A program made the position numbers and the translations under genes. This document shows positions 1-64,000 of a stretch of DNA of 64,000 nt, piece after piece; the first letter of the stretch is position 1, and every line of letters starts with the position of its first letter. Below the pieces are notes generated by a model that saw only the letters and a program-made list of their open reading frames with translations, did no database searches and was not told where the DNA came from. The stretch comes from Minisyncoccota bacterium (GTDB lineage: Bacteria; Patescibacteriota; Minisyncoccia; SW-4-49-11): positions 10,762-74,761 of the forward strand of contig JAULZW010000001.1 of the NCBI GenBank assembly GCA_032117235.1. Reading direction: 5' to 3'.

Positions 1-579
1 TCCATAAAAAAGCCCTGGGCCTATAATTACACTATCAGCTTCCATAATAGCTTCTTTTGCTTTTGGATTTATTTTAGCCTGAGGAACTAATTTAACTTCT
101 TTCACGGCATGTTTTAGTAATTCTTGAGAGTTATGAATTAGGGTCTGTCCCAATAACTCATTGCCATTTTGTAAATTAATACAAAGATGAACATTATTTG
201 TGGTAACAGGGATAACCTCTCCTCTAATAGATAATATGTCCCCAGCAGTTTTGATAGCTTCCTCAAAGTTGCCAGTAACTTTTTCAAGAGCTGATAAAAA
301 TAAGTTTCCGAAATTATGTCCACTTAATTCACCTGAGTCAAATCTATAATTAAATAATTGTCTTAAAATTTCTGGTGATTCAGCTAATGCTACTAAACAT
401 TGTCTTATATCTCCTGGAGGTAATACTCCCAACTCATCTCTTAATTTACCAGTAGAACCTCCATTATCCACCATATTTACTATAGCTTTTAAATGTAGAT
501 TACTAAATAATTTTAGTCCAGACAAAACTGTAAATGTCCCAGTCCCTCCCCCAATAACAACGATATTTTTATGTGACAT
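1..579 (-). CDS. Partial (C-terminus lies beyond the window start). YvcK/CofD-like gluconeogenesis factor family protein (UPF0052).
   Basis: The reverse strand translates from ATG at 579-577 as MSHKNIVVIGGGTGTFTVLSGLK...GPGLFM. The N-terminal GGGTG dinucleotide-fold motif and overall similarity fit the YvcK/CofD family. The ORF is open to the window edge. Confidence 0.7.
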   Translation of the reverse strand, partial: MSHKNIVVIGGGTGTFTVLSGLKLFSNLHLKAIVNMVDNGGSTGKLRDELGVLPPGDIRQCLVALAESPEILRQLFNYRFDSGELSGHNFGNLFLSALEKVTGNFEEAIKTAGDILSIRGEVIPVTTNNVHLCINLQNGNELLGQTLIHNSQELLKHAVKEVKLVPQAKINPKAKEAIMEADSVIIGPGLFYG

Positions 580-598
580 AGCCTTAACTTAATAATAA

Positions 599-647
599 TT
601 GTGGATAAGTTGAGCATAACTAGCACTTATACCCAACTTATCCACAA
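599..647. promoter_or_regulatory. Perfect 14-bp inverted repeat, TTGTGGATAAGTTG-N21-CAACTTATCCACAA. Each arm contains a perfect DnaA-box 9-mer (TTATCCACA). Lies in the divergent promoter region between the yvcK-like gene and the gene at 746.
   Basis: Direct reading of the sequence. The arms are exact reverse complements. The consensus DnaA box TTATCCACA is present on the minus strand at 600-608 and on the plus strand at 638-646. Confidence 0.35.
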
Positions 648-745
648 AACACGATATGATATGATTATAATAAATACACACACATATATAAATATATATT
701 ATTCTTAGGACGCTGACAAGATTAGAGTATTGAAGAGTAGATGAA

Positions 746-2008
746 ATGTCGAATAAAATAAAATTATTTATATACACAATAATAGGAGTTAGTTTGCCTT
801 TTTTGGTTAGAACTACTATTTTTAGTTATTCAATTAAAAATTTAAGCTCTCCTTATACTACTATATATTTGCATAGCCTAGATATAGTTTTGCTTTTGGG
901 ATTTGTGTACTTAGTCTGGAAAACGAAAGGATTTCCACTTAATGGGCAAAAATTTGTGGATAAGTTATGGATAAGTTTGTTTTTCTTAATATTTATACAG
1001 GTGTTTGGGACTAAATACCCTCTTATAAGTTGGGTTTGGGGGATTAGATTTTACTTAGGAATGTCTTTAATTTGGTATATAAGTAGATTTAAGTATTTAG
1101 CTAAAGATTTAAAATATATTATAAATGGATTTTTAATTGGTATGCTAGCTCAATCTATTGTTGTAATTGTTCAGTTTGGATTACAAAAAAATATAGGTTT
1201 GCCATTAGTAATTGAACCCTCATTGTCTGTGCAGCTTTCAGGGGTGGCAAAGGTTAGTATTTTTGACAATACTTTTGTTAGGAGTTATGGCACTTTTCCA
1301 CACCCCAATATTGTTGGCTTTGCAGGAATAATGTCCCTAATCTTATTATATGTACAAAAACTTGGTAAAAGACTAGCAACAATCATATATCTAACCACTA
1401 TTATTATTGCTGGACTCATAGATCATTACATCATAACTTCAATACAAGCTTTTGTCATAACTGTTTTTACAGGCTTACAACTTATGTATGGAGACTCTGT
1501 GAGTTTGATAAAACATCTGTCTAAACTTTTAATACTACTCTTACACATCTTAGTACTGCTTAGTTTTTCCAAGACAGCTTTAACAATGCTTTTGCTGATT
1601 GATTTTATATATTTGACAACATTGACGAGAAAGACAATGTTCCACGTGGAACAATTTCAAAACAGACTGCGAGCAATTCCACGAATTGTCATAAATGGAG
1701 TGACTTTGGCTGGGGGTGTTTTTTTGTTGGTCTTGCCATATCATCATATTTTAGACACCATATCAAAAAGATCTTTTTATGCTCAGGATGCTTTTCAAAT
1801 GATAGGCTCAAATATCTGGTTTGGGGTTGGTTTGGGGCAATATGTCGTAAATCTCTCTGATAATAGAGAGATTTGGCAATATGAGCCGGTTCATAATATA
1901 TTCTTATTATTATTTTGTGAATTAGGATTGATCAACTTAATTTTACTGATGGTAATTATTGGTTTAGAATGTTATGCTTATATATATGAATACAAAAAGC
2001 AAGGGTGA
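746..2008 (+). CDS. Polytopic membrane protein, O-antigen ligase/polymerase-like (Wzy_C-type).
   Basis: 420-aa ORF with about ten or more hydrophobic segments. A periplasmic-loop region contains a ...IWFGVGLGQYV... motif typical of the O-antigen ligase family. Confidence 0.5.
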   Translation: MSNKIKLFIYTIIGVSLPFLVRTTIFSYSIKNLSSPYTTIYLHSLDIVLLLGFVYLVWKTKGFPLNGQKFVDKLWISLFFLIFIQVFGTKYPLISWVWGIRFYLGMSLIWYISRFKYLAKDLKYIINGFLIGMLAQSIVVIVQFGLQKNIGLPLVIEPSLSVQLSGVAKVSIFDNTFVRSYGTFPHPNIVGFAGIMSLILLYVQKLGKRLATIIYLTTIIIAGLIDHYIITSIQAFVITVFTGLQLMYGDSVSLIKHLSKLLILLLHILVLLSFSKTALTMLLLIDFIYLTTLTRKTMFHVEQFQNRLRAIPRIVINGVTLAGGVFLLVLPYHHILDTISKRSFYAQDAFQMIGSNIWFGVGLGQYVVNLSDNREIWQYEPVHNIFLLLFCELGLINLILLMVIIGLECYAYIYEYKKQG

Positions 2009-2372
2009 TTTAGGTGAGCGATTGGCTGTTAAGTTTTTAATATCTAAGGGGTTTGAAGTTATAGATCAAAATGTTCGATTGGGAAAGTTTTCAGAATTAG
2101 ATATTATTGCAACTAAAGATAAAGTTTTACATATCATAGAAGTAAAGACTGTGTATAAATGTGGAAAACTTGTGGAAAACTTTGAATTCCCTATATATAA
2201 TATTACTCCACGCAAAGTGCAACATCTCAAAAAAGGGGCTTTAATCTATGTACAGAAGCAAAAATTAGAGCATATGGATATTACAATTGATGCCATTGCT
2301 TGTATTGTGGATAATTGTCACAAAAAAAGTTGGATTAAATTTTATTCTAATATTTTAGAGGGGCTTGACTAA
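1974..2372 (+). CDS. yraN: YraN-family (UPF0102) putative endonuclease. The true start may be the second ATG at 1986.
   Basis: KGDLGERLAVKFLISKGFEVIDQNVRLGKFSELDIIATKDKVLHIIEVKT matches the conserved YraN core (G-E-A-YL, GE-D-I). Confidence 0.7.
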   Translation: MLIYMNTKSKGDLGERLAVKFLISKGFEVIDQNVRLGKFSELDIIATKDKVLHIIEVKTVYKCGKLVENFEFPIYNITPRKVQHLKKGALIYVQKQKLEHMDITIDAIACIVDNCHKKSWIKFYSNILEGLD

Positions 2373-2475
2373 AGGTTTTTATGTATAAAATAAATTTAAT
2401 ATTAAAAAACAAAAGGTATTTAGAATTTTGTCTTGCTAATTTTTATAAAATAGGATACAATGATTTTATCTTATA

Positions 2476-2563
2476 GCTAGGGTGGCGGAATGGTAGACGC
2501 AACGGACTTAAAATCCGTCGGTGATTAAACACTGTGAGGGTTCGAGTCCCTCTCCTAGTACCA
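2476..2563 (+). tRNA. tRNA-Leu, anticodon TAA, class II with a long variable arm. The 3' CCA is encoded.
   Basis: Manual fold. The acceptor GCTAGGG/TCCTAGT includes two G-U pairs. The anticodon stem is ACGGA/TCCGT with loop CTTAAAA. The T-arm is GAGGG-TTCGAGT-CCCTC. Discriminator A is followed by CCA. Confidence 0.88.
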
Positions 2564-2573
2564 ATAGAGAATC

Positions 2574-2594
2574 AGTCCGTTTGGACTGTTTTTT
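2574..2594 (+). terminator. Intrinsic terminator after tRNA-Leu.
   Basis: Hairpin CAGTCC-GTTT-GGACTG followed by TTTTTT. Confidence 0.7.
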
Positions 2595-2632
2595 AGGGCT
2601 AGAAAGTCGGAGTCATGTGTGAGTTTGTGTTA

Positions 2633-2904
2633 TTTTGTCCTCCTTTGGAGGAGGTGGCACGAAGTGCCGGTGGTGGATAAAGTTGAAGTCAAAGTTTGTT
2701 TTATAATAAGATTTAATTTCAAAGTATATTTTTCTGACCATCCACCCTCCCCGTCGCAAATGGGATTTACTCCTGTGAAACCTCACGGTTTCCCAACCTT
2801 CCTTCACGGGAAAACTACCGTTTTCCCGACCCCTTTCCCAAACTTTCAGTCTATTACGGGTACTCCCTCCGCCTGCCTGCGGTAGGTAGAAAGGGAGACA
2901 AAAT
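2633..2904 (+). repeat. GC-rich structured repeat element, copy A (about 270 bp). The termini are imperfect inverted repeats (TTTTGTCCTCCTTTGGAGGAGG ... CCTCC..GGGAGACAAAAT).
   Basis: A high-GC island in AT-rich DNA. About 85 percent identical over the conserved cores to copy B at 27211-27458. It contains multiple internal hairpins (GGCAC-GAA-GTGCC, GAAACC-TCAC-GGTTTC, CGGGAAAAC-TAC-GTTTTCCCG). Confidence 0.6.
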
Positions 2905-3064
2905 ACAGGCGACTGAAAGCTTAGTCCTACGATGTTGATAGATGTTCGGTAGAGGGTTTATACTCACACAAATATAGACAAAAGCTTAAAAATATGATAT
3001 GTTTCTGATTGTCCAGGCTCTAAAGTGATTTAGAGTCAAACTTCCACCCTGAGGAGTGCTTTTT

Positions 3065-3499
3065 ATGGATGATTCAGTACCAAAAACTGAAGGATACGAT
3101 GATAGGCCATATTCTCTTTTAGCTCTCATGCTCGGGTTAAGTCCAGATAACTGCTCTAAATTAATCGGTATCATTGAAGAGTCTGGAGGAGATAAAGCAG
3201 AAGCACTTTTAATATTTTTAAGCCGTATCTTTAGAGAGGGTTTAGATATAACAATAGAAAATTTCGAAATAACTTTGGGGTATATTAAGCAAGTTAACTA
3301 TGCTGTAGAACAAAAGGAAGTAGAATATGGAAGACCACTGATCGTAAAAGAAATGCAAGAGATAATAGGTGCAGAACATGATATAGCACCAGAAGAAGAT
3401 TGGCTAGACCCTGAAGGCTTTATTGATGAACCAGAAGGCGATCCTAACACCTTAACTTTAGAAGAAGAAGTTATTTTGGGAATAATCTTTCATCCTTAG
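3065..3499 (+). CDS. Hypothetical acidic protein, about 145 aa.
   Basis: ORF with a GAGGAG Shine-Dalgarno about 9 nt upstream of ATG 3065. The ORF track starts it at a GTG at 3056. A strong terminator follows. Confidence 0.5.
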   Translation: MDDSVPKTEGYDDRPYSLLALMLGLSPDNCSKLIGIIEESGGDKAEALLIFLSRIFREGLDITIENFEITLGYIKQVNYAVEQKEVEYGRPLIVKEMQEIIGAEHDIAPEEDWLDPEGFIDEPEGDPNTLTLEEEVILGIIFHP

Positions 3500-3501
3500 C
3501 T

Positions 3502-3533
3502 CCCCCCCGCGTGCGATGCGGGGGATTTTTATT
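3502..3533 (+). terminator. Intrinsic terminator.
   Basis: CCCCCGC-GTGCGAT-GCGGGGG hairpin followed by ATTTTTATTT. Confidence 0.75.
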
Positions 3534-3592
3534 TAGAGGCTTTGCGATTATTTGCTATAATAGATTTATAATAAAGATAATGACTGCAAGCT

Positions 3593-6154
3593 ATGCCTTC
3601 TCCGATGATGACTCAATTCTATGAATTAAAACAGGCATATCCTAATGATATTTTGTTTTTTCGCCTAGGGGATTTTTATGAAATGTTTGGAGAAGATGCG
3701 AAATTAGCAGCTCCTATCCTTGATTTAGTGTTAACTGCTCGCAAGAATACGATAGATGGAAATATTCCAATGTGTGGAGTGCCTTATCATTCTTCAGCTC
3801 AATATATCAAAAAGCTGATTCGGGCAGGATATTCAGTGGCTATATGTGAGCAACAAGGATCAGCTAAGGATTCTAAGGGTTTGGTGACGAGAAAAGTGGT
3901 TAAAGTTATCACTCCAGGGACGGCTCTGCTGGATATAGAAGCTACCGAATCAAGGTATATAGCTAGTGTTTATACTCACAAAAACAATATATATCTAGCT
4001 TTAGCCGATTTGGGGACAGGTCTTTTTGAGGTTGGTAAATTTATGGAGTCAGAACTTAAGGATGTCTTGCAATCTAAACAAGTCAAAGAGATTATACTCT
4101 CAGAAAATAGTGAGTTATTTGAAAAACTCCAAAAATTAAATATTAGAATTGTGGCTGAATCTAAATGGAGTTTTCAATTAGAGCGTGCGCTTGAAGTTTT
4201 GACTAAACATTTTAATGTTAGCAGTATGACTGGCTTTGGTTTTGAGGTTGATGATATGCGATTGTCTCCAGCTGGAGCTTTGCTTGGTTATCTTATTTAT
4301 ACTCAACAGGAGGATTTGAAGCATATTACTAAATTGCAGATTATGACTTTGGATAAATATATGAGACTAGACTCTCAAACTATTCAAAATCTAGAGTTAT
4401 TTTATCTATCAAGAGCTAGTCAAAAGGGCAAAAGTTTTTATCAAGCTATTAATTATACTAGAAATCCTCTGGGTTCAAGAATGTTGAAAAACTGGATATT
4501 AGCTCCATTATTAGATGTCAAAGCTATTCAGGCTCGTCAAGAGCATATTCAAAATTATATAGACACTCCTACTAAGATTACAGAAACCAGAGACTTATTA
4601 GCTCAGATTGCAGATATAGAGCGAGTTTTGGCGAGGCTGTCTAGTAATGTGGGTGGTCCTAGAGATATGCTGTTATTATCTAAAAGTTTTGAGTATATTG
4701 CAGGAATTCTAAAACTAGATATAGCAAATTATACTAAATTAGCTCAAAAAGCTTTGTTAAAACTTGAGCCTTTAAAAGTTCAATTGCAAAAAGCTTTAAG
4801 AGATAATGTCCCAATTCTAGCTAGGGATGGTGGTTTTGTGGCTAAAGGGTATCGGGATGATATAGATGAATTATTAAATTTAAGTCAAGGGGGTAAAGAG
4901 TGGTTGTTGGAATTACAATCTCAGGAACAAGCTCGCACAGGTATAAATTCTCTCAAAGTAAAATATAATAAGGTATTTGGCTATTATATAGAGATTAGTA
5001 ATGCCTATAAAAATCAAGTTTTACCAGATAATTATATTAAAAAACAGACTCTAGCTAATGCGGAGCGATATATTACCCCAGAATTAAAAGAGTTTGAAGA
5101 AAAAATTCTCAGTTCAGAAGCTGAGTTACTAGGTTTAGAGCAAATTGTTTTTGAGGAGTTAAGACAGGCAATTATAGCTGAGTCAGAGCAAATTTATACA
5201 ATTTCCCAAACTATTGCCTATATTGATTGTATACAATCAGGAGCTAAATTAGCCATAGATTGGAATTATAATCGTCCTAAAATTATTAAAAATCAAAATC
5301 TGTATATAGAAGCTGGCCGACATCCAGTACTGGAGCAGTTAATTACTGAATATATACCCAATGATTGTAAATTAGCTGAACCAGATCATTCTCTTATGTT
5401 AATCACGGGACCGAATATGGGAGGTAAGTCTACCTATATTCGTCAAGTGGCTTTGATTGTGCTTTTGGCTCAAATGGGATATTTTGTGCCGGCTAATAGT
5501 GCCAAGATTGGGGTGGCGGACAGGATTTTTACTAGAGTAGGAGCCTCAGATAATATGAGTGAGGGACAGAGTACTTTTATGGTAGAGATGTTGGAGGTAG
5601 CTAATATTTTACATAATGCCAGTAAGTCTAGCTTGATTATTTTAGATGAGGTTGGTCGGGGCACTTCTACTTATGATGGAATGAGTATAGCCAAGGCTTT
5701 GATTGAATATATTCATAATACTATTAGAGCCAGAACTCTCTTTGCCACTCATTATCACGAATTATTAAGTCTGGAAGGAGATTTTGAAGGGGTGGTGAAT
5801 TATCAGGTTATAATTCAAGAGTCTAATGAGAGTATTCTCTTTTTACACCGTATAGAACAAGGTGGCGCTGATAAAAGCTATGGGATAGCTATTGCCAAAT
5901 TAGCTGGATTTCCTGCAGATGTGTTAGAATTAGCTAAGAGAGCTCTTATACAATATGAGCAAAAAAAATCTCAATTGTCATTTTTAGAAATCCCAATTAT
6001 AGCTAATAGTAATAATCTAAAACAAGAAGTCAACCCACATATAAAGCAGTATCAGAAGCTCTTACAAGATATACATTCCAATAATCTGAATGACTTAACT
6101 CCAATGCAGGCTTTAGCTATATTAGATGAATTACAAAAAAACAATCCACTATGA
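3593..6154 (+). CDS. mutS: DNA mismatch repair protein MutS.
   Basis: 853 aa. The N-terminus MTQFYELKQAYPNDILFFRLGDFYEMFGEDA and the Walker A motif GPNMGGKST are classic MutS. Confidence 0.95.
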   Translation: MPSPMMTQFYELKQAYPNDILFFRLGDFYEMFGEDAKLAAPILDLVLTARKNTIDGNIPMCGVPYHSSAQYIKKLIRAGYSVAICEQQGSAKDSKGLVTRKVVKVITPGTALLDIEATESRYIASVYTHKNNIYLALADLGTGLFEVGKFMESELKDVLQSKQVKEIILSENSELFEKLQKLNIRIVAESKWSFQLERALEVLTKHFNVSSMTGFGFEVDDMRLSPAGALLGYLIYTQQEDLKHITKLQIMTLDKYMRLDSQTIQNLELFYLSRASQKGKSFYQAINYTRNPLGSRMLKNWILAPLLDVKAIQARQEHIQNYIDTPTKITETRDLLAQIADIERVLARLSSNVGGPRDMLLLSKSFEYIAGILKLDIANYTKLAQKALLKLEPLKVQLQKALRDNVPILARDGGFVAKGYRDDIDELLNLSQGGKEWLLELQSQEQARTGINSLKVKYNKVFGYYIEISNAYKNQVLPDNYIKKQTLANAERYITPELKEFEEKILSSEAELLGLEQIVFEELRQAIIAESEQIYTISQTIAYIDCIQSGAKLAIDWNYNRPKIIKNQNLYIEAGRHPVLEQLITEYIPNDCKLAEPDHSLMLITGPNMGGKSTYIRQVALIVLLAQMGYFVPANSAKIGVADRIFTRVGASDNMSEGQSTFMVEMLEVANILHNASKSSLIILDEVGRGTSTYDGMSIAKALIEYIHNTIRARTLFATHYHELLSLEGDFEGVVNYQVIIQESNESILFLHRIEQGGADKSYGIAIAKLAGFPADVLELAKRALIQYEQKKSQLSFLEIPIIANSNNLKQEVNPHIKQYQKLLQDIHSNNLNDLTPMQALAILDELQKNNPL

Positions 6155-7926
6155 TAAACTTATTACCAAAACATATTATAAATCAAATTGCTGCTGGAGA
6201 AGTAGTAGAGAGACCAGCTTCAATAGTTAAGGAATTACTAGAAAACTCCATAGATGCTGGATCTACTGAAATTCAAATTGAAGTATTAGATGCGGGCTTA
6301 ACTGAGATTATTATAAAGGATAATGGCTCTGGTATTGAAAAAGATGATTTTGAAAATTTATTCAAAAGGCATGCTACTAGTAAAATTGAGAAAATAGAGG
6401 ATTTACATCGATTATCTACAATGGGATTTCGAGGGGAAGCTTTATCAAGTATTCAAGCTGTATCACAAGTGGAATTAGCTACCAAAACCAAATCAGATAA
6501 AACCGGCTATTTTTATAATCCTCATATAAAAGAAATAAAAGCAATATCCAAGGCTAATACTGGTACAAATATAACGATAAGGAATCTGTTCTACAATGTT
6601 CCCGCCCGTAAAAAGTTTCTTAAAAGTAATGTTACCGAACTAGCCCATATTACCAAAATTATAGAGGAAATTGCTTTAGCTAATCCAAATATTACTTTTA
6701 TTTATCAATCTCAAAATCGTGAATTAATCAATGTAAAAGCTAGTGACTTGCTCACTAGAACTGTTAATATACTAAAAATCAAAAACCCAGAATACTTGTT
6801 ATTATTGGACTCCCAGAAACATAATATCAAAGCCATAGGTTATATTGGACATCCTAGAATTTCTAAAAAATCACCTCAATATCATATTTTCATCAATAAT
6901 CGCCCTGTTATGCAACCTCTCATAAATAAAGCTATTCAACAAGGTTTTGACACTATGTTAGAAGTGGGTCATTATCCGTTTGCTTTTGTATCTATTTTTA
7001 TCCCTCCAACTGAACTAGATGTGAATGTTCATCCAAGGAAAACTGAAGTAAAATTTATAGATGATAGAGATATTTTTCAGACTATCAAGTATTTAATTCG
7101 TGATACTTTACAAAAATCTGCTTTTGAAGTGGTCTTAAAACCACAAACTGCTCAATCTAATAAAATATCAATCAATTCAAGCACCAATACATCCAATACT
7201 AAAAACTATAACTTTAAGCCGTATAATCACCCTAGCAACACATATAATAAGCCTCAAGTCACCGAGATGAATTTAGCTCAATATGCTCCCAAACAAATAC
7301 CAAAAAATCAATATAATTTTCATAACATACAACCAAACTTTAGAGAGTTATTAGAAGCTGAAACACAAAAACCTAATTTCTTACATATTTTTGACACTTA
7401 TATAGTCTATCCCAATCAAAACGGAATAATGATTTTAGACCAACATGCAGTACATGAGAAAGTTATTTTGGAACAATTGATGAATCAAAACTCTAATATT
7501 TCTTCTCAAGTCCTATTATTCCCAATAGCAATTAGTGTAATTCAATCTCAAAAAGATTTAGTAATTGAAATATTAGCTGAATTACCAGGCTTTGAAGTAG
7601 ACGACTTTGGAGCTAGTGAGATTATAATTAGAGCCTTACCAAATTTTTTAGCTGAAACTCAAAAAGTAGAAGAGCATATAAAAACCCTCATCGCTCAAAT
7701 CCAAGACAGAGGTCAGACTATAGAATTGTCAGAATTAAGAATAGAATTGCTAAAGACTATAGCCTGTAAATCAGCTATCAAAGCTGGATATAGTATTAAC
7801 CAACAAGAAATAGAAGCTTTAATCAAAGATGTTTCTAAAACTAATTTTGGTTTTGCCTGCTGTCATGGAAGGCCAACTATGGTACAATTAGACAAAGACT
7901 GGTTCGAAAAACAATTTTCAAGATAA
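6151..7926 (+). CDS. mutL: DNA mismatch repair protein MutL.
   Basis: 591 aa. INQIAAGEVVERPASIVKELLENSIDAG is the GHKL ATPase N-terminus. The start overlaps the mutS stop (ATGA). Confidence 0.95.
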   Translation: MINLLPKHIINQIAAGEVVERPASIVKELLENSIDAGSTEIQIEVLDAGLTEIIIKDNGSGIEKDDFENLFKRHATSKIEKIEDLHRLSTMGFRGEALSSIQAVSQVELATKTKSDKTGYFYNPHIKEIKAISKANTGTNITIRNLFYNVPARKKFLKSNVTELAHITKIIEEIALANPNITFIYQSQNRELINVKASDLLTRTVNILKIKNPEYLLLLDSQKHNIKAIGYIGHPRISKKSPQYHIFINNRPVMQPLINKAIQQGFDTMLEVGHYPFAFVSIFIPPTELDVNVHPRKTEVKFIDDRDIFQTIKYLIRDTLQKSAFEVVLKPQTAQSNKISINSSTNTSNTKNYNFKPYNHPSNTYNKPQVTEMNLAQYAPKQIPKNQYNFHNIQPNFRELLEAETQKPNFLHIFDTYIVYPNQNGIMILDQHAVHEKVILEQLMNQNSNISSQVLLFPIAISVIQSQKDLVIEILAELPGFEVDDFGASEIIIRALPNFLAETQKVEEHIKTLIAQIQDRGQTIELSELRIELLKTIACKSAIKAGYSINQQEIEALIKDVSKTNFGFACCHGRPTMVQLDKDWFEKQFSR

Positions 7927-7931
7927 AATAT

Positions 7932-8855
7932 ATGCATAACAAAAAAATTATTATAATAGAATTCGGTATAATACTATTACTTTGGGCAACCGTATTTATT
8001 ATGCTTATGACTACATTAGGGCATATCGCTATTTTAAATGGTATTATTTTGGCAGGATTATTAGGGATTATGTATATTTCAACATTGAGTTGGTATATTT
8101 GTATAGACAAAATGCCCCTAAGTATTATCAAGTTGATACTAATACAAATTTTGCCACTGGCCTTGACCTGTTTTTTATTTGATACAATCACAGCTTTAAT
8201 TATAGGACTTGTTTTAGTGATAGGTATACAAATTTTATTCAAGACAATTAATGATATTAAAGAAAGTTCAGTTGATCATATTAAATTTAGGATTAAGACC
8301 ATAATTTTACCTCATACTAAAGGAATAGTTGTTTGGCTAATGTTATTAAGCTCCGTGTTTATTTATGGAAATACTCTTAAAACCAACCCTAGGGGTATAT
8401 TTTTGGCAGAATCATTTTTAAGCAATCAAATACAAGCTTGGATGCCTTTATTAAATCAGGTTGCTCCAAATTTTAATCCTAACATTTCAGTTGGAAATTA
8501 TATTTCAGAGCAAATAGATTCTCAGAACTTAAATTTAAACAATATCAATCGAGATGAAATTATAAAGCAACAAGTAGACGAATTAGGAAGAAAATTTGAA
8601 CTCAATCTTACATCCAATACTCCAATCACTCAGGCCTTAGTTAATTATGGTAACAAATTCCTTACCCCTTGGATGAGTGGTCCTATTTGGGGAGCTATTG
8701 TATCTTTTTCACTATTTTTCACCTTATTACCATTTGTTGGTACTTTTCAATTTGGTATTAGAATAATAATCAATATAATTCATATCAATAGTATTAAATC
8801 CAAATTTATCAATTTTAGTAAACAAAACATTGAAAAAGAGACCTTGAGCTTTTAG
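7932..8855 (+). CDS. Hypothetical membrane protein.
   Basis: 307-aa ORF with four N-terminal hydrophobic helices and a soluble C-terminal part. No recognisable family. Confidence 0.5.
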   Translation: MHNKKIIIIEFGIILLLWATVFIMLMTTLGHIAILNGIILAGLLGIMYISTLSWYICIDKMPLSIIKLILIQILPLALTCFLFDTITALIIGLVLVIGIQILFKTINDIKESSVDHIKFRIKTIILPHTKGIVVWLMLLSSVFIYGNTLKTNPRGIFLAESFLSNQIQAWMPLLNQVAPNFNPNISVGNYISEQIDSQNLNLNNINRDEIIKQQVDELGRKFELNLTSNTPITQALVNYGNKFLTPWMSGPIWGAIVSFSLFFTLLPFVGTFQFGIRIIINIIHINSIKSKFINFSKQNIEKETLSF

Positions 8856-8863
8856 AAAAGGAG

Positions 8864-9130
8864 TTTTTTGTCCTCCTTTGAGGGAGGTGGCCTTTAGGCT
8901 GGAGGTGGACTGAGCTAATTCCCCTCTCGAGGGGTGGACAGCTTTGCTGGACGGGGTGGATTGTTTTGGCCTTTGAGCTTCTGTATTTTGTCTCCCTTAG
9001 GAGGGAGTACCCGCAGGGGGAGGGTGGAGTACTATTTAATATATTTTTCCACCCCTTCTCCCTCCTAAACAAAGTATAGAAGGGAGACACCCCTCAAGAG
9101 GGGAATTTTTAGCTCACAAGCCCCTCCACC
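8864..9130. repeat. GC-rich structured repeat element, copy C. A composite, more diverged copy.
   Basis: It has the 5' module TTTTGTCCTCCTTTGAGGGAGGTGGC in direct orientation. It also has an inverted copy (8985-9013) of the A/B 3' module (ATTTTGTCTCCCTTAGGAGGGAGTACCCG). Two CCCCTC-N2-GAGGGG palindromes are present. Confidence 0.5.
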
Positions 9131-9658
9131 ACATTAAAACTCACTCTACAAAACCTACACGATGTATTATATTTTATACATACTATGGACCAAGATGAGA
9201 TATATATCTAGACAAAGGGAGTAGAAGAAATTACTGCTCTTTAGTGCTACACATAACATGAAAATAATAATAGGTATTGACAAAAGCGAGGGAATATGAT
9301 ATGGTCTATGTGATCTTTTGTGCTTTAATGATGAAGTCTCCTCACTCTCAACTGTGCCCTCAAGTATTTCAAGCTGTAAAGCTCATGTCCGAGGAAGAGA
9401 TATCCAGATCATGCAAGCAAGATGTTCGAACAGCTCTTTTTTGTATTCAGTACTATGCTGAGTATAGAGTCGCCGATAAAATAAATGCGTTTAATACTTT
9501 AAATGAACTAAATTTCCTTATATTACGGCTGCTGGTTCTCGAGGTACTTATGCCCGAGAACATAAAGCATATGGTGAGGAAGGAGAACCTTATCCTTGCT
9601 CTCAAGAATATAAAGCTGCTATTGCCCCTGCTCATCGAATAATTGTAATAAACTTCCA

Positions 9659-9690
9659 CCCGACCGTTTCGCGGCTCGGGTTTTTTATTT
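9659..9690 (+). terminator. Intrinsic terminator closing the 9.27-9.69 kb transcript unit.
   Basis: CCCGACCG-TTTCG-CGG(C)TCGGG stem followed by TTTTTTATTT. Confidence 0.7.
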
Positions 9691-9704
9691 CTTAAAAAAA
9701 CAAA

Positions 9705-9741
9705 ATAGCACTCTGTACAGATTACTGCTAATATTGTATAA
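9705..9741 (+). promoter_or_regulatory. CIRCE-like inverted repeat (ATAGCACTC-N9-TACTGCTAA) next to an extended -10 (TGTATAAT), upstream of dnaJ.
   Basis: Compared with the CIRCE consensus TTAGCACTC-N9-GAGTGCTAA, the left half matches 8 of 9, the spacer is 9 nt, and the right half matches 7 of 9. It sits about 40 bp upstream of the dnaJ ATG. Confidence 0.35.
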
Positions 9742-9773
9742 TATCTTGTATAAAACAATTAAATATAATTGCA

Positions 9774-10874
9774 ATGGCAAGGGATTATTATGAAATATTA
9801 GGGGTTTCCAAAGATGCGAGTGAGGCTGAAATCAAAAAAGCTTATCGTAAATTAGCTCATACTCATCATCCTGATAAAAAGGGTGGAGATGAGGCTAAGT
9901 TTAAGGAGGTAAATGAGGCTTATCAGACACTTAGTGATCCTCAAAAGCGTCAACAATATAATCAATTTGGATCCAATTATCAACAAGCTGGAGGGGGGGC
10001 AAGTGGATTCTCTGGTTTTGGTGGTGGCGCTCAGGGATTTTCTTTTGATGATGTTTTTGGGCAAGCAGGATTCTCTTTTGGTGGAGGAGGTTTTGAAGAT
10101 GTGTTCTCAGATGTATTCGGTGGAGGTAGAAGTGGTTCCAGAAGACAGACTAGAGGTAGAGATATTGAACTAGCTGTAGATATTAGTCTAGAAGAGTCCT
10201 ATACTGGTATTTCAAAGTCTATAGATTTAGATATTAATTCAACTTGTGATGCTTGTGATGGGACAGGAGCTCAGAATAAAAAAACCAAACAATGTCCAAC
10301 TTGTCGAGGTAATGGTTATGTGGAGCAACAAGTGAGAACTATGCTTGGTAATTTTAATCAGAGAGCTACTTGTAGTGCTTGTCAGGGCAAGGGTACAATT
10401 CCAGAATCTAATTGTAAAAGCTGTCAAGGAACAGGTGTCAAGAGACAAAAAAAGTCTATAAAAATCGAGATTCCAAAAGGTATTGCTAATGGGCAGACCC
10501 TAGAAATGCGAGGTGAGGGGGAGGCTGCTGCTTATGGTGGTACAAATGGAAATATTTATATTCATATCTCAGTCAAAACTCATAAAAAGTTTGAGAGACG
10601 AGGCGATGATATTTATTTAACTCAAGATATAGTCTATACGACAGCAGTATTAGGAGGTAATCTGGATATAGAGACTTTGGGCGGAGAATTGAATTTAAAA
10701 ATTCCTAAACAAACTCAGTCAGGAGAAATTTTCAGACTTCGTGAGAAAGGAATGCCCCATTTACAAGGTAGAGGCTATGGAGATATGTATGTGACGGTCA
10801 GAATTATTACTCCTAGAAATATTTCTCGACGTGCACAGCAATTATTAAAAGACTTGCAATCTGAAGGAATGTGA
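9774..10874 (+). CDS. dnaJ: Chaperone DnaJ.
   Basis: J-domain YYEILGV...HPDK, Gly/Phe-rich linker, and four CxxCxGxG zinc-finger repeats. Confidence 0.95.
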
Positions 10875-10906
10875 TATAATTATACATATGATTTAAATAT
10901 AAAAAT

Positions 10907-11428
10907 ATGGACACATTAGAACCTTTATTTGATAAAGTGACTTTCAGCTCAATCTCAGGAGACTTATTTATTAGTATAATCTTAGTTATTGGATTGTCTT
11001 TATACATCTATAAAAAAGGTGTTAAAGATATTTTTATACTAGCTATTTCTCTATATATTACCCAGGTTCTTTCTACTCTATATCCTTGGGAAATATCAAA
11101 AATTGGTAATTTACCAGGAGACGCAGTCCTGTTTTTAGTTTTAACTTTGATTACAAATTGGACATTACAAAGTTCAGCAATAGCCTCTAATCTTAGTATT
11201 GCTAAAAAACCATTATGGAAAAATTTAATATTCGGGGTCTCAGTGGTAGGTTTACTTCTTGTCAATCTTTTAAGTGTAATCAAAACTCAAGATAAGTCAA
11301 TTTTAAATGTAATCGAACAGTCTTTATTTAGGAAAGAATCTTTTCAAATTTTCTGGACTATTCTGCCAATTGTATTCTTTCCTTTTCTAAAACCTACAGC
11401 CAAAAAACCTAGCTCAAAATCAAAATGA
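10907..11428 (+). CDS. Hypothetical membrane protein, possibly CvpA-like.
   Basis: 173 aa with four hydrophobic helices and a basic C-terminus. Confidence 0.45.
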   Translation: MDTLEPLFDKVTFSSISGDLFISIILVIGLSLYIYKKGVKDIFILAISLYITQVLSTLYPWEISKIGNLPGDAVLFLVLTLITNWTLQSSAIASNLSIAKKPLWKNLIFGVSVVGLLLVNLLSVIKTQDKSILNVIEQSLFRKESFQIFWTILPIVFFPFLKPTAKKPSSKSK

Positions 11429-11877
11429 AATGCCCACAATGCTCACATATAGACACTCGTATTACTGATTCTAGGCTTTCACGGGATGATATGATAGTCA
11501 GACGGAGAAGAATTTGTGAGAAATGTAATTATCGTTTTACTACAGCTGAGACAAGAGAGGTCCTAGATGTAATGGTAGTCAAAAAATCAGGAATTAAAGA
11601 AAGATACAGCACAGAAAAATTATTAAAAGCAGTATCCATATCACTACACAAAAGACCTTTCACCCAAGATAAAATTAGAGACTTTATACTCAAAATTGAA
11701 GTGGATTTATTCAAAAAAGATCCTAAAGAAATCTCTACCAAACAAATTGGGGATACAGTTTTGAAGCACTTAAAAATGTTTGACGAAGTAGCATATATCC
11801 GATTTGCCTCTATTTATCGTGATTTTAGAACTATCAAAGGATTTAGACACGAAATTGATAAATTATTACAGGATTAA
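11425..11877 (+). CDS. nrdR: Transcriptional repressor NrdR.
   Basis: MKCPQCSHIDTRITDSRLSRDDMIVRRRRICEKCNYRFTTAE is the zinc-ribbon plus ATP-cone N-terminus of NrdR. Confidence 0.9.
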   Translation: MKCPQCSHIDTRITDSRLSRDDMIVRRRRICEKCNYRFTTAETREVLDVMVVKKSGIKERYSTEKLLKAVSISLHKRPFTQDKIRDFILKIEVDLFKKDPKEISTKQIGDTVLKHLKMFDEVAYIRFASIYRDFRTIKGFRHEIDKLLQD

Positions 11878-11881
11878 AAAT

Positions 11882-12628
11882 TTACATTTGATTATATAAT
11901 CTCAAAATAGTATTAGTATCATCATAAGCTACTAACTCACCCTTGTGTAGCAGAATGCATTTATTACAATGTTGTTGAATTTCATCCATATTATGGCTAA
12001 CAATAATAGCAGTTTTACCCATTCTTTTTAATTTTTGTAGTCGATTATTAACTTTAGTTTGAAAATTAGCATCAGTAGTAGCAGGAATTTCATCAAAAAG
12101 ATAAATATCAGCATTAATATTAAGAATTAGACCCAAAATAAGTCTGGTTTTCATACCAGTAGATAAGAATTTTATCTTTTGAGAAGTAAAGTCGTGTAAT
12201 TCTGAGAAATTGATAATATTATTATAAATTTTATTAATATCTTCTCTTGGCAATCCAACTTGTAAAGCCTTAACCAAAACTGCATCTTCAGCCCTTCCTT
12301 CGGGATGTAGTATTTCATCAGGTCCAAAGAAGGGCAAAACAGAGCCATCAACTTTGACACTACCTTGATCTGGATTATGAATACCAGCTAAAAGTTTCAA
12401 AAAAGTACTTTTCCCACTACCATTTTTACCAATAATACCAATCCACTCACCCTGATCAATATCCAGAGTAATATTTTTTAGTACAGGATTGGCTGTGGTC
12501 TTGAAAGACTGAAATCCATCCATCTGTCCACCAGAGCGATTATTGTTCTTACTCTGCAAGTTAAAATACTTGGACACACTATCTACCTGAATTAGTTTTT
12601 TTGTAGCCATATTAATTATTGTATACAA
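11882..12628 (-). CDS. ABC transporter ATP-binding protein (polysaccharide or teichoic-acid exporter type).
   Basis: Walker A GKNGSGKST, ABC signature LSTGMKTRL, and Walker B IYLFDE. Confidence 0.85.
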   Translation of the reverse strand: MYTIINMATKKLIQVDSVSKYFNLQSKNNNRSGGQMDGFQSFKTTANPVLKNITLDIDQGEWIGIIGKNGSGKSTFLKLLAGIHNPDQGSVKVDGSVLPFFGPDEILHPEGRAEDAVLVKALQVGLPREDINKIYNNIINFSELHDFTSQKIKFLSTGMKTRLILGLILNINADIYLFDEIPATTDANFQTKVNNRLQKLKRMGKTAIIVSHNMDEIQQHCNKCILLHKGELVAYDDTNTILRLYNQM

Positions 12629-12706
12629 TATTATATTTAGTATAAAGAAATTTTAATAAAAAAGCAAGGTAAAAAGAAGAACCTTATAATTAACGATAGT
12701 TAGTGT

Positions 12707-12952
12707 TTATAAAGGTAAAAAGAGAATTCCTAAAGCCATGATTAATAAAGATACAAAAATGGTGTCATTAAATCTATATAATAATGCAAAATATGCCCAA
12801 TGAATAAGGAATATTATGGGGGTTATAATAAAAGATGCGATTAAAATATCTTTTAAAATCCCTTCATTTAATAGTCCAAATATTCTTGACACAAAAAAGA
12901 CTAAAGTTGATATTATTGCACACAATTTAGGACTCTCAGTTATATCCAGCAC
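12707..12952 (-). CDS. Small hydrophobic ORF (GTG start), possibly a permease remnant upstream of the ABC ATPase.
   Basis: 81-aa ORF with two to three hydrophobic helices. No homology recognised. Confidence 0.25.
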   Translation of the reverse strand: MLDITESPKLCAIISTLVFFVSRIFGLLNEGILKDILIASFIITPIIFLIHWAYFALLYRFNDTIFVSLLIMALGILFLPL

Positions 12953-13053
12953 TCTTTATAATGCTGGAATAAAAAGTATTTTAATGAATAGCATATTAAA
13001 GATTATAATATAAAGTATTTTTATTTTGGTTTAACTTCATTGCTTCTTTTCTT

Positions 13054-13139
13054 TGGTGCCGAGGAGAGGACTCGAACCTCCACATCATTAAGATACATGC
13101 TCCTAAGGCATGCGTGTCTACCAATTCCACCACCTCGGC
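13054..13139 (-). tRNA. tRNA-Leu, anticodon TAG, class II. The CCA is encoded.
   Basis: Manual fold of the reverse complement. Acceptor GCCGAGG/CCTCGGC, anticodon stem-loop CATGC-CTTAGGA-GCATG, long variable arm, T-loop TTCGAGT. Confidence 0.88.
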
Positions 13140-13163
13140 TTATGAAATACATTGTACTATATA

Positions 13164-13192
13164 TTGACATTTTGTCAATTATGTGATATTAT
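13164..13192 (+). promoter_or_regulatory. Sigma-70-like promoter, TTGACA-N17-TATTAT, for the transglycosylase gene.
   Basis: A perfect -35, a 17-nt spacer and a 5-of-6 match at -10. The -35 lies inside a TTGACA-TTTT-GTCAA palindrome. Confidence 0.5.
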
Positions 13193-13283
13193 GTTTTCCA
13201 TCTCTCAAATATAAGACCCTTTTTATATTTGTCTACACTGTTTTTGACTGAAGTTTGAGAGAAGTTATCAGTTGTCCTAGTTA

Positions 13284-13844
13284 ATGGATATATTATATAT
13301 TGTGATGGCCTTAATTGTTGGAGTTACGGGAGTATTTCCAACAAACACTCAACCAGTTGTTGCAAGTTCATTTGATTTAGATTCAATCAACTCAGTTATA
13401 AATGGAGTTAATCCAGTTGAAACTATCATAACCCCTAAACCTGAGCCAGAAAAACCTAAACAAGTTCAGCCAAAACAAGTAACAGTACAAAGTAAAACTT
13501 CTTTCTATGCTTCAGTAGAAGCCGAGTTAAGCAATATCCCAGCACAAGGTTCATGTTATGATTATGTGCCTGAGATGGCTGCTAAATACTCAGTTGATGC
13601 TGATTTGATGACTAGAATTATCAAGGCAGAGTCTGGAGGTAATGCTCTGGCTAAGAATAAAAACTCTACTGCTTCTGGTTGTGGACAGTTTATTCGAGGA
13701 ACTTGGGCAGGAACTTTAAGACAAATGGGTCATGAATGGGTAACTCCGTTTGACGCCAAAACTAATGTTGAGGCTATGGCTTTCAAAATCTCTCGTGGAG
13801 GTATCGGAGCATGGAATGCCAGCAAGTCTAAGTGGTCTAAATAA
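13284..13844 (+). CDS. Lytic transglycosylase (SLT-domain) protein with an N-terminal membrane anchor or signal.
   Basis: ...IIKAESGGNALAKNKNSTASGCGQFIRGTW... matches the SLT catalytic-Glu motif (E-S...GxxQ). Confidence 0.6.
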   Translation: MDILYIVMALIVGVTGVFPTNTQPVVASSFDLDSINSVINGVNPVETIITPKPEPEKPKQVQPKQVTVQSKTSFYASVEAELSNIPAQGSCYDYVPEMAAKYSVDADLMTRIIKAESGGNALAKNKNSTASGCGQFIRGTWAGTLRQMGHEWVTPFDAKTNVEAMAFKISRGGIGAWNASKSKWSK

Positions 13845-13865
13845 TCTTTTATTTATCACTTCTAA

Positions 13866-13900
13866 AAACTCTCCTTATAATATATCTGGGGAGTTTTTAG
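13866..13900 (+). terminator. Intrinsic terminator after the transglycosylase gene.
   Basis: AAAAACTCTCC-loop-GGGGAGTTTTT hairpin followed by AGTTT. Confidence 0.55.
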
Positions 13901-13978
13901 TTTATGAATAGTTCTCTTGCAATATAGTTCAAGTTATGATATTATTATTAACAACTACTAAGGTAATATATTTAATTT

Positions 13979-14245
13979 ATGTTAAATTCAGATTCAAAAG
14001 GACAGATTATTAATAAATTCCAAATTCATGAAAATGATGATGGTTCAACATCTGTTCAAATTGCTCTAATTACAGAAAGAATCCTTTATTTGACCGAGCA
14101 TTTAAAAGTAAATCGCAAGGATTTTCACTCTAGAAAAGGTTTGATACATTTGGTTTCTCAGAGAAAAAAACTTTTAGCCTATCTTAAAAAGACAGACTTG
14201 AGTTTATTTGAAAAGACAGTTAAAGAGCTTGGTATTAGGGCTTAA
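13979..14245 (+). CDS. rpsO: 30S ribosomal protein S15.
   Basis: GSTSVQIALITERILYLTEHLKVNRKDFHSRKGLIHLVSQRKKLLAYLKK is the S15 signature. Confidence 0.9.
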   Translation: MLNSDSKGQIINKFQIHENDDGSTSVQIALITERILYLTEHLKVNRKDFHSRKGLIHLVSQRKKLLAYLKKTDLSLFEKTVKELGIRA

Positions 14246-14262
14246 AAAACACCTAACTTTAT

Positions 14263-16323
14263 ATGAACTTCAAAACATATCAAACACAAATAGCTGGACA
14301 AATACTAAAAATAGAAACAGGTAGGCTTGCTAATCAAGCCGATGGGTCTGTTCTTGTTTCTCTTGGAGAGACAACAGTGCTGGTAACTGTGGTAATGTCG
14401 GATAAACCGGTGGGTTCTAATTATCTGCCTCTTTTTGTCGACTATCAAGAAAAATTCTATGCTAATGGTAAAATTAAGGGCAGTCGTTTTGTAAAGCGCG
14501 AGGGGCGCCCTAGTGATGAGTCTATATTGACTGGGCGTCTGGTTGATCGTGCTATAAGACCTTTTTTTGACCAATCTATTCGCAATGAAATACAGGTTAT
14601 TGTAACAACATTATCTCTAGATGAAAGAAATGACCCAGATGCGGTAGCTTTGTTTGGGGCTTCTCTAGCCTTGTCTATATCAGATATTCCTTGGAATGGA
14701 CCGGTGGCAGCTTTGAGAGTAGCTTCGGTTAAGGGGGAAATTATTGTTAATCCATCCTTTGAACAAAGAGAAATGGGAGATTTTGATACTATTATTACAC
14801 TTAATGCTGATGAAAGATTAGTTATGATGGAGTTTGGAGGTAAGCAAATTCCTGAAGAGACTATACTAAAAGCTTTTGAAGTAGTAACCCCAGAAATTAA
14901 TAAAATAATAGAATTTCAAAACACTATTATTTCTGAAATGGGTAAGTCTAAAAGAAAGACTGTTGTTTCAGAATCTAATATCGAGATTGTAAGAGGTATA
15001 AAATCTTTGATTCAAGGAAGATTAGAGCCTGCATTATATGGAGATGCTTTTTCTACTAAACAGGCGCATCATATATTATTAACCGAACTCAATCAAGCTT
15101 ATCCAGATCACAGAGATTTAGTAGAGCATACTTTGGATCAAGAATTAAATTCTATATTTAAGCAAAATATTATTGAACAAGAAAAGCGCCCAGATGGAAG
15201 AGCTGTTGATGAGCTTAGAGAATTAAGTGGAGAAGTTGATATATTGCCTCGAGTACATGGATCGGGATTATTCAATCGTGGCAGTACACAAACTCTATCT
15301 GTTCTTACTTTGGGTTCTCCAGGAGAAGCTCAAATTATTGATGAAATGAAAGATGAAATCAAAAAGCGATTTATGCATCATTATAATTTTCCACCCTTTT
15401 CCGTAGGAGAGGTTAGGCAATTAAGAGGGCCTGGTAGAAGAGAAATTGGGCATGGAGCTTTAGCTGAAAAAGCTTTGGAAGGAGTTTTACCTCCGATATC
15501 TGAATTTCCTTATACAATTCGTATTGTAACTGAGGTATTGGGTTCCAATGGATCATCTTCTATGGCTAGTGTGTGTTCTTCAACTTTAGCTCTTTTAGTA
15601 GCAGGAGTTCCTATTATTGAACCTGTAGCTGGAATCGCTATGGGTATTGTAGAGCAGAATGGTAAATATAAGATTTTAACAGATATTCAAGGCCCAGAAG
15701 ATCATTTTGGTGAAATGGACTTTAAAGTTGCAGGAACGCGCAATGGAGTTAATGCAATACAAATGGATATTAAGGGTCAGGGAATGTCTATTGCTATGAT
15801 AAAAGAGGCTTTGGAAAAGGCTAAAATAGCTCGGCTTACTATTCTTGACACGATAAAGAATGTGATTGCAGAAGCTCGTACTCAGGTTTCAGAATATGCT
15901 CCTAAAATTAAATTCTTTATGATTAACCCCAAGAAAATTGGAGAAGTTATTGGAACAGGAGGTAAAATTATTAATGGAATTATTGATGAGACGGGGGTAA
16001 AAATTGATATAGAAGATGATGGCCAAGTATTTATAACTGGTCAGGATGTTGCTCAGGTTATCCGAGCCAAAGAATGGATAGAGGATTTAGTATATGAGCC
16101 AAAAGAAGGAGAAATATTTGAAGGAAAAGTAGTAAAAATTATGCCATTTGGAGCTTTTGTAAATATTAAGGCGGGTCTAGATGGTCTTATACATATTTCT
16201 GAAATTTCAGATAAACATATAAATAATGTAGAAGATGTGCTACAATTAAATCAAGTTATAAAAGTTAAAATTAAAAAAGTTGATGCAGATGGTAGAATAA
16301 CCTTAATACCTTATCTTGAATAA
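14263..16323 (+). CDS. pnp: Polyribonucleotide nucleotidyltransferase (PNPase).
   Basis: 686 aa with two RNase PH domains plus KH and S1 domains. Sits in the canonical rpsO-pnp arrangement. Confidence 0.95.
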   Translation: MNFKTYQTQIAGQILKIETGRLANQADGSVLVSLGETTVLVTVVMSDKPVGSNYLPLFVDYQEKFYANGKIKGSRFVKREGRPSDESILTGRLVDRAIRPFFDQSIRNEIQVIVTTLSLDERNDPDAVALFGASLALSISDIPWNGPVAALRVASVKGEIIVNPSFEQREMGDFDTIITLNADERLVMMEFGGKQIPEETILKAFEVVTPEINKIIEFQNTIISEMGKSKRKTVVSESNIEIVRGIKSLIQGRLEPALYGDAFSTKQAHHILLTELNQAYPDHRDLVEHTLDQELNSIFKQNIIEQEKRPDGRAVDELRELSGEVDILPRVHGSGLFNRGSTQTLSVLTLGSPGEAQIIDEMKDEIKKRFMHHYNFPPFSVGEVRQLRGPGRREIGHGALAEKALEGVLPPISEFPYTIRIVTEVLGSNGSSSMASVCSSTLALLVAGVPIIEPVAGIAMGIVEQNGKYKILTDIQGPEDHFGEMDFKVAGTRNGVNAIQMDIKGQGMSIAMIKEALEKAKIARLTILDTIKNVIAEARTQVSEYAPKIKFFMINPKKIGEVIGTGGKIINGIIDETGVKIDIEDDGQVFITGQDVAQVIRAKEWIEDLVYEPKEGEIFEGKVVKIMPFGAFVNIKAGLDGLIHISEISDKHINNVEDVLQLNQVIKVKIKKVDADGRITLIPYLE

Positions 16324-16349
16324 TTATTAAATATATAAATTATAAAACT

Positions 16350-17603
<1,254 letters not shown>

Positions 17604-17998
17604 TTGTGGATAACTTCTCTAGTATACAATTCCTTACTCTGATAAACTATATATAGTAAGGACAATAGAGTAATATTACAATCACAAGTATAAAATTTTA
17701 ATAAGGTTATATAAATACTTGTGATTGAATTCTTGCTCTAATCTTTACAATTATAAATACAAACTAATATAAAAATCGTTTAATTAAAATAAAAACAAAA
17801 TAATATTCACAAATAATGCACCTTTGGCAAAAATAAAAAGGCGTTAGCCAAAGATTAGATGAGAATATCTAGTTTCTGGCAATCTCGAAATATATAAAGA
17901 GTTTGTCAGAAACAGAGACAAATAAAGTACTCTTACCCCCCTTTACACTAACAGAGTTAAGAAGGAGAAGGAAGGGTATTTTATTTTTATATAAAGCT

Positions 17999-18027
17999 TT
18001 GACAAATTAAAATAATAAGAATATAAT
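17999..18027 (+). promoter_or_regulatory. Perfect consensus sigma-70 promoter, TTGACA-N17-TATAAT, driving the pilin gene.
   Basis: Exact hexamers with a 17-nt spacer. The -10 ends about 26 bp upstream of ATG 18053. Confidence 0.65.
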
Positions 18028-18052
18028 CAATCTATTACAATTAGAGATAAAT

Positions 18053-18472
18053 ATGAAAATAAAAAATAAAGGATTTACTTTGCTAGAGATACTCCTAGGA
18101 ATAACATTAATAGGAGTATTAGCATCAATAGCATTTACTCTGATTAATCCTAATCTACGTCTAGCACAAAGTCGAGATCTAAATAGACAAAAAGACATAA
18201 CAGATATACAGCAAGCCTTAGAATTATATGCTACTAGGAACTCTGGAGATTATCCTGCTGGAATAGTTTTGGGATCGTATAAGGAAATATGTGGTCAAGT
18301 TATCAGCTCAGAATGTGTTGACTTAGGTACTTTGATTCCTCAATATCTTTCATATGTACCAAAAGATCCTAGTGGAAATAACTATAAAATTGGAATTAAT
18401 CCAAATAATAAGATAATTAGTATTTGGGCTGCAAAAGCAGAGAGTAGAGAAGTGTCTATAAATATTTTTTGA
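18053..18472 (+). CDS. Type IV pilin or pseudopilin (prepilin-type N-terminal cleavage and methylation domain).
   Basis: MKIKNKGFTLLEILLGITLIGVLASIAF gives the G|FTLLE motif followed by a hydrophobic helix. Confidence 0.75.
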   Translation: MKIKNKGFTLLEILLGITLIGVLASIAFTLINPNLRLAQSRDLNRQKDITDIQQALELYATRNSGDYPAGIVLGSYKEICGQVISSECVDLGTLIPQYLSYVPKDPSGNNYKIGINPNNKIISIWAAKAESREVSINIF

Positions 18473-18671
18473 TCAATAGGCCGTAGTATAAAATATATCC
18501 GTAGCCTGAAATAAAATATACACATTTATACCAAATATATTTTCTAATTCTTTTTTAAATAAAGTTAAAACACTCCTATACTATAACAGGTCTACCTGTA
18601 ACCATAATCAGCCTCTACTTTTTGCTAATCTGTTATTATACTTGCAACACAAAATAATGCTGTACATACTA

Positions 18672-18700
18672 TTGACAAAATAATATAAAGGTAATATAAT
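18672..18700 (+). promoter_or_regulatory. Perfect consensus sigma-70 promoter, TTGACA-N17-TATAAT, upstream of the infA ribosomal-protein operon.
   Basis: Exact hexamers with a 17-nt spacer. Confidence 0.65.
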
Positions 18701-18735
18701 TAAAGGTATATTATTTATATAGAGTTGTATAACTT

Positions 18736-18969
18736 ATGCCCGAAAGTCAAGATTTGAACTCAAAAAACCTCCTAATCCAAGAAGGAACAGTCAGTGAAGT
18801 CTTGCCAAACACCAGCTTTCGTGTTATATTAGAAAACAAGTCAGAAGTTTTAGCTCATCTATCTGGTAAAATGCGTATGCATTATATTAAGGTCTTGCCA
18901 GGAGATAAGGTGACAGTTGAGTTGAGTGCTTATAACTTAACTCAGGGTAGAATTACTAGGAGAAATTAA
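18736..18969 (+). CDS. infA: Translation initiation factor IF-1.
   Basis: [61 protein letters not shown]. Confidence 0.9.
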
Positions 18970-18977
18970 GATACTAT

Positions 18978-19094
18978 ATGAAAGTTCAAGCTTCAGTTAA
19001 GAAAAGATGTAATAAGTGTAAGGTTATTAAGCGAAAGAGAGTAATTCGTGTTATTTGTGAGGCCAGTCCGCGCCACAAGCAAAGACAAGGATAA
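18978..19094 (+). CDS. rpmJ: 50S ribosomal protein L36. Not in the ORF track because it is short.
   Basis: Translates as [38 protein letters not shown], 38 aa. Confidence 0.85.
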
Positions 19095-19112
19095 TATAAG
19101 ATATATTAAATT

Positions 19113-19496
19113 ATGGTAAGAATTGCAGGAGTTGTCATTCCAGATTATAAAAACGTTGAAATAGCTTTGACTTATATTTATGGTGTTGGGCTTACTCGTT
19201 CTAAAAAAGTATTGGCTATGACAGGAGTTGATCCTTATAAAAAAGCTAAGGAGTTAGATGAAAAAGAAGTAGCTTTATTAAAAGAATGTATTGAGAAAAA
19301 CTATAAAATTGAAGGAGATCTTCGACGAGAGGTAGCTAATAACATAAAGAGACTAAAAGACATTAATTCATATAGAGGAAGTCGACATACAAAAAAACTA
19401 CCTATAAAAGGTAGAACCAAGACTAACTCTAGGACTATCAGAGGTAATGTAGTTCGTACCATGGGAAGTGGACGAAGAAAAGTTGAGAAGACATAA
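19113..19496 (+). CDS. rpsM: 30S ribosomal protein S13.
   Basis: MVRIAGVVIPDYKNVEIALTYIYGVGLTRSKKVL. Confidence 0.95.
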   Translation: MVRIAGVVIPDYKNVEIALTYIYGVGLTRSKKVLAMTGVDPYKKAKELDEKEVALLKECIEKNYKIEGDLRREVANNIKRLKDINSYRGSRHTKKLPIKGRTKTNSRTIRGNVVRTMGSGRRKVEKT

Positions 19497-19515
19497 TTAT
19501 TAAGTAGTTTTTTAT

Positions 19516-19944
19516 ATGGGAAAGAAGCGTGTAGCACAAAAAGGAGATTCAGTATCTTCATTAAAAATGGGAGTGAAAGAAACGTCTTCGAAGAAAAAAG
19601 TTTCTCGAGGTACTGCTTATATTGTTTCAACTTACAATAATACAATGGTTTCTCTAGCAGATTTGTCTGGTAACATTTTAGCATGGTCATCCTCGGGTAC
19701 TCTTGGATTTAAGGGTGCCAAGAAAGCCACCCCTTATGCTGCTACTATGGTGGCTAAAACGGTGGTAGAGAAGGTTAAAAAAACCGGATTACAGGACATT
19801 AAAGTTGTTGTAAAGGGTGTGGGACCAGGTAGAGAGGCGTCCATTAGAGGTTTAGCTGGATCTGGTCTTAACATTATGTCTATTAAGGATTTAACCCCTG
19901 TACCACATAATGGGGTTCGTCCTCGTAAACCAAGAAGAGTATAA
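19516..19944 (+). CDS. rpsK: 30S ribosomal protein S11.
   Basis: GTAYIVSTYNNTMVSLADLSGNILAWSSSGTLGFKGAKKATPYAA. Confidence 0.95.
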   Translation: MGKKRVAQKGDSVSSLKMGVKETSSKKKVSRGTAYIVSTYNNTMVSLADLSGNILAWSSSGTLGFKGAKKATPYAATMVAKTVVEKVKKTGLQDIKVVVKGVGPGREASIRGLAGSGLNIMSIKDLTPVPHNGVRPRKPRRV

Positions 19945-19962
19945 TAGATTTTATAAGAGAAT

Positions 19963-20562
19963 ATGTATAGTCGTAAGAAAGTTAAAATTTGTAGAAAATT
20001 TGGGGAGCGAATCTTTCCAGAAGTTAAAATTACTGATGAAAAGTTAGCCAAAGCTCCTGGAGTTCATGGTGCAAAGAGGCGTAGATCAGCCTCTGAATTT
20101 GGAAAGCAGTTGCAAGAAAAGCAAAAAGTTAAGTATGTATATGGACTTCGTGAAAAGCAATTTAGAAGATTTTATGAAAAAGCTTTAGCTGATTCTGAGC
20201 CTACTCCAACTGCTTTGTTAAGGATTTTAGAAACAAGACTAGATAATGCTGTGTATAGAGCTAATATGGCATATACCAGAGAACAGGCTAGACAAATGAT
20301 TTCTCACGGACATATTTTAGTTAATGGTAAAAAAGTCACTATTCCTAGCTTTATTGTTAAGCCTGGATATGTTATTACATATTCATCTACTAAATCAAAA
20401 TTGGTTGCTGAATATAAAGACAAGTTAAAAGATTCAGATCTTCCGTCTTGGTTGACACTAGATAAAAAAAGTCAAACTGTCGAAGTCGCACATACCCCTG
20501 GAGTAGAAGAGTTGAGTCAAAACTTTGATATTGCCCTAGTGATTCAGTATTATTCACGATAA
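19963..20562 (+). CDS. rpsD: 30S ribosomal protein S4.
   Basis: [17 protein letters not shown]...[15 protein letters not shown]. Confidence 0.95.
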
Positions 20563-20580
20563 TAATAATCAAATAATCTT

Positions 20581-21510
20581 ATGTCTAATCATATTATCCT
20601 TGCAAAAGCACCTGTACTAGTACAAGAAATTAGCCCCTCTCAGGCCTTATATGCTATTGAACCGCTTAATCCTGGTTATGGAGTTACAATTGCTAATTCA
20701 TTAAGACGAGTTATGTTGTCTTCATTAGAAGGGGTTGCAGTCACCAGATACAGTATTAAAGGCGTAAGTCATGAATTTACTACCATTCCTAATGTTGTAG
20801 AAGATATTTTAGACATTACGCTTAATATTAAAGCTTTAAGATTCGACGCTGTTATAGATTCACCAACCCTTATAACTTTAAAGGCACAGGGTTCTAAAGT
20901 TGTAACTGGAGCAGATTTAAAGTTGCCCGGAGGAGTAACTGTAGTTAATCCTGAGACACCTATTCTAACTTTGACCAGTAAAGATGCTAATATTGAAATG
21001 GAATTAATAATCGAAAATGGATTTGGGTTTAGAAAAGATATAGATCAAAACATACAAGGAGAAGTCGGAATAATTGCTGTAGACTCAATCTTTACTCCAG
21101 TAATTAGAGTTTCTTATGATGTAGAGGATACTAGAGTTGGAGATAAAACCAACTATAATAGAGTAGTATTTAATATTAAAACTGATGGTACAATTACTCC
21201 ATTAGAAGTAATTCAAAAATCTGCTGCTATTTTGGTAGAGCAGTTTAATGCTTTAACTTCTTCTGGCGCCAAGATAGAAGAAGTTAAAGAAGAAAAAGTA
21301 GTTCCAGACATTGAAACTTCAAGTATTAAAATTTCAACTCTTGATTTATCTCAAAGAACCATTAAAGCTTTAGAGACTTCTGGAATTAAGAATATTGCTC
21401 AATTAGCTCAGTTTACCAAAGAAGACTTATTATCAATCAATGGAGTTTCAGCTAATGCTTTAAAAAAACTAGCAGACCAAATAGCGAAATATGATATTAC
21501 TATTGCATAA
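20581..21510 (+). CDS. rpoA: DNA-directed RNA polymerase alpha subunit.
   Basis: 309 aa. N-terminal dimerisation domain EPLNPGYGVTIANSLRRVMLSSLEG and a C-terminal alpha-CTD. Confidence 0.95.
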   Translation: MSNHIILAKAPVLVQEISPSQALYAIEPLNPGYGVTIANSLRRVMLSSLEGVAVTRYSIKGVSHEFTTIPNVVEDILDITLNIKALRFDAVIDSPTLITLKAQGSKVVTGADLKLPGGVTVVNPETPILTLTSKDANIEMELIIENGFGFRKDIDQNIQGEVGIIAVDSIFTPVIRVSYDVEDTRVGDKTNYNRVVFNIKTDGTITPLEVIQKSAAILVEQFNALTSSGAKIEEVKEEKVVPDIETSSIKISTLDLSQRTIKALETSGIKNIAQLAQFTKEDLLSINGVSANALKKLADQIAKYDITIA

Positions 21511-21558
21511 ATACGAAAAATAAGGTACAATGCAAAACATTAACAGGATCACACGATT

Positions 21559-21909
21559 ATGAATAAGGGAAATAAGTTACATAAGATTGGAAGAAATAGA
21601 GAGCAAAGAAAAGCACTTCTGCGTACTTTATCTAATGATTTGATTACTCGTGGAGCTATTACTACCACAGAAGCAAAAGCAAAAGCTTTAAAGGTATTTG
21701 TAGAAAGAATGGTTACCCATGCCAAAAAAGGTTCTTTAGCTTCTAGGCGATATGTTCTTAGATTTTTGACTCAAGGAGCTACACATAAATTATTTGATGA
21801 AATTGCACCCAATTATGCAGATAGAGTGGGTGGGTATACCAGAATTATTAAGGCTCCTATTAGAAAAAGTGATGTCAGTAAAATGTCTATCATTGAATTA
21901 GTTAAGTAA
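21559..21909 (+). CDS. rplQ: 50S ribosomal protein L17.
   Basis: HKIGRNREQRKALLRTLSNDLITRGAITTTEAKAKAL. Confidence 0.95.
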   Translation: MNKGNKLHKIGRNREQRKALLRTLSNDLITRGAITTTEAKAKALKVFVERMVTHAKKGSLASRRYVLRFLTQGATHKLFDEIAPNYADRVGGYTRIIKAPIRKSDVSKMSIIELVK

Positions 21910-21915
21910 TATAAT

Positions 21916-22281
21916 ATGCAGAGAGAAATTATTACCATTGATGCAGATAATAAAAGATTAGGAAATCTAGCTACTGAAGTAGCAACTCTTTTAATGGGTA
22001 AAAACTCAGCTAATTTTGAATATCATGTGGATGGAGGAGCTAAAGTTATTGTCTATAATACCAATAAATTATCTATTCATCCTAACAAGATCGCTTCTAA
22101 GACATACTATAGACATACAGGTTATCCTGGTGGAATTAAATCAATTACTGCTGATAAGCAAATGGCAAAAGACTCAACTGAAGTTTTGAGGAAGGCTGTA
22201 TATGGTATGCTTCCCAAAAACAGACTAAGAGCTAAAATGTTAGCTAGACTTGTATTACATAAGAATGATATAACTAAATAA
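21916..22281 (+). CDS. rplM: 50S ribosomal protein L13.
   Basis: IDADNKRLGNLATEVATLLMGK...YYRHTGYPGGIKSI...AVYGMLPKNRL. Confidence 0.93.
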   Translation: MQREIITIDADNKRLGNLATEVATLLMGKNSANFEYHVDGGAKVIVYNTNKLSIHPNKIASKTYYRHTGYPGGIKSITADKQMAKDSTEVLRKAVYGMLPKNRLRAKMLARLVLHKNDITK

Positions 22282-22284
22282 TTT

Positions 22285-22704
22285 ATGGCCACAACTACTA
22301 CAACCAAAGCAAAGTATTATTATGAAGGAGTAGGACGAAGAAAAGCTGCTACCGCTAGGGTTAGAGTAACTTTATCTCGTAAAAAAGAGCACAGCATTAT
22401 AGTAAATGATAAATCTCTACAGGAATACTTTGACTTAACTGATCATCAAAACAATGTAGCTAAACCTTTATCTGTATTGGGTGTAGAAAATTTTGATATT
22501 ACTGTAAAAGTAACTGGAGGCGGTGTGAACGGACAAGCTGATGCTATACAATTAGGTCTATCTAGAGCACTGGTTAAATATGATGAAACTTTAAAAAAAC
22601 AACTTAAAGATAATAATTATCTAACTCGTGACCCTAGAGTTAAAGAAAGAAAGAAACCAGGACTTAAAAAAGCAAGAAAGTCTCCACAGTGGGCAAAACG
22701 ATAA
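22285..22704 (+). CDS. rpsI: 30S ribosomal protein S9.
   Basis: GVGRRKAATARVRV...GGGVNGQADAIQLGLSRAL...KKARKSPQWAKR. Confidence 0.95.
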   Translation: MATTTTTKAKYYYEGVGRRKAATARVRVTLSRKKEHSIIVNDKSLQEYFDLTDHQNNVAKPLSVLGVENFDITVKVTGGGVNGQADAIQLGLSRALVKYDETLKKQLKDNNYLTRDPRVKERKKPGLKKARKSPQWAKR

Positions 22705-22711
22705 ATTGTAA

Positions 22712-22740
22712 TAAAAAAGAGGTTTTACCCTCTTTTTTAT
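22712..22740. terminator. Bidirectional intrinsic terminator between rpsI and the convergent gene.
   Basis: AAAAAGAGG-TTTTAC-CCTCTTTTTT, with an A-tract on one side and a T-tract on the other. Confidence 0.7.
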
Positions 22741-22763
22741 TTTGATGTAATTTTTATTTGTTT

Positions 22764-24209
22764 CTAATTGTTAAAATTAATCAAGGGAGTTCTAATTGGA
22801 AATTGGAAGTATTGTAATTTATCTTCTGCGTTGCTAATTAGAGTTCTAGCGTCATTATTAATTCTAATTGAAATAAAGTTTTGGGTATTATCTAGTAAGG
22901 GATAGATATTAATGTTACTACGAGTATCAGATTCTACTACTTTAAGGTTATTATTCTCAATAAATATTATATATTCAGAATTAGGTTCCCAGAATTCTGA
23001 TTTAGATATTTTATCTTCAGAAGTGTATAGAATATCAAAATCTCCTTCAATTCTAGATTTATATCCCTCAATCGTGTCTAGATATAGATTTGAAATGGTA
23101 TTTTCACCCTTTAGAAGTGCTTTTCTAGAATCTATACTAAATTGTATGTCTTTTATCTCAAGGTCTGAAATTTGATTGAATTCTGGAGTTTGAGCTCCGA
23201 GAGCTTTAAGCCAAGCTTTTTGCTTGTCGTCTATAAGTATAATATGTCCTTGATTAGGGCTTACAAAAATTTTACTTATATTAATGCCAGGTATATCTAT
23301 AGCATTACTTTGTTTAGTATCTACATTGAATATACGAACCAGATTTTTGGAGATATCTTTATTAGAAGTATAATAAAGAGCATTATTTATGAAAGTATAT
23401 TTATCAATACTCCCTACAAGGGGTTCGGATATAGTACTGAATTGTTGTTTAATCTCATACAATAATCCAGATTGTGTGAAAAATAGTCTGTCTGTATCTA
23501 AACTTACAATCTTAACTGGATTTGCTACTGTGTCAGCAACAGGGATGAGATTGGTAATATTAAATAGTGTAGGATTAGTGTCAACATTAATTACTACAAA
23601 GTATTGGAAAATATTATTAAGGGAGGTTTTAAAGCTAAGTGTTTTACCTGTAGTATCCCAAACAAAGTCTGAGTAATCTTGATTTTCTACGCCTCCCAAG
23701 TTTATACTGTCAGTAATTCTTTTACGGAGCTTTGTGTCCAAATTAAGTAGCCAAAGACCAGATTCCTTAGGAATGTAAGAAGTATAAAGAACAGATCCTG
23801 CATCAGGAACTCTGCTTATATTGCTAGCTGATGATATATCTGTAAAATTCTCTAACTTAGGTTTTTCTGGGAATAGAGTTACTTCACTTATTAACTGAAC
23901 TAAAGAAGGTTGTATAGATATTTTCTTAGACCATGACTGATATCCTGGAATAGATAATACAACATTTAAATCTTGTGGAGCTAATCCGACTTTGAGTAAA
24001 GGGCTTTTAGATTCAAATTTATCATTAATGTTAATTTCATAAGCTATTCTGGTGTTAATTCTGATTCCGCCAGTGCTTGTTAAAATTGAACCATCATCGC
24101 TATCTTTGCTTAAACGATATCCCATACTATATAGTACAAGAGCTGGAGCTATTATAAAGAATAATAAGATAAGAGTCCAAGCAAATATTTTTTGTATATT
24201 TCTATTCAT
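22764..24209 (-). CDS. Hypothetical N-terminally membrane-anchored protein with a large extracytoplasmic domain.
   Basis: 481 aa. One N-terminal transmembrane helix (FAWTLILLFFIIAPALVLY). No recognisable family. Confidence 0.5.
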   Translation of the reverse strand: MNRNIQKIFAWTLILLFFIIAPALVLYSMGYRLSKDSDDGSILTSTGGIRINTRIAYEININDKFESKSPLLKVGLAPQDLNVVLSIPGYQSWSKKISIQPSLVQLISEVTLFPEKPKLENFTDISSASNISRVPDAGSVLYTSYIPKESGLWLLNLDTKLRKRITDSINLGGVENQDYSDFVWDTTGKTLSFKTSLNNIFQYFVVINVDTNPTLFNITNLIPVADTVANPVKIVSLDTDRLFFTQSGLLYEIKQQFSTISEPLVGSIDKYTFINNALYYTSNKDISKNLVRIFNVDTKQSNAIDIPGINISKIFVSPNQGHIILIDDKQKAWLKALGAQTPEFNQISDLEIKDIQFSIDSRKALLKGENTISNLYLDTIEGYKSRIEGDFDILYTSEDKISKSEFWEPNSEYIIFIENNNLKVVESDTRSNINIYPLLDNTQNFISIRINNDARTLISNAEDKLQYFQFPIRTPLINFNN

Positions 24210-24218
24210 ATATTTATG

Positions 24219-24632
24219 TTAAATTTCATCTAAAGCTTTATTGGCTAGAGCATCTGCTTGCTTATTGAATTCTCTCCGAATATGAATAAAATCTACTGAT
24301 GCAAATTTAATTCTCAGATTCCAAATTTTTATAAAAGCTTTTTGAATAGCCTCGTCTTTTAGCTCATAAATACCTGTCAATTGTTTTTGAGCCAACTCTG
24401 AGTCAAGATATAGCTCTATAAAGTATTTTTTGGAATTGGTTTTCCCAACTAAAGATTTAGCTTTTTCTAGAGCTACAATAATGGCCTGATATTCAGCATA
24501 ATTATTGGTAGCAATACCAAGAGATTGATGATAAGTTTTAACTTCTCCATCTGGTAATTCTATTACAACTCCTATAGAAGCTGGTCCAGGATTTCCTCTA
24601 GAAGCTCCATCTGTATGTATTTTGATTGTCAT
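24219..24632 (-). CDS. rnhA: Ribonuclease HI.
   Basis: MTIKIHTDGASRGNPGPASIGVVIE...NNYAEYQAIIVALE matches the RNase H type-1 catalytic motifs. Confidence 0.9.
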   Translation of the reverse strand: MTIKIHTDGASRGNPGPASIGVVIELPDGEVKTYHQSLGIATNNYAEYQAIIVALEKAKSLVGKTNSKKYFIELYLDSELAQKQLTGIYELKDEAIQKAFIKIWNLRIKFASVDFIHIRREFNKQADALANKALDEI

Positions 24633-24720
24633 ATAAAATATAGATTAAGATAATTATAACATATATTTTATTTTTTTGTATAGGAAGTATCTCTAAAATA
24701 TTTATTTCTAAATAAAAATG

Positions 24721-24793
24721 TGGGTGCAGGTGGGCTCGAACCACCGACCAAAGGCTTAAAAGGCCTCTGCTCTACCAACTGAGCTATGCACCC
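24721..24793 (-). tRNA. tRNA-Lys, anticodon TTT. The 3' CCA is not encoded.
   Basis: Manual fold of the reverse complement. Acceptor GGGTGCA/TGCACCC, anticodon stem-loop GAGGC-CTTTTAA-GCCTT, T-arm GGTGG-TTCGAGC-CCACC, discriminator A. The next bases are CAT rather than CCA. Confidence 0.85.
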
Positions 24794-24868
24794 ATAAAAA
24801 TTAAACACTAACATATTATACACAAAATAAAATATTTTGCAAATATATTATTTTAAACTATGTCTTTA

Positions 24869-26728
24869 TTACCAGCTTCCGCCACCTCCTCCGCCACCGC
24901 CTCCACCAGATGATCCACTGCCAGATGAGCCGCTACTACTATCACTAGTGTTGGGCGATGACATTAGAGAAGATGTTGCGAAGTAACTAAAATTGTTCAT
25001 TGATTGGCTTAGAGTAATTGTGCTAAAAGTTGTTCTAGAGTTTCCTGAATACCAAGTCGGAGGCATTGTATATATTTCTTTAAATTCTTTTGCCCAAATA
25101 TCGGCAACTCCTAAAACCATTGCATAGGGTAAAAGTTTTTCAAAAACCTCCGGCTTTTTTTCTGGGGCATTGTGAAATTTAATACGGTTCTTTTCAGCGA
25201 CCTGTAGATATTCTTTAAGACCAAGAATATACTCTTTTGTTATGGCTCCTTTTTTTGTTTTTGAAGAACTAAAGTTATATATTAGATTATAGATTATAAT
25301 TGAAAAGAATATTCCTACTATCAATGGGAACGGGTTGTCTTTAAAAAGTAAAAATCCTAAAATACCACCAATAAATAAAGAAGCAAATACTGATATCACA
25401 ATCATTGAAAATATATCCAAACCATTTTTTATTTGTCCTAAATTTCTGTAATAACCTTTGTTTAGGAGTGAATCTAGAACTGAAGTCACTATAGTTTCCA
25501 CATTTCGGTAGAATACATCTTTCAAACTAGAAAGTTTTATAGATTGATATTGACTAATAGGATGAGTTTCAACAACAGGGTTACGACCTTGAAATATAGC
25601 CTTTAAGTTAAGGGATGTTGTATTAGGTTGAGTATTAAATAAACTATTCAACAGCTTTTGATCAAAATCGTTTGGAAGAGTAGAGAAATCTTTTAGTCTT
25701 GTAAGTTCGAAGTCAGTGAATTTTATTAATCCAACAAATCGCTCTTCCATTTGGTGAATTTTAAGATATCCTTTAGTTGCAAGATAAATTATCTCAGCAG
25801 AAATATCACTATTATCTAACTTCTCTTTAGCAATAGTACCAACTTCTATAGGTGTGAGATTATCAGGAGCATCATATTGGGGCACTATTATACCTGTACC
25901 ACGCTCATCACGCCCTTTTTTATGCCAATTTAATAAAGAAAATATGAGAGTTAATATTGGCAAGGTTCCAGCAATCAACCAACGCCAATATTTGTCAAAA
26001 AAATTAGACTCTGAATATTGAGACACAACAGTAATATCTTCCTGAAAATTAGACTCTGAATATTGAGACACAACTCCTTTTGGAAAACCTACAGCAACAG
26101 TAATACCTTCCTGTGGATTAAGAACAGCTGTAGTATTGAATGAATAAATGTTTTCATAGTAGGATGTCTGGCATTTGTCTTTACTTCCTTTAAGGCCATA
26201 ATAACATTCTGATTGAATCACATTAACCCCATAAGGTAATCTTACTGAAGCTTTTGCTTGGTATATAGGAAGATTCCATTCATCACCAGTCACATTCCAA
26301 TATATCTCATCTAAGTCTTTAAGCTGAGCAATTGCATTTGTCGCTTTGTATTTTATAATATAAACTTTTTGCCCAAGAAATGCTATATCTGGATTTCCAA
26401 TTTTTATCTTGATACTATCTTTAGAATCAGAAGTTTCAAATTCATAAGGATCACCTTTCTCATCTTTTACGGTAATATTTTCAATAGACATTCTTCTTTC
26501 TTGAGAAGAAATAGTAGCTATATCTCGATAAATACCACGACGTTTCTCAGGACCTGTATTATATGTGATTTGCTCTGTTACATCTATAGAATTATCTATA
26601 TTTACAACAATGTCGGATATATAAGAGATAATAGACTCTTCAGGAACAACATTTTGTGCTACTACACTATTAAAGTTAAGCCCTAAGGTCAAAATATAAG
26701 TTAATAGTAACAAATAAATTTTCCCCAT
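24869..26728 (-). CDS. Secreted or membrane protein (DUF2207-like?) with a C-terminal Ser/Gly-rich tail ending in poly-Gly-SW.
   Basis: 619 aa with an N-terminal signal peptide, two internal transmembrane segments, and a C-terminus ...SSGSSGSGSSGGGGGGGGGGSW. The DUF2207 assignment is from memory of that family's architecture and is uncertain. Confidence 0.5.
   Translation of the reverse strand: MGKIYLLLLTYILTLGLNFNSVVAQNVVPEESIISYISDIVVNIDNSIDVTEQITYNTGPEKRRGIYRDIATISSQERRMSIENITVKDEKGDPYEFETSDSKDSIKIKIGNPDIAFLGQKVYIIKYKATNAIAQLKDLDEIYWNVTGDEWNLPIYQAKASVRLPYGVNVIQSECYYGLKGSKDKCQTSYYENIYSFNTTAVLNPQEGITVAVGFPKGVVSQYSESNFQEDITVVSQYSESNFFDKYWRWLIAGTLPILTLIFSLLNWHKKGRDERGTGIIVPQYDAPDNLTPIEVGTIAKEKLDNSDISAEIIYLATKGYLKIHQMEERFVGLIKFTDFELTRLKDFSTLPNDFDQKLLNSLFNTQPNTTSLNLKAIFQGRNPVVETHPISQYQSIKLSSLKDVFYRNVETIVTSVLDSLLNKGYYRNLGQIKNGLDIFSMIVISVFASLFIGGILGFLLFKDNPFPLIVGIFFSIIIYNLIYNFSSSKTKKGAITKEYILGLKEYLQVAEKNRIKFHNAPEKKPEVFEKLLPYAMVLGVADIWAKEFKEIYTMPPTWYSGNSRTTFSTITLSQSMNNFSYFATSSLMSSPNTSDSSSGSSGSGSSGGGGGGGGGGSW
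26000..26074. repeat. In-frame 45-bp tandem duplication inside the CDS (two exact 30-bp copies).
   Basis: aaaattagactctgaatattgagacacaac occurs at 26000-26029 and again at 26045-26074. It encodes the repeated peptide VVSQYSESNF. Confidence 0.8.
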
Positions 26729-26856
26729 AAATTCTTAAGTGTTTATGAAAAAAATATTTTCCGCCTTAGCTTTTATCAATAATTTATTTATATTTACAGC
26801 TTTACTTAGTATATATACTAGAAGCATTATTTTATTTTTTATTTAATAATTATAGT

Positions 26857-26944
26857 TGGTGGGCAGAGTAGGACTCGCACCTACGTAGCCTGAAAAGGCG
26901 TCGGTTTTACAGACCGATGCGTTTGACTGCTCCGCCATCTGCCC
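26857..26944 (-). tRNA. tRNA-Tyr, anticodon GTA, class II. The CCA is encoded.
   Basis: The reverse complement GGGCAGATGGCGGAGCAGTC... folds with anticodon stem-loop TCGGT-CTGTAAA-ACCGA, a long variable arm, and T-arm GGTGC-GAGTCCT... ending in CCA. Confidence 0.88.
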
Positions 26945-26977
26945 CAATGTACATACATTATACCATAGATATTCCTA

Positions 26978-27053
26978 TGGAGCCGAAAAGAGGATTTGAA
27001 CCCCCGACCTACCGCTTACAAGGCGGTTGCTCTACCAGCTGAGCTATTTCGGC
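26978..27053 (-). tRNA. tRNA-Thr, anticodon TGT. The CCA is encoded.
   Basis: The reverse complement GCCGAAATAGCTCAGCTGGTAGAGCA... folds with anticodon stem-loop CCGC-CTTGTAA-GCGG, T-loop TTCAAAT, acceptor GCCGAAA/TTTCGGC, and discriminator T followed by CCA. Confidence 0.82.
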
Positions 27054-27210
27054 TATAAAATATAAAGTTACAATTGTATAATGCACTTTATCAAATATAT
27101 CACAATTTTAATTTTTTGTCTATTGTTTGTAATAGATGAGATGATCGTAGACAAATTGCAAAATAAAAAGTTAAAGGATGGAAGGAACACATAAAGTATT
27201 ATATAATTCA

Positions 27211-27458
27211 CTGTCCTCCTTTGGAGGAGGTGGCACGAAGTGCCGGTGGTGGATAATTAGTAATTTATACGTTAGATTTATGCTTGGATATCTTTTCAAT
27301 CTATACTCTGTCCACCCTCCCCCGTCGCAAATAGAATTTGCTCCTGTGAAACCTCACGGTTTCCCAACCTTCCTCCACGGGAAAACTCCCGTTTTCCAGA
27401 CCCCTTTCCCAAAGGCTAAAGCCTTTTTACGGGTACTCCCTCCAAAGGGAGACAAAAT
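27211..27458 (+). repeat. GC-rich structured repeat element, copy B (about 250 bp).
   Basis: Shares an identical 42-nt 5' module (CCTCCTTTGGAGGAGGTGGCACGAAGTGCCGGTGGTGGATAA) with copy A. A long near-identical core (CCACCCTCC..CGTCGCAAAT...CCTGTGAAACCTCACGGTTTCCCAACCTTCC..CACGGGAAAACT.CCGTTTTCC.GACCCCTTTCCCAAA) and the same 3' terminus (GGGAGACAAAAT) are also present. Confidence 0.6.
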
Positions 27459-27507
27459 AAATTTCAATTTTAAATTTTTGTCTATTGTTTGGGACATAAG
27501 AATCTAT

Positions 27508-28932
27508 CTAATTGTTAGGAGGTGGGGGAGTAGTCTCAGGAGTGGGAGTATCGAGTTTATCTATATACTCTAAATCATCATCTGATATTCCTAGTTGATC
27601 TAATATATAAATATGTCTACTGTTGCTAGGGTCGTATTTCCCAACAGAAAACCTCATCATTTCATCAGGATTATTTTTTATTACATCCCAAACCCCAATA
27701 TTTCCCTCTCTATATATCATATCCTTTGTAAAACAAACACCTGCAGTTTTACAATCAGTTCCTCTAAAAGTTCTAATACATCTATTCCAAGCATTATTTT
27801 TAGAACTAATACTGGCTTCTTCGGGTGATTTTTTTGCTCCAAGAGCTTTAAAATAAAAATATTTTTCTAATACCTCATAAGTTTCTCTAAAATCTCTTTT
27901 TTTACCATCTAACCCCATTGCTAAACTTATAGCTAAATGTCCTTCTAAGCCAGAAAAATCATTTACAGAAGATTTGAGAACTTGTTCTCTCATTGTAGCA
28001 ACCCCTTCCTCTCCTTGTTCATAACGATCTAAACCTAGACTCAATAATCTTAATTGAGTATTTTCACCATTAACTCTTCTAGCAACATGAGTCCCCACTT
28101 CATGTACGAGTAAAGATTGTAGCCTTGTTTTGGATGGAAGCACTCTAGATTCAGGTATAGTAACATTTTTCTGCTCCTGATTTGTACTAATTGATGTACT
28201 ATTATCTACTGTAATTACCTCCCAACCATCTGCATTTGACTCTCTTAATGCTTCTTCAAAAGCATTTCTTATAGAATTAGAATCATACTTACCATCTTCT
28301 AGGGGTATATTTAAAATACTATCAAATTCTTGTTTAGTTTTTACTCTTGCTAATTCTACAGTATCATCGGAAGGAGTAGATATATCTGGATTAGTGGTTT
28401 CAATATCCAATTCACCTAGTGTTTGCATTAATATCTCGGCAGATGCCTTAATGTCTGGATTATCAGAATTTAAAGCCTTACTTATTTTGTTATTTAGATT
28501 ATACATAGTATATTTAAAAACTTCATCTGAGGGTTTTCCATAAATATACTTAGAATATCTTTCAAATCTTCGCATATCTCCATTATGTGAAGATTTCATC
28601 ATTCTTAACTCTGCAATTTTTTCATTAATTTTCCAGCTATATACATTACGAACTATCTCATTAGTCTCCTGCTCTAAAATATCTTGTTTTAACTGCATTA
28701 AGCTAGACTCAATATTGTTAATTGTTTCTATATCTAGCAAAGGATAGTCTAAATCAGGATTTTCTATTTCTCCACTAAGGAAAGCTTCCTTTTGAGTGTT
28801 TCTAGCACCTGCTTCTCCATTGAAGTACTCATAAGCTTGAAAAGATCCAATTTCTTCAAATCTATTATACCAATTATCATCGAGAGATTCAGACTCGAGT
28901 TTTTGTGATGTTTGGTGTTCTAGATTTGTCAT
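27508..28932 (-). CDS. Putative Zn-metallopeptidase of the DUF1704 / QEGLA-motif family (HExxH).
   Basis: 474 aa containing LLVHEVGTHVARRVNGE (HExxH) followed by ...YEQGEEGVATMREQ (QEGLA-like). This family is known to sit beside RimK-like ATP-grasp ligases. Confidence 0.5.
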   Translation of the reverse strand: MTNLEHQTSQKLESESLDDNWYNRFEEIGSFQAYEYFNGEAGARNTQKEAFLSGEIENPDLDYPLLDIETINNIESSLMQLKQDILEQETNEIVRNVYSWKINEKIAELRMMKSSHNGDMRRFERYSKYIYGKPSDEVFKYTMYNLNNKISKALNSDNPDIKASAEILMQTLGELDIETTNPDISTPSDDTVELARVKTKQEFDSILNIPLEDGKYDSNSIRNAFEEALRESNADGWEVITVDNSTSISTNQEQKNVTIPESRVLPSKTRLQSLLVHEVGTHVARRVNGENTQLRLLSLGLDRYEQGEEGVATMREQVLKSSVNDFSGLEGHLAISLAMGLDGKKRDFRETYEVLEKYFYFKALGAKKSPEEASISSKNNAWNRCIRTFRGTDCKTAGVCFTKDMIYREGNIGVWDVIKNNPDEMMRFSVGKYDPSNSRHIYILDQLGISDDDLEYIDKLDTPTPETTPPPPNN

Positions 28933-28939
28933 AATACAT

Positions 28940-29932
28940 TTAATTTATACTATATAATTTCTTCATTCCAGATAATAGTATAAGTGCTAATATATTTCTA
29001 TGCTTGCAGAAGTTTAAATCTTCAAAGGATCCATGTTGGTAAAATCTTGAAGGGATATAGCCATATTGTTTGGAAAAATACTTGGAGACAATGTTTTGAT
29101 ATTTTTCTAAAGTTTCTTTTTTAGAATTCATATTTAACCCCCAACAGACTCCAATTTCTGCAATAATGTCTACCTCATTAGTTGAAAATATTTTTGCTTC
29201 CATATCTTCAAACTCCCCCCAAATCCAATCAAATGTATTGTTAGATATATGGTGATTATAAAATTGACTTTCCCCTATAATTATATGCGTTAGTGTGTAC
29301 AAATAATTAAGAAATACTATAGGATCTTCTATCTCACGATCAGTGTAATTGTCTTTAATTATTTTAAATAGTAATGTTTCATCTTCTTCTCTATAAGGAG
29401 AGTTGGGTAAAAATTTTGTTAGATATAAACTATTTACTATTTGTACAGGTGCAAATAGTACTGACTCTGAGCTATTTTCTATAAAAGATATTATTTTAGG
29501 GTATGTTTCGTGTATATAGTTTTGAGTTTGGGTATATATTGTTGGATTTAAATCTTTAATTAGGTTGATTCTATTTAAATATTCAAAGTCAGTAATAACT
29601 TTTTTAAATAAAATTAAATCATGTATCTTATCATTTTTATTGATATAAACATTTCTCTTTAGTTTTTTTGGTACTTGCTCAGATAGAGGATATAGTTTGG
29701 GGATTTCCTTACTAATGATTGATCTTGAAAAATTATGCTTTATGTAGTAATCTAAATTAGATATATTGGTCTCTACAGCATAATCTTTTAATATCTGTAG
29801 ATATTTATATTCACCATAAATTCTATATAAACGAAATAGAAGAAATATTTTCCCTGAGTTTGGTAACTTAGGAATAAGGGATAATAATGTTTTCTTAATA
29901 GTCTCGGCTTCAGTATGATATGCTTTTTTCAT
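28940..29932 (-). CDS. Hypothetical protein (ORFan) inside the ATP-grasp cluster.
   Basis: 330-aa ORF co-directional and tightly spaced with its neighbours. No recognisable motif. Confidence 0.5.
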   Translation of the reverse strand: MKKAYHTEAETIKKTLLSLIPKLPNSGKIFLLFRLYRIYGEYKYLQILKDYAVETNISNLDYYIKHNFSRSIISKEIPKLYPLSEQVPKKLKRNVYINKNDKIHDLILFKKVITDFEYLNRINLIKDLNPTIYTQTQNYIHETYPKIISFIENSSESVLFAPVQIVNSLYLTKFLPNSPYREEDETLLFKIIKDNYTDREIEDPIVFLNYLYTLTHIIIGESQFYNHHISNNTFDWIWGEFEDMEAKIFSTNEVDIIAEIGVCWGLNMNSKKETLEKYQNIVSKYFSKQYGYIPSRFYQHGSFEDLNFCKHRNILALILLSGMKKLYSIN

Positions 29933-29940
29933 AAAAACTA

Positions 29941-30852
29941 TTATTTGGTACTCATTAAATAATTAACAATATCAAAAGCTGTATCAGAATTGTGTGCTAA
30001 GTCAAAGCCGCTAAAGTGAGGAAATTGATTTACCTCAATAACTAGGGGCTCATTATTTGCAGTAATCAATATATCTACACCAGCATATTCAAGGTCTAAT
30101 TCTCTACATACATTTATAGCTAAATTTTTTATTTCGTCTGAATAGTTATAAGCTTTACCCTTATTCCCCTGAGATATATTTGTTGTTATGGAATCAGAAC
30201 TCTTTATTCTTTGCAAAGCCCCTAATACTTTATCGCCGAGTACTATTATGCGAAGATCAAACTCAATAGGAATATATTGCTGATATATTACTTCTTCAGG
30301 ATTGTATAGATTAAGATATTCTTTTAAATCACTCTCTGATTCCATTAACTCAACACCTTTACCAAGAGATCCACTTTTAGGCTTTATTATAAATCTATTA
30401 TCATTTAATTTACTACATATATTTTCATATGATTGATATCCTCTAGAAAAAAGAGTTTTAATAATAGGAATATTGGGGTTCTTAGATAAATATGTATACT
30501 GTATTAATTTATCATAAGAAGGATATTTTAGTAGATGTGTCCTATTTAGCTGACGAGTATTATCTGAAACATATTTATCCCAATATAAGGGAGGGATACT
30601 ATATAGATTTCTATTTATAACAATATCATATGGTTTATTTAATAGGTTAGAGTCGGGGAGTGATAACAACTCTGATTTAGTTGATATAACATCTGCCTTT
30701 ATTGAAAATTTTTGGAATGCATTTAATAATTTTCTAATTGAATTATTGTTTTCTGAAAGTGTTGTAATGAGTGCATTCATATTGTGAGACTTATATAGTA
30801 GATAGACAAGAATGTGTTTATTCATTATAATAAATACATTATAACATATCAA
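29941..30852 (-). CDS. RimK-like ATP-grasp amidoligase (alpha-L-glutamate-ligase family).
   Basis: IIKPKSGSLGKGVELMES...FDLRIIVLGDKVLGALQRIK...TTNISQGNKGKAYNYSDEIKNLAINVCRELDLEYAGVDILITANNEPLVIEVNQFP matches the RimK ATP-grasp motifs. Confidence 0.75.
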   Translation of the reverse strand: MICYNVFIIMNKHILVYLLYKSHNMNALITTLSENNNSIRKLLNAFQKFSIKADVISTKSELLSLPDSNLLNKPYDIVINRNLYSIPPLYWDKYVSDNTRQLNRTHLLKYPSYDKLIQYTYLSKNPNIPIIKTLFSRGYQSYENICSKLNDNRFIIKPKSGSLGKGVELMESESDLKEYLNLYNPEEVIYQQYIPIEFDLRIIVLGDKVLGALQRIKSSDSITTNISQGNKGKAYNYSDEIKNLAINVCRELDLEYAGVDILITANNEPLVIEVNQFPHFSGFDLAHNSDTAFDIVNYLMSTK

Positions 30853-30860
30853 GTCGCTCT

Positions 30861-31835
30861 ATGGAATTAAGTATTTTTCTCAGACCAATTATTGAAGAAG
30901 CAGAAAGTAGAAATATACATTGTTATGTTTTTTCAGATGTTAGTAAAAATTATGCGGTTTTAAGATATAATGATCATGAGGAGTTTATCAACAATACATT
31001 GATAGATAATATAGGTGCAGCTACTAATTCAATGTTAAAAAATAAATACCTCCAATCAGTGTTACTGAGTCAAAAAGGATATAGTACCCCTAAGACTCAA
31101 ACAGTGTATTTAGAGAAGTCCAAGAGAGATGAATTTATCCAACAATTTAATCAATTTCCCTGTGTGGTCAAGCCATTAGATAATTATGGAGGGAAGGGAA
31201 TTACTGTAAATATTACAAACCATAGTGATTTAGAACAGGCAATAGAGTTGGCTTGTGGTATGAGCAATAGATCTAGATATAAAGATAGATGTATAGTACA
31301 GGAAATGCTTCAAGGAGAAGAGTATAGAATTTTAGTAATTGGCAATAAAGATGTATTCTTAGTCAAGAGAACCCCTTTTCAAGTTATAGGAGATGGTAAA
31401 CACTCAATACAAGAGTTGATTCAAATTTATAATGAAAATACAATTAATAGTATAAGGAAGGTAGAAATAGGCTCTAGTATAAAGCATATATTACAAGAAA
31501 AATCTCTAGCATTAGATTATATACCTCAAGATAAAGAAATTATCAAGTTAAGTTATAAAGCCAATTCTCATGATGGGGGATCTTCTCAGGAACTGACTGA
31601 TTTTTTACCAGAAGGACTGAAGCAATTTGCAATTAGACTATCCTTAGATTTTAAATTACCAGTTGTAGGAATTGATATTATAACTTCTAATCTTGTCAAT
31701 CTAAATCCATACATTCTGGAGCTCAATATAAATCCAGGGTTAACAATACATAATAACCCAACATTTGGAGTACCAACTAAGCCTCAAAAAGCTATTATTG
31801 ATCTTTTATTCCCAGAGACAAAAAAATTTAAATAA
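30861..31835 (+). CDS. ATP-grasp domain ligase, cyanophycin-synthetase-N-domain/RimK-like. Paralog 1.
   Basis: CVVKPLDNYGGKGITVNI...EYRILVIGNKDVFLVKRTPFQVIGDGKHSIQELI...ANSHDGGSSQELT...VVGIDIITSN...LELNINPGL. Confidence 0.7.
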   Translation: MELSIFLRPIIEEAESRNIHCYVFSDVSKNYAVLRYNDHEEFINNTLIDNIGAATNSMLKNKYLQSVLLSQKGYSTPKTQTVYLEKSKRDEFIQQFNQFPCVVKPLDNYGGKGITVNITNHSDLEQAIELACGMSNRSRYKDRCIVQEMLQGEEYRILVIGNKDVFLVKRTPFQVIGDGKHSIQELIQIYNENTINSIRKVEIGSSIKHILQEKSLALDYIPQDKEIIKLSYKANSHDGGSSQELTDFLPEGLKQFAIRLSLDFKLPVVGIDIITSNLVNLNPYILELNINPGLTIHNNPTFGVPTKPQKAIIDLLFPETKKFK

Positions 31836-31847
31836 TTATACCGCTAT

Positions 31848-32822
31848 ATGAAATTGAGTATCTTTCTCAGACCAATTATTGAAGAAGCAGAAAGTAGGGG
31901 TATAGATGTATCTTTTTTTTCTGAATTTCGTACAAGGTTTACAATATTATCATATGAGGGACATACAGAGTTTATAAGAAATACATTAACAAATCATGTA
32001 GGTTCGGTTACTAGTTTAATGTTAAAAAATAAATACTTTCAATCAGTTTTATTGAGTCAAAAAGGATATAATACTCCCAAGACTCAAATAGTGTATGTAG
32101 AGAAGTCTAAGAAAGATAAATTTATCCAAAATTTTAATCAATTTCCCTGTGTGGTTAAGCCTTTAGATAACTATGGTGGAAAAGGTATTACTGTAAATGT
32201 TACAAATTATACTGATTTAGAAAAAGCAATTGAACTTGCTTGTGGTATGAGTATTAAATATAAAGATAAATGTATAGTACAGGAAATGGTTTATGGATCT
32301 GAAGAATATCGAGTGTTGGTAATTGGGAATAAAGATGTGTTTTTAGTTAAAAGGACTCCATTTAGAGTTATTGGAGATGGAAAACATTCAATTCAAGAAT
32401 TGATTAAAATATATAATGATAATGTGGTTAAAGTAGACAAAACAAGATATGTTCAGATAGGAGAAAGTATAATGAATATCTTACAAGAAAAGTCTCTAAA
32501 ATTAGATTATATCCCTAAAGATAAAGAAATTATAAAACTAAGCTATAAAGCTAATTCACATGATGGTGGGTCATCAGAGGAGATGACTAAATTTTTGCCA
32601 GATACATTAAAACAATTTGCTATTAAATTATCTCTAGATTTTAAGTTGCCAATTGTGGGCATTGATATTATAACTTCGGATATAAACAATCCTAACCAAT
32701 GTGTTTTAGAGTTAAATCTTACTCCAGGATTGAATATACATGTAGCTCCGACATTTGGAACACCAACTAAGCCTCAAAAGGCTATTATAGATCTTCTATT
32801 TCCAGAAACCAAATCGATATAG
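31848..32822 (+). CDS. ATP-grasp domain ligase, paralog 2. A tandem duplicate of 30861..31835.
   Basis: Same length (324 aa) and about three-quarters identical to paralog 1. The first dozen residues are nearly identical and there is a long identical DNA stretch at the 5' end. Confidence 0.7.
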   Translation: MKLSIFLRPIIEEAESRGIDVSFFSEFRTRFTILSYEGHTEFIRNTLTNHVGSVTSLMLKNKYFQSVLLSQKGYNTPKTQIVYVEKSKKDKFIQNFNQFPCVVKPLDNYGGKGITVNVTNYTDLEKAIELACGMSIKYKDKCIVQEMVYGSEEYRVLVIGNKDVFLVKRTPFRVIGDGKHSIQELIKIYNDNVVKVDKTRYVQIGESIMNILQEKSLKLDYIPKDKEIIKLSYKANSHDGGSSEEMTKFLPDTLKQFAIKLSLDFKLPIVGIDIITSDINNPNQCVLELNLTPGLNIHVAPTFGTPTKPQKAIIDLLFPETKSI

Positions 32823-32824
32823 TA

Positions 32825-34252
32825 TTATTTCCTCGGATCAATAATAAATCTTTTTAAATCCTGTTTCCCTAATAAAAAAAGGTATTTTAAATGAGATCGA
32901 TTTACTATTGAACATGCAATTTCACTCATCTCATCTCCAATTTTTACTGGGATTTTTATAAAGGGTCTAACTGTATATCCGTTTCCAGCCTTTATAATAG
33001 CAACTTTTTTGAGGAGATGCGGAGTATCTTGTGCCTTTAAGTTAATATTTATTGTATCAGTTAATTTATTTAGAGCATTATATTCTATATCCTCCGGTAT
33101 ATTCAAAGCTTTAAATTCTTTTAATACTTCTCCGTAGCCAAGTTTAATGAGAAGAGCTTCGTCTATACTGGAGGAGTCTGCCCCCGTATCCACCTTGGCT
33201 TCTATAGTTTGTTTTTGATTGTCTTTGCCAAATAAGGTGATTTCCTCAATCAAACCTATAACTTGTCGCCCAGTAATTTCCTCGATTTCTTCTTCAATTT
33301 CTCCTCCAAATAAATCTTTTGCGAGTCGAATAGCTCTTTTTACCGTTTTTACTTTAAGTCCTTTTACTTTTTGTAATCTTTCTTTGAGTGGGGCGAGATT
33401 GGCAATTTGAATAGCAAGTCCTGGTCGGGCATTAGCTTCCAAGACTACTGGTCCAGCATCGCGGTCTAGGGCGATATCTACTCCTGTAAAGCCTAGATTT
33501 GTCACATCAGCAGTGCGAATGGCTATTTCTAAAATTGTATTCCAATATGGTATTCTAATTCCAGCTAAATTGATTTTGGTTCCTGGTATGGTGTCTATGA
33601 ACTTCTCTCGCATAATGGCATTAGTGGTTACTCCAGTGGCCATATCTATTCCCACTCCAATTCCTCCTTGATGTAGATTAGCCTTTCCATCTGATTCTTT
33701 GGTCGGAATTCTAATCATTGCCATTACGGGAATACGATTGAATACAATGACACGAATATCAGGTATACCTTTATAGGCTAAATGCTTGAAAGATTTATTG
33801 AGTTTAATTCGCTCTTCAAAAAAAGCTATATCAGGGCTATTAGTACGTGAATAGGTTCCATCAAGAATATTGCTAATATGATTATGTATCATTGTCTCAC
33901 TAAGTTTAACTCCTTTGGTTTTGACCCATTGTCTTTCTCCGTCGGTAGTTTTCTTTTTATGTTCTCCAAAAATTACCACAATTCCTTCTCCTCCAAATCC
34001 AGAAGTAGGCTTCAATACAAAGCTTTTTGGTAATTTATTATAATCAAAATTATTTAATTTCTCATAAGACCTTACCGAAGCGATTAGTTTTGGGGTCGGT
34101 ATATTATTTTGCTGTAAAACTTTCTTAAATTTGATTTTATTATCTACTAATTTGACCCATTTACGATAGTTATAAGGCTTGATAAAGATAAGGTTACGGG
34201 CATTCATCCCGAGTATTTTTTGACTAAATACGAATGCTTCTAGCCAATTCAT
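32825..34252 (-). CDS. Fusion protein: N-terminal ATP-grasp ligase (alpha-L-glutamate-ligase-related, sugar-transfer-associated type) plus a C-terminal retropepsin-like aspartic protease domain (RimB / putative ATP-dependent zinc protease family).
   Basis: The N-terminal part has ...FVLKPTSGFGGEGIVVI..., ...ANLHQGGIGVGIDMATG... and ...GVDIALDRDAGPVVLEANARPG. The C-terminal part has ...KVDTGADSSSIDEALL... and ...LLGKQDLKRFIIDP, the D-T-G-A signature. Confidence 0.7.
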   Translation of the reverse strand: MNWLEAFVFSQKILGMNARNLIFIKPYNYRKWVKLVDNKIKFKKVLQQNNIPTPKLIASVRSYEKLNNFDYNKLPKSFVLKPTSGFGGEGIVVIFGEHKKKTTDGERQWVKTKGVKLSETMIHNHISNILDGTYSRTNSPDIAFFEERIKLNKSFKHLAYKGIPDIRVIVFNRIPVMAMIRIPTKESDGKANLHQGGIGVGIDMATGVTTNAIMREKFIDTIPGTKINLAGIRIPYWNTILEIAIRTADVTNLGFTGVDIALDRDAGPVVLEANARPGLAIQIANLAPLKERLQKVKGLKVKTVKRAIRLAKDLFGGEIEEEIEEITGRQVIGLIEEITLFGKDNQKQTIEAKVDTGADSSSIDEALLIKLGYGEVLKEFKALNIPEDIEYNALNKLTDTININLKAQDTPHLLKKVAIIKAGNGYTVRPFIKIPVKIGDEMSEIACSIVNRSHLKYLFLLGKQDLKRFIIDPRK

Positions 34253-34255
34253 AGT

Positions 34256-34975
34256 TTATTGATTGCTAATGATTTTACGGAATCGGATATATTCAGAGAT
34301 GCGGAGTCCTTCATAGCGCCCAATTAATATAATTCCCGCAAATACAATCAAAATTACCCATGGATTATAGAAAACTAAATCTCGTAGCCGAGTAGTGGTC
34401 ATAATTAAGTTTCCAATTGAAGCTAGAATCAGGGTTTCTAAGGATAGGATGACAGCGGTACGATAACCTTTTTCCATTTGAGCATTGATGAACTTCTCTA
34501 CCAAGGTAATAATAATCAAAATCTGGTAAATTGAGGCTTGTACAAACATTGTGCTGTCTGAAAATATACCCCAAACCAAACTCAAAAACATAGATAAAGC
34601 TGTAATTGATAGTATTAAAGCCATTTTCGGTAAATATAAAATACGAACTTTGCGAAGTAGAAATCTGACTACTGAAGCCACTAGAAGTGAAACTACAAAG
34701 ACGCTAACTCCATATTTGAAGCCAATTTCAGTCAAAGCAAATGTTATAATTAGTGGTGTATAAATACCAAAAGCTTTAATTCCCACAATTTGTCGGGCGG
34801 CTACGATAAATCCTGCCATAATCGGGAACATTAATAGAATGTCTATTGTTTCACGTGGCACATCATTTCTTAGAAGGTAATCAAAGAATATATCCATATA
34901 CTTATTAAAACTAATTGAGATTATTGTATTATTTTGATATAGTATAACATAACAATATATTTTGACTAGTGGCAA
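34256..34975 (-). CDS. Seven-transmembrane membrane protein of the kind associated with RimK-like ATP-grasp systems (7TM_transglut-like). The true start is probably the internal Met at about 34897.
   Basis: 239 aa with about seven hydrophobic helices. The listed start overlaps the divergent sufB start. Confidence 0.5.
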   Translation of the reverse strand: MPLVKIYCYVILYQNNTIISISFNKYMDIFFDYLLRNDVPRETIDILLMFPIMAGFIVAARQIVGIKAFGIYTPLIITFALTEIGFKYGVSVFVVSLLVASVVRFLLRKVRILYLPKMALILSITALSMFLSLVWGIFSDSTMFVQASIYQILIIITLVEKFINAQMEKGYRTAVILSLETLILASIGNLIMTTTRLRDLVFYNPWVILIVFAGIILIGRYEGLRISEYIRFRKIISNQ

Positions 34976-36359
34976 ATTTATGGACCGATCCGTATACGAT
35001 AATTATAGCTTACATAAGGGAAAATTTCAAACTCAACCTGGATTAACTCGAGAGGTAGTTGAAGAGATTTCTAAACAAAAAAATGAGCCATCTTGGATGT
35101 TGAAAAAACGGCTCAAAGCCTTTGAATTATATCAGCAAACTGCTTTACCGAATTGGGGTCCTAGTTTGGATGGATTAGATTTGGAGCAAATTATTTATTT
35201 TAGTAGGCCAGATGCAGATGAATCTAAGACTTGGGATGATGTGCCAAAGGATATACGAGACACTTTTGATAAACTTGGTATTCCAGAAGCCGAAAAACAG
35301 GCTCTAGGAGGTGTGGGAGCTCAATATGACTCAGATATGATATATCATAATCTCAAGCAAGACTTAAAAGATAAAGGGGTTATATTCGAGAATATGGATA
35401 CCGCATTACAGGAATATCCCGATTTGGTCAAAAAATATTTTATGACTCAATGTATTCCTATCAATGATCATAAATTTATTATGTTACATGCGGCAGTATG
35501 GAGCGGGGGGACATTTATTTATGTGCCAAAGGGGGTAAAAGTAGAATTGCCATTGCAAGCCTATTTTCGGATGAATATGGAGGCTGGAGGGCAATTTGAA
35601 CATACTCTTATTATTGCAGATGAAGGCTCAGAGCTTACCTATATCGAGGGATGCTCTGCTCCAAGATGGAATGTCTCAGCTCTTCATGCAGGAGGAGTGG
35701 AAATATTTGTGCATAAGGGTGCTACAGTTAAATATATTAGTATTGAAAATTGGAGTAAAAATACCTATAATCTCAATACCAAAAGGGCTCTCGTGGATGC
35801 TTATGGTACTATTGAGTGGCTAAATGGGAATATGGGAAGTGGTGTGACAATGTTATATCCTTGTAGTATATTGAGGGGAGAATATGCTCGCTCAGATAGT
35901 CTCGGGATAGCCTTTGCAGGAGAGGGGCAAGAGCAAGATACAGGCTCAAAGGTAATACATGCAGCCCCTTATACTAAATCCACAATTAGTGCTAAAAGTA
36001 TTTCTCAAGATAATGGAGTGTCATCATATAGGGGTTTAGTTAAAATAACTCCCAAAGCTATTGGTAGTGAATCTCATATTGTCTGTGATGCTCTCCTAAT
36101 GAATGATGGGGCTAAATCAGATACTTATCCAGTGATGCAAGTAGAGACTAGTGAGGCTCAAATTGGGCATGAAGCTCGGGTAGGGCGGGTAGGGTATGAG
36201 GAAATATTTTATTTAATGAGTAGAGGGATGAGCGAAGCGGAGGCCAGGAAAATGATAGTAAATGGTTTTATAGAGCCGGTAGTAAAAGCCTTGCCTCTCG
36301 AATATGCAATTGAGCTAAATCGCCTGATTGAACTTGAAATTATAGATTCAGCAATATAA
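34962..36359 (+). CDS. sufB: Fe-S cluster assembly protein SufB. The true start may be Met-7 at 34980.
   Basis: 465 aa with conserved SufB core and C-terminal regions. Confidence 0.9.
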   Translation: MTSGKFMDRSVYDNYSLHKGKFQTQPGLTREVVEEISKQKNEPSWMLKKRLKAFELYQQTALPNWGPSLDGLDLEQIIYFSRPDADESKTWDDVPKDIRDTFDKLGIPEAEKQALGGVGAQYDSDMIYHNLKQDLKDKGVIFENMDTALQEYPDLVKKYFMTQCIPINDHKFIMLHAAVWSGGTFIYVPKGVKVELPLQAYFRMNMEAGGQFEHTLIIADEGSELTYIEGCSAPRWNVSALHAGGVEIFVHKGATVKYISIENWSKNTYNLNTKRALVDAYGTIEWLNGNMGSGVTMLYPCSILRGEYARSDSLGIAFAGEGQEQDTGSKVIHAAPYTKSTISAKSISQDNGVSSYRGLVKITPKAIGSESHIVCDALLMNDGAKSDTYPVMQVETSEAQIGHEARVGRVGYEEIFYLMSRGMSEAEARKMIVNGFIEPVVKALPLEYAIELNRLIELEIIDSAI

Positions 36360-36360
36360 T

Positions 36361-37017
36361 ATGGCAATTTATACAACTCAAATAGAAACATCTCATCAAT
36401 ATCTGGTTATAAAATCTAGAAATCAGGAAAAATTAAATTTATTAGATTTAGATCCAAATACTATTATACATATTGCCGAACAGGCTGAATTAGAATTAAA
36501 TATAGGAGCTGGAGAATATCATCATAATTTACATATAATTGTAACTAAAGGAGCTAAATTAAAAATTTTAGAACAAGAAAATTGGAGTGGGACTATAAAC
36601 TGGACTATTGATTTGATTGAACCTTATTCAGAAATAGAATATGTTACCAGATTAGAAGCTAAAAATAAGTCTAAAAATATAATTAAAGTAAATCATAAAG
36701 GCTCTTATACAATATCCAAAATAAATTCTAGATATTGTGTTATAAGTCAAAATAAACTCATACAGCATACCATTATAGATATCCCCAAAGCTATTAAACA
36801 TTGCCAAGCCAGTCAATCGGCGGAAATTTTATTATTAACTAACCGTCCACAAGTCCAAGTCATCCCCGAGCTCAGAGTGGCCACTGATAATAGTAATGCC
36901 AGTCATGGAGTATCTATCCATCCAATTCGAGAGACAGATATATTCTATCTAATGGCTCGAGGCATTAGCCAGACAAAAGCAATAAAAATACTTAAAAAAG
37001 GCTTTTTGGAGACGTAG
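36361..37017 (+). CDS. sufD: Short SufD-like Fe-S assembly protein.
   Basis: 218 aa immediately after sufB. The C-terminal ...HGVSIHPIRETDIFYLMARGISQTKAIKILKKGF resembles the SufB/SufD C-terminus. Confidence 0.6.
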   Translation: MAIYTTQIETSHQYLVIKSRNQEKLNLLDLDPNTIIHIAEQAELELNIGAGEYHHNLHIIVTKGAKLKILEQENWSGTINWTIDLIEPYSEIEYVTRLEAKNKSKNIIKVNHKGSYTISKINSRYCVISQNKLIQHTIIDIPKAIKHCQASQSAEILLLTNRPQVQVIPELRVATDNSNASHGVSIHPIRETDIFYLMARGISQTKAIKILKKGFLET

Positions 37018-37094
37018 GGGGTTTGTGGTATACTTATAAAATAAATAGTAATATTAATATGAATATAGAAAAAAGAAATTAGTATAGTCATCCT

Positions 37095-38459
37095 GTGTTT
37101 GAAGGTGAAAATATAAATAAAGGCAATGAGTTAGCTCATGAAATAGAAGAAAGTTCGACAAAAGATATTAGAAGATTTACTCGTTCTTATTCTTCGGTTG
37201 AGAGAACAGCTAAAGCTCAAGAATTAAGAGGTATCCCAAAAGATCAAAGAGAAGAAGAACTTGAAAGTTTTTATAAAGAACAAGAAGCAATAAGGGTAGA
37301 ATTCTTAGAAACTTTAGACGAGAGACAGGTTGAAGATATCATGAATCAGTACGATGTAATTTTTACTCATGGAATACCCTTAGACTCAATGAAAAACACA
37401 TCACATAATAATACCGTAATTGATACAGAGAGTATAAAACTAGAAACAAAAATAAAATTAATTTTAGGTTTTCAGCCAACAATTTCTGCTTGTGTTATAA
37501 AAGTTTCTGAACAAAGTCCAAATGCTCATTATTATAAATTTGGTTTAATGATTGGTAGAGGAACAGTTATGTTGGCTCATAATCGAGATACTGCAACTGT
37601 TGCTGAAAATATGTATTCTAGAAGATTAAAAGATGGTGAGTATAATAAAGATGGAGAAAAAAATTCATATATAAATGGTAAAAATTATAGTTTTTTTCCT
37701 GAAAATATGGTAAATCATAGTATACAAACCAATATACAAGAAAATATAAGACAAGCTATCGAGGAACCAGTTGGTGGTAAGTCTGGAGATGCTAGAAATG
37801 AAGTGGTAATTGAGAATCCAGATGCTATTGGTTTTTACATAGATCTTAACACTGAAATAGGTGATGTAGAATTAATTCAAATTGTAAAAATTGCTAGGAA
37901 TGTTGGGTTGCCAATTTTTGGCTTAAAAAATGGACGAATTTTTTCTTTACAAGACAATGGTCAGGAAGAAATTAATCTTGATGAATTGCATATATCTGAA
38001 GAGTTAACAGAACAAAAAAGATTAAAATATATTGAGGATACAATTCAGGACAATGTTTTTGTTGGTGGAAAAATCCCAATAGAGGCAGAAAGGAGAATAA
38101 GTTCATTAAAGTCTAAAGTAAAAGAAATATCGGGAATAAAACAAGAGTCTTTAGTACAACAAGGATCAGAGGAATTATATCCAGATTTTGAGTATTTAGA
38201 TGGTAACTATAATATGTTTTACAATGCAGATTTAATGTTAAAAGGTACTCATCTTAGATATGACTCAATACATAAAAATGGGAATGATATAGTTAGTTTT
38301 TTTACTCAGATGGGTGTAAGAGAATCTGCTATGACAAAAGTAAAAACACTTTTTGAAAACAAAGACCTTTCAGAATGTAGAAAGTTAATAGATAGTTTTT
38401 TAAATAAATTTTATGAAGCAAAAAAATTATTAGCTCAATGGAAGCAATCTAAAGATTAA
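37095..38459 (+). CDS. Hypothetical acidic protein (ORFan), inserted within the suf operon.
   Basis: 454-aa ORF. No recognisable motif. Confidence 0.5.
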   Translation: MFEGENINKGNELAHEIEESSTKDIRRFTRSYSSVERTAKAQELRGIPKDQREEELESFYKEQEAIRVEFLETLDERQVEDIMNQYDVIFTHGIPLDSMKNTSHNNTVIDTESIKLETKIKLILGFQPTISACVIKVSEQSPNAHYYKFGLMIGRGTVMLAHNRDTATVAENMYSRRLKDGEYNKDGEKNSYINGKNYSFFPENMVNHSIQTNIQENIRQAIEEPVGGKSGDARNEVVIENPDAIGFYIDLNTEIGDVELIQIVKIARNVGLPIFGLKNGRIFSLQDNGQEEINLDELHISEELTEQKRLKYIEDTIQDNVFVGGKIPIEAERRISSLKSKVKEISGIKQESLVQQGSEELYPDFEYLDGNYNMFYNADLMLKGTHLRYDSIHKNGNDIVSFFTQMGVRESAMTKVKTLFENKDLSECRKLIDSFLNKFYEAKKLLAQWKQSKD

Positions 38460-38484
38460 ATATGAATAATATAATTAGAAAAAA

Positions 38485-38505
38485 CACCCCGCTTAGTGCG
38501 GGGTG
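38485..38505 (-). terminator. Intrinsic terminator, mainly serving the minus-strand gene 38493..38780.
   Basis: CACCCCGC-TTAG-TGCGGGGTG hairpin. It is preceded on the plus strand by AAAAAA, which is a T-run on the minus strand. Confidence 0.6.
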
Positions 38506-38780
38506 GATGATATGTATTGTCTGATGTCTCGCCATTCTTTCAATAGAATGGTTGGTGGATTTATAGGGAATCCATTTTGATTACAGGGTAATATAAAGTA
38601 GCAATTTTCGCTACCAATTAACTCTCCATTTATCCCATAGATTTTGGAGTTAGTGAAGTTCTGATGGTATTTCCAATGAGAACTGAGACTTATGGTTAAG
38701 TCAGGAGGATTAATTCTATTTATTGTTTCAAATATAGCAAATAAATTTGGCCGAATTTCAAGAAATTGTTGATAGTTCAA
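38493..38780 (-). CDS. Hypothetical small protein.
   Basis: 95-aa ORF with a terminator at its 3' end. Weak support. Confidence 0.35.
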   Translation of the reverse strand: MNYQQFLEIRPNLFAIFETINRINPPDLTISLSSHWKYHQNFTNSKIYGINGELIGSENCYFILPCNQNGFPINPPTILLKEWRDIRQYISSTPH

Positions 38781-38837
38781 AAATTATCTTCAAATGAAAA
38801 TATACAATACCATAAAAAAACAATATTAGCAAGTTTT

Positions 38838-40085
38838 TTATTTTATAGATATTCCCAAAACTGTTTGGGCTGCAATTTGAAAATGCAATCGATTAAACTT
38901 CTCAGCTTGAGGATCTCCTGATGGATGATATTCTCTAGCTAGAAATCCAACTTTCTCTGGACTAACTGACATCTTGCTATTTCTATAACCTGCAGACGCA
39001 CGAGCCATTTCACTTGCTTGAGTTTTGATCTGTATTTTGTGAATTCTTAAAATTTGTGACAAATCTATATCCTTTTCTTTTAAATCAGCATCAATATCAT
39101 CTAATTTTATATTACGATTCACTCTAATAATATCTCCCAAAATATGGTCTCTAGGGTTTATAAGAGAATTTTCAACCTGTTTCATCATATGATCTAATAA
39201 AGTTACTCTATACTCTTCTATCACTTTATATATTGCTAATTGAATCTCCTGATCAGTAATAGAATCTACTAATTCAGGATTGAGAGTAATTGCTATAGTG
39301 TCAGCTTTGTGCCGGGTATCCCCAATTGAAAATTTAGGTATGTCTATGGTAGCTAGCACTCCTGGAACTTGGGATAATTCTTCAGTGACTATTCTTTCTG
39401 ATTCCGCGCCTTTTAAATCATCTTGAGTAGTTGTTTCTTCCCCTTCAGTTAAAAACCTAGCATTCCCTTGAGTTATTTTACTGGACCTTTCTTTATATCT
39501 AGCAAATTCTGGGTTTTCGGTATCTGGGATTATTAAATCACTAAGATATTCTATTGACATCTCTCTTCCCTCAGCAAATCCAAAGCCATATTTTTTATCA
39601 ATTCCAGTTTCAGCTATTATCTCTAAAATCTTGGTATAGTAAATATCTATAATAGCCTTAATATCTGTTCTGGCAAGACTAGATTCTGATTCATCTAAAG
39701 AATTTAAAAGTGTCTGATATGTACGATATCTTTCTAATAAAAATTCCACAGAATCATCTTCTAATTCTAAACTAGTTTCTAGATGGTAGGAGTTTAATTC
39801 TTTACAGACATCATATAATTTTTTAGATGATTGAATCTCTTCTAATTTTTGTTTCAAGACATGGACTTGTCTTTGAAGTCTGGGATTAGAAGATTGCTTT
39901 TCAGAGGAGGTTATAAGTTGTTGTAATGCCTCAGATTCCTTTTCTTTTTGAAAGGATATATTATCTAAATCTTGTCTTAAATCTCCACCCCTTCCCTCAG
40001 CGGTTGAAGTATATATCTCATCTATAATTTCCGTCAATGAATATTCAGAAAATAGTTTTTCTTGTATGGGTCTTAGGGTTTCCAT
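38838..40085 (-). CDS. Hypothetical acidic, coiled-coil-rich protein (ORFan), inserted within the suf operon.
   Basis: 415-aa ORF. No recognisable motif. Confidence 0.5.
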   Translation of the reverse strand: METLRPIQEKLFSEYSLTEIIDEIYTSTAEGRGGDLRQDLDNISFQKEKESEALQQLITSSEKQSSNPRLQRQVHVLKQKLEEIQSSKKLYDVCKELNSYHLETSLELEDDSVEFLLERYRTYQTLLNSLDESESSLARTDIKAIIDIYYTKILEIIAETGIDKKYGFGFAEGREMSIEYLSDLIIPDTENPEFARYKERSSKITQGNARFLTEGEETTTQDDLKGAESERIVTEELSQVPGVLATIDIPKFSIGDTRHKADTIAITLNPELVDSITDQEIQLAIYKVIEEYRVTLLDHMMKQVENSLINPRDHILGDIIRVNRNIKLDDIDADLKEKDIDLSQILRIHKIQIKTQASEMARASAGYRNSKMSVSPEKVGFLAREYHPSGDPQAEKFNRLHFQIAAQTVLGISIK

Positions 40086-40139
40086 ATAATTTTATATTTA
40101 CTATACACTTATTATATCATATATTATATAATAGAACAT

Positions 40140-41342
40140 ATGAAGTTAATTGACAATATTAGACTTAAATTTGCTCCATTGAGTCAGGATATTATTTATC
40201 TTGATTCGGGGGCGTCCGCGCTTACGCCTAATGTGGTTTTGGATGCGATGAATGTGTATTACAGGGAATATCGCTCTAATATTCACAGAGGGTTATATGA
40301 TCTTTCCGAGAGGGCAACTACAGAATATGAGAATGCTCGCGATACAATAGCTCAATTTATTGGGGCGAATAGACCTGAGGAAGTGATTTTCACCCATGGT
40401 ACTACGGATGGTATCAATATGTTTGCAGAATTATTGCAAGATAGATTTGAGGCGGGCCAGAATATTATTATCCCAGTAACTGAACATCATAGTAATATGC
40501 TCCCTTGGCGAGAATTTGCTCGCAGGCAAGGATTAGAAATACGGTATATTGGATTAAGGGGAGGAGTGCTAGATGAGTCAGCTCTTCTTGCTGCTATTGA
40601 TGAGAATACAGCTGTGGTCGCAATAGGACATATATCCAATGTATTAGGGTCAATTCATAATGTGAAAGTAATTGCAGAAAAAGCACATCAAATGGGAGCT
40701 TTATGTATTGTAGATGGAGCTCAGGCTATGGCTCATATACCGATTTCTGTGTCGGAATTAGGAATAGATGCCTATGCTTTTTCTGGGCATAAATTATATG
40801 GACCAACCGGAGTCGGTGTTTTATGGGTGAATTATGAGCTTTTAGAAGGCTTGACACCTACTCGCACGGGTGGGGATATGGTGAATTATGTAAATTTAGA
40901 AAGTATAGAATATGCTCCTATTCCACAAAGATTTGAGGCAGGAACTCCTCCTATTGCGGAGGTAGTCGGTTTAGCTCAGGCTATATCTTGGCTTCAGGAG
41001 CTTGGCTGGGATTATATTCAATATCATGAACAAGATTTAGTACAATATATCTGGGAGCAAGTATCACTTAGGTCTTGGCTCAAGGTTTTAGGAGGAGGTC
41101 AAACCGAAAAAAGAATTGCTTGTTTTTCTTTTGTTATAGATAATATTCATACTCATGATATTGCTTATTTGCTCGCGAAAAAAAATATTTGTGTTCGTGC
41201 AGGACAGCATTGTGCCAGTGGGATTACTCAAGTCTTAGGTATTGCGGGAAGTACTAGAGCTACTTTTGGGATCTATAATACTAAAAGTGAAGTTGATATG
41301 CTAATGAGGTCTTTAGATCAAATTTATTTTAAATTTCAATAA
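40140..41342 (+). CDS. sufS: Cysteine desulfurase SufS (class V aminotransferase).
   Basis: 400 aa. PLP-lysine context ...FSGHKLYGPTGVGVL... and the catalytic Cys loop ...RAGQHCA.... Confidence 0.9.
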   Translation: MKLIDNIRLKFAPLSQDIIYLDSGASALTPNVVLDAMNVYYREYRSNIHRGLYDLSERATTEYENARDTIAQFIGANRPEEVIFTHGTTDGINMFAELLQDRFEAGQNIIIPVTEHHSNMLPWREFARRQGLEIRYIGLRGGVLDESALLAAIDENTAVVAIGHISNVLGSIHNVKVIAEKAHQMGALCIVDGAQAMAHIPISVSELGIDAYAFSGHKLYGPTGVGVLWVNYELLEGLTPTRTGGDMVNYVNLESIEYAPIPQRFEAGTPPIAEVVGLAQAISWLQELGWDYIQYHEQDLVQYIWEQVSLRSWLKVLGGGQTEKRIACFSFVIDNIHTHDIAYLLAKKNICVRAGQHCASGITQVLGIAGSTRATFGIYNTKSEVDMLMRSLDQIYFKFQ

Positions 41343-41344
41343 TT

Positions 41345-41704
41345 ATGGAGGACATTTATAGAGAATACATTTTGGACTTGTACCGAAACCCTTTGAATAA
41401 AGGTGTTTTGGATAAAACAACTCATAAATTGCATGGACATAATGCTAACTGTGGAGATGATATTTGGCTTTATCTAATACTAAAAGATGAAATAATTCAA
41501 GATATAACTTTTGATGGAGTAGGTTGTGCTTTATGTATTGCTGGGGCTTCTATTACAACTGATAAGTTGAAGGGAATAAGTATCCAAAAATTATCTCAAA
41601 TTTCAACTGAAGAACTATATAATTGGTTAGGTATAGAGATGGAGTTAACTCGCGTCAAATGTGTCACTTTGGCTTTACGAACAGCGCAGAAAGTGTTAAA
41701 ATAA
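41345..41704 (+). CDS. sufU: SufU/IscU-like Fe-S scaffold (NifU N-terminal domain).
   Basis: ...NPLNKG...GHNANCGDDIWLYL...DGVGCALCIAGASI.... Confidence 0.85.
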   Translation: MEDIYREYILDLYRNPLNKGVLDKTTHKLHGHNANCGDDIWLYLILKDEIIQDITFDGVGCALCIAGASITTDKLKGISIQKLSQISTEELYNWLGIEMELTRVKCVTLALRTAQKVLK

Positions 41705-41725
41705 TACAAATTTGTACTAATATAT

Positions 41726-42433
41726 ATGCTAAAATTACAAAACATTACAATTACCAAAGATGACAAAATCATAGTCTCTGATATTTCTCTTGAGGTTAAA
41801 AAGGGAGATATACATTATCTTATGGGTCCTAATGGCAGTGGTAAAAGCACTTTAGCTTTAGCTATCATGGGTTATCCAGAATATACCTTTGAAGGTAAAA
41901 TTACTTTTGAAGGACAAGATATTTCTAATCTTTCTCCTGACAAAAGAGCTAAATTAGGTTTGTTTTTATCTATGCAATATCCTCCTGCTATCAAGGGAGT
42001 GACTATTTTGAGTTTACTTAAAAATGCTTATCAAGCCATCAATGGCAAGGTGAATGTCTTAGAATTTAGAAAAAGAGTTCTGGTTGAGGCAGAAAAGTTA
42101 GGTCTGAAAGATATTATTTTATCTAGATATGTCAATGATGGTTTTTCTGGAGGTGAAAGAAAAAGATTAGAATTATTGCAATTGATTATCTTGAAGCCCA
42201 AATTATCCATATTAGACGAGCCAGATTCTGGTCTAGATATCGATGTTATTAAATTAATGTCAGCTGAATTACATAGATTATCTAAAGACGGGATGACATT
42301 TTTGATCATTACCCATTTGGGGCAATTGGTTGCTAAGCCAGACAAAGTGACGGTTATCAAAAATGGTGCTGTCACAGAAGAGGGTGGAGTAGATATATTG
42401 TCCAAATTGCAAAAAAAAGGTTTTAATGATTAA
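41726..42433 (+). CDS. sufC: Fe-S assembly ATPase SufC.
   Basis: Walker A GPNGSGKST, ABC signature FSGGERKR, and Walker B ILDEPDSGLD. Confidence 0.9.
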   Translation: MLKLQNITITKDDKIIVSDISLEVKKGDIHYLMGPNGSGKSTLALAIMGYPEYTFEGKITFEGQDISNLSPDKRAKLGLFLSMQYPPAIKGVTILSLLKNAYQAINGKVNVLEFRKRVLVEAEKLGLKDIILSRYVNDGFSGGERKRLELLQLIILKPKLSILDEPDSGLDIDVIKLMSAELHRLSKDGMTFLIITHLGQLVAKPDKVTVIKNGAVTEEGGVDILSKLQKKGFND

Positions 42434-42442
42434 ATAATTACA

Positions 42443-42730
42443 ATGATTATCAAAGATGAGGTTATAGCAGTGTGTCAAACTATTCAAGACCCAGAGGTTC
42501 ATTTAGACATTTATACTTTAGGCCTGATTTATAGTATAGAAATAACTTTGGAACAAGAAATCAATATACTAATGACTTATACCACCCCACTTTGTCCTTT
42601 TGGAGGAAAAATGCAAGAAGAATTAAAAACTGCGTTAACTATCTTGAATCCAAAAGCAGTTAATATTGAGCTTACTTTTAACCCTCCTTGGAAAGTTAGT
42701 AACGAATTAAGAGAGGCTCTAGGAATATAA
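42443..42730 (+). CDS. sufT: SufT / DUF59 (MIP18 family) Fe-S assembly protein.
   Basis: ...IQDPEVHLDIYTLGLIYSIEI...MTYTTPLCPFGG.... Confidence 0.75.
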   Translation: MIIKDEVIAVCQTIQDPEVHLDIYTLGLIYSIEITLEQEINILMTYTTPLCPFGGKMQEELKTALTILNPKAVNIELTFNPPWKVSNELREALGI

Positions 42731-42736
42731 ATTTGT

Positions 42737-42764
42737 TTGACAAAACCATACCTAGTGTTATAAT
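42737..42764 (+). promoter_or_regulatory. Consensus sigma-70 promoter, TTGACA-N16-TATAAT, upstream of the Cys-rich surface-protein gene.
   Basis: Exact hexamers with a 16-nt spacer. Confidence 0.6.
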
Positions 42765-42792
42765 ATTTTTATAATTTTAAACTAAAACTAAT

Positions 42793-44577
42793 ATGATAAA
42801 ACAGTTAAATAAAGACCCAAAACTGTTTATAATACTTGCATCGTGCGTTTCCATAGGTCTGATATCATTTGCAGTTAGTTTTAATATTGTATATGGACGG
42901 GGAGCAACATCGTCTGCAGGTCGATGTGGATCTGGATATACTTTTACACCTTCAACAGGATGGTGGCGCGGAGGGACTTGTACTTGTACAACTAAAACAT
43001 CGTGTAATAAGTGTGGGCAATGTAATACTTGTGGTAGGGCCTATGAAACGACTAGTAGATGGGGAGGAAGAACTTGCGTTAGTCCTACCTGTTCTGCTCC
43101 AGTTTTACAGCCACCTCAGCCTTTTGAATGTAATAATATGGATGTTTCATTTGTAGAAAGATTACCACAGTATAATATTGGCGGACTCCATGCTTCAATA
43201 ACAACTAATGGTAAATATACAGTCAAAGGTATGACAACTCATGGCTCACAGAGCTGTGATGATATCAAACAAGCTATAGCAAACTTTAATTATGATTCCT
43301 GTGCCTATCCAAGTAGTGTCAGTGAAGAGCGTCTAGAAAGAGTGAGTTGGAGCTTTAACAATATGAGAACAGTCAAGGATTGTGGCAACGTGAAATCTAA
43401 ACAACCCTGCCCTGCAGATACTGGTTTTACAACATTAGGTTCAACCTCAAGTCCATATAGTGCATTTACAGAACATAGGACATCATTGCAAAATTCCGCT
43501 CCTAATCAATATAGATGGGGTGACTTGCGTAGTTATGGAATATCCTCCGACAATGCCAAGCAAGGACCATATCCAGTTACTAAATTCTATAATACTAACA
43601 ATTATGCAACATTAAATTTAGCATTCAATTATGAGATGGCATACAGTGGTACTGATGGTCATGAGGCACCATGTTGGTCTACTGGCCCATCTTGGAAAGA
43701 ATGTCATTATGTTCAATATTATAAATATATTCCAAGAATAAAACAACCAAATATAAAAATAGATTCATACATTATAAGTCATAGAGATAGAACTCAAGCT
43801 ATATATAGAAATAGTCCAATTAGAAAATCTTGGGAAATTGAAAATGCTAATGCTGGCAGTTGCAATATAGAAACAAAAAATGATTCAGGAGCAGTAATTG
43901 ATTCGCTTTCTAGAAGCGGATTAAACATTGACTTTAAACAGAGTCCTCAAACTGTAGATTTTTTACCTATTAATGGCGCAACAGGACAATATCTTGAAAA
44001 TGTAGATAAAAATGCAAACTATACAATTGGATATGATCCAAATAGAATACAGCCAGGTGATTATACTAGTAATTTAACCTGTAATCTTAGTATAAACTGT
44101 TCATTAGGTAGTAGTGGTGATGATTGTAAAAGATCATATCCAGATAATCCTTATAATAATCCAATAACAGTTTCTGTTAATAAAGACTTTACAATATCTG
44201 AAGATAAAAAAGTTAGTCTAACAGCCTCAGCCAACCCATCAATAGTTAGCAGAAGATCTACAAGAACTAAGATAGAAGCTAGAGTAACAGGCGCAACATC
44301 TGGAGACAAACATAAGTATAAAATTACAAAAATTCCAAAAGGGTATCAGTTGCTTTCTAATGCAGAAATAGTTACAAATGCTAATGCTGGGGGAAATTCT
44401 ACAGTATCTTGGGATGTGGGATTATATATTGATCCTAAAACAAATTCATCTGAGGCAGAAATAGGTACTTCAGAATTTGTTATAGAAATGATTGATGAGC
44501 CATATGACAACCTTTATACTGCTACCGCAAAAGTAACTTATCTTGGAACTAGAGATGTAAGAGAAGTTGCTCCATAA
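42793..44577 (+). CDS. Cys-rich secreted or surface protein.
   Basis: 594 aa with an N-terminal signal/anchor and a Cys-dense stretch (GRCGSGYTF...GGTCTCTTKTSCNKCGQCNTCGRAY...CVSPTCSAP). No recognisable family. Confidence 0.55.
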   Translation: MIKQLNKDPKLFIILASCVSIGLISFAVSFNIVYGRGATSSAGRCGSGYTFTPSTGWWRGGTCTCTTKTSCNKCGQCNTCGRAYETTSRWGGRTCVSPTCSAPVLQPPQPFECNNMDVSFVERLPQYNIGGLHASITTNGKYTVKGMTTHGSQSCDDIKQAIANFNYDSCAYPSSVSEERLERVSWSFNNMRTVKDCGNVKSKQPCPADTGFTTLGSTSSPYSAFTEHRTSLQNSAPNQYRWGDLRSYGISSDNAKQGPYPVTKFYNTNNYATLNLAFNYEMAYSGTDGHEAPCWSTGPSWKECHYVQYYKYIPRIKQPNIKIDSYIISHRDRTQAIYRNSPIRKSWEIENANAGSCNIETKNDSGAVIDSLSRSGLNIDFKQSPQTVDFLPINGATGQYLENVDKNANYTIGYDPNRIQPGDYTSNLTCNLSINCSLGSSGDDCKRSYPDNPYNNPITVSVNKDFTISEDKKVSLTASANPSIVSRRSTRTKIEARVTGATSGDKHKYKITKIPKGYQLLSNAEIVTNANAGGNSTVSWDVGLYIDPKTNSSEAEIGTSEFVIEMIDEPYDNLYTATAKVTYLGTRDVREVAP

Positions 44578-44614
44578 TAACAAAAAGTTGTAAAAATAAG
44601 ATAGACTTAATTTT

Positions 44615-45370
44615 ATGGTAAAAAGTAAACATTTTTTACTATCGTTGATATTAATATTTCTTTGTACAATATGCATATATTTAACCACTATATCATATAG
44701 AATAATTCAAAAATTACAGTTTTATCCAGAATGTAAGAATTACAGTTATGAGGAAAGAAAGAATTTTTTAAGCAAAATAACATATATTCATGGGACTATC
44801 ACTTCTATAAAAGACGATAAGATAGAAGTATATGTAAACTATAATCCGAGAAATAGATGGAAATGTTCACAAATGGAATCGCCATATAAAGATTATTTGG
44901 GATTTACTAAAAAGACATATTCAGTTTATTTAAATCATAGTACTCCAATTTACTCAATGTATGAGCCTATTAGTGAAAGTGTTCCAAACGACCATACTCC
45001 CAGAAAAAACCCATCTCCTGAAGTAGGGATTCCATCAGAAGATGAATTTATGAGTGAGTCATATAAAAAAGAAGACTTAATAATAGGATATAGGGTCGCT
45101 GTTCTGGCATCAAAACCAGTTCTTAAGCAAGATTCATTTGATGCTGACTTATTATTAATTTATCCAGAAAGAGATATAACATATTCTGGTATATTATTTA
45201 TAATAATATTTATAATGATAGGATTAGGAGGTTATTATACAATAGAAATTATTACTAATATACTTTTTTATCTTACAAAAAATAAAAATATAAACCTATT
45301 TGCTACAATAATAAGACCAATGATTGTAGTAGGCTTTTTTGTATGGTATTTTTTATCACATTATATTTAA
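44615..45370 (+). CDS. Hypothetical membrane protein.
   Basis: 251 aa with an N-terminal transmembrane helix and C-terminal hydrophobic helices. Confidence 0.45.
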   Translation: MVKSKHFLLSLILIFLCTICIYLTTISYRIIQKLQFYPECKNYSYEERKNFLSKITYIHGTITSIKDDKIEVYVNYNPRNRWKCSQMESPYKDYLGFTKKTYSVYLNHSTPIYSMYEPISESVPNDHTPRKNPSPEVGIPSEDEFMSESYKKEDLIIGYRVAVLASKPVLKQDSFDADLLLIYPERDITYSGILFIIIFIMIGLGGYYTIEIITNILFYLTKNKNINLFATIIRPMIVVGFFVWYFLSHYI

Positions 45371-45373
45371 TTT

Positions 45374-45970
45374 ATGCCTCTACTTCAAAATTTCTTAGAA
45401 AATATATACAACTTTCTTCCCATTGATAGCAATCTTATGTCTGAGTATATTATAAAACAAATAATAATTTTTATAGTTATTAATGTATTTATATTATTAA
45501 TTCAAATATTAATAATGAAATCTAAAATAAAAGAAACATTATATATAACTATTCCAATTCTTTTAATTAATAAAATATTAATTTTACCCATTCTTAATGA
45601 TATAGTATTTATAACCCATGTATCATTAATGTATGTTATAGCATTTATGATTATATCCACTCTATTAGATATGGAAAGCTTTAAATTATATATGAATGAT
45701 TACAAAAAATTATGTAAATTTTATCAAATCATCTCTATAATTTTACAAATACTTATAATAATTATTCTTATAACTCAGCCAATACTAAATCTGCTGACTA
45801 TAATTGGAATAGCTTTATATTTAACACCTTTGATAATTGATATTTGTAATTTTAAATCAAATTTTAAAAATACTTTCAAACTAAATATTTATAAATACTC
45901 ATATCAATATCTAATGATAATTATATTGATTCTCGTATCAAAAATAATAGATCCAATACACTTTATATAA
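45374..45970 (+). CDS. Hypothetical, extremely Ile/Leu-rich polytopic membrane protein.
   Basis: 198-aa ORF that is almost entirely hydrophobic. Low-complexity AT-rich coding, so confidence is limited. Confidence 0.4.
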   Translation: MPLLQNFLENIYNFLPIDSNLMSEYIIKQIIIFIVINVFILLIQILIMKSKIKETLYITIPILLINKILILPILNDIVFITHVSLMYVIAFMIISTLLDMESFKLYMNDYKKLCKFYQIISIILQILIIIILITQPILNLLTIIGIALYLTPLIIDICNFKSNFKNTFKLNIYKYSYQYLMIIILILVSKIIDPIHFI

Positions 45971-46037
45971 AACAAAATAAAAGTGTTTTAATATAAAAAG
46001 TTCTTGATCTTAAATATGGACTAACAATTAATTTTAC

Positions 46038-46066
46038 TTGACAAATTTATTCATATTCTATATAAT
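46038..46066 (+). promoter_or_regulatory. Perfect consensus sigma-70 promoter, TTGACA-N17-TATAAT.
   Basis: Exact hexamers with a 17-nt spacer, about 30 bp upstream of ATG 46095. Confidence 0.6.
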
Positions 46067-46094
46067 ATTTGTATAATTTTAAACTAACATAAAT

Positions 46095-46868
46095 ATGAAC
46101 AAATTATTCAAGATCTCTTTAATATCAGGTATAGTAGTTTCTCTTGGAATAACTGCTTTTGGTAGGGCTGTTTTTGCCCAAGAATCTAATTCTGAAGCAG
46201 TTCAAAACACAAATTCCGAGACAAAAGATGATCCGCAAACAACTAGAGGTAAATCTAATCAGGATTTGAGAAGTAGTCCAGTAGGAAAAAAGCCACTGCC
46301 TTCTGACACACAAGAGATGTCTTCTAGATCTACTGAACAAAAGAGACAGGATATAGGACAAAGGGAGGTAAATGTAGTAGGAAAAAATGCAGATAGAGAG
46401 AAAAAAATAAAAGAAAAGTGTGACTCTGTTGGTGTTAAAATTGTAAACCATCAGGATTTATTTAAGTCAAAATCTCAAGATAGAATTGCGAAGTACAATC
46501 AAATTGTTTCTAGATTAGATTCCTTTTCATTAAAATTGTCAGAAAATGGAGTAGATGTCAGTACTTATAACTCCTATGTTTCTGAATTAAAGATTAAAAT
46601 CGATGCTTTTAAGCTTTTGAATCAAAACTACACTAACTTGTTTACCTTTAAAGCCAATACAGGAGAATTCTGTAATAATAAAGAGAGATTATCTACCGAA
46701 GTAGATGTCAGAAAAGAAAGATTACAGCTAATAATTGAGAAAGATAAGGAAATAAGAACCTATATTAAAGATACTATTGTGTCATATCTAAAAACTGTAA
46801 AGCCGGAGCGAGATAATGTATCTAATCCAAATAAACCTAACACCTCAAATTCAGAAATAAGACAATAA
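46095..46868 (+). CDS. Hypothetical secreted protein.
   Basis: 257 aa with a signal peptide (MNKLFKISLISGIVVSLGITAFGRAVFAQ) and a charged, low-complexity mature part. Confidence 0.5.
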   Translation: MNKLFKISLISGIVVSLGITAFGRAVFAQESNSEAVQNTNSETKDDPQTTRGKSNQDLRSSPVGKKPLPSDTQEMSSRSTEQKRQDIGQREVNVVGKNADREKKIKEKCDSVGVKIVNHQDLFKSKSQDRIAKYNQIVSRLDSFSLKLSENGVDVSTYNSYVSELKIKIDAFKLLNQNYTNLFTFKANTGEFCNNKERLSTEVDVRKERLQLIIEKDKEIRTYIKDTIVSYLKTVKPERDNVSNPNKPNTSNSEIRQ

Positions 46869-46885
46869 AAATTAAGCTCAACAAT

Positions 46886-47311
46886 ATGGAAAATCAAGAA
46901 TTAAATAGTAATGCTAAACTAACCTCTTTTTCTCAAGAAGAAGCAACTCCAGTTATTAAAGATTCAAATAATCAAACTCAAAGTAATAAAGACCCAATTA
47001 ATATTGGTGACAAGGATATTGTAAGTAGACCTTTATTGTGGGGCTTGGTTATCTTTCTTGTATTTTTCTCTCTTGTAGTAGGTGGGACTAGTGTTTATCG
47101 AATATATCAAGATAATATGATGGTGGAAGAAGAAGTTTCTACTACTCCTAGCGATGTTACTGAGACACTAATACCTAATACTGCGGTCAAAGATACGGCT
47201 CCTGTTTCATCTGACCCAGCTCAAGAAGCTATTGTAGTTGAATCCGAGATACAGTCTATAGACTCTAATTTAGAGGAGAATGTATATTCTGACGAAGCTT
47301 TAGGTTTATAA
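46886..47311 (+). CDS. Hypothetical single-pass membrane protein.
   Basis: 141 aa with a central hydrophobic helix (LLWGLVIFLVFFSLVVGG). Confidence 0.45.
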   Translation: MENQELNSNAKLTSFSQEEATPVIKDSNNQTQSNKDPINIGDKDIVSRPLLWGLVIFLVFFSLVVGGTSVYRIYQDNMMVEEEVSTTPSDVTETLIPNTAVKDTAPVSSDPAQEAIVVESEIQSIDSNLEENVYSDEALGL

Positions 47312-47392
47312 AGTAATACTTTTAATTTGACAATAAATTTTATCTAGAGTAGTCTATTGTTATAATAATAGAACATCTAAATTTGAATTATA

Positions 47393-48757
47393 ATGAAATA
47401 CTTTGTTATTACAGGAGCTACTGGAGACTTAGCTGTGACTAAGCTGTACCCAGCTTTATCTGAAATTTTTACTTATAATAAAGATATGCCAGATATACAA
47501 TTTTTGGGAGCAGGTAGAAAAGATTTATCACAGAAAGAATATCAGGAATTAATCACTAATAGCCTAAATAAAACTTTAGGCCAGTTAGATTTTATTCAAA
47601 ATTTAAATTATGTCCAGGTAGATTTCAATAATATTGAAACAATAAACAATTTTTTTACAGCATATAATATTCAAGATGGAGATGAAGTTATCTGGTATAT
47701 GGCTATACCACCTCAAGCTTTTAATTCAGTTATAGACACTTTGGCTTCTGTAAAGCAAAAATATTCAGATATAAAATATAAGCTTGTTTTCGAAAAACCC
47801 TTTGGATTTGATTTAAATTCAGCTCAGAGTTTGAATAAGAAACTATACGAACACTTTTTAGAATCAGAAATTTATAGGGTTGATCACTATCTAGGAAAAG
47901 AGACAATACAAAATATTTTAGCTCTTAGATTTGGAAATAGTATGTTTGAACCACTTTTAAATAACCATTATGTAGAGTCAATCAGTATCGATGTCTGGGA
48001 AGAGAGGGGCATAGATAAAAGAGCCGATTATTTTGACAAAACAGGTATTATAAAGGATATTTTACAAAATCATATTTTACAAACTTTAGCTTTGATAGCT
48101 ATGGAAGCCCCAGTTACTATGGAAGCAGAATATATTCGGGATGAAAAACATAAATTAATTAAATCTTTAAGACCAATTCAACATCAAGATGTATTGTTGG
48201 GACAATATATATCATCTGGAGAAAAGAAAGGTTATTTGCAGGAGGAAGGAGTAGCTACTAGCTCTAAAACTGAGACCTATGTACAACTGACTTCGTATAT
48301 AGATAATCTTAGATGGGAGGGAGTTCCAATTTATATATCCACAGGTAAAAGACTATCTGAAAATAAAGCCGAGATTAAATTGTCTTTTAAGTCACGATTT
48401 AAGTATTTTAGTCATATAGATGAAGGCTGTAATCCTCAAAAAAACGAATTAGTAATTTGCATACAACCTAATGAGGAGGTTTATTATAAAGTTAATGCTA
48501 AATTCCCAGGAAAAGGAATGTGTATACAGCCAGTAAAACTTAATTTCACTTATGAAGAATCATTCGGACAACGCAGTCAAGGGGCTTATACCCGGCTAAT
48601 TCAAGATATTTTAGTCTCAGATCAATCATTATTTATCCGAGCTGATGAAATTGAAGCTGCCTGGAATTATGTGGACTCTTTAATTCAATCGAATACTATG
48701 AAAGAGAGACAACTTGTATTCTATGAGGCAGGAAGTAATCCAAATGATATAAGATAA
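47393..48757 (+). CDS. zwf: Glucose-6-phosphate 1-dehydrogenase.
   Basis: N-terminal GATGDLA NADP motif and the active-site motif EKPFGFD...RVDHYLGKE. Confidence 0.9.
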   Translation: MKYFVITGATGDLAVTKLYPALSEIFTYNKDMPDIQFLGAGRKDLSQKEYQELITNSLNKTLGQLDFIQNLNYVQVDFNNIETINNFFTAYNIQDGDEVIWYMAIPPQAFNSVIDTLASVKQKYSDIKYKLVFEKPFGFDLNSAQSLNKKLYEHFLESEIYRVDHYLGKETIQNILALRFGNSMFEPLLNNHYVESISIDVWEERGIDKRADYFDKTGIIKDILQNHILQTLALIAMEAPVTMEAEYIRDEKHKLIKSLRPIQHQDVLLGQYISSGEKKGYLQEEGVATSSKTETYVQLTSYIDNLRWEGVPIYISTGKRLSENKAEIKLSFKSRFKYFSHIDEGCNPQKNELVICIQPNEEVYYKVNAKFPGKGMCIQPVKLNFTYEESFGQRSQGAYTRLIQDILVSDQSLFIRADEIEAAWNYVDSLIQSNTMKERQLVFYEAGSNPNDIR

Positions 48758-48759
48758 TA

Positions 48760-49266
48760 TTACACTTTTAACAAATACCCCAGACTCGATTGGCAGCACA
48801 GTGCGACAGCCAGGCCATCAGCAGCATCATCTGGTTTGGGGATAGATTTTAACCCTAGAATTGTCGCTACCATTTGTTGCATTTGGGCTTTAGGGGCTTT
48901 GCCATAACCTGTTATCGCTTGTTTGATTTGTAGGGGGGTAAATTCGAATAATTGAAGATTATGTAATTCGGCATTAAGAAGTACAACTCCTCGAGACTGT
49001 GCTACGGTGATAATAGTAGTTGTATTGCGAAAAAAGAATAATTTTTCAACCGCAATAATATTAGGTTTATGAGTGGCAATAATCTCTTTGAGGCTCTCAT
49101 CTATAATAGCAAGTCTCTTAGAGTCTGAGAGATGAGATTCTGTGGTAATAACTCCATAATCCACTACATTGGATACGCGAGATAGGGAAGTGTCAATAAT
49201 ACCAAATCCTGTGGTGGCTGTCCCTGGGTCAATGCCGAGAATACGATAGGGGGAATTACTGTCCAT
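48760..49266 (-). CDS. ruvC: Holliday junction resolvase RuvC.
   Basis: ILGIDPGTATTGFGII... with the catalytic Asp/Glu pattern. Confidence 0.9.
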   Translation of the reverse strand: MDSNSPYRILGIDPGTATTGFGIIDTSLSRVSNVVDYGVITTESHLSDSKRLAIIDESLKEIIATHKPNIIAVEKLFFFRNTTTIITVAQSRGVVLLNAELHNLQLFEFTPLQIKQAITGYGKAPKAQMQQMVATILGLKSIPKPDDAADGLAVALCCQSSLGYLLKV

Positions 49267-49269
49267 ACT

Positions 49270-49803
49270 CTAAATGGAAGCAGTAGTCCAAATCTCCTCT
49301 ACATCATCTAATTCTTCGATGATTTCAATGATAGCTTCTAACTTTTCTCGAGCCTCTTCAGTAATTTTAGTCGGGATATTTACTTTATACTCTTGCTCTC
49401 TGACAATCTCCTCAAACATCCAAATCACTGATCCACTAGCCCCAAGACTACCCCCATTTTTGGATAAAAGATGACGTAAATCAGCCACAGTACGATTGCC
49501 ATTATCGGTATAGGTCTTGATCAGAAGCCCAACCCCCTCAGGACCAAATCCTTCATAAATCACAACTTGCCCATTTGTATTAGCAGCCTTTTCTAATATA
49601 CGATTAATATTGTCTTTTGGCATATTAACTTCTTTTGCCTTCTCGAGAGCTAAGCGGAGTTCTGGATTCATAGCAGGATCCGTAGAACCTTTGCGAGCCG
49701 CAATTTGAATAAGTTTTACCACTTTAGAAAAATTTTGAGCTTTGAGTTTATCTGTAGCAGCTTTTTTATGCTTAATTTTAGAAAATTTATTATGCCCAGC
49801 CAT
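49270..49803 (-). CDS. yebC: YebC/PmpR-family transcriptional regulator, a shortened 177-aa form.
   Basis: MAGHNKFSKIKHKKAATDKLKAQNFSKVVKLIQIAARKG..DP..NP.LR. Confidence 0.85.
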   Translation of the reverse strand: MAGHNKFSKIKHKKAATDKLKAQNFSKVVKLIQIAARKGSTDPAMNPELRLALEKAKEVNMPKDNINRILEKAANTNGQVVIYEGFGPEGVGLLIKTYTDNGNRTVADLRHLLSKNGGSLGASGSVIWMFEEIVREQEYKVNIPTKITEEAREKLEAIIEIIEELDDVEEIWTTASI

Positions 49804-49876
49804 AGCTTTATTATTACTTTACTAAGTATAATTATACCATAAAATTAGCTTATTTTCAAGGATTGGGGGGTGATTT

Positions 49877-49900
49877 ATCCTCCAAAGGAGGACAATTTTT
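49877..49900. repeat. Solo copy of the repeat-family terminal palindrome (ATCCTCCAAAGGAGGACAATTTT).
   Basis: TCCTCCAAAGGAGGA is a perfect palindrome matching the TIR module of elements A and B (CCTCCAAAGGGAGACAAAAT). Confidence 0.4.
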
Positions 49901-50024
49901 ATTCTGATTTGCTGTTATTAGACTGGGAATATATATCCTTTTGTCTACGATTTACTCATCTCGTACATAATATTGTGTGATTGAGAGAGAGGTGATATAC
50001 TAAAATTAGATTGAATATAATTGT

Positions 50025-50195
50025 ATGAATAAATCATCAAAACAAGTAAATCAAAATTCTAAAAAAAGCTATAGACCAGCTTATCATTTTGACGATGCTC
50101 TCAGAGCACTTACAGAAGATGTTAGAAAAATTATAGAAAAAGAAGAAAGAGAGCAAAATAAGATGGAATTATCTTATGGAGCAAATAAGAAATAA
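50025..50195 (+). CDS. Small ORF (56 aa), a candidate antitoxin overlapping the start of the downstream PIN gene.
   Basis: Translates as MNKSSKQVNQNSKKSYRPAYHFDDALRALTEDVRKIIEKEEREQNKMELSYGANKK. It overlaps the PIN start by 20 nt, as is typical of VapBC pairs. Confidence 0.35.
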   Translation: MNKSSKQVNQNSKKSYRPAYHFDDALRALTEDVRKIIEKEEREQNKMELSYGANKK

Positions 50196-50708
50196 ACATC
50201 TAATATTGGATACAAATTTGCTAATTAACATAGTAAAAAATACAGATATATTTTTAGATTTCACTAAAAAATTGAAAGCCTAAATGTAAAATCTGTAATA
50301 GATCAAAGTATTAAGTTTGAGTTTTTGAGAGGTTGTAGTACTAAAACAGATATACAGACAAAAGAAAAATGGCTAGATTATTTGTTGGGGTCTAATAGGA
50401 TGGAATTACCTGTAGATAAAAATATATTTGAAAAAGCTAGGCTTATATCTAATATATACTGTAGAAAAAACCCTAGATATCTAAAACAAATATCTTTTGG
50501 AGATTGTTTGATAGCAGCACAAATGCTTAAATATAATAACACTAGAGATTCACTTTATATAGCGACAATAGATAATAACGACTTTCCAACCTTTATATTT
50601 AATAGAGTAGAAATAATTACAATTTATGATGATAATAATATCTTTAATATAGGTATTTATGGGATTAATCAAAAGTCTTTTGCCGATAAAGAAAAAGATT
50701 TTATTTAG
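50176..50708 (+). pseudogene. PIN-domain (VapC-like) toxin gene disrupted by a frameshift.
   Basis: The N-terminal frame gives MEQIRNKHLILDTNLLINIVKNTDIFLDFTKKLKA and stops at 50281-50283. The remainder (...ISFGDCLIAAQMLKYNN...IATIDNNDF...) continues in another frame that opens at 50268. The conserved PIN Asp motifs are split between the two frames. Confidence 0.5.
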
Positions 50709-50732
50709 AGTTTTGTAATTAATAACTAAAGT

Positions 50733-50866
50733 ATAGGATGAGGTATCACGAAGTGGTTGGTGTAGATTGAGCCTTGCACCTTGGAGTTTCCATGGATGTT
50801 TTCCCTCTCGTGGGGTCGCCGACTCTAAGAAAAATAGAGGGATAAACTCTCCGCTACGAAAGTCCA
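50733..50866 (+). repeat. GC-rich structured repeat element, copy D (short and diverged).
   Basis: GGATGAGGTATCACGAAGTGGTTGGTGTAGA aligns with GGAGGAGGTGGCACGAAGTGCCGGTGGTGGA of copies A and B. Both base pairs of the hairpin are changed compensatorily (GGCAC/GTGCC becomes ATCAC/GTGGT). Confidence 0.4.
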
Positions 50867-50900
50867 CATATTTTCATAAAATATGATATAATAACAGTAT

Positions 50901-53477
50901 ATGAAGAAAAAAATTGTAATTCTAGATAGTAATGCGGTGATTCATAGGGCTTATCATGCTTTACCTCCTTTTACAACAGCGGAGGGAGTGATGGTGAATG
51001 CGGTATATGGATATGCTAAATTATTGTTAAAAGTTATCAAGGATATAAAGCCGGATATAGTATTAGCAGCTTTTGATGTGGCTGGAGGGACTTTTCGGCA
51101 TGAGCAATTTGATAATTATAAGGCAAATCGAGTGGCAGCAGATCAGGATTTGTATGATCAAATTCCTTTGGTGCAAGAATTAGTGCGAGGGCTCGATATC
51201 CCTGTTTTAGAGCTCGCAGGATATGAGGCTGATGATATTATTGGAACTATTGCCGAGCAAACCAATAAAAGCAAGAATGAATTGGTAATTGTGACGGGAG
51301 ATATGGATACTATGCAATTAGTAAAGCCGGGTATTTCAGTTTATACTCTTAGGAAAAGTATTAATGACACGGTAATCTTTGATACTGATGCAGTCATTGC
51401 AAAATATCAAATTAGGCCCGATCAAGTGAGAGATTTTAAAGGGTTAAAGGGTGATCCCTCCGATAATATTCCGGGAGTTCCTGGTATTGGGGATTTGCGA
51501 GCGGTGAATTTATTACATCGCTTTGAGACTTTAGAAAATATTTATATCTTTGTAGACAAATATGAAAATTTTGATGATATAGACAAAGATGACAGAGAGG
51601 CTTTGACCAAATCAATTTTTGCCAATCTGAAACAATATAAAGAACAAGCTTTTTTTAGTCGTGAGCTTGCGACAATTATATTGGATGCTCCCATTGGAGA
51701 TATTGTAAATGAGACTTTAGAATATCAATTCCCTGTAGAGCGGGCAAAAGAAACCTTTAAAAAATTTGAATTTTTCTCATTAGTAAAGGATTTGAATATT
51801 ATATTAGAAAAAGAAAAACCGAGTAAGGCTCAGGCAAGTTTTTGGAGTCAAGAAAATAAATCAATAGAATTAGAAAAGTCTATCAATACTCAATACGACT
51901 CTCTTGATGCATTAGTCTCTCAACCATTAGCCATATATCAAGCAGGAGAACATTATGCGGCAATAGATGCTGAGGGGCGGCGGGCTAAACTCAATGAAAA
52001 AGAACTCAGAGATTTGCTCTTAACCAATCAAATTCTTATTTGTGCTGATATAAAACCTATAATACGGAATTTATATCCTTTTGAACTTAAGGCTAATCTG
52101 CAGGATATTGTTTTGATGGCATATCTTATCAATCCTGGAGAGAGGCAATTATCTCTGGCGGCAGTGGCCTCAGCGTATGGAGTTGATTATCAGGAATCCT
52201 ATCCAGAAATGAGCTTGCATAGCCTATATACTATTATTCTTGAGAAGATGAAACCTCAGCATATTGAGGAGGTATACAATACAATTGAGAGACCATTATT
52301 GCCGGTGCTTGCTCGTATGGAAGCCATTGGGGTATTATTTGATACTGACAAACTTCAAAGCACTAAAGATTTTGTGGAGAATAAAATCAAAGATTTGACT
52401 CAGAAAATTTATAGTATAGCTGGAGAGGAATTCAATCTTAATTCCCCCAAACAATTATCTCAAATATTATTCACCAAATTAGCCTTATCTCCAAAAGGGG
52501 TAAAGAAAACTGGAGGAGGACAAATTTCCACCTCAGCGGATGCTCTGGAGTCAATGCGAGCAGAATTTGAAATTGTGGATTTAATTTTGCAATATCGGGA
52601 AGTTGCTAAACTTAAGTCTACCTATATTGATAGTCTACCCCTGATGATGGATAAAAAAGGCCGTATACATACCAGTTATCAGCAAAATATTGCAGCCACT
52701 GGAAGGCTTTCATCCATTGATCCAAATCTTCAGAATATCCCTGCTCGTAGTGAACTTGGTCGCCAAATTAAACAATGTTTTGTTGCTCCTAAAAACTGGA
52801 CATTATTAGCCTGTGATTATTCTCAAATAGAATTACGACTAGCCGCTCATCTGGCTCAGGACAAAGCAATGCTAGAGATTTTTAGTCAGGATCAAGATTT
52901 TCATACAGCCACAGCTCAGCGAGTATATGGAGTAAACCCGGAAGACATTACCAAAGAAATGCGTACTTTTGCCAAGACTATTAATTTTGGAATTTTATAT
53001 GGAATGGGAGCGGTAAGTCTTGCTCGCAATCTCAAAATTAGTCGTACCGAAGCGCAGGAATTCTTGGCTCGTTATCGAGAGGCTTATCCGGAACTGCATG
53101 AATATATGGAATCCTTGAAGCAATTTGCACGCCAACATGGATATGCTCAAACTGAATATGGAAGAATTCGGGATTTATCCAATATCGATATTAGAAATCC
53201 AAGAAACCAGGCTCTTTTAGAGAGAATAGCAGTAAATATGCCTATACAAGGCTTGCAGGCAGATATAATTAAATTGGCTATGATTCAGATTGATGAATAT
53301 CTAGCAGATAAAGATGATATTTATATGATTTTACAAGTCCATGATGAATTGGTTTTTGAGGTCACAAAAGACAAAGCAGAAATATATAAAGACAAAATTC
53401 TCAATATTATGGAATCAGTATATAAAGCTAGTATTCCAATTAAAGTTGGAGTAACTATCAAAGATTATTGGGGTTAA
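50901..53477 (+). CDS. polA: DNA polymerase I.
   Basis: 858 aa with an N-terminal 5'-3' exonuclease domain and C-terminal polymerase motifs (...DYSQIELR..., ...QVHDELVFE...). Confidence 0.95.
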   Translation: MKKKIVILDSNAVIHRAYHALPPFTTAEGVMVNAVYGYAKLLLKVIKDIKPDIVLAAFDVAGGTFRHEQFDNYKANRVAADQDLYDQIPLVQELVRGLDIPVLELAGYEADDIIGTIAEQTNKSKNELVIVTGDMDTMQLVKPGISVYTLRKSINDTVIFDTDAVIAKYQIRPDQVRDFKGLKGDPSDNIPGVPGIGDLRAVNLLHRFETLENIYIFVDKYENFDDIDKDDREALTKSIFANLKQYKEQAFFSRELATIILDAPIGDIVNETLEYQFPVERAKETFKKFEFFSLVKDLNIILEKEKPSKAQASFWSQENKSIELEKSINTQYDSLDALVSQPLAIYQAGEHYAAIDAEGRRAKLNEKELRDLLLTNQILICADIKPIIRNLYPFELKANLQDIVLMAYLINPGERQLSLAAVASAYGVDYQESYPEMSLHSLYTIILEKMKPQHIEEVYNTIERPLLPVLARMEAIGVLFDTDKLQSTKDFVENKIKDLTQKIYSIAGEEFNLNSPKQLSQILFTKLALSPKGVKKTGGGQISTSADALESMRAEFEIVDLILQYREVAKLKSTYIDSLPLMMDKKGRIHTSYQQNIAATGRLSSIDPNLQNIPARSELGRQIKQCFVAPKNWTLLACDYSQIELRLAAHLAQDKAMLEIFSQDQDFHTATAQRVYGVNPEDITKEMRTFAKTINFGILYGMGAVSLARNLKISRTEAQEFLARYREAYPELHEYMESLKQFARQHGYAQTEYGRIRDLSNIDIRNPRNQALLERIAVNMPIQGLQADIIKLAMIQIDEYLADKDDIYMILQVHDELVFEVTKDKAEIYKDKILNIMESVYKASIPIKVGVTIKDYWG

Positions 53478-54040
53478 TTAGTGACTTTTTCTTCGTAAAT
53501 CCCAGTTTCCGTATTAATACGAATTTTATCTCCTTGATTGATAAACATCGGAACTTTTACCTCTAAGCCTGTTTCTAATTTTACTACTTTTACGGCAGCA
53601 TCTACGGTATTACCTTTAATAGCAGGTACGGCTTCGGTTACTTCTAGCACAACTTTTGGAGGTAAATTGATAGTAATTGGTTCACCATTATAAGTTACAA
53701 TTTTGACTTTAGCGCCTTCTTGTAAATATCCAATAGTATTCTCACCTAAAGTCTCAGTATCAAAAGCATATTGCTCAAAACTTCTCTCATCCATAAAATG
53801 ATATCCCTCAGAATCATTATACAAATACTCGGCATATGATTCAGCAATATCAGCTTCTGGGAACATATCTGATTGTTTAAAATTACGCTCTTGGGTATTC
53901 TGGGTTAATAGATTACGCATTTTGACGGTAAGTACGGAACCTGCCCGTCCTTTTTTCGCTAATTGGCTAAATAAAATTAAATAAGGGGTTCCATCAACCA
54001 CAATAATTTTACCTTTTTTAATATCTGAAATTGAAAGCAT
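53474..54040 (-). CDS. efp: Elongation factor P.
   Basis: MLSISDIKKGKIIVVDGTPYLILFSQLAKKGRAGSVLTVKMRNL. Confidence 0.9.
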   Translation of the reverse strand: MLSISDIKKGKIIVVDGTPYLILFSQLAKKGRAGSVLTVKMRNLLTQNTQERNFKQSDMFPEADIAESYAEYLYNDSEGYHFMDERSFEQYAFDTETLGENTIGYLQEGAKVKIVTYNGEPITINLPPKVVLEVTEAVPAIKGNTVDAAVKVVKLETGLEVKVPMFINQGDKIRINTETGIYEEKVTN

Positions 54041-54158
54041 AGAATATTTCTTATATAACTTTCATATTATATGCCAAGGAGTTATAAAATGCAATAAAAG
54101 GCCGATTTATATATGAGAGTTATAGAATGCATAACCACTCTAAGTAATGACATAATTT

Positions 54159-54665
54159 TTACTTACCCCTCCAACCTTTGATCACAAATTTATAATATCT
54201 ATAAATCCAAGCACCGTATAATATGGTGAGTATAATATAAAATAATCTTAGATAAATCCAATATTTGGGGTCAAAGTTTTCGCGGAATACTAAGCCGAAA
54301 GGATACCAAGTTTCTCGGTCTAGATAATTTATGGCGAAATAATTTTGAATTGAGGTAATAAGACAACCTCCAAATAAGCTCTGAGACATTGCTACACTAA
54401 AGGTGAAACTCAAAATTAAAAGTTTGATATAAAATATAAACTTCTCAGATTTATTCTGGGGTATTATATTACGATCTGGGAAAATTTTGGGTTCTAACAA
54501 AATATATAAAGCAATAATCCAAAATATAATCCAATAAGTTGGATTGTGAATTATATCTATCCACTGATTGATTTTTAAGGCAGTTTGGCTATCCATAAAA
54601 TATAATAAATTTGCCAGAACTGTTTGTATTATAGCAATTTTATGTGATTTGTGTAAGGGGGTCAA
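54159..54665 (-). CDS. Hypothetical membrane protein.
   Basis: 168-aa ORF with four hydrophobic helices. Confidence 0.45.
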   Translation of the reverse strand: MTPLHKSHKIAIIQTVLANLLYFMDSQTALKINQWIDIIHNPTYWIIFWIIALYILLEPKIFPDRNIIPQNKSEKFIFYIKLLILSFTFSVAMSQSLFGGCLITSIQNYFAINYLDRETWYPFGLVFRENFDPKYWIYLRLFYIILTILYGAWIYRYYKFVIKGWRGK

Positions 54666-55032
54666 AATAAATCATAAGCTGGTCCCTACTATAGGAGTGC
54701 TAGAGAATTTAATTTATAAATTTTTACATTATAAAAGAAAAAAGATCAGCTCATGGTGAGGTGATCTTGTTAGTCAAGAAATCTGAGGTTTGCTTTTTTT
54801 GGGAGTGTTTGGCCTTCACTTTTAGCTGTAATCTCCAACACAGATGAGTTTGAGGTTGATTTTCTGGATTCTATTTTTGACTTAGCTCGAGCAATACGAT
54901 CATCTAGAGTATCAAGATCTACATCCAAAGCCACCTTTGTTTACCTCAAAAACAACTATAAAATATTATCATAATCTTAAATTCAAATCAAGATATGTTA
55001 TAATAAAAATAATAGTTAATAATTTAAAATCG

Positions 55033-56223
55033 ATGAAACATTATAATTATATTATTATTGGAGCGGGGATTGCGGGGACTAATGGGGCTATTACTATTAG
55101 AAAAGAAGCTTCAGAGGCTAGTATTGTCTTGATTGGGGAGGAGCAGTATCCAGTTTATTCTCGGGTTAATATTGGTAAAGTAGCTTCTGGGGCAAAGTCT
55201 CCAGATGAGTTATTATTAAAGACTGAGGAGCAGTTTCAAAAACAGAATATTGATAGAATTATTGCCAGAGTCAAAAGTTTGAATTCTACGAATAAGACTA
55301 TTACCTTAGATAATGGAGAAGTGCTTGGTTATGATAAGGTTCTGGTTGCTACAGGTGGGCGGGCTCGGCGATTATCGCAAGCAGGATCAGATTTGAAGGG
55401 GGTATTTGCTTTTCAGACTTTGGATGATGCGATTGGAGTGAGGGATTATATTCAGGATAAAAATAAAATTACTATTGTTGGAGGTGGTTTTATTGGGATT
55501 GAATTTGTAGAATTATTGTTTAATTTAGGTAAGGAAGTGACTTTAATTATTCGAGATAAATGGTATTGGCAAGGTATGATTGACCAAATTGGGGGAAATA
55601 TCTTGAATGAATATTTATCTAAGCGGGCAAAAGTTTATTATGAAAGTGAGACTAAAGAAATCCGGAGCAATAAAGAGGGTGAAATTAGTGAAATTGAGTT
55701 AAATTCTGGTGATATTATACCTACTGAGGCTATGTGTGTGGGGATTGGTTTAGAATTAAATAAGGATTTCTTGCCATTAGAGCTATGTAATCGTGGGCTG
55801 AAAGTAAATCAGTATTTGAGGAGTGAGGATGAAAGTATTTTTGGAGCAGGAGATATTATTGAGTATTATGATGTTTTGGAAAAACAATATACCGGTTCTG
55901 GTACTTGGGCTCAGGCTTCTATACAAGGTATGATAGCTGGATATAATATGGTTCATAGTGAGGTGATGAAGGACTTTAGTTTAATCACAGCTTATTGTCC
56001 TAAAACCAGTCTGGCAATTGCTTTTGTTGGACAATGTAGATTAAATGCTCAGACTATGCAGTCAGTGGTGATAGAGCAGGGTGAGCGATATGTGCAAGTC
56101 AATACCAATGCTAAGGGTGAAATTGTGGGTGGGGTGGTAATAGGAGATTCAGCGTATATGGCCACTATTAGAAAGTGGGTATTAGAAAGATTAAAACTAG
56201 AGAATATTATAATTAAATTATAG
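55033..56223 (+). CDS. FAD/NAD(P)-dependent pyridine nucleotide-disulfide family oxidoreductase. The start is taken at MKHYNYIIIGAG; the ORF track extends upstream to 54937.
   Basis: GxGxxG FAD motif IIIGAGIAGTNGA and a second Rossmann fold ITIVGGGFIGIE. Confidence 0.8.
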   Translation: MKHYNYIIIGAGIAGTNGAITIRKEASEASIVLIGEEQYPVYSRVNIGKVASGAKSPDELLLKTEEQFQKQNIDRIIARVKSLNSTNKTITLDNGEVLGYDKVLVATGGRARRLSQAGSDLKGVFAFQTLDDAIGVRDYIQDKNKITIVGGGFIGIEFVELLFNLGKEVTLIIRDKWYWQGMIDQIGGNILNEYLSKRAKVYYESETKEIRSNKEGEISEIELNSGDIIPTEAMCVGIGLELNKDFLPLELCNRGLKVNQYLRSEDESIFGAGDIIEYYDVLEKQYTGSGTWAQASIQGMIAGYNMVHSEVMKDFSLITAYCPKTSLAIAFVGQCRLNAQTMQSVVIEQGERYVQVNTNAKGEIVGGVVIGDSAYMATIRKWVLERLKLENIIIKL

Positions 56224-56354
56224 CTTTTGTTATAAATTGACAAAACTTATTTAGTTTTGTAATGAACAATTTGTTATAATTACTAGCAACGGTAAATTTT
56301 TTATGTTTTATATGCTATAATAGATATATATGTAATTCAATAATAATAAATTTT

Positions 56355-57935
56355 GTGACGGGGAAGCAATTAGATACTTATTTTAAAGATATTATACGAG
56401 AGAGGGGAACAAGAGCCTTATATAGTATTCAGGTTTTTCTAGCTCATACTAAACCCTCTTATAGACAGGCTTCTCTTAGAGCTTTGATTAGTTTTGAATG
56501 GGATAGGGTAAATGATTTAATCACACCTTTATTACAAGACTCATCTGTCGTGGTCAAAAAAGAGGCTATTCGAACTTTAGCTCATTTTCCAGAAGGTAAA
56601 TTATATTTAGAAGTTAATCATCAAAATATTCCAGATGATTTAGCTCAATATGCTGATATTAAAGTTAAAACTCCAGCTATGCCCTCAACAGTATTGGGGG
56701 TCTACGATTTTATTCAGCAAATTAATTCAATTATTGGCGAGCAAACTGTACATATTGAAGGTGAAGTATCTGCTTTTCAGATGTCTAGCTTTGCTAATAA
56801 TCAATGGGTTTTTTTTGATCTAAAGGATGAGCAAAAAGAAGCTAAAATTAGATGTTTTACTACAGTTGCAAATTTAAGAAAATCTAGAATTTCTCCAGTT
56901 GATGGGATGCGAATTATTATTACCGGAAAACCAAGGTTGTCTCCTAAATCTGGTATTTTTAGTGTAATGGTAGACACTTTAGTAGTATCTGGGGAAGGTG
57001 AGCTTGCTAAGTCTTTTGAATTATTAAGACAAAAATTAGAATTGGAAGGTTTATTTAGTGAGGCTAGAAAGAGAGAAATCCCTTATATGCCCAAATCAAT
57101 TGGAATTATTACTTCTCAAGACGCAGCTGCCTATAAAGATTTTATGAAGGTTTTAGGGGCTAGGATGGGGGGATTGGAACTATATTTTAACCATGCTCAA
57201 GTTCAAGGGGAAAGGGCGGTGGATAGTATTATTGAAGCAATTGAAAATTTGAATACTTATGCAGAAATAGAGGTTATTGTTTTGACTAGAGGTGGAGGAG
57301 CTATGGATGATTTACATGCTTTTAATGATGAATCAGTGGCAAGAGCTATTTATGCTTCTAACAAGCCTATTATTTCGGCTATAGGTCATGAGAGAGACTT
57401 TACGATTGCGGATTTTGTAGCTGATATGAGAGCTTCTACCCCTTCTAATGCAGCAGAATTATTAACTCCACATCGAGATGAATTACTATCTAGAGTTTTG
57501 CAAAAGGAGCAAACATTACAAACTAGTATACAATATCAAATGCAAGTTCTAGAAAGTAATATAGATAAAAACTTACATATATTAGATCTATATATACGAC
57601 ATATCTCAGACCAAGTTAGACTTACAATTCAAAAACTAGAGTATTTAACAATTAAAAAATTAAATGAAATTCAGCAATATCAAAATCAAATTTCTAATAG
57701 TGTACATAATTTGAAAACTTTAATATCTACTATTGTATCTCAATCTCAGAATAAAATGGATTTATTATATTCTAAATTGTCAGCTTTTGATCCTCAATCA
57801 ATTTTAAAAAAAGGCTATAGTATTACTAAAATTTATGATAGAATTATCACAGACAGTAGTCAACTTAAAGATGGTGATATTATTACAACTCAGTTTCATA
57901 ATGGTAAAATAAATAGCATAGTCACCAAAAAATAA
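56355..57935 (+). CDS. xseA: Exodeoxyribonuclease VII large subunit (XseA) with an in-frame N-terminal extension of about 110 aa that looks like a HEAT repeat. The canonical XseA start would be about 56682.
   Basis: From MPSTVLGVYDFIQQIN..., the OB-fold and catalytic domain (RGGGAMDDLHAFNDESVARAI, GHERDFTIADFVAD) are typical of XseA. The upstream in-frame segment begins at a GTG and contains LRALISFEWDRVNDLITPLLQDSSVVVKKEAIRTLAHF. Confidence 0.8.
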   Translation: MTGKQLDTYFKDIIRERGTRALYSIQVFLAHTKPSYRQASLRALISFEWDRVNDLITPLLQDSSVVVKKEAIRTLAHFPEGKLYLEVNHQNIPDDLAQYADIKVKTPAMPSTVLGVYDFIQQINSIIGEQTVHIEGEVSAFQMSSFANNQWVFFDLKDEQKEAKIRCFTTVANLRKSRISPVDGMRIIITGKPRLSPKSGIFSVMVDTLVVSGEGELAKSFELLRQKLELEGLFSEARKREIPYMPKSIGIITSQDAAAYKDFMKVLGARMGGLELYFNHAQVQGERAVDSIIEAIENLNTYAEIEVIVLTRGGGAMDDLHAFNDESVARAIYASNKPIISAIGHERDFTIADFVADMRASTPSNAAELLTPHRDELLSRVLQKEQTLQTSIQYQMQVLESNIDKNLHILDLYIRHISDQVRLTIQKLEYLTIKKLNEIQQYQNQISNSVHNLKTLISTIVSQSQNKMDLLYSKLSAFDPQSILKKGYSITKIYDRIITDSSQLKDGDIITTQFHNGKINSIVTKK

Positions 57936-57936
57936 T

Positions 57937-58230
57937 ATGCGAATAAATACAGTCTTACAAAAAAAATATCCAGTTAGCTCGGATATGTATAATAAAATTG
58001 AGAGTACTAAAGTTTGTATGTTGTATAATGAATTGGTACAGACTACTTTTGAGATGTTAAAGTTGTCAGAAGCTGTGTCTATTCAAAATGGGTCTCTTGC
58101 AATAGTTGTGAACTCTCATTATGAAGCTCAAAAAATAAAACTATATGAATTTGATATTATTCAAAACTTAAATCAAACCATTGATACTTTAAAGTTTCAA
58201 GTCCAAAGATTACAAATTAGAATTAGATGA
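57937..58230 (+). CDS. Hypothetical small protein. It sits where xseB would be expected but is not recognisably XseB.
   Basis: 97-aa ORF directly after xseA. Confidence 0.4.
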   Translation: MRINTVLQKKYPVSSDMYNKIESTKVCMLYNELVQTTFEMLKLSEAVSIQNGSLAIVVNSHYEAQKIKLYEFDIIQNLNQTIDTLKFQVQRLQIRIR

Positions 58231-58601
58231 AACAAGTTATTAAGTTTAAACAAAAATTTATTCTACAAATAGCCTATAATAGCTTGGTTAGTATATTCTG
58301 TATTGGAATTTTATTAATTATATTGAGAATACAAACTAAATATTCAGGAACTTTAATTAATTTGAGATCTAGCTTTTATGATGGAGTAACAGTTATTGGC
58401 TCTCCTACTAATGTTTGGCAATACTTAGTTTATGCTATTGTCTTTAGTATGCTCAATGGATTTTCAATTTGGTATGTTAAAAAAAGGTTTACTAAACCAG
58501 AAATTCAAGATATAATAGTTTACTGGATATTTTGTTCCAGCATTTTAAGTTTAATTCTATTAGTCTTTTATTTACTTTTGGTTTTGAGTATAAACAGTTA
58601 A
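58227..58601 (+). CDS. Hypothetical membrane protein.
   Basis: 124-aa ORF with three hydrophobic helices. Confidence 0.4.
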   Translation: MKQVIKFKQKFILQIAYNSLVSIFCIGILLIILRIQTKYSGTLINLRSSFYDGVTVIGSPTNVWQYLVYAIVFSMLNGFSIWYVKKRFTKPEIQDIIVYWIFCSSILSLILLVFYLLLVLSINS

Positions 58602-58603
58602 TT

Positions 58604-60133
58604 ATGTATATTTATCCTGATCCAAAGACTAAGAATAACACTCAAAGATTTTGGCAAAGATTTTTTGAAATTTTACCTGCTGTTTTAGCTTGGGGAACTT
58701 TTGTAACTTTGATTGGCTTGTCTTTTGTTTTGCCTTTTCAAGTAGCTTTATTTGTTTTGATATTTGATTTATACTGGCTATTTAAGGCTATATATTTGAG
58801 CGTACATCTAATAGTGGCTTATCGCCAAATGAAGAAGGATATTCAGATTAATTGGCTAGCTAAAGCTAAAGCTAAAGCTGAATTTGATAGTATTCATCAT
58901 GTCGTAATGTTTTTGACTTATGATGAGTCTCCAGAAGTTTTGGCTCAAAGTATTGAATCACTTGCTAAGACGGAATATCCCTTAGATAAAATAATTGTGG
59001 TAGTAGCTACTGAGGAAAGAGAAGGATCGGCTAGACAAGAAAAAGAAAAGTATTTAATTACAAAATTCAAAGGTGTTTTTAAAGATTTGATTGTTACCAC
59101 ACATCCAGATGGAATAGAGGGAGAAATGAAGGCTAAAGGAGCTAATGCTACATATGCCGCAAAGCAGGTGAAGGACTATTTAGAACAGAATAATATATTT
59201 TTAAATCAAACTATTATATCGGTTTTTGATAGTGATACTGTTAGCCATAAGAAATACTTTGCTGCTTTGACTTATGAATTTTTGACCGTAGATAATCCTC
59301 ATAAGCATAGTTATCAACCACTGCCAATGTACCATAATAATATTTGGGACGCCCCCGCTTTTACTAGAGTTGTAGCGATTAGCTCCAGCTTTTGGCATAT
59401 GATGGAATCTGTAAGATTTGACCGTATGGTTACTTTTTCTAGTCATTCAATGAGTTTCAAGACTTTGGTTGAAGTTAATTATTGGCCAATAAATATGGTA
59501 TCTGATGATTCTGTTATTTATTGGAAATGCGTAGATTACTATAATGGAGATTATAGCGTTATTCCAATTCATATTCCAGTTTCTCTAGATGCTGTACAAG
59601 CTCACAATCCAATTCAGGCTTTTAAAAATCAATACTTTCAAATGCGCAGATGGGCTTATGGGATAGAGAACTTAGCTACTACAATGCGTTCTTATGCTAT
59701 TAATTCTAAAGCTCCATTGGGGGACAGAATTCGTAGAATATGGAATATGATTGAAGGACACTATACTTGGGCAACTTCTGCCTTTATATTAGCTATATTT
59801 ATTTGGTTTCCAATTTGGTTTGGTGGTAGTTCCTTTAAATCTACAGTTTTTTCTAATAATTTACCTAGATATGCTAGTATTATTATGAATATTACTTTAT
59901 TAGGGCTAATAATTACAGCATATATTAATATTTTATTATTACCTCCAAGGCCAAAAAGATATTCTTATTGGCGTACAGCTATGATGTATTTACAGTGGAT
60001 ATTTATTCCAGTGGTGGCTTTAACACTTGGCGCATTACCGGCTTTAGAAGCTCAAACCAGATTGTTTCTAGGTAAATACTTGGGATTTTGGGTAACTCCA
60101 AAAGTACGCACTAATACTAATTCTAAAAAATAG
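58604..60133 (+). CDS. Family-2 glycosyltransferase, membrane-bound and of the processive synthase type. The start is taken at MYIYPDPKTK; the ORF track starts it earlier at 58532.
   Basis: DSDT motif ...VFDSDTV... and a QxxRW motif FQMRRWAYG, flanked by transmembrane helices. Confidence 0.7.
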   Translation: MYIYPDPKTKNNTQRFWQRFFEILPAVLAWGTFVTLIGLSFVLPFQVALFVLIFDLYWLFKAIYLSVHLIVAYRQMKKDIQINWLAKAKAKAEFDSIHHVVMFLTYDESPEVLAQSIESLAKTEYPLDKIIVVVATEEREGSARQEKEKYLITKFKGVFKDLIVTTHPDGIEGEMKAKGANATYAAKQVKDYLEQNNIFLNQTIISVFDSDTVSHKKYFAALTYEFLTVDNPHKHSYQPLPMYHNNIWDAPAFTRVVAISSSFWHMMESVRFDRMVTFSSHSMSFKTLVEVNYWPINMVSDDSVIYWKCVDYYNGDYSVIPIHIPVSLDAVQAHNPIQAFKNQYFQMRRWAYGIENLATTMRSYAINSKAPLGDRIRRIWNMIEGHYTWATSAFILAIFIWFPIWFGGSSFKSTVFSNNLPRYASIIMNITLLGLIITAYINILLLPPRPKRYSYWRTAMMYLQWIFIPVVALTLGALPALEAQTRLFLGKYLGFWVTPKVRTNTNSKK

Positions 60134-60136
60134 TCT

Positions 60137-62980
60137 ATGAATGAAATTCGTATTAAGGGAGCAAGAGTTCATAATTTAAAGAATATAGATATTACAATTC
60201 CAAGAGATAAGCTTGTAGTAATAACAGGTTTGTCTGGATCAGGTAAATCATCTTTAGCTTTTGATACTATTTATGCTGAGGGGCAGCGAAGATATGTAGA
60301 AAGTTTATCAGCTTATGCCAGGCAATTTTTGGGTATGATGGATAAACCAGATGTAGATGTTATTGAAGGTTTGTCGCCAGCCATTTCAATTGATCAAAAA
60401 AGCGTCTCTAGAAATCCAAGATCCACTGTAGGTACAGTGACTGAAATTTATGATTATCTTAGATTACTATATGCTAGGGTGGGTATCCCATTTAATCCAG
60501 ATACAGGAGAATTAATTAGAATGCAAGATGCTAAACAAATGGCAGATAATGTTTCTAGATTTAAGGATAAACAGATAATAATTTTAGCTCCAGTAATTAG
60601 GGATAAAAAGGGGGAACATAAAGGTATTTTGCAAAAGGCTTTTCAAGATGGTTTTATGAGAGTGAGAGTAGATGGAATTATTTATTTAACTGAAGAAGCT
60701 TTAGAAATTAATTTAGATAAACAAAAGAAACATTCCATTGAATTAGTTATAGATAGACTTTTAGAACCATCAGGATTTGAAAGCTCTAGAGTTCTTGACT
60801 CAGTAGAAATAGCTCTGAGATTGGGTGAAGGAATGCTTATAGTATCAGAAATTTTGGATAGAAATAAAAATATTTATCACGATGAATTAATGAGTGAGAA
60901 ATATATTATGGACTCTGGTGAGAGTTTTGGTGATTTAGAAACTAGAAATTTTTCATTCAATAGTCCCCATGGAGCCTGTAGTACTTGTGATGGTCTTGGA
61001 TATACTCCAGAAATTTCACCAGATTTAGTAATTCCCAATCCAAGATTAACCATTAATCAAGGAGCTATTAAACCTTGGGGCGTTGGGAAACAAAAAGGAG
61101 CTTTTGGATGGTATATGAAAGTCTTGGAAGTGGTGGCGGATATGAGAGGTGTTAGCTTGACAACCCCTGTGCAGGACCTCAAGGCAGAAGATTTAAATTT
61201 TGTTTTATATGGTTCTGAAACTATAATTAAAGTTCCTATTCATTCAGGTTCTCACACAGTAGAAGCTACTTATGAAGGAGTAATTCCTAACTTGTTAAGA
61301 AGATATCAGGAAACTGATTCGGAGTTTATTCGGGCTGAAATTGAGAAATATATGCTCAACACAATTTGCCCTACTTGTAACGGAAAGAGGTTAAAAAAAC
61401 AATTTCTAGCTGTACAAGTAGCCCACAAAACAATTGACCAGATTGTCAATATGAGTATTGATGAACTATCTGCTTATGTTTCCAAGGTGCAAAATAATAG
61501 AGAGTATTTCAATGAAAGAGATATTGCCATTAGCACTCCAATTTTTAAAGAAATTCAATCAAGATTAAAGTTTTTACTCAATGTTGGATTAGATTACCTC
61601 ACATTAGATAGAGCTAGTAATACATTATCTGGAGGAGAAGCTCAGCGAATTCGTCTAGCTACCCAGATTGGCTCGGGGCTAATGGGAGTTTTGTATATTC
61701 TAGATGAACCATCTATTGGACTACATCAGCGAGATAACAATCGTTTAATCCAAACCTTACAAAACTTGAGAGATTTAGGAAATACGGTTATTGTGGTAGA
61801 ACATGACGAGGATACTATTAGGGCTTCAGATTATGTAATTGATGTTGGACCAGGTGCTGGGGCAGCTGGGGGTAGAATTATTGCTCAAGGACATCCAGAA
61901 GATTTTATAAATCAAGAGGGGATAACAGCAGAATATCTATCGGGTAGACGAGTAATTGCTCCACCTAAAAAATATCGTAAAAATAATGGGCAAGCTATTA
62001 CTATCAAAGGTGCCGCTGAGAATAATCTTAAAAATATTGATGTTACAATTCCACTAGGACAAATGGTTTGTATAACTGGAGTTTCTGGATCTGGTAAAAG
62101 TACTTTGATACAAGATATTTTATATAAACATATTGCACATACTAGATATGGAGCTAAAGATTTACCAGGTAAATTTAAAGATATTACCGGTCTTGAGAAT
62201 ATAGATAAAATGGTAAATATTGACCAATCACCAATTGGTAGAACTCCAAGATCTAATCCAGCTACTTATACTGGATTATTCACGGTAGTCAGAGATTTGT
62301 TTGCTAAAACACCCGAGGCTCAACTGAAAGGTTATCAAACAGGTAGATTTAGTTTTAATGTTAAAGGAGGAAGATGTGAGACCTGTAAAGGAGATGGAGT
62401 ACTGAAAATAGAGATGAACTTTCTACCAGATATTTATGTAGACTGTGAAGATTGTCATGGTAAAAGATATAACAAAGAAGTGTTACAAATTCTATATAAA
62501 GATAAGAGTATAGCTGATGTTTTAGATATGGATGTAGAAACTGCCCTAGAGTTTTTCAAATCCATCCCAAGTCTAAAAGACAAATTAGCTACTCTGTATG
62601 ATGTAGGTTTAGGTTATATGAAATTAGGACAGCCAGCCCCACATTTGTCTGGAGGAGAAGCTCAAAGAATCAAGTTGGCTACCGAATTATCAAAACGAGC
62701 CACGGGACAAACTTTATATATACTAGACGAACCAACTACTGGGTTGCATTTTGAAGATGTCTCAAAACTATTAAGAGTATTGAATCAATTAGCAGATAAA
62801 GGAAACACTATTCTAATCATTGAACATAATTTAGATATTATTAAAAGTTCAGATTATATTATAGATATTGGTCCAGAAGGTGGTGCTAAAGGAGGAATTG
62901 TAGTTGCAGAAGGCACCCCAAAGGATATTGCTAAAAACTCAAAAAGTCATACAGGAAAATATCTAAAGCCACTTTTATAA
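60137..62980 (+). CDS. uvrA: Excinuclease ABC subunit A.
   Basis: 947 aa with two ABC ATPase modules ([14 protein letters not shown] and [11 protein letters not shown]) and zinc-finger Cys clusters. Confidence 0.95.
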
Positions 62981-63016
62981 ATGTGATATAATAAAAATAA
63001 TTAAAATTTATTAGGT

Positions 63017-63904
63017 ATGCATCCATTACTTTATACCTTGGCCTATGCAAATTCTCAAAAGAGATTATTAACATTAGAGGAAATATATAGATACCAAATT
63101 GGAAGTAATTATTCAATATCAGAATTGGTCTTTGAAATAACAAAAATTCCTCAAATTAGAACAGAAAACGGGCTGTATGGATTAAATATAAACTTTGACG
63201 AATTATTAAATTTAAGACAAGAAAAAGGGCGAGAAAGCATTAGGCGTTATAGAAGAATTATTAAATATGCTAGATTATTAATTAGCATCCCCTATATTAA
63301 AGGGATATTCTTAGCTGGATCCTCTAGTTTTAGTACTGGAAATGCCAAAAAAAGTAGTGATATAGATATATTTATAGTAACCGATCCCAACCGAATGTGG
63401 TTTGCTAGGTTTTGGCTAACAATCATCACTCAGGTTTTAGGTATTAGACGATCAGGTGAATTAGAAGAAAATAGATTTTGTCTCAATCATTATATTACCT
63501 CCAATAATCTGGAGCGCTTAGATCGAACTTTATATGCAGCTCAATTATATTCAGATTATGTTGCTATAGGATCGGACTCAAGAGTCTTATTGCAAAAATT
63601 TTGGCAAGCTAATCCTTGGAGACAAGACTATCTAAAATACGCCATATCTAGAGAATATCCAGTTTTAAGCCAGCTTCAACCATATTTAATCAAGAGCTGG
63701 ACTGAAAAATTTTTCAATCATTTTTCAGTGTATTTTTGGAATTATATTGCCAAATTAATTCAAAGTCAAAAAATTAAATCTAATACAATTCAATCCAATT
63801 CACATAATAGAATACGAATAGATGATAGAGAATTAGAATTTCACCCCGAGCCAAATAGCATCAAATCCGAGACAAGAATGCAGGAAGTATTAAAAAATTT
63901 ATGA
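63017..63904 (+). CDS. Predicted nucleotidyltransferase-fold protein.
   Basis: ...GIFLAGSSSFSTGNAKKSSDIDIFIVTD... matches the GS-x9-13-DxD Pol-beta-like nucleotidyltransferase motif. Confidence 0.5.
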   Translation: MHPLLYTLAYANSQKRLLTLEEIYRYQIGSNYSISELVFEITKIPQIRTENGLYGLNINFDELLNLRQEKGRESIRRYRRIIKYARLLISIPYIKGIFLAGSSSFSTGNAKKSSDIDIFIVTDPNRMWFARFWLTIITQVLGIRRSGELEENRFCLNHYITSNNLERLDRTLYAAQLYSDYVAIGSDSRVLLQKFWQANPWRQDYLKYAISREYPVLSQLQPYLIKSWTEKFFNHFSVYFWNYIAKLIQSQKIKSNTIQSNSHNRIRIDDRELEFHPEPNSIKSETRMQEVLKNL

Positions 63905-64000
63905 TAGGGTTTTATGATAGTGGTATTGGGGGGCAGAGAATAGCCGATATGTTTGGTCAAATTTCTAATATTCCTTATATCTGCTATCAAGACAGAGAAT
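63901..64000 (+). CDS. murI: Partial glutamate racemase (N-terminus only; it continues beyond the window).
   Basis: MIGFYDSGIGGQRIADMFGQISNIPYICYQDRE matches the MurI N-terminal FDSGVGG motif. Its ATG overlaps the stop of the preceding gene. Confidence 0.65.
   Translation, partial: MIGFYDSGIGGQRIADMFGQISNIPYICYQDRE

What the first reader, a model, noticed from the sequence alone, without database searches (positions are those of the whole stretch)
37095..40085. Three ORFan genes inserted into the middle of the suf Fe-S assembly operon
sufB and the sufD-like gene are separated from sufS-sufU-sufC-sufT by a roughly 3-kb block. The block holds a 454-aa acidic protein on the plus strand, a 95-aa ORF with its own terminator on the minus strand, and a 415-aa coiled-coil-rich acidic protein on the minus strand. 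None has a recognisable domain. This looks like an insertion of foreign or lineage-specific genes into a normally contiguous operon, with opposite-strand transcription running into the suf genes.
Basis: seen in the sequence. Interest (0 to 1): 0.55.

Follow-up and report, generated by a model that had tools for sequence, protein, structure and literature searches.

The report
Orphan operon and swappable gene in suf
The three unknown genes that split this candidate-phylum bacterium's iron-sulfur assembly cluster are two things: an old gene pair found only in this small clade, always beside sufS, and one recently acquired cassette in a slot where relatives carry other accessory genes or none.

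Summary
Three real genes with no recognisable domains lie between sufB-sufD and sufS-sufU-sufC-sufT in a ~30% GC Parcubacteria/Paceibacteria genome. They are not one foreign insertion.

**p415 and p95 (415 and 95 aa, minus strand).** This looks like a two-gene operon restricted to a small clade. In all 17 distinct related loci examined, p415 sits divergently next to sufS, even where the protein has drifted to 27% identity. The 54-56 nt promoter region it shares with sufS is conserved. A conserved intrinsic terminator ends the pair. More distant homologs lie outside suf, and p415 has no conserved cysteine, so it is probably not a Suf component.

**p454 (454 aa, plus strand).** This is a true strain-variable insert in a hotspot just downstream of sufD. 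In relatives the slot is empty or holds methyltransferase, NUDIX or hydrolase genes.
- Two near-isogenic strains differ by exactly one 1,696-nt unit: p454 plus a 195-nt duplicate of the sufD 3' end.
- The cassette is 92-100% identical between lineages whose adjacent genes are only 49-62% identical.
- The window copy has lost the distal repeat.

The locus is also a recombination mosaic. All three functions remain unknown. A confident p415 model has no Foldseek neighbour in PDB or BFVD.

The parts
34962..36359 (+). sufB (465 aa)
   Evidence: Pfam SUFBD_core 1e-79 and SufBD_N. It is 92-96% identical in protein across all relatives.
36361..37017 (+). Short sufD-like gene (218 aa). Its 3' end is the target and homology arm of the p454 cassette.
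   Evidence: Pfam SUFBD_core 1.5e-25 covering only profile positions 108-232; TIGR01981 sufD 2.3e-26, below the curated cutoff. The window's allele falls into a near group (68-91% identity) and a far group (56-60%) among relatives.
37007..37034 (+). Promoter-like element directly after sufD (TGGAGA, 16 nt, TG-n-TATACT). It precedes the cargo slot.
   Evidence: The GTGGTATA core is shared with L011, L012 and L018; L011 and L012 read TGGTATAAT.
37059..37082 (+). Upstream ATG start used by the 99%-identical relative P0001, followed in the window by an in-frame TAG (37080-37082).
37095..38459 (+). p454, the strain-variable cargo gene. It is acidic and of unknown function.
   Evidence: Only 3 clusters, all at least 78% identical, among 5.8 billion proteins, and all in this slot. 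dN/dS 0.33-0.35. No family, PDB-sequence, phage, viral or plasmid match. The AF2 model is unusable, pLDDT 40.8.
38460..38484 (.). Junction where sister genomes carry about 290 nt more, including a 195-nt duplicate of the sufD 3' end. That stretch is absent from the window.
   Evidence: Alignment A2 and the repeats found.
38485..38505 (-). Intrinsic terminator ending p415-p95. The p95 stop codon lies in the loop and the 5' stem encodes the C-terminal ...TPH.
   Evidence: Conserved with compensatory changes (CACCCTGC/GCAGGGTG in L005, L030, L031).
38493..38780 (-). p95, a small conserved partner gene with a TTG start.
   Evidence: Present after p415 in 16 of the 17 related loci; the exception is L019. 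Alignment A5: invariant Y61-F62-I63-L64, C66, W36 and K37. No Pfam or PDB-sequence match.
38838..40085 (-). p415, a clade-restricted conserved protein: an N-terminal helical bundle (about residues 17-160) and a C-terminal alpha/beta domain (about residues 214-410).
   Evidence: 31 clusters at 41-100% identity. 17 representatives among 1.84 billion in an exhaustive profile search. AF2 pLDDT 84.9, pTM 0.82. No Foldseek hit better than E = 0.4 in PDB or BFVD. D262 is the only invariant residue across the broad family.
40086..40139 (.). Compact divergent promoter region shared by p415 and sufS. A TATAAT lies 7 nt before the sufS ATG.
   Evidence: 71-80% identical in deep comparisons, where p415 5' coding DNA is 34-65% and sufS 5' coding DNA is 64-73% identical. 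Promoter-like hexamers on both strands.
40140..42730 (+). sufS-sufU-sufC-sufT, the second suf transcription unit.
   Evidence: Pfam Aminotran_5 2.7e-126, NifU_N 3e-20, ABC_tran 9.3e-23, FeS_assembly_P 8.5e-10.
40500..40960 (.). Approximate recombination breakpoint inside sufS. Others lie near 36360 (the sufB/sufD boundary) and near 37000-37160.
   Evidence: Sliding-window nucleotide identity switches nearest neighbour.

Best explanation
The 3-kb block has two layers of different age.

**Layer 1: p415 and p95, an old resident.**
- This apparent two-gene operon is found only in a small group of Parcubacteria/Paceibacteria and is inherited vertically.
- It is transcribed away from sufS. The two share a 54-56 nt promoter region that is under selection.
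- It ends at a conserved intrinsic terminator that insulates the sufD side.
- In this clade suf therefore runs as two units: sufB-sufD (plus any cargo) and sufS-sufU-sufC-sufT.
- I infer that p415-p95 is a clade-specific cytoplasmic module. p415 has a helical bundle and an alpha/beta domain with one invariant aspartate. It may be co-expressed with sufSUCT, but it is most likely not part of Fe-S chemistry.

**Layer 2: p454, recent accessory cargo.**
- The short gap between the sufD stop codon and the terminator is a gene-content hotspot. It behaves like a Neisseria 'minimal mobile element'.
- Relatives have the slot empty, or filled with methyltransferase genes, NUDIX, a serine hydrolase or small unknown ORFs.
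- In sister genomes the p454 unit measures 1,696 nt: promoter-like element, p454 and a 195-nt copy of the sufD 3' end.
- Shown: near-isogenic strains differ by exactly this unit, and the unit is nearly identical in lineages whose neighbouring genes are highly diverged.
- Inferred: the cassette spreads by DNA uptake and homologous recombination. sufB/sufD acts as the left arm and the carried sufD 3' copy acts as a portable right arm. It is lost by recombination between the two repeats.
- The window's copy lacks the distal repeat. That route of loss is therefore closed to it, and it may be starting to decay (early TAG).
For: **p415-p95 is conserved in place.**
- The order sufT-C-U-S | p415-p95 | slot | sufD-B holds in L001, L003, L005, L007, L009/L010, L011, L013, L015, L017, L018 and L026-L032.
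- It also holds in L019, where the protein is only 27% identical.

**The shared promoter and terminator are under selection.**
- The intergenic region is 71-80% identical where p415 5' coding DNA is 34-65% identical.
- The terminator is conserved with compensatory changes.
- All three genes show purifying selection.

**p415-p95 is probably not a Suf component.**
- Distant homologs lie outside suf.
- p415 has no conserved cysteine.

**The slot is variable.**
- Empty in 8 loci, p454 in 3, a 120-aa ORF in 2, a 108-aa gene plus NUDIX plus Ser_hydrolase in 1, and a methyltransferase-containing cassette in 3.

**The cassette is a discrete, mobile unit.**
- A 195-nt direct repeat flanks p454 in L011, with the two copies differing at one nucleotide.
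- L001 and L011 are 98-100% identical across most of the locus, apart from one 1,696-nt indel. L001 carries the copy-2 junction.
- Between L011 and L013 the cassette is 92-100% identical in all but one 200-nt window. The adjacent p95-p415 genes are 49-62% identical and sufS is 68-78%.
- The window lacks the distal repeat.
- The nearest neighbour of the window switches along the locus.
- The definition of minimal mobile elements is taken from PMC3787668.
Against: - No function is shown for any of the three proteins.
- No outgroup suf locus could be retrieved, so it is unknown whether p415-p95 split a once-contiguous operon or the two halves were never joined.
- All comparison loci are metagenome assemblies. 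Some of the mosaic could be assembly chimerism. L013 contains N-gaps that hide its first repeat copy.
- The 195-nt repeat could equally come from Campbell-type integration of a circle. The 'portable arm' route is inference.
- The strong conservation of the p415/sufS promoter region, and p415's retention in the slot next to a hotspot with high turnover, argue that a functional link to suf cannot be dismissed.
Confidence: 0.75

Rival explanations
1. One reading: all three genes arrived together as one foreign insertion that broke a contiguous suf operon.
For: The three genes lack any known domain and interrupt genes that form a single cluster in model bacteria (established knowledge of sufABCDSE and sufCDSUB).
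Against: - p415 and p95 are present in the slot in relatives that lack p454.
- p415 has diverged in place to 27-35% identity.
- p454 has a separate history, with its own repeat-bounded unit.
- Composition looks like the host's.
Confidence: 0.03
2. p415-p95 is a clade-specific Suf accessory or regulatory module. It would be co-regulated with sufSUCT through the shared promoter region, with p95's invariant cysteine acting as a sulfur relay or sensor, or p415 acting as an adaptor for SufS-SufU.
For: - The position next to sufS is fixed in every clade member across deep divergence.
- The intergenic region is as conserved as, or more conserved than, the flanking coding DNA.
- p95 has one invariant cysteine (C66) and one nearly invariant cysteine (C60).
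- The clade's SufD is unusually short.
Against: - More distant homologs sit beside gatC or a MacB/FtsX transporter.
- L019 has no p95.
- p415 has no conserved cysteine or histidine cluster and no DNA-binding domain.
- The whole neighbourhood is syntenic, so fixed position may simply reflect shared ancestry.
Confidence: 0.2
3. p415-p95 is a conflict or defence module, such as a toxin-immunity or abortive-infection pair. Together with the adjacent slot it would form a small defence islet.
For: - It pairs a large protein with a small one, and p415 evolves about twice as fast as sufS at non-synonymous sites (identities).
- The neighbouring slot holds DNA-methyltransferase cassettes (presumed restriction-modification) and NUDIX genes.
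- The order of secondary-structure elements in the p415 C-terminal domain is compatible with a nuclease-like alpha-beta-beta-beta-alpha-beta core built around invariant D262.
Against: - No PADLOC or PHROG hit.
- The pair is present in every clade member rather than patchily.
- dN/dS is 0.18-0.29, with no sign of diversifying selection.
- The candidate QxK motif is lost in P0041-P0044.
- No Foldseek match to any nuclease.
Confidence: 0.12
4. The mosaic pattern and the p454 presence/absence are artefacts of metagenome assembly from mixed strains.
For: All loci are metagenomic. L013 has scaffold gaps. Related populations co-occur in the same sample series.
Against: - The p454 unit was recovered independently in L011, L012, L013 and the window.
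- The indel equals exactly one repeat period, with matching junctions.
- The window's SufD and p415 proteins are recorded on a longest contig of the same length, 81,949 nt, under both NCBI and Logan source tags.
Confidence: 0.05

Closest known systems
Minimal mobile elements of Neisseria (Saunders & Snyder 2002; definition as quoted in PMC3787668)
   Same: - A fixed site between conserved genes carries different whole-gene cargo in close relatives.
- The same cargo appears in distant relatives.
- There are no mobility genes.
- Exchange is best explained by homologous recombination at conserved flanks.
   Different: - The p454 unit carries its own 195-nt copy of the left flanking gene's 3' end.
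- The right flank (p95-p415) is not conserved between the two lineages that share the cassette.
- The host is a CPR bacterium.
- Transformation is assumed, not shown.
Integrative elements that target the 3' end of a gene and restore it with a duplicated copy (att-flanked genomic islands)
   Same: In L011, L012 and L013 the insert lies at the 3' end of sufD and is followed by a duplicate of that 3' end (directly seen flanking the insert in L011), leaving the target ORF intact.
   Different: - No integrase or any recognisable recombinase is present.
- The repeat is 195 nt, which looks long for a site-specific att core and better suited to homologous recombination (my own knowledge, not tested here).
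- The unit holds a single gene.
Gram-positive-type SUF system (sufCDSUB of Bacillus subtilis, with SufU and SufT)
   Same: The component set matches: SufB, SufD-like, SufS, SufU, SufC and SufT.
   Different: - The gene order is B-D ... S-U-C-T.
- The cluster is split into two units by a non-suf operon on the opposite strand.
- SufD is only 218 aa.
SufR, the regulator transcribed divergently from sufBCDS in cyanobacteria (from my own knowledge, not checked here)
   Same: A gene transcribed divergently from a suf operon, sharing a compact conserved promoter region with it.
   Different: p415 has no helix-turn-helix domain and no conserved cysteine ligands.

Membership tests
SUF accessory proteins (SufA, SufE, SufU, SufT, SufR) | Match to a curated family model | tested here: not met
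   No Pfam or NCBIfam hit for p454, p95 or p415.
SUF accessory proteins (SufA, SufE, SufU, SufT, SufR) | Conserved cysteine (or histidine) ligands or a persulfide-carrier cysteine | tested here: inconclusive
   p415 has one cysteine and it is not conserved. p454 has two cysteines, conserved only among 4 near-identical sequences. p95 has invariant C66 and nearly invariant C60.
SUF accessory proteins (SufA, SufE, SufU, SufT, SufR) | Association with suf genes across distant lineages | tested here: not met
   The association holds within the clade. Distant homologs P0045 and P0047 are next to gatC and to a MacB/FtsX ABC transporter.
Minimal mobile element / recombination hotspot | Variable gene content among close relatives between specific conserved flanking genes | tested here: met
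   Five slot states between sufD and p95. L001 and L011 are near-isogenic and differ by p454.
Minimal mobile element / recombination hotspot | Same cargo in more distant genomes | tested here: met
   The p454 unit is 92-100% identical between L011 and L013 in all but one 200-nt window, while the flanking p95-p415 genes are 49-62% identical.
Minimal mobile element / recombination hotspot | No mobility genes in the cargo | tested here: met
   No integrase or transposase domain in p454 or in the other cargo proteins scanned; L027's cargo ORFs were listed but not scanned.
Minimal mobile element / recombination hotspot | Transfer by natural transformation and RecA-dependent recombination | not testable with these tools
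   Inferred from identity breakpoints only.
Site-specific integrative element | Encodes an integrase or recombinase | tested here: not met
   No Pfam, NCBIfam or PHROG match for p454. An unrecognised recombinase cannot be excluded, because the structure model failed.
Site-specific integrative element | Flanking direct repeats | tested here: inconclusive
   A 195-nt repeat is present in L011 and L012, and a distal copy in L013. It is absent from the window.
PD-(D/E)xK nuclease fold (p415 C-terminal domain) | alpha-beta-beta-beta-alpha-beta core carrying D ... (D/E)xK catalytic residues | tested here: inconclusive
Known anti-phage defence systems | Match to a PADLOC model | tested here: not met
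   No hit for any of the three proteins.

The most novel reading that the evidence does not exclude
p415-p95 is a previously unknown partner of the SufS-SufU sulfur-mobilising branch, specific to this candidate-phylum clade. It would be co-regulated with sufS through the conserved bidirectional promoter, with p95's invariant cysteine acting as a sulfur relay or sensor. It might also compensate for the truncated SufD.

A second, less likely reading is that p454 encodes an unrecognised recombinase, making the 1.7-kb unit a one-gene mobile element that targets sufD. I put that at about 0.04.
Probability: 0.12. Interest if true: 0.65.

Novelty: new member of a known kind. Interest (0 to 1): 0.36.

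Why it matters
- It shows that 'ORFans inside an operon' can hide two different histories: an old lineage-specific operon and a swappable cassette.
- It gives a clean, base-pair-level example of gene gain, loss and lateral spread by recombination in candidate-phylum bacteria. Genome dynamics in these organisms are poorly documented because they are uncultured.
- The p415 family is a conserved protein with a confident model and no Foldseek neighbour in PDB or BFVD, so it is a reasonable target for structural and functional work.
- For Fe-S biology the practical point is that suf in this clade is two transcription units, with a conserved shared promoter at sufS.

Tried and rejected
- **p454 as a remote paralog of p415.** hhalign aligned p454 residues 76-106 to p415's most conserved motif, but the match is not significant (Prob 0.1, E about 0.5). 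Rejected.
- **Ferritin-like or rubrerythrin-like N-terminal bundle in p415.** This was suggested by weak Foldseek hits (E 1-4, rmsd above 13 A). There are no conserved ExxH motifs or histidines in the N-terminal domain. Rejected.
- **Phage, viral or plasmid origin.** No matches.
- **Structure of p454.** pLDDT 40.8 from only 4 sequences, so not searched.
- **Outgroup through short SufD homologs.** The search returned only in-clade proteins at 56% identity or more.
- **Weak but recurrent Pfam hits across 17 diverse family members.** None found.
- **Unavailable or failed tools.**
  - A look-up of the window's own record found nothing.
  - The A4 alignment was too diverse for a metagenome scan.
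- **Literature.** Two searches for suf in CPR/Parcubacteria returned nothing.
Full report
**Observation.** The window is about 30% GC. It holds ordinary chromosomal genes: MutS/MutL, DnaJ, PNPase, UvrA, a large ATP-grasp cluster, and genes that correspond by position and size to the ribosomal-protein, G6PD, RuvC and PolA genes of relatives.

Pfam and NCBIfam confirm these flanking genes:

| Gene | Coordinates |
|---|---|
| SufB | 34962-36359 |
| SufD-like, 218 aa | 36361-37017 |
| SufS | 40140-41342 |
| SufU | 41345-41704 |
| SufC | 41726-42433 |
| SufT | 42443-42730 |

The three block proteins match nothing in Pfam, NCBIfam, PHROGs or PADLOC. A GC-rich hairpin followed by a T-run sits at 38485-38505 on the minus strand. 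Its folding energy is -16.8 kcal/mol, z = -5.6.

All three ORFs are under purifying selection:
- p454: dN/dS 0.33-0.35
- p415: 0.18-0.29
- p95: 0.16-0.35 in diverged pairs
- sufS and sufD, for comparison: 0.14-0.25

**Who else has these genes.** p415 has 31 clusters, at 41-100% identity, among 5.8 billion proteins; the two clusters that carry a source name are labelled Parcubacteria/Paceibacterota. An exhaustive profile search of 1.84 billion representatives found only 17. Only 5 of 185,579 GTDB species representatives carry it, all Parcubacteria, Paceibacteria or Minisyncoccia MAGs. p454 has just three clusters, all at least 78% identical.

**p415-p95 is an old resident of the slot.** Every related locus recovered has the order sufT-C-U-S | p415-p95 | slot | sufD-sufB within the same extended synteny. 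These loci are L001, L003, L005, L007, L009/L010, L011, L013, L015, L017, L018 and L026-L032.
- The small gene was often not called by annotators but is present.
- P0041 matches the profile only in its C-terminal domain (27% identity). Its gene occupies the same place in L019, without p95.
- The p415/sufS intergenic region stays 54-56 nt long. In deep comparisons it is 71-80% identical, while p415 5' coding DNA is 34-65% and sufS 5' coding DNA is 64-73% identical.
- A TATAAT or TATACT lies 7-8 nt before the sufS ATG in most of the loci aligned.
- The terminator is conserved, with compensatory stem changes. The p95 stop codon lies in its loop.

Minus-strand transcription is therefore insulated from sufD and p454.

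**Is p415-p95 a Suf component?** Probably not.
- More distant family members sit beside gatC (P0045), or head an operon with an ABC ATPase and a MacB/FtsX permease (P0047).
- p415 has no conserved cysteine. Across the broad family only D262 is invariant, with H349 and a few hydrophobic or aromatic residues nearly so.
- p95 has one invariant cysteine, C66, so a sulfur-related role cannot be excluded.
- AlphaFold2 gives a confident p415 model (pLDDT 84.9, pTM 0.82): a bundle of long helices followed by an alpha/beta domain.

**p454 is recent cargo in a hotspot.** The gap between the sufD stop codon and the terminator has five states:

| Slot content | Loci |
|---|---|
| Empty (about 30 nt) | L001, L005, L007, L009, L015, L030, L031, L032 |
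| p454 | window, L011/L012, L013 |
| 120-aa ORF | L017, L028/L029 |
| 108-aa gene + NUDIX + Ser_hydrolase | L018 |
| Two DNA methyltransferases around a 301-aa protein, with NUDIX and/or other genes | L003, L026 and L027 (the last two assigned from slot size and ORF lengths) |

In L011 a 195-nt direct repeat of the sufD 3' end flanks p454, and the two copies differ at one nucleotide. L012 and L013 show the same distal copy.

L001 and L011 are 98-100% identical across most of the locus and differ by one 1,696-nt indel, which equals the repeat period. L001's SufD ends ...GFLEY*, exactly as in the L011 copy-2 junction.

Between L011 and L013 the cassette, including the distal repeat, is 92-100% identical in all but one 200-nt window. 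The adjacent p95-p415 genes are 49-62% identical and sufS is 68-78%. Identity falls at the end of the distal repeat.

This pattern fits lateral spread by homologous recombination, with sufB/sufD as one arm and the carried sufD 3' copy as the other. Loss would then occur by recombination between the repeats. Those steps are inferred, not shown.

The pattern also matches the published definition of minimal mobile elements (PMC3787668).

**State of the window's copy.** Compared with L011 and L013, the window lacks about 290 nt between the p454 stop codon and the terminator, and this stretch includes the distal repeat. Its first ~25 codons differ from those of L011-L013. It has an in-frame TAG 7 codons after the ATG that a 99%-identical relative uses as its start. 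The p454 structure model failed (pLDDT 40.8).

**Mosaicism.** Sliding-window identity shows that the window's nearest neighbour changes along the locus:

| Window segment | Identity to L001/L011/L015 | Identity to other loci |
|---|---|---|
| sufB core (35162-35961) | 92-98% (L001, L015) | lower |
| sufD | 60-74% | 73-89% to L007 and L018 |
| p95-p415-sufS 5' (38562-40561) | 82-99% | lower |
| sufS 3' to sufT (40962-42561) | 62-75% | 72-84% to L003, L005, L007, L017, L018 |

Even L001 and L011 show 91-94% patches within otherwise identical sequence. Recombination is the simplest reading. Assembly chimerism is a caveat.

**No sign of foreign origin.** GC content, GC3 and codon usage of the three genes fall within the range of the suf genes. 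There are no phage, viral-contig or plasmid relatives.

**Verdict.**
- p454 is a true, recent, laterally exchanged insert.
- p415-p95 is a clade-restricted operon that has sat beside sufS throughout the clade's history. It is not shown to be a Suf factor.
- The architecture belongs to known kinds: a recombination hotspot plus lineage-specific conserved hypothetical genes.
- The duplicated sufD 3' end as a possible portable homology arm, and the absence of any Foldseek neighbour in PDB or BFVD for the p415 model, are the modestly new points.

Noticed in passing
window 27508-34975: A cluster of four RimK/ATP-grasp ligase genes, including tandem paralogs at 30861-31835 and 31848-32822. It also contains a MATCAP-like carboxypeptidase, DUF3541 and a 7TM_transglut membrane protein. 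A 7TM_transglut plus ATP-grasp cluster sits directly upstream of sufB in every relative whose contig extends that far. It looks like a system that adds and removes peptide tails.
   Followed up: partly
window 36361-37017: SufD is only 218 aa and matches just the C-terminal half of the SUFBD core. Relative to the window's allele, in-clade homologs fall into a near group (68-91% protein identity) and a far group (56-60%), while the adjacent SufB stays 92-96% identical. All 63 homolog clusters found are 204-221 aa.
   Followed up: partly
window 40086-40139: A TATAAT lies 7 nt upstream of the sufS ATG, with no room for a ribosome-binding site. A TATAAT or TATACT at this position is seen in most relatives. 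sufS may be translated from a leaderless mRNA.
   Followed up: no
window 42737-44577: A perfect consensus promoter (TTGACA, 16 nt, TG-n-TATAAT at 42737-42764) drives a 594-aa protein. The protein has 21 cysteines, a hydrophobic N-terminus and no Pfam or PHROG match. In several relatives the gene called at this position, just downstream of sufT, differs in size (about 250-612 aa).
   Followed up: no
window 45250-46000: GC content drops to about 18% over a 198-aa, highly hydrophobic ORF (45374-45970). This is the lowest GC in the 28-48 kb stretch profiled.
   Followed up: no
L011 2597-2896: In the strain that carries the intact repeat-flanked p454 cassette, p95 has a TGG-to-TAG change at the conserved W83. 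This truncates the last 13 residues.
   Followed up: partly
L022 5230-9871: The most distant p415 homolog found (P0047, 431 aa) lies just downstream of a heliorhodopsin gene. It is followed at 4-nt and 1-nt spacing by an ABC ATPase and a MacB_PCD/FtsX permease, which suggests an operon unrelated to suf.
   Followed up: partly
L013 9635-9958 and 12094-13713: Runs of N (scaffold gaps) interrupt sufD and fuse the p415 and p95 reading frames. This explains why those genes were not called in that record.
   Followed up: yes
L001 versus L011 (L011 positions 4201-4800 and 6001-6600): Two patches of 91-96% identity, in sufS 5' and in sufC/sufT, lie within an otherwise 99-100% identical locus. They look like short recombination tracts between near-isogenic strains.
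   Followed up: partly
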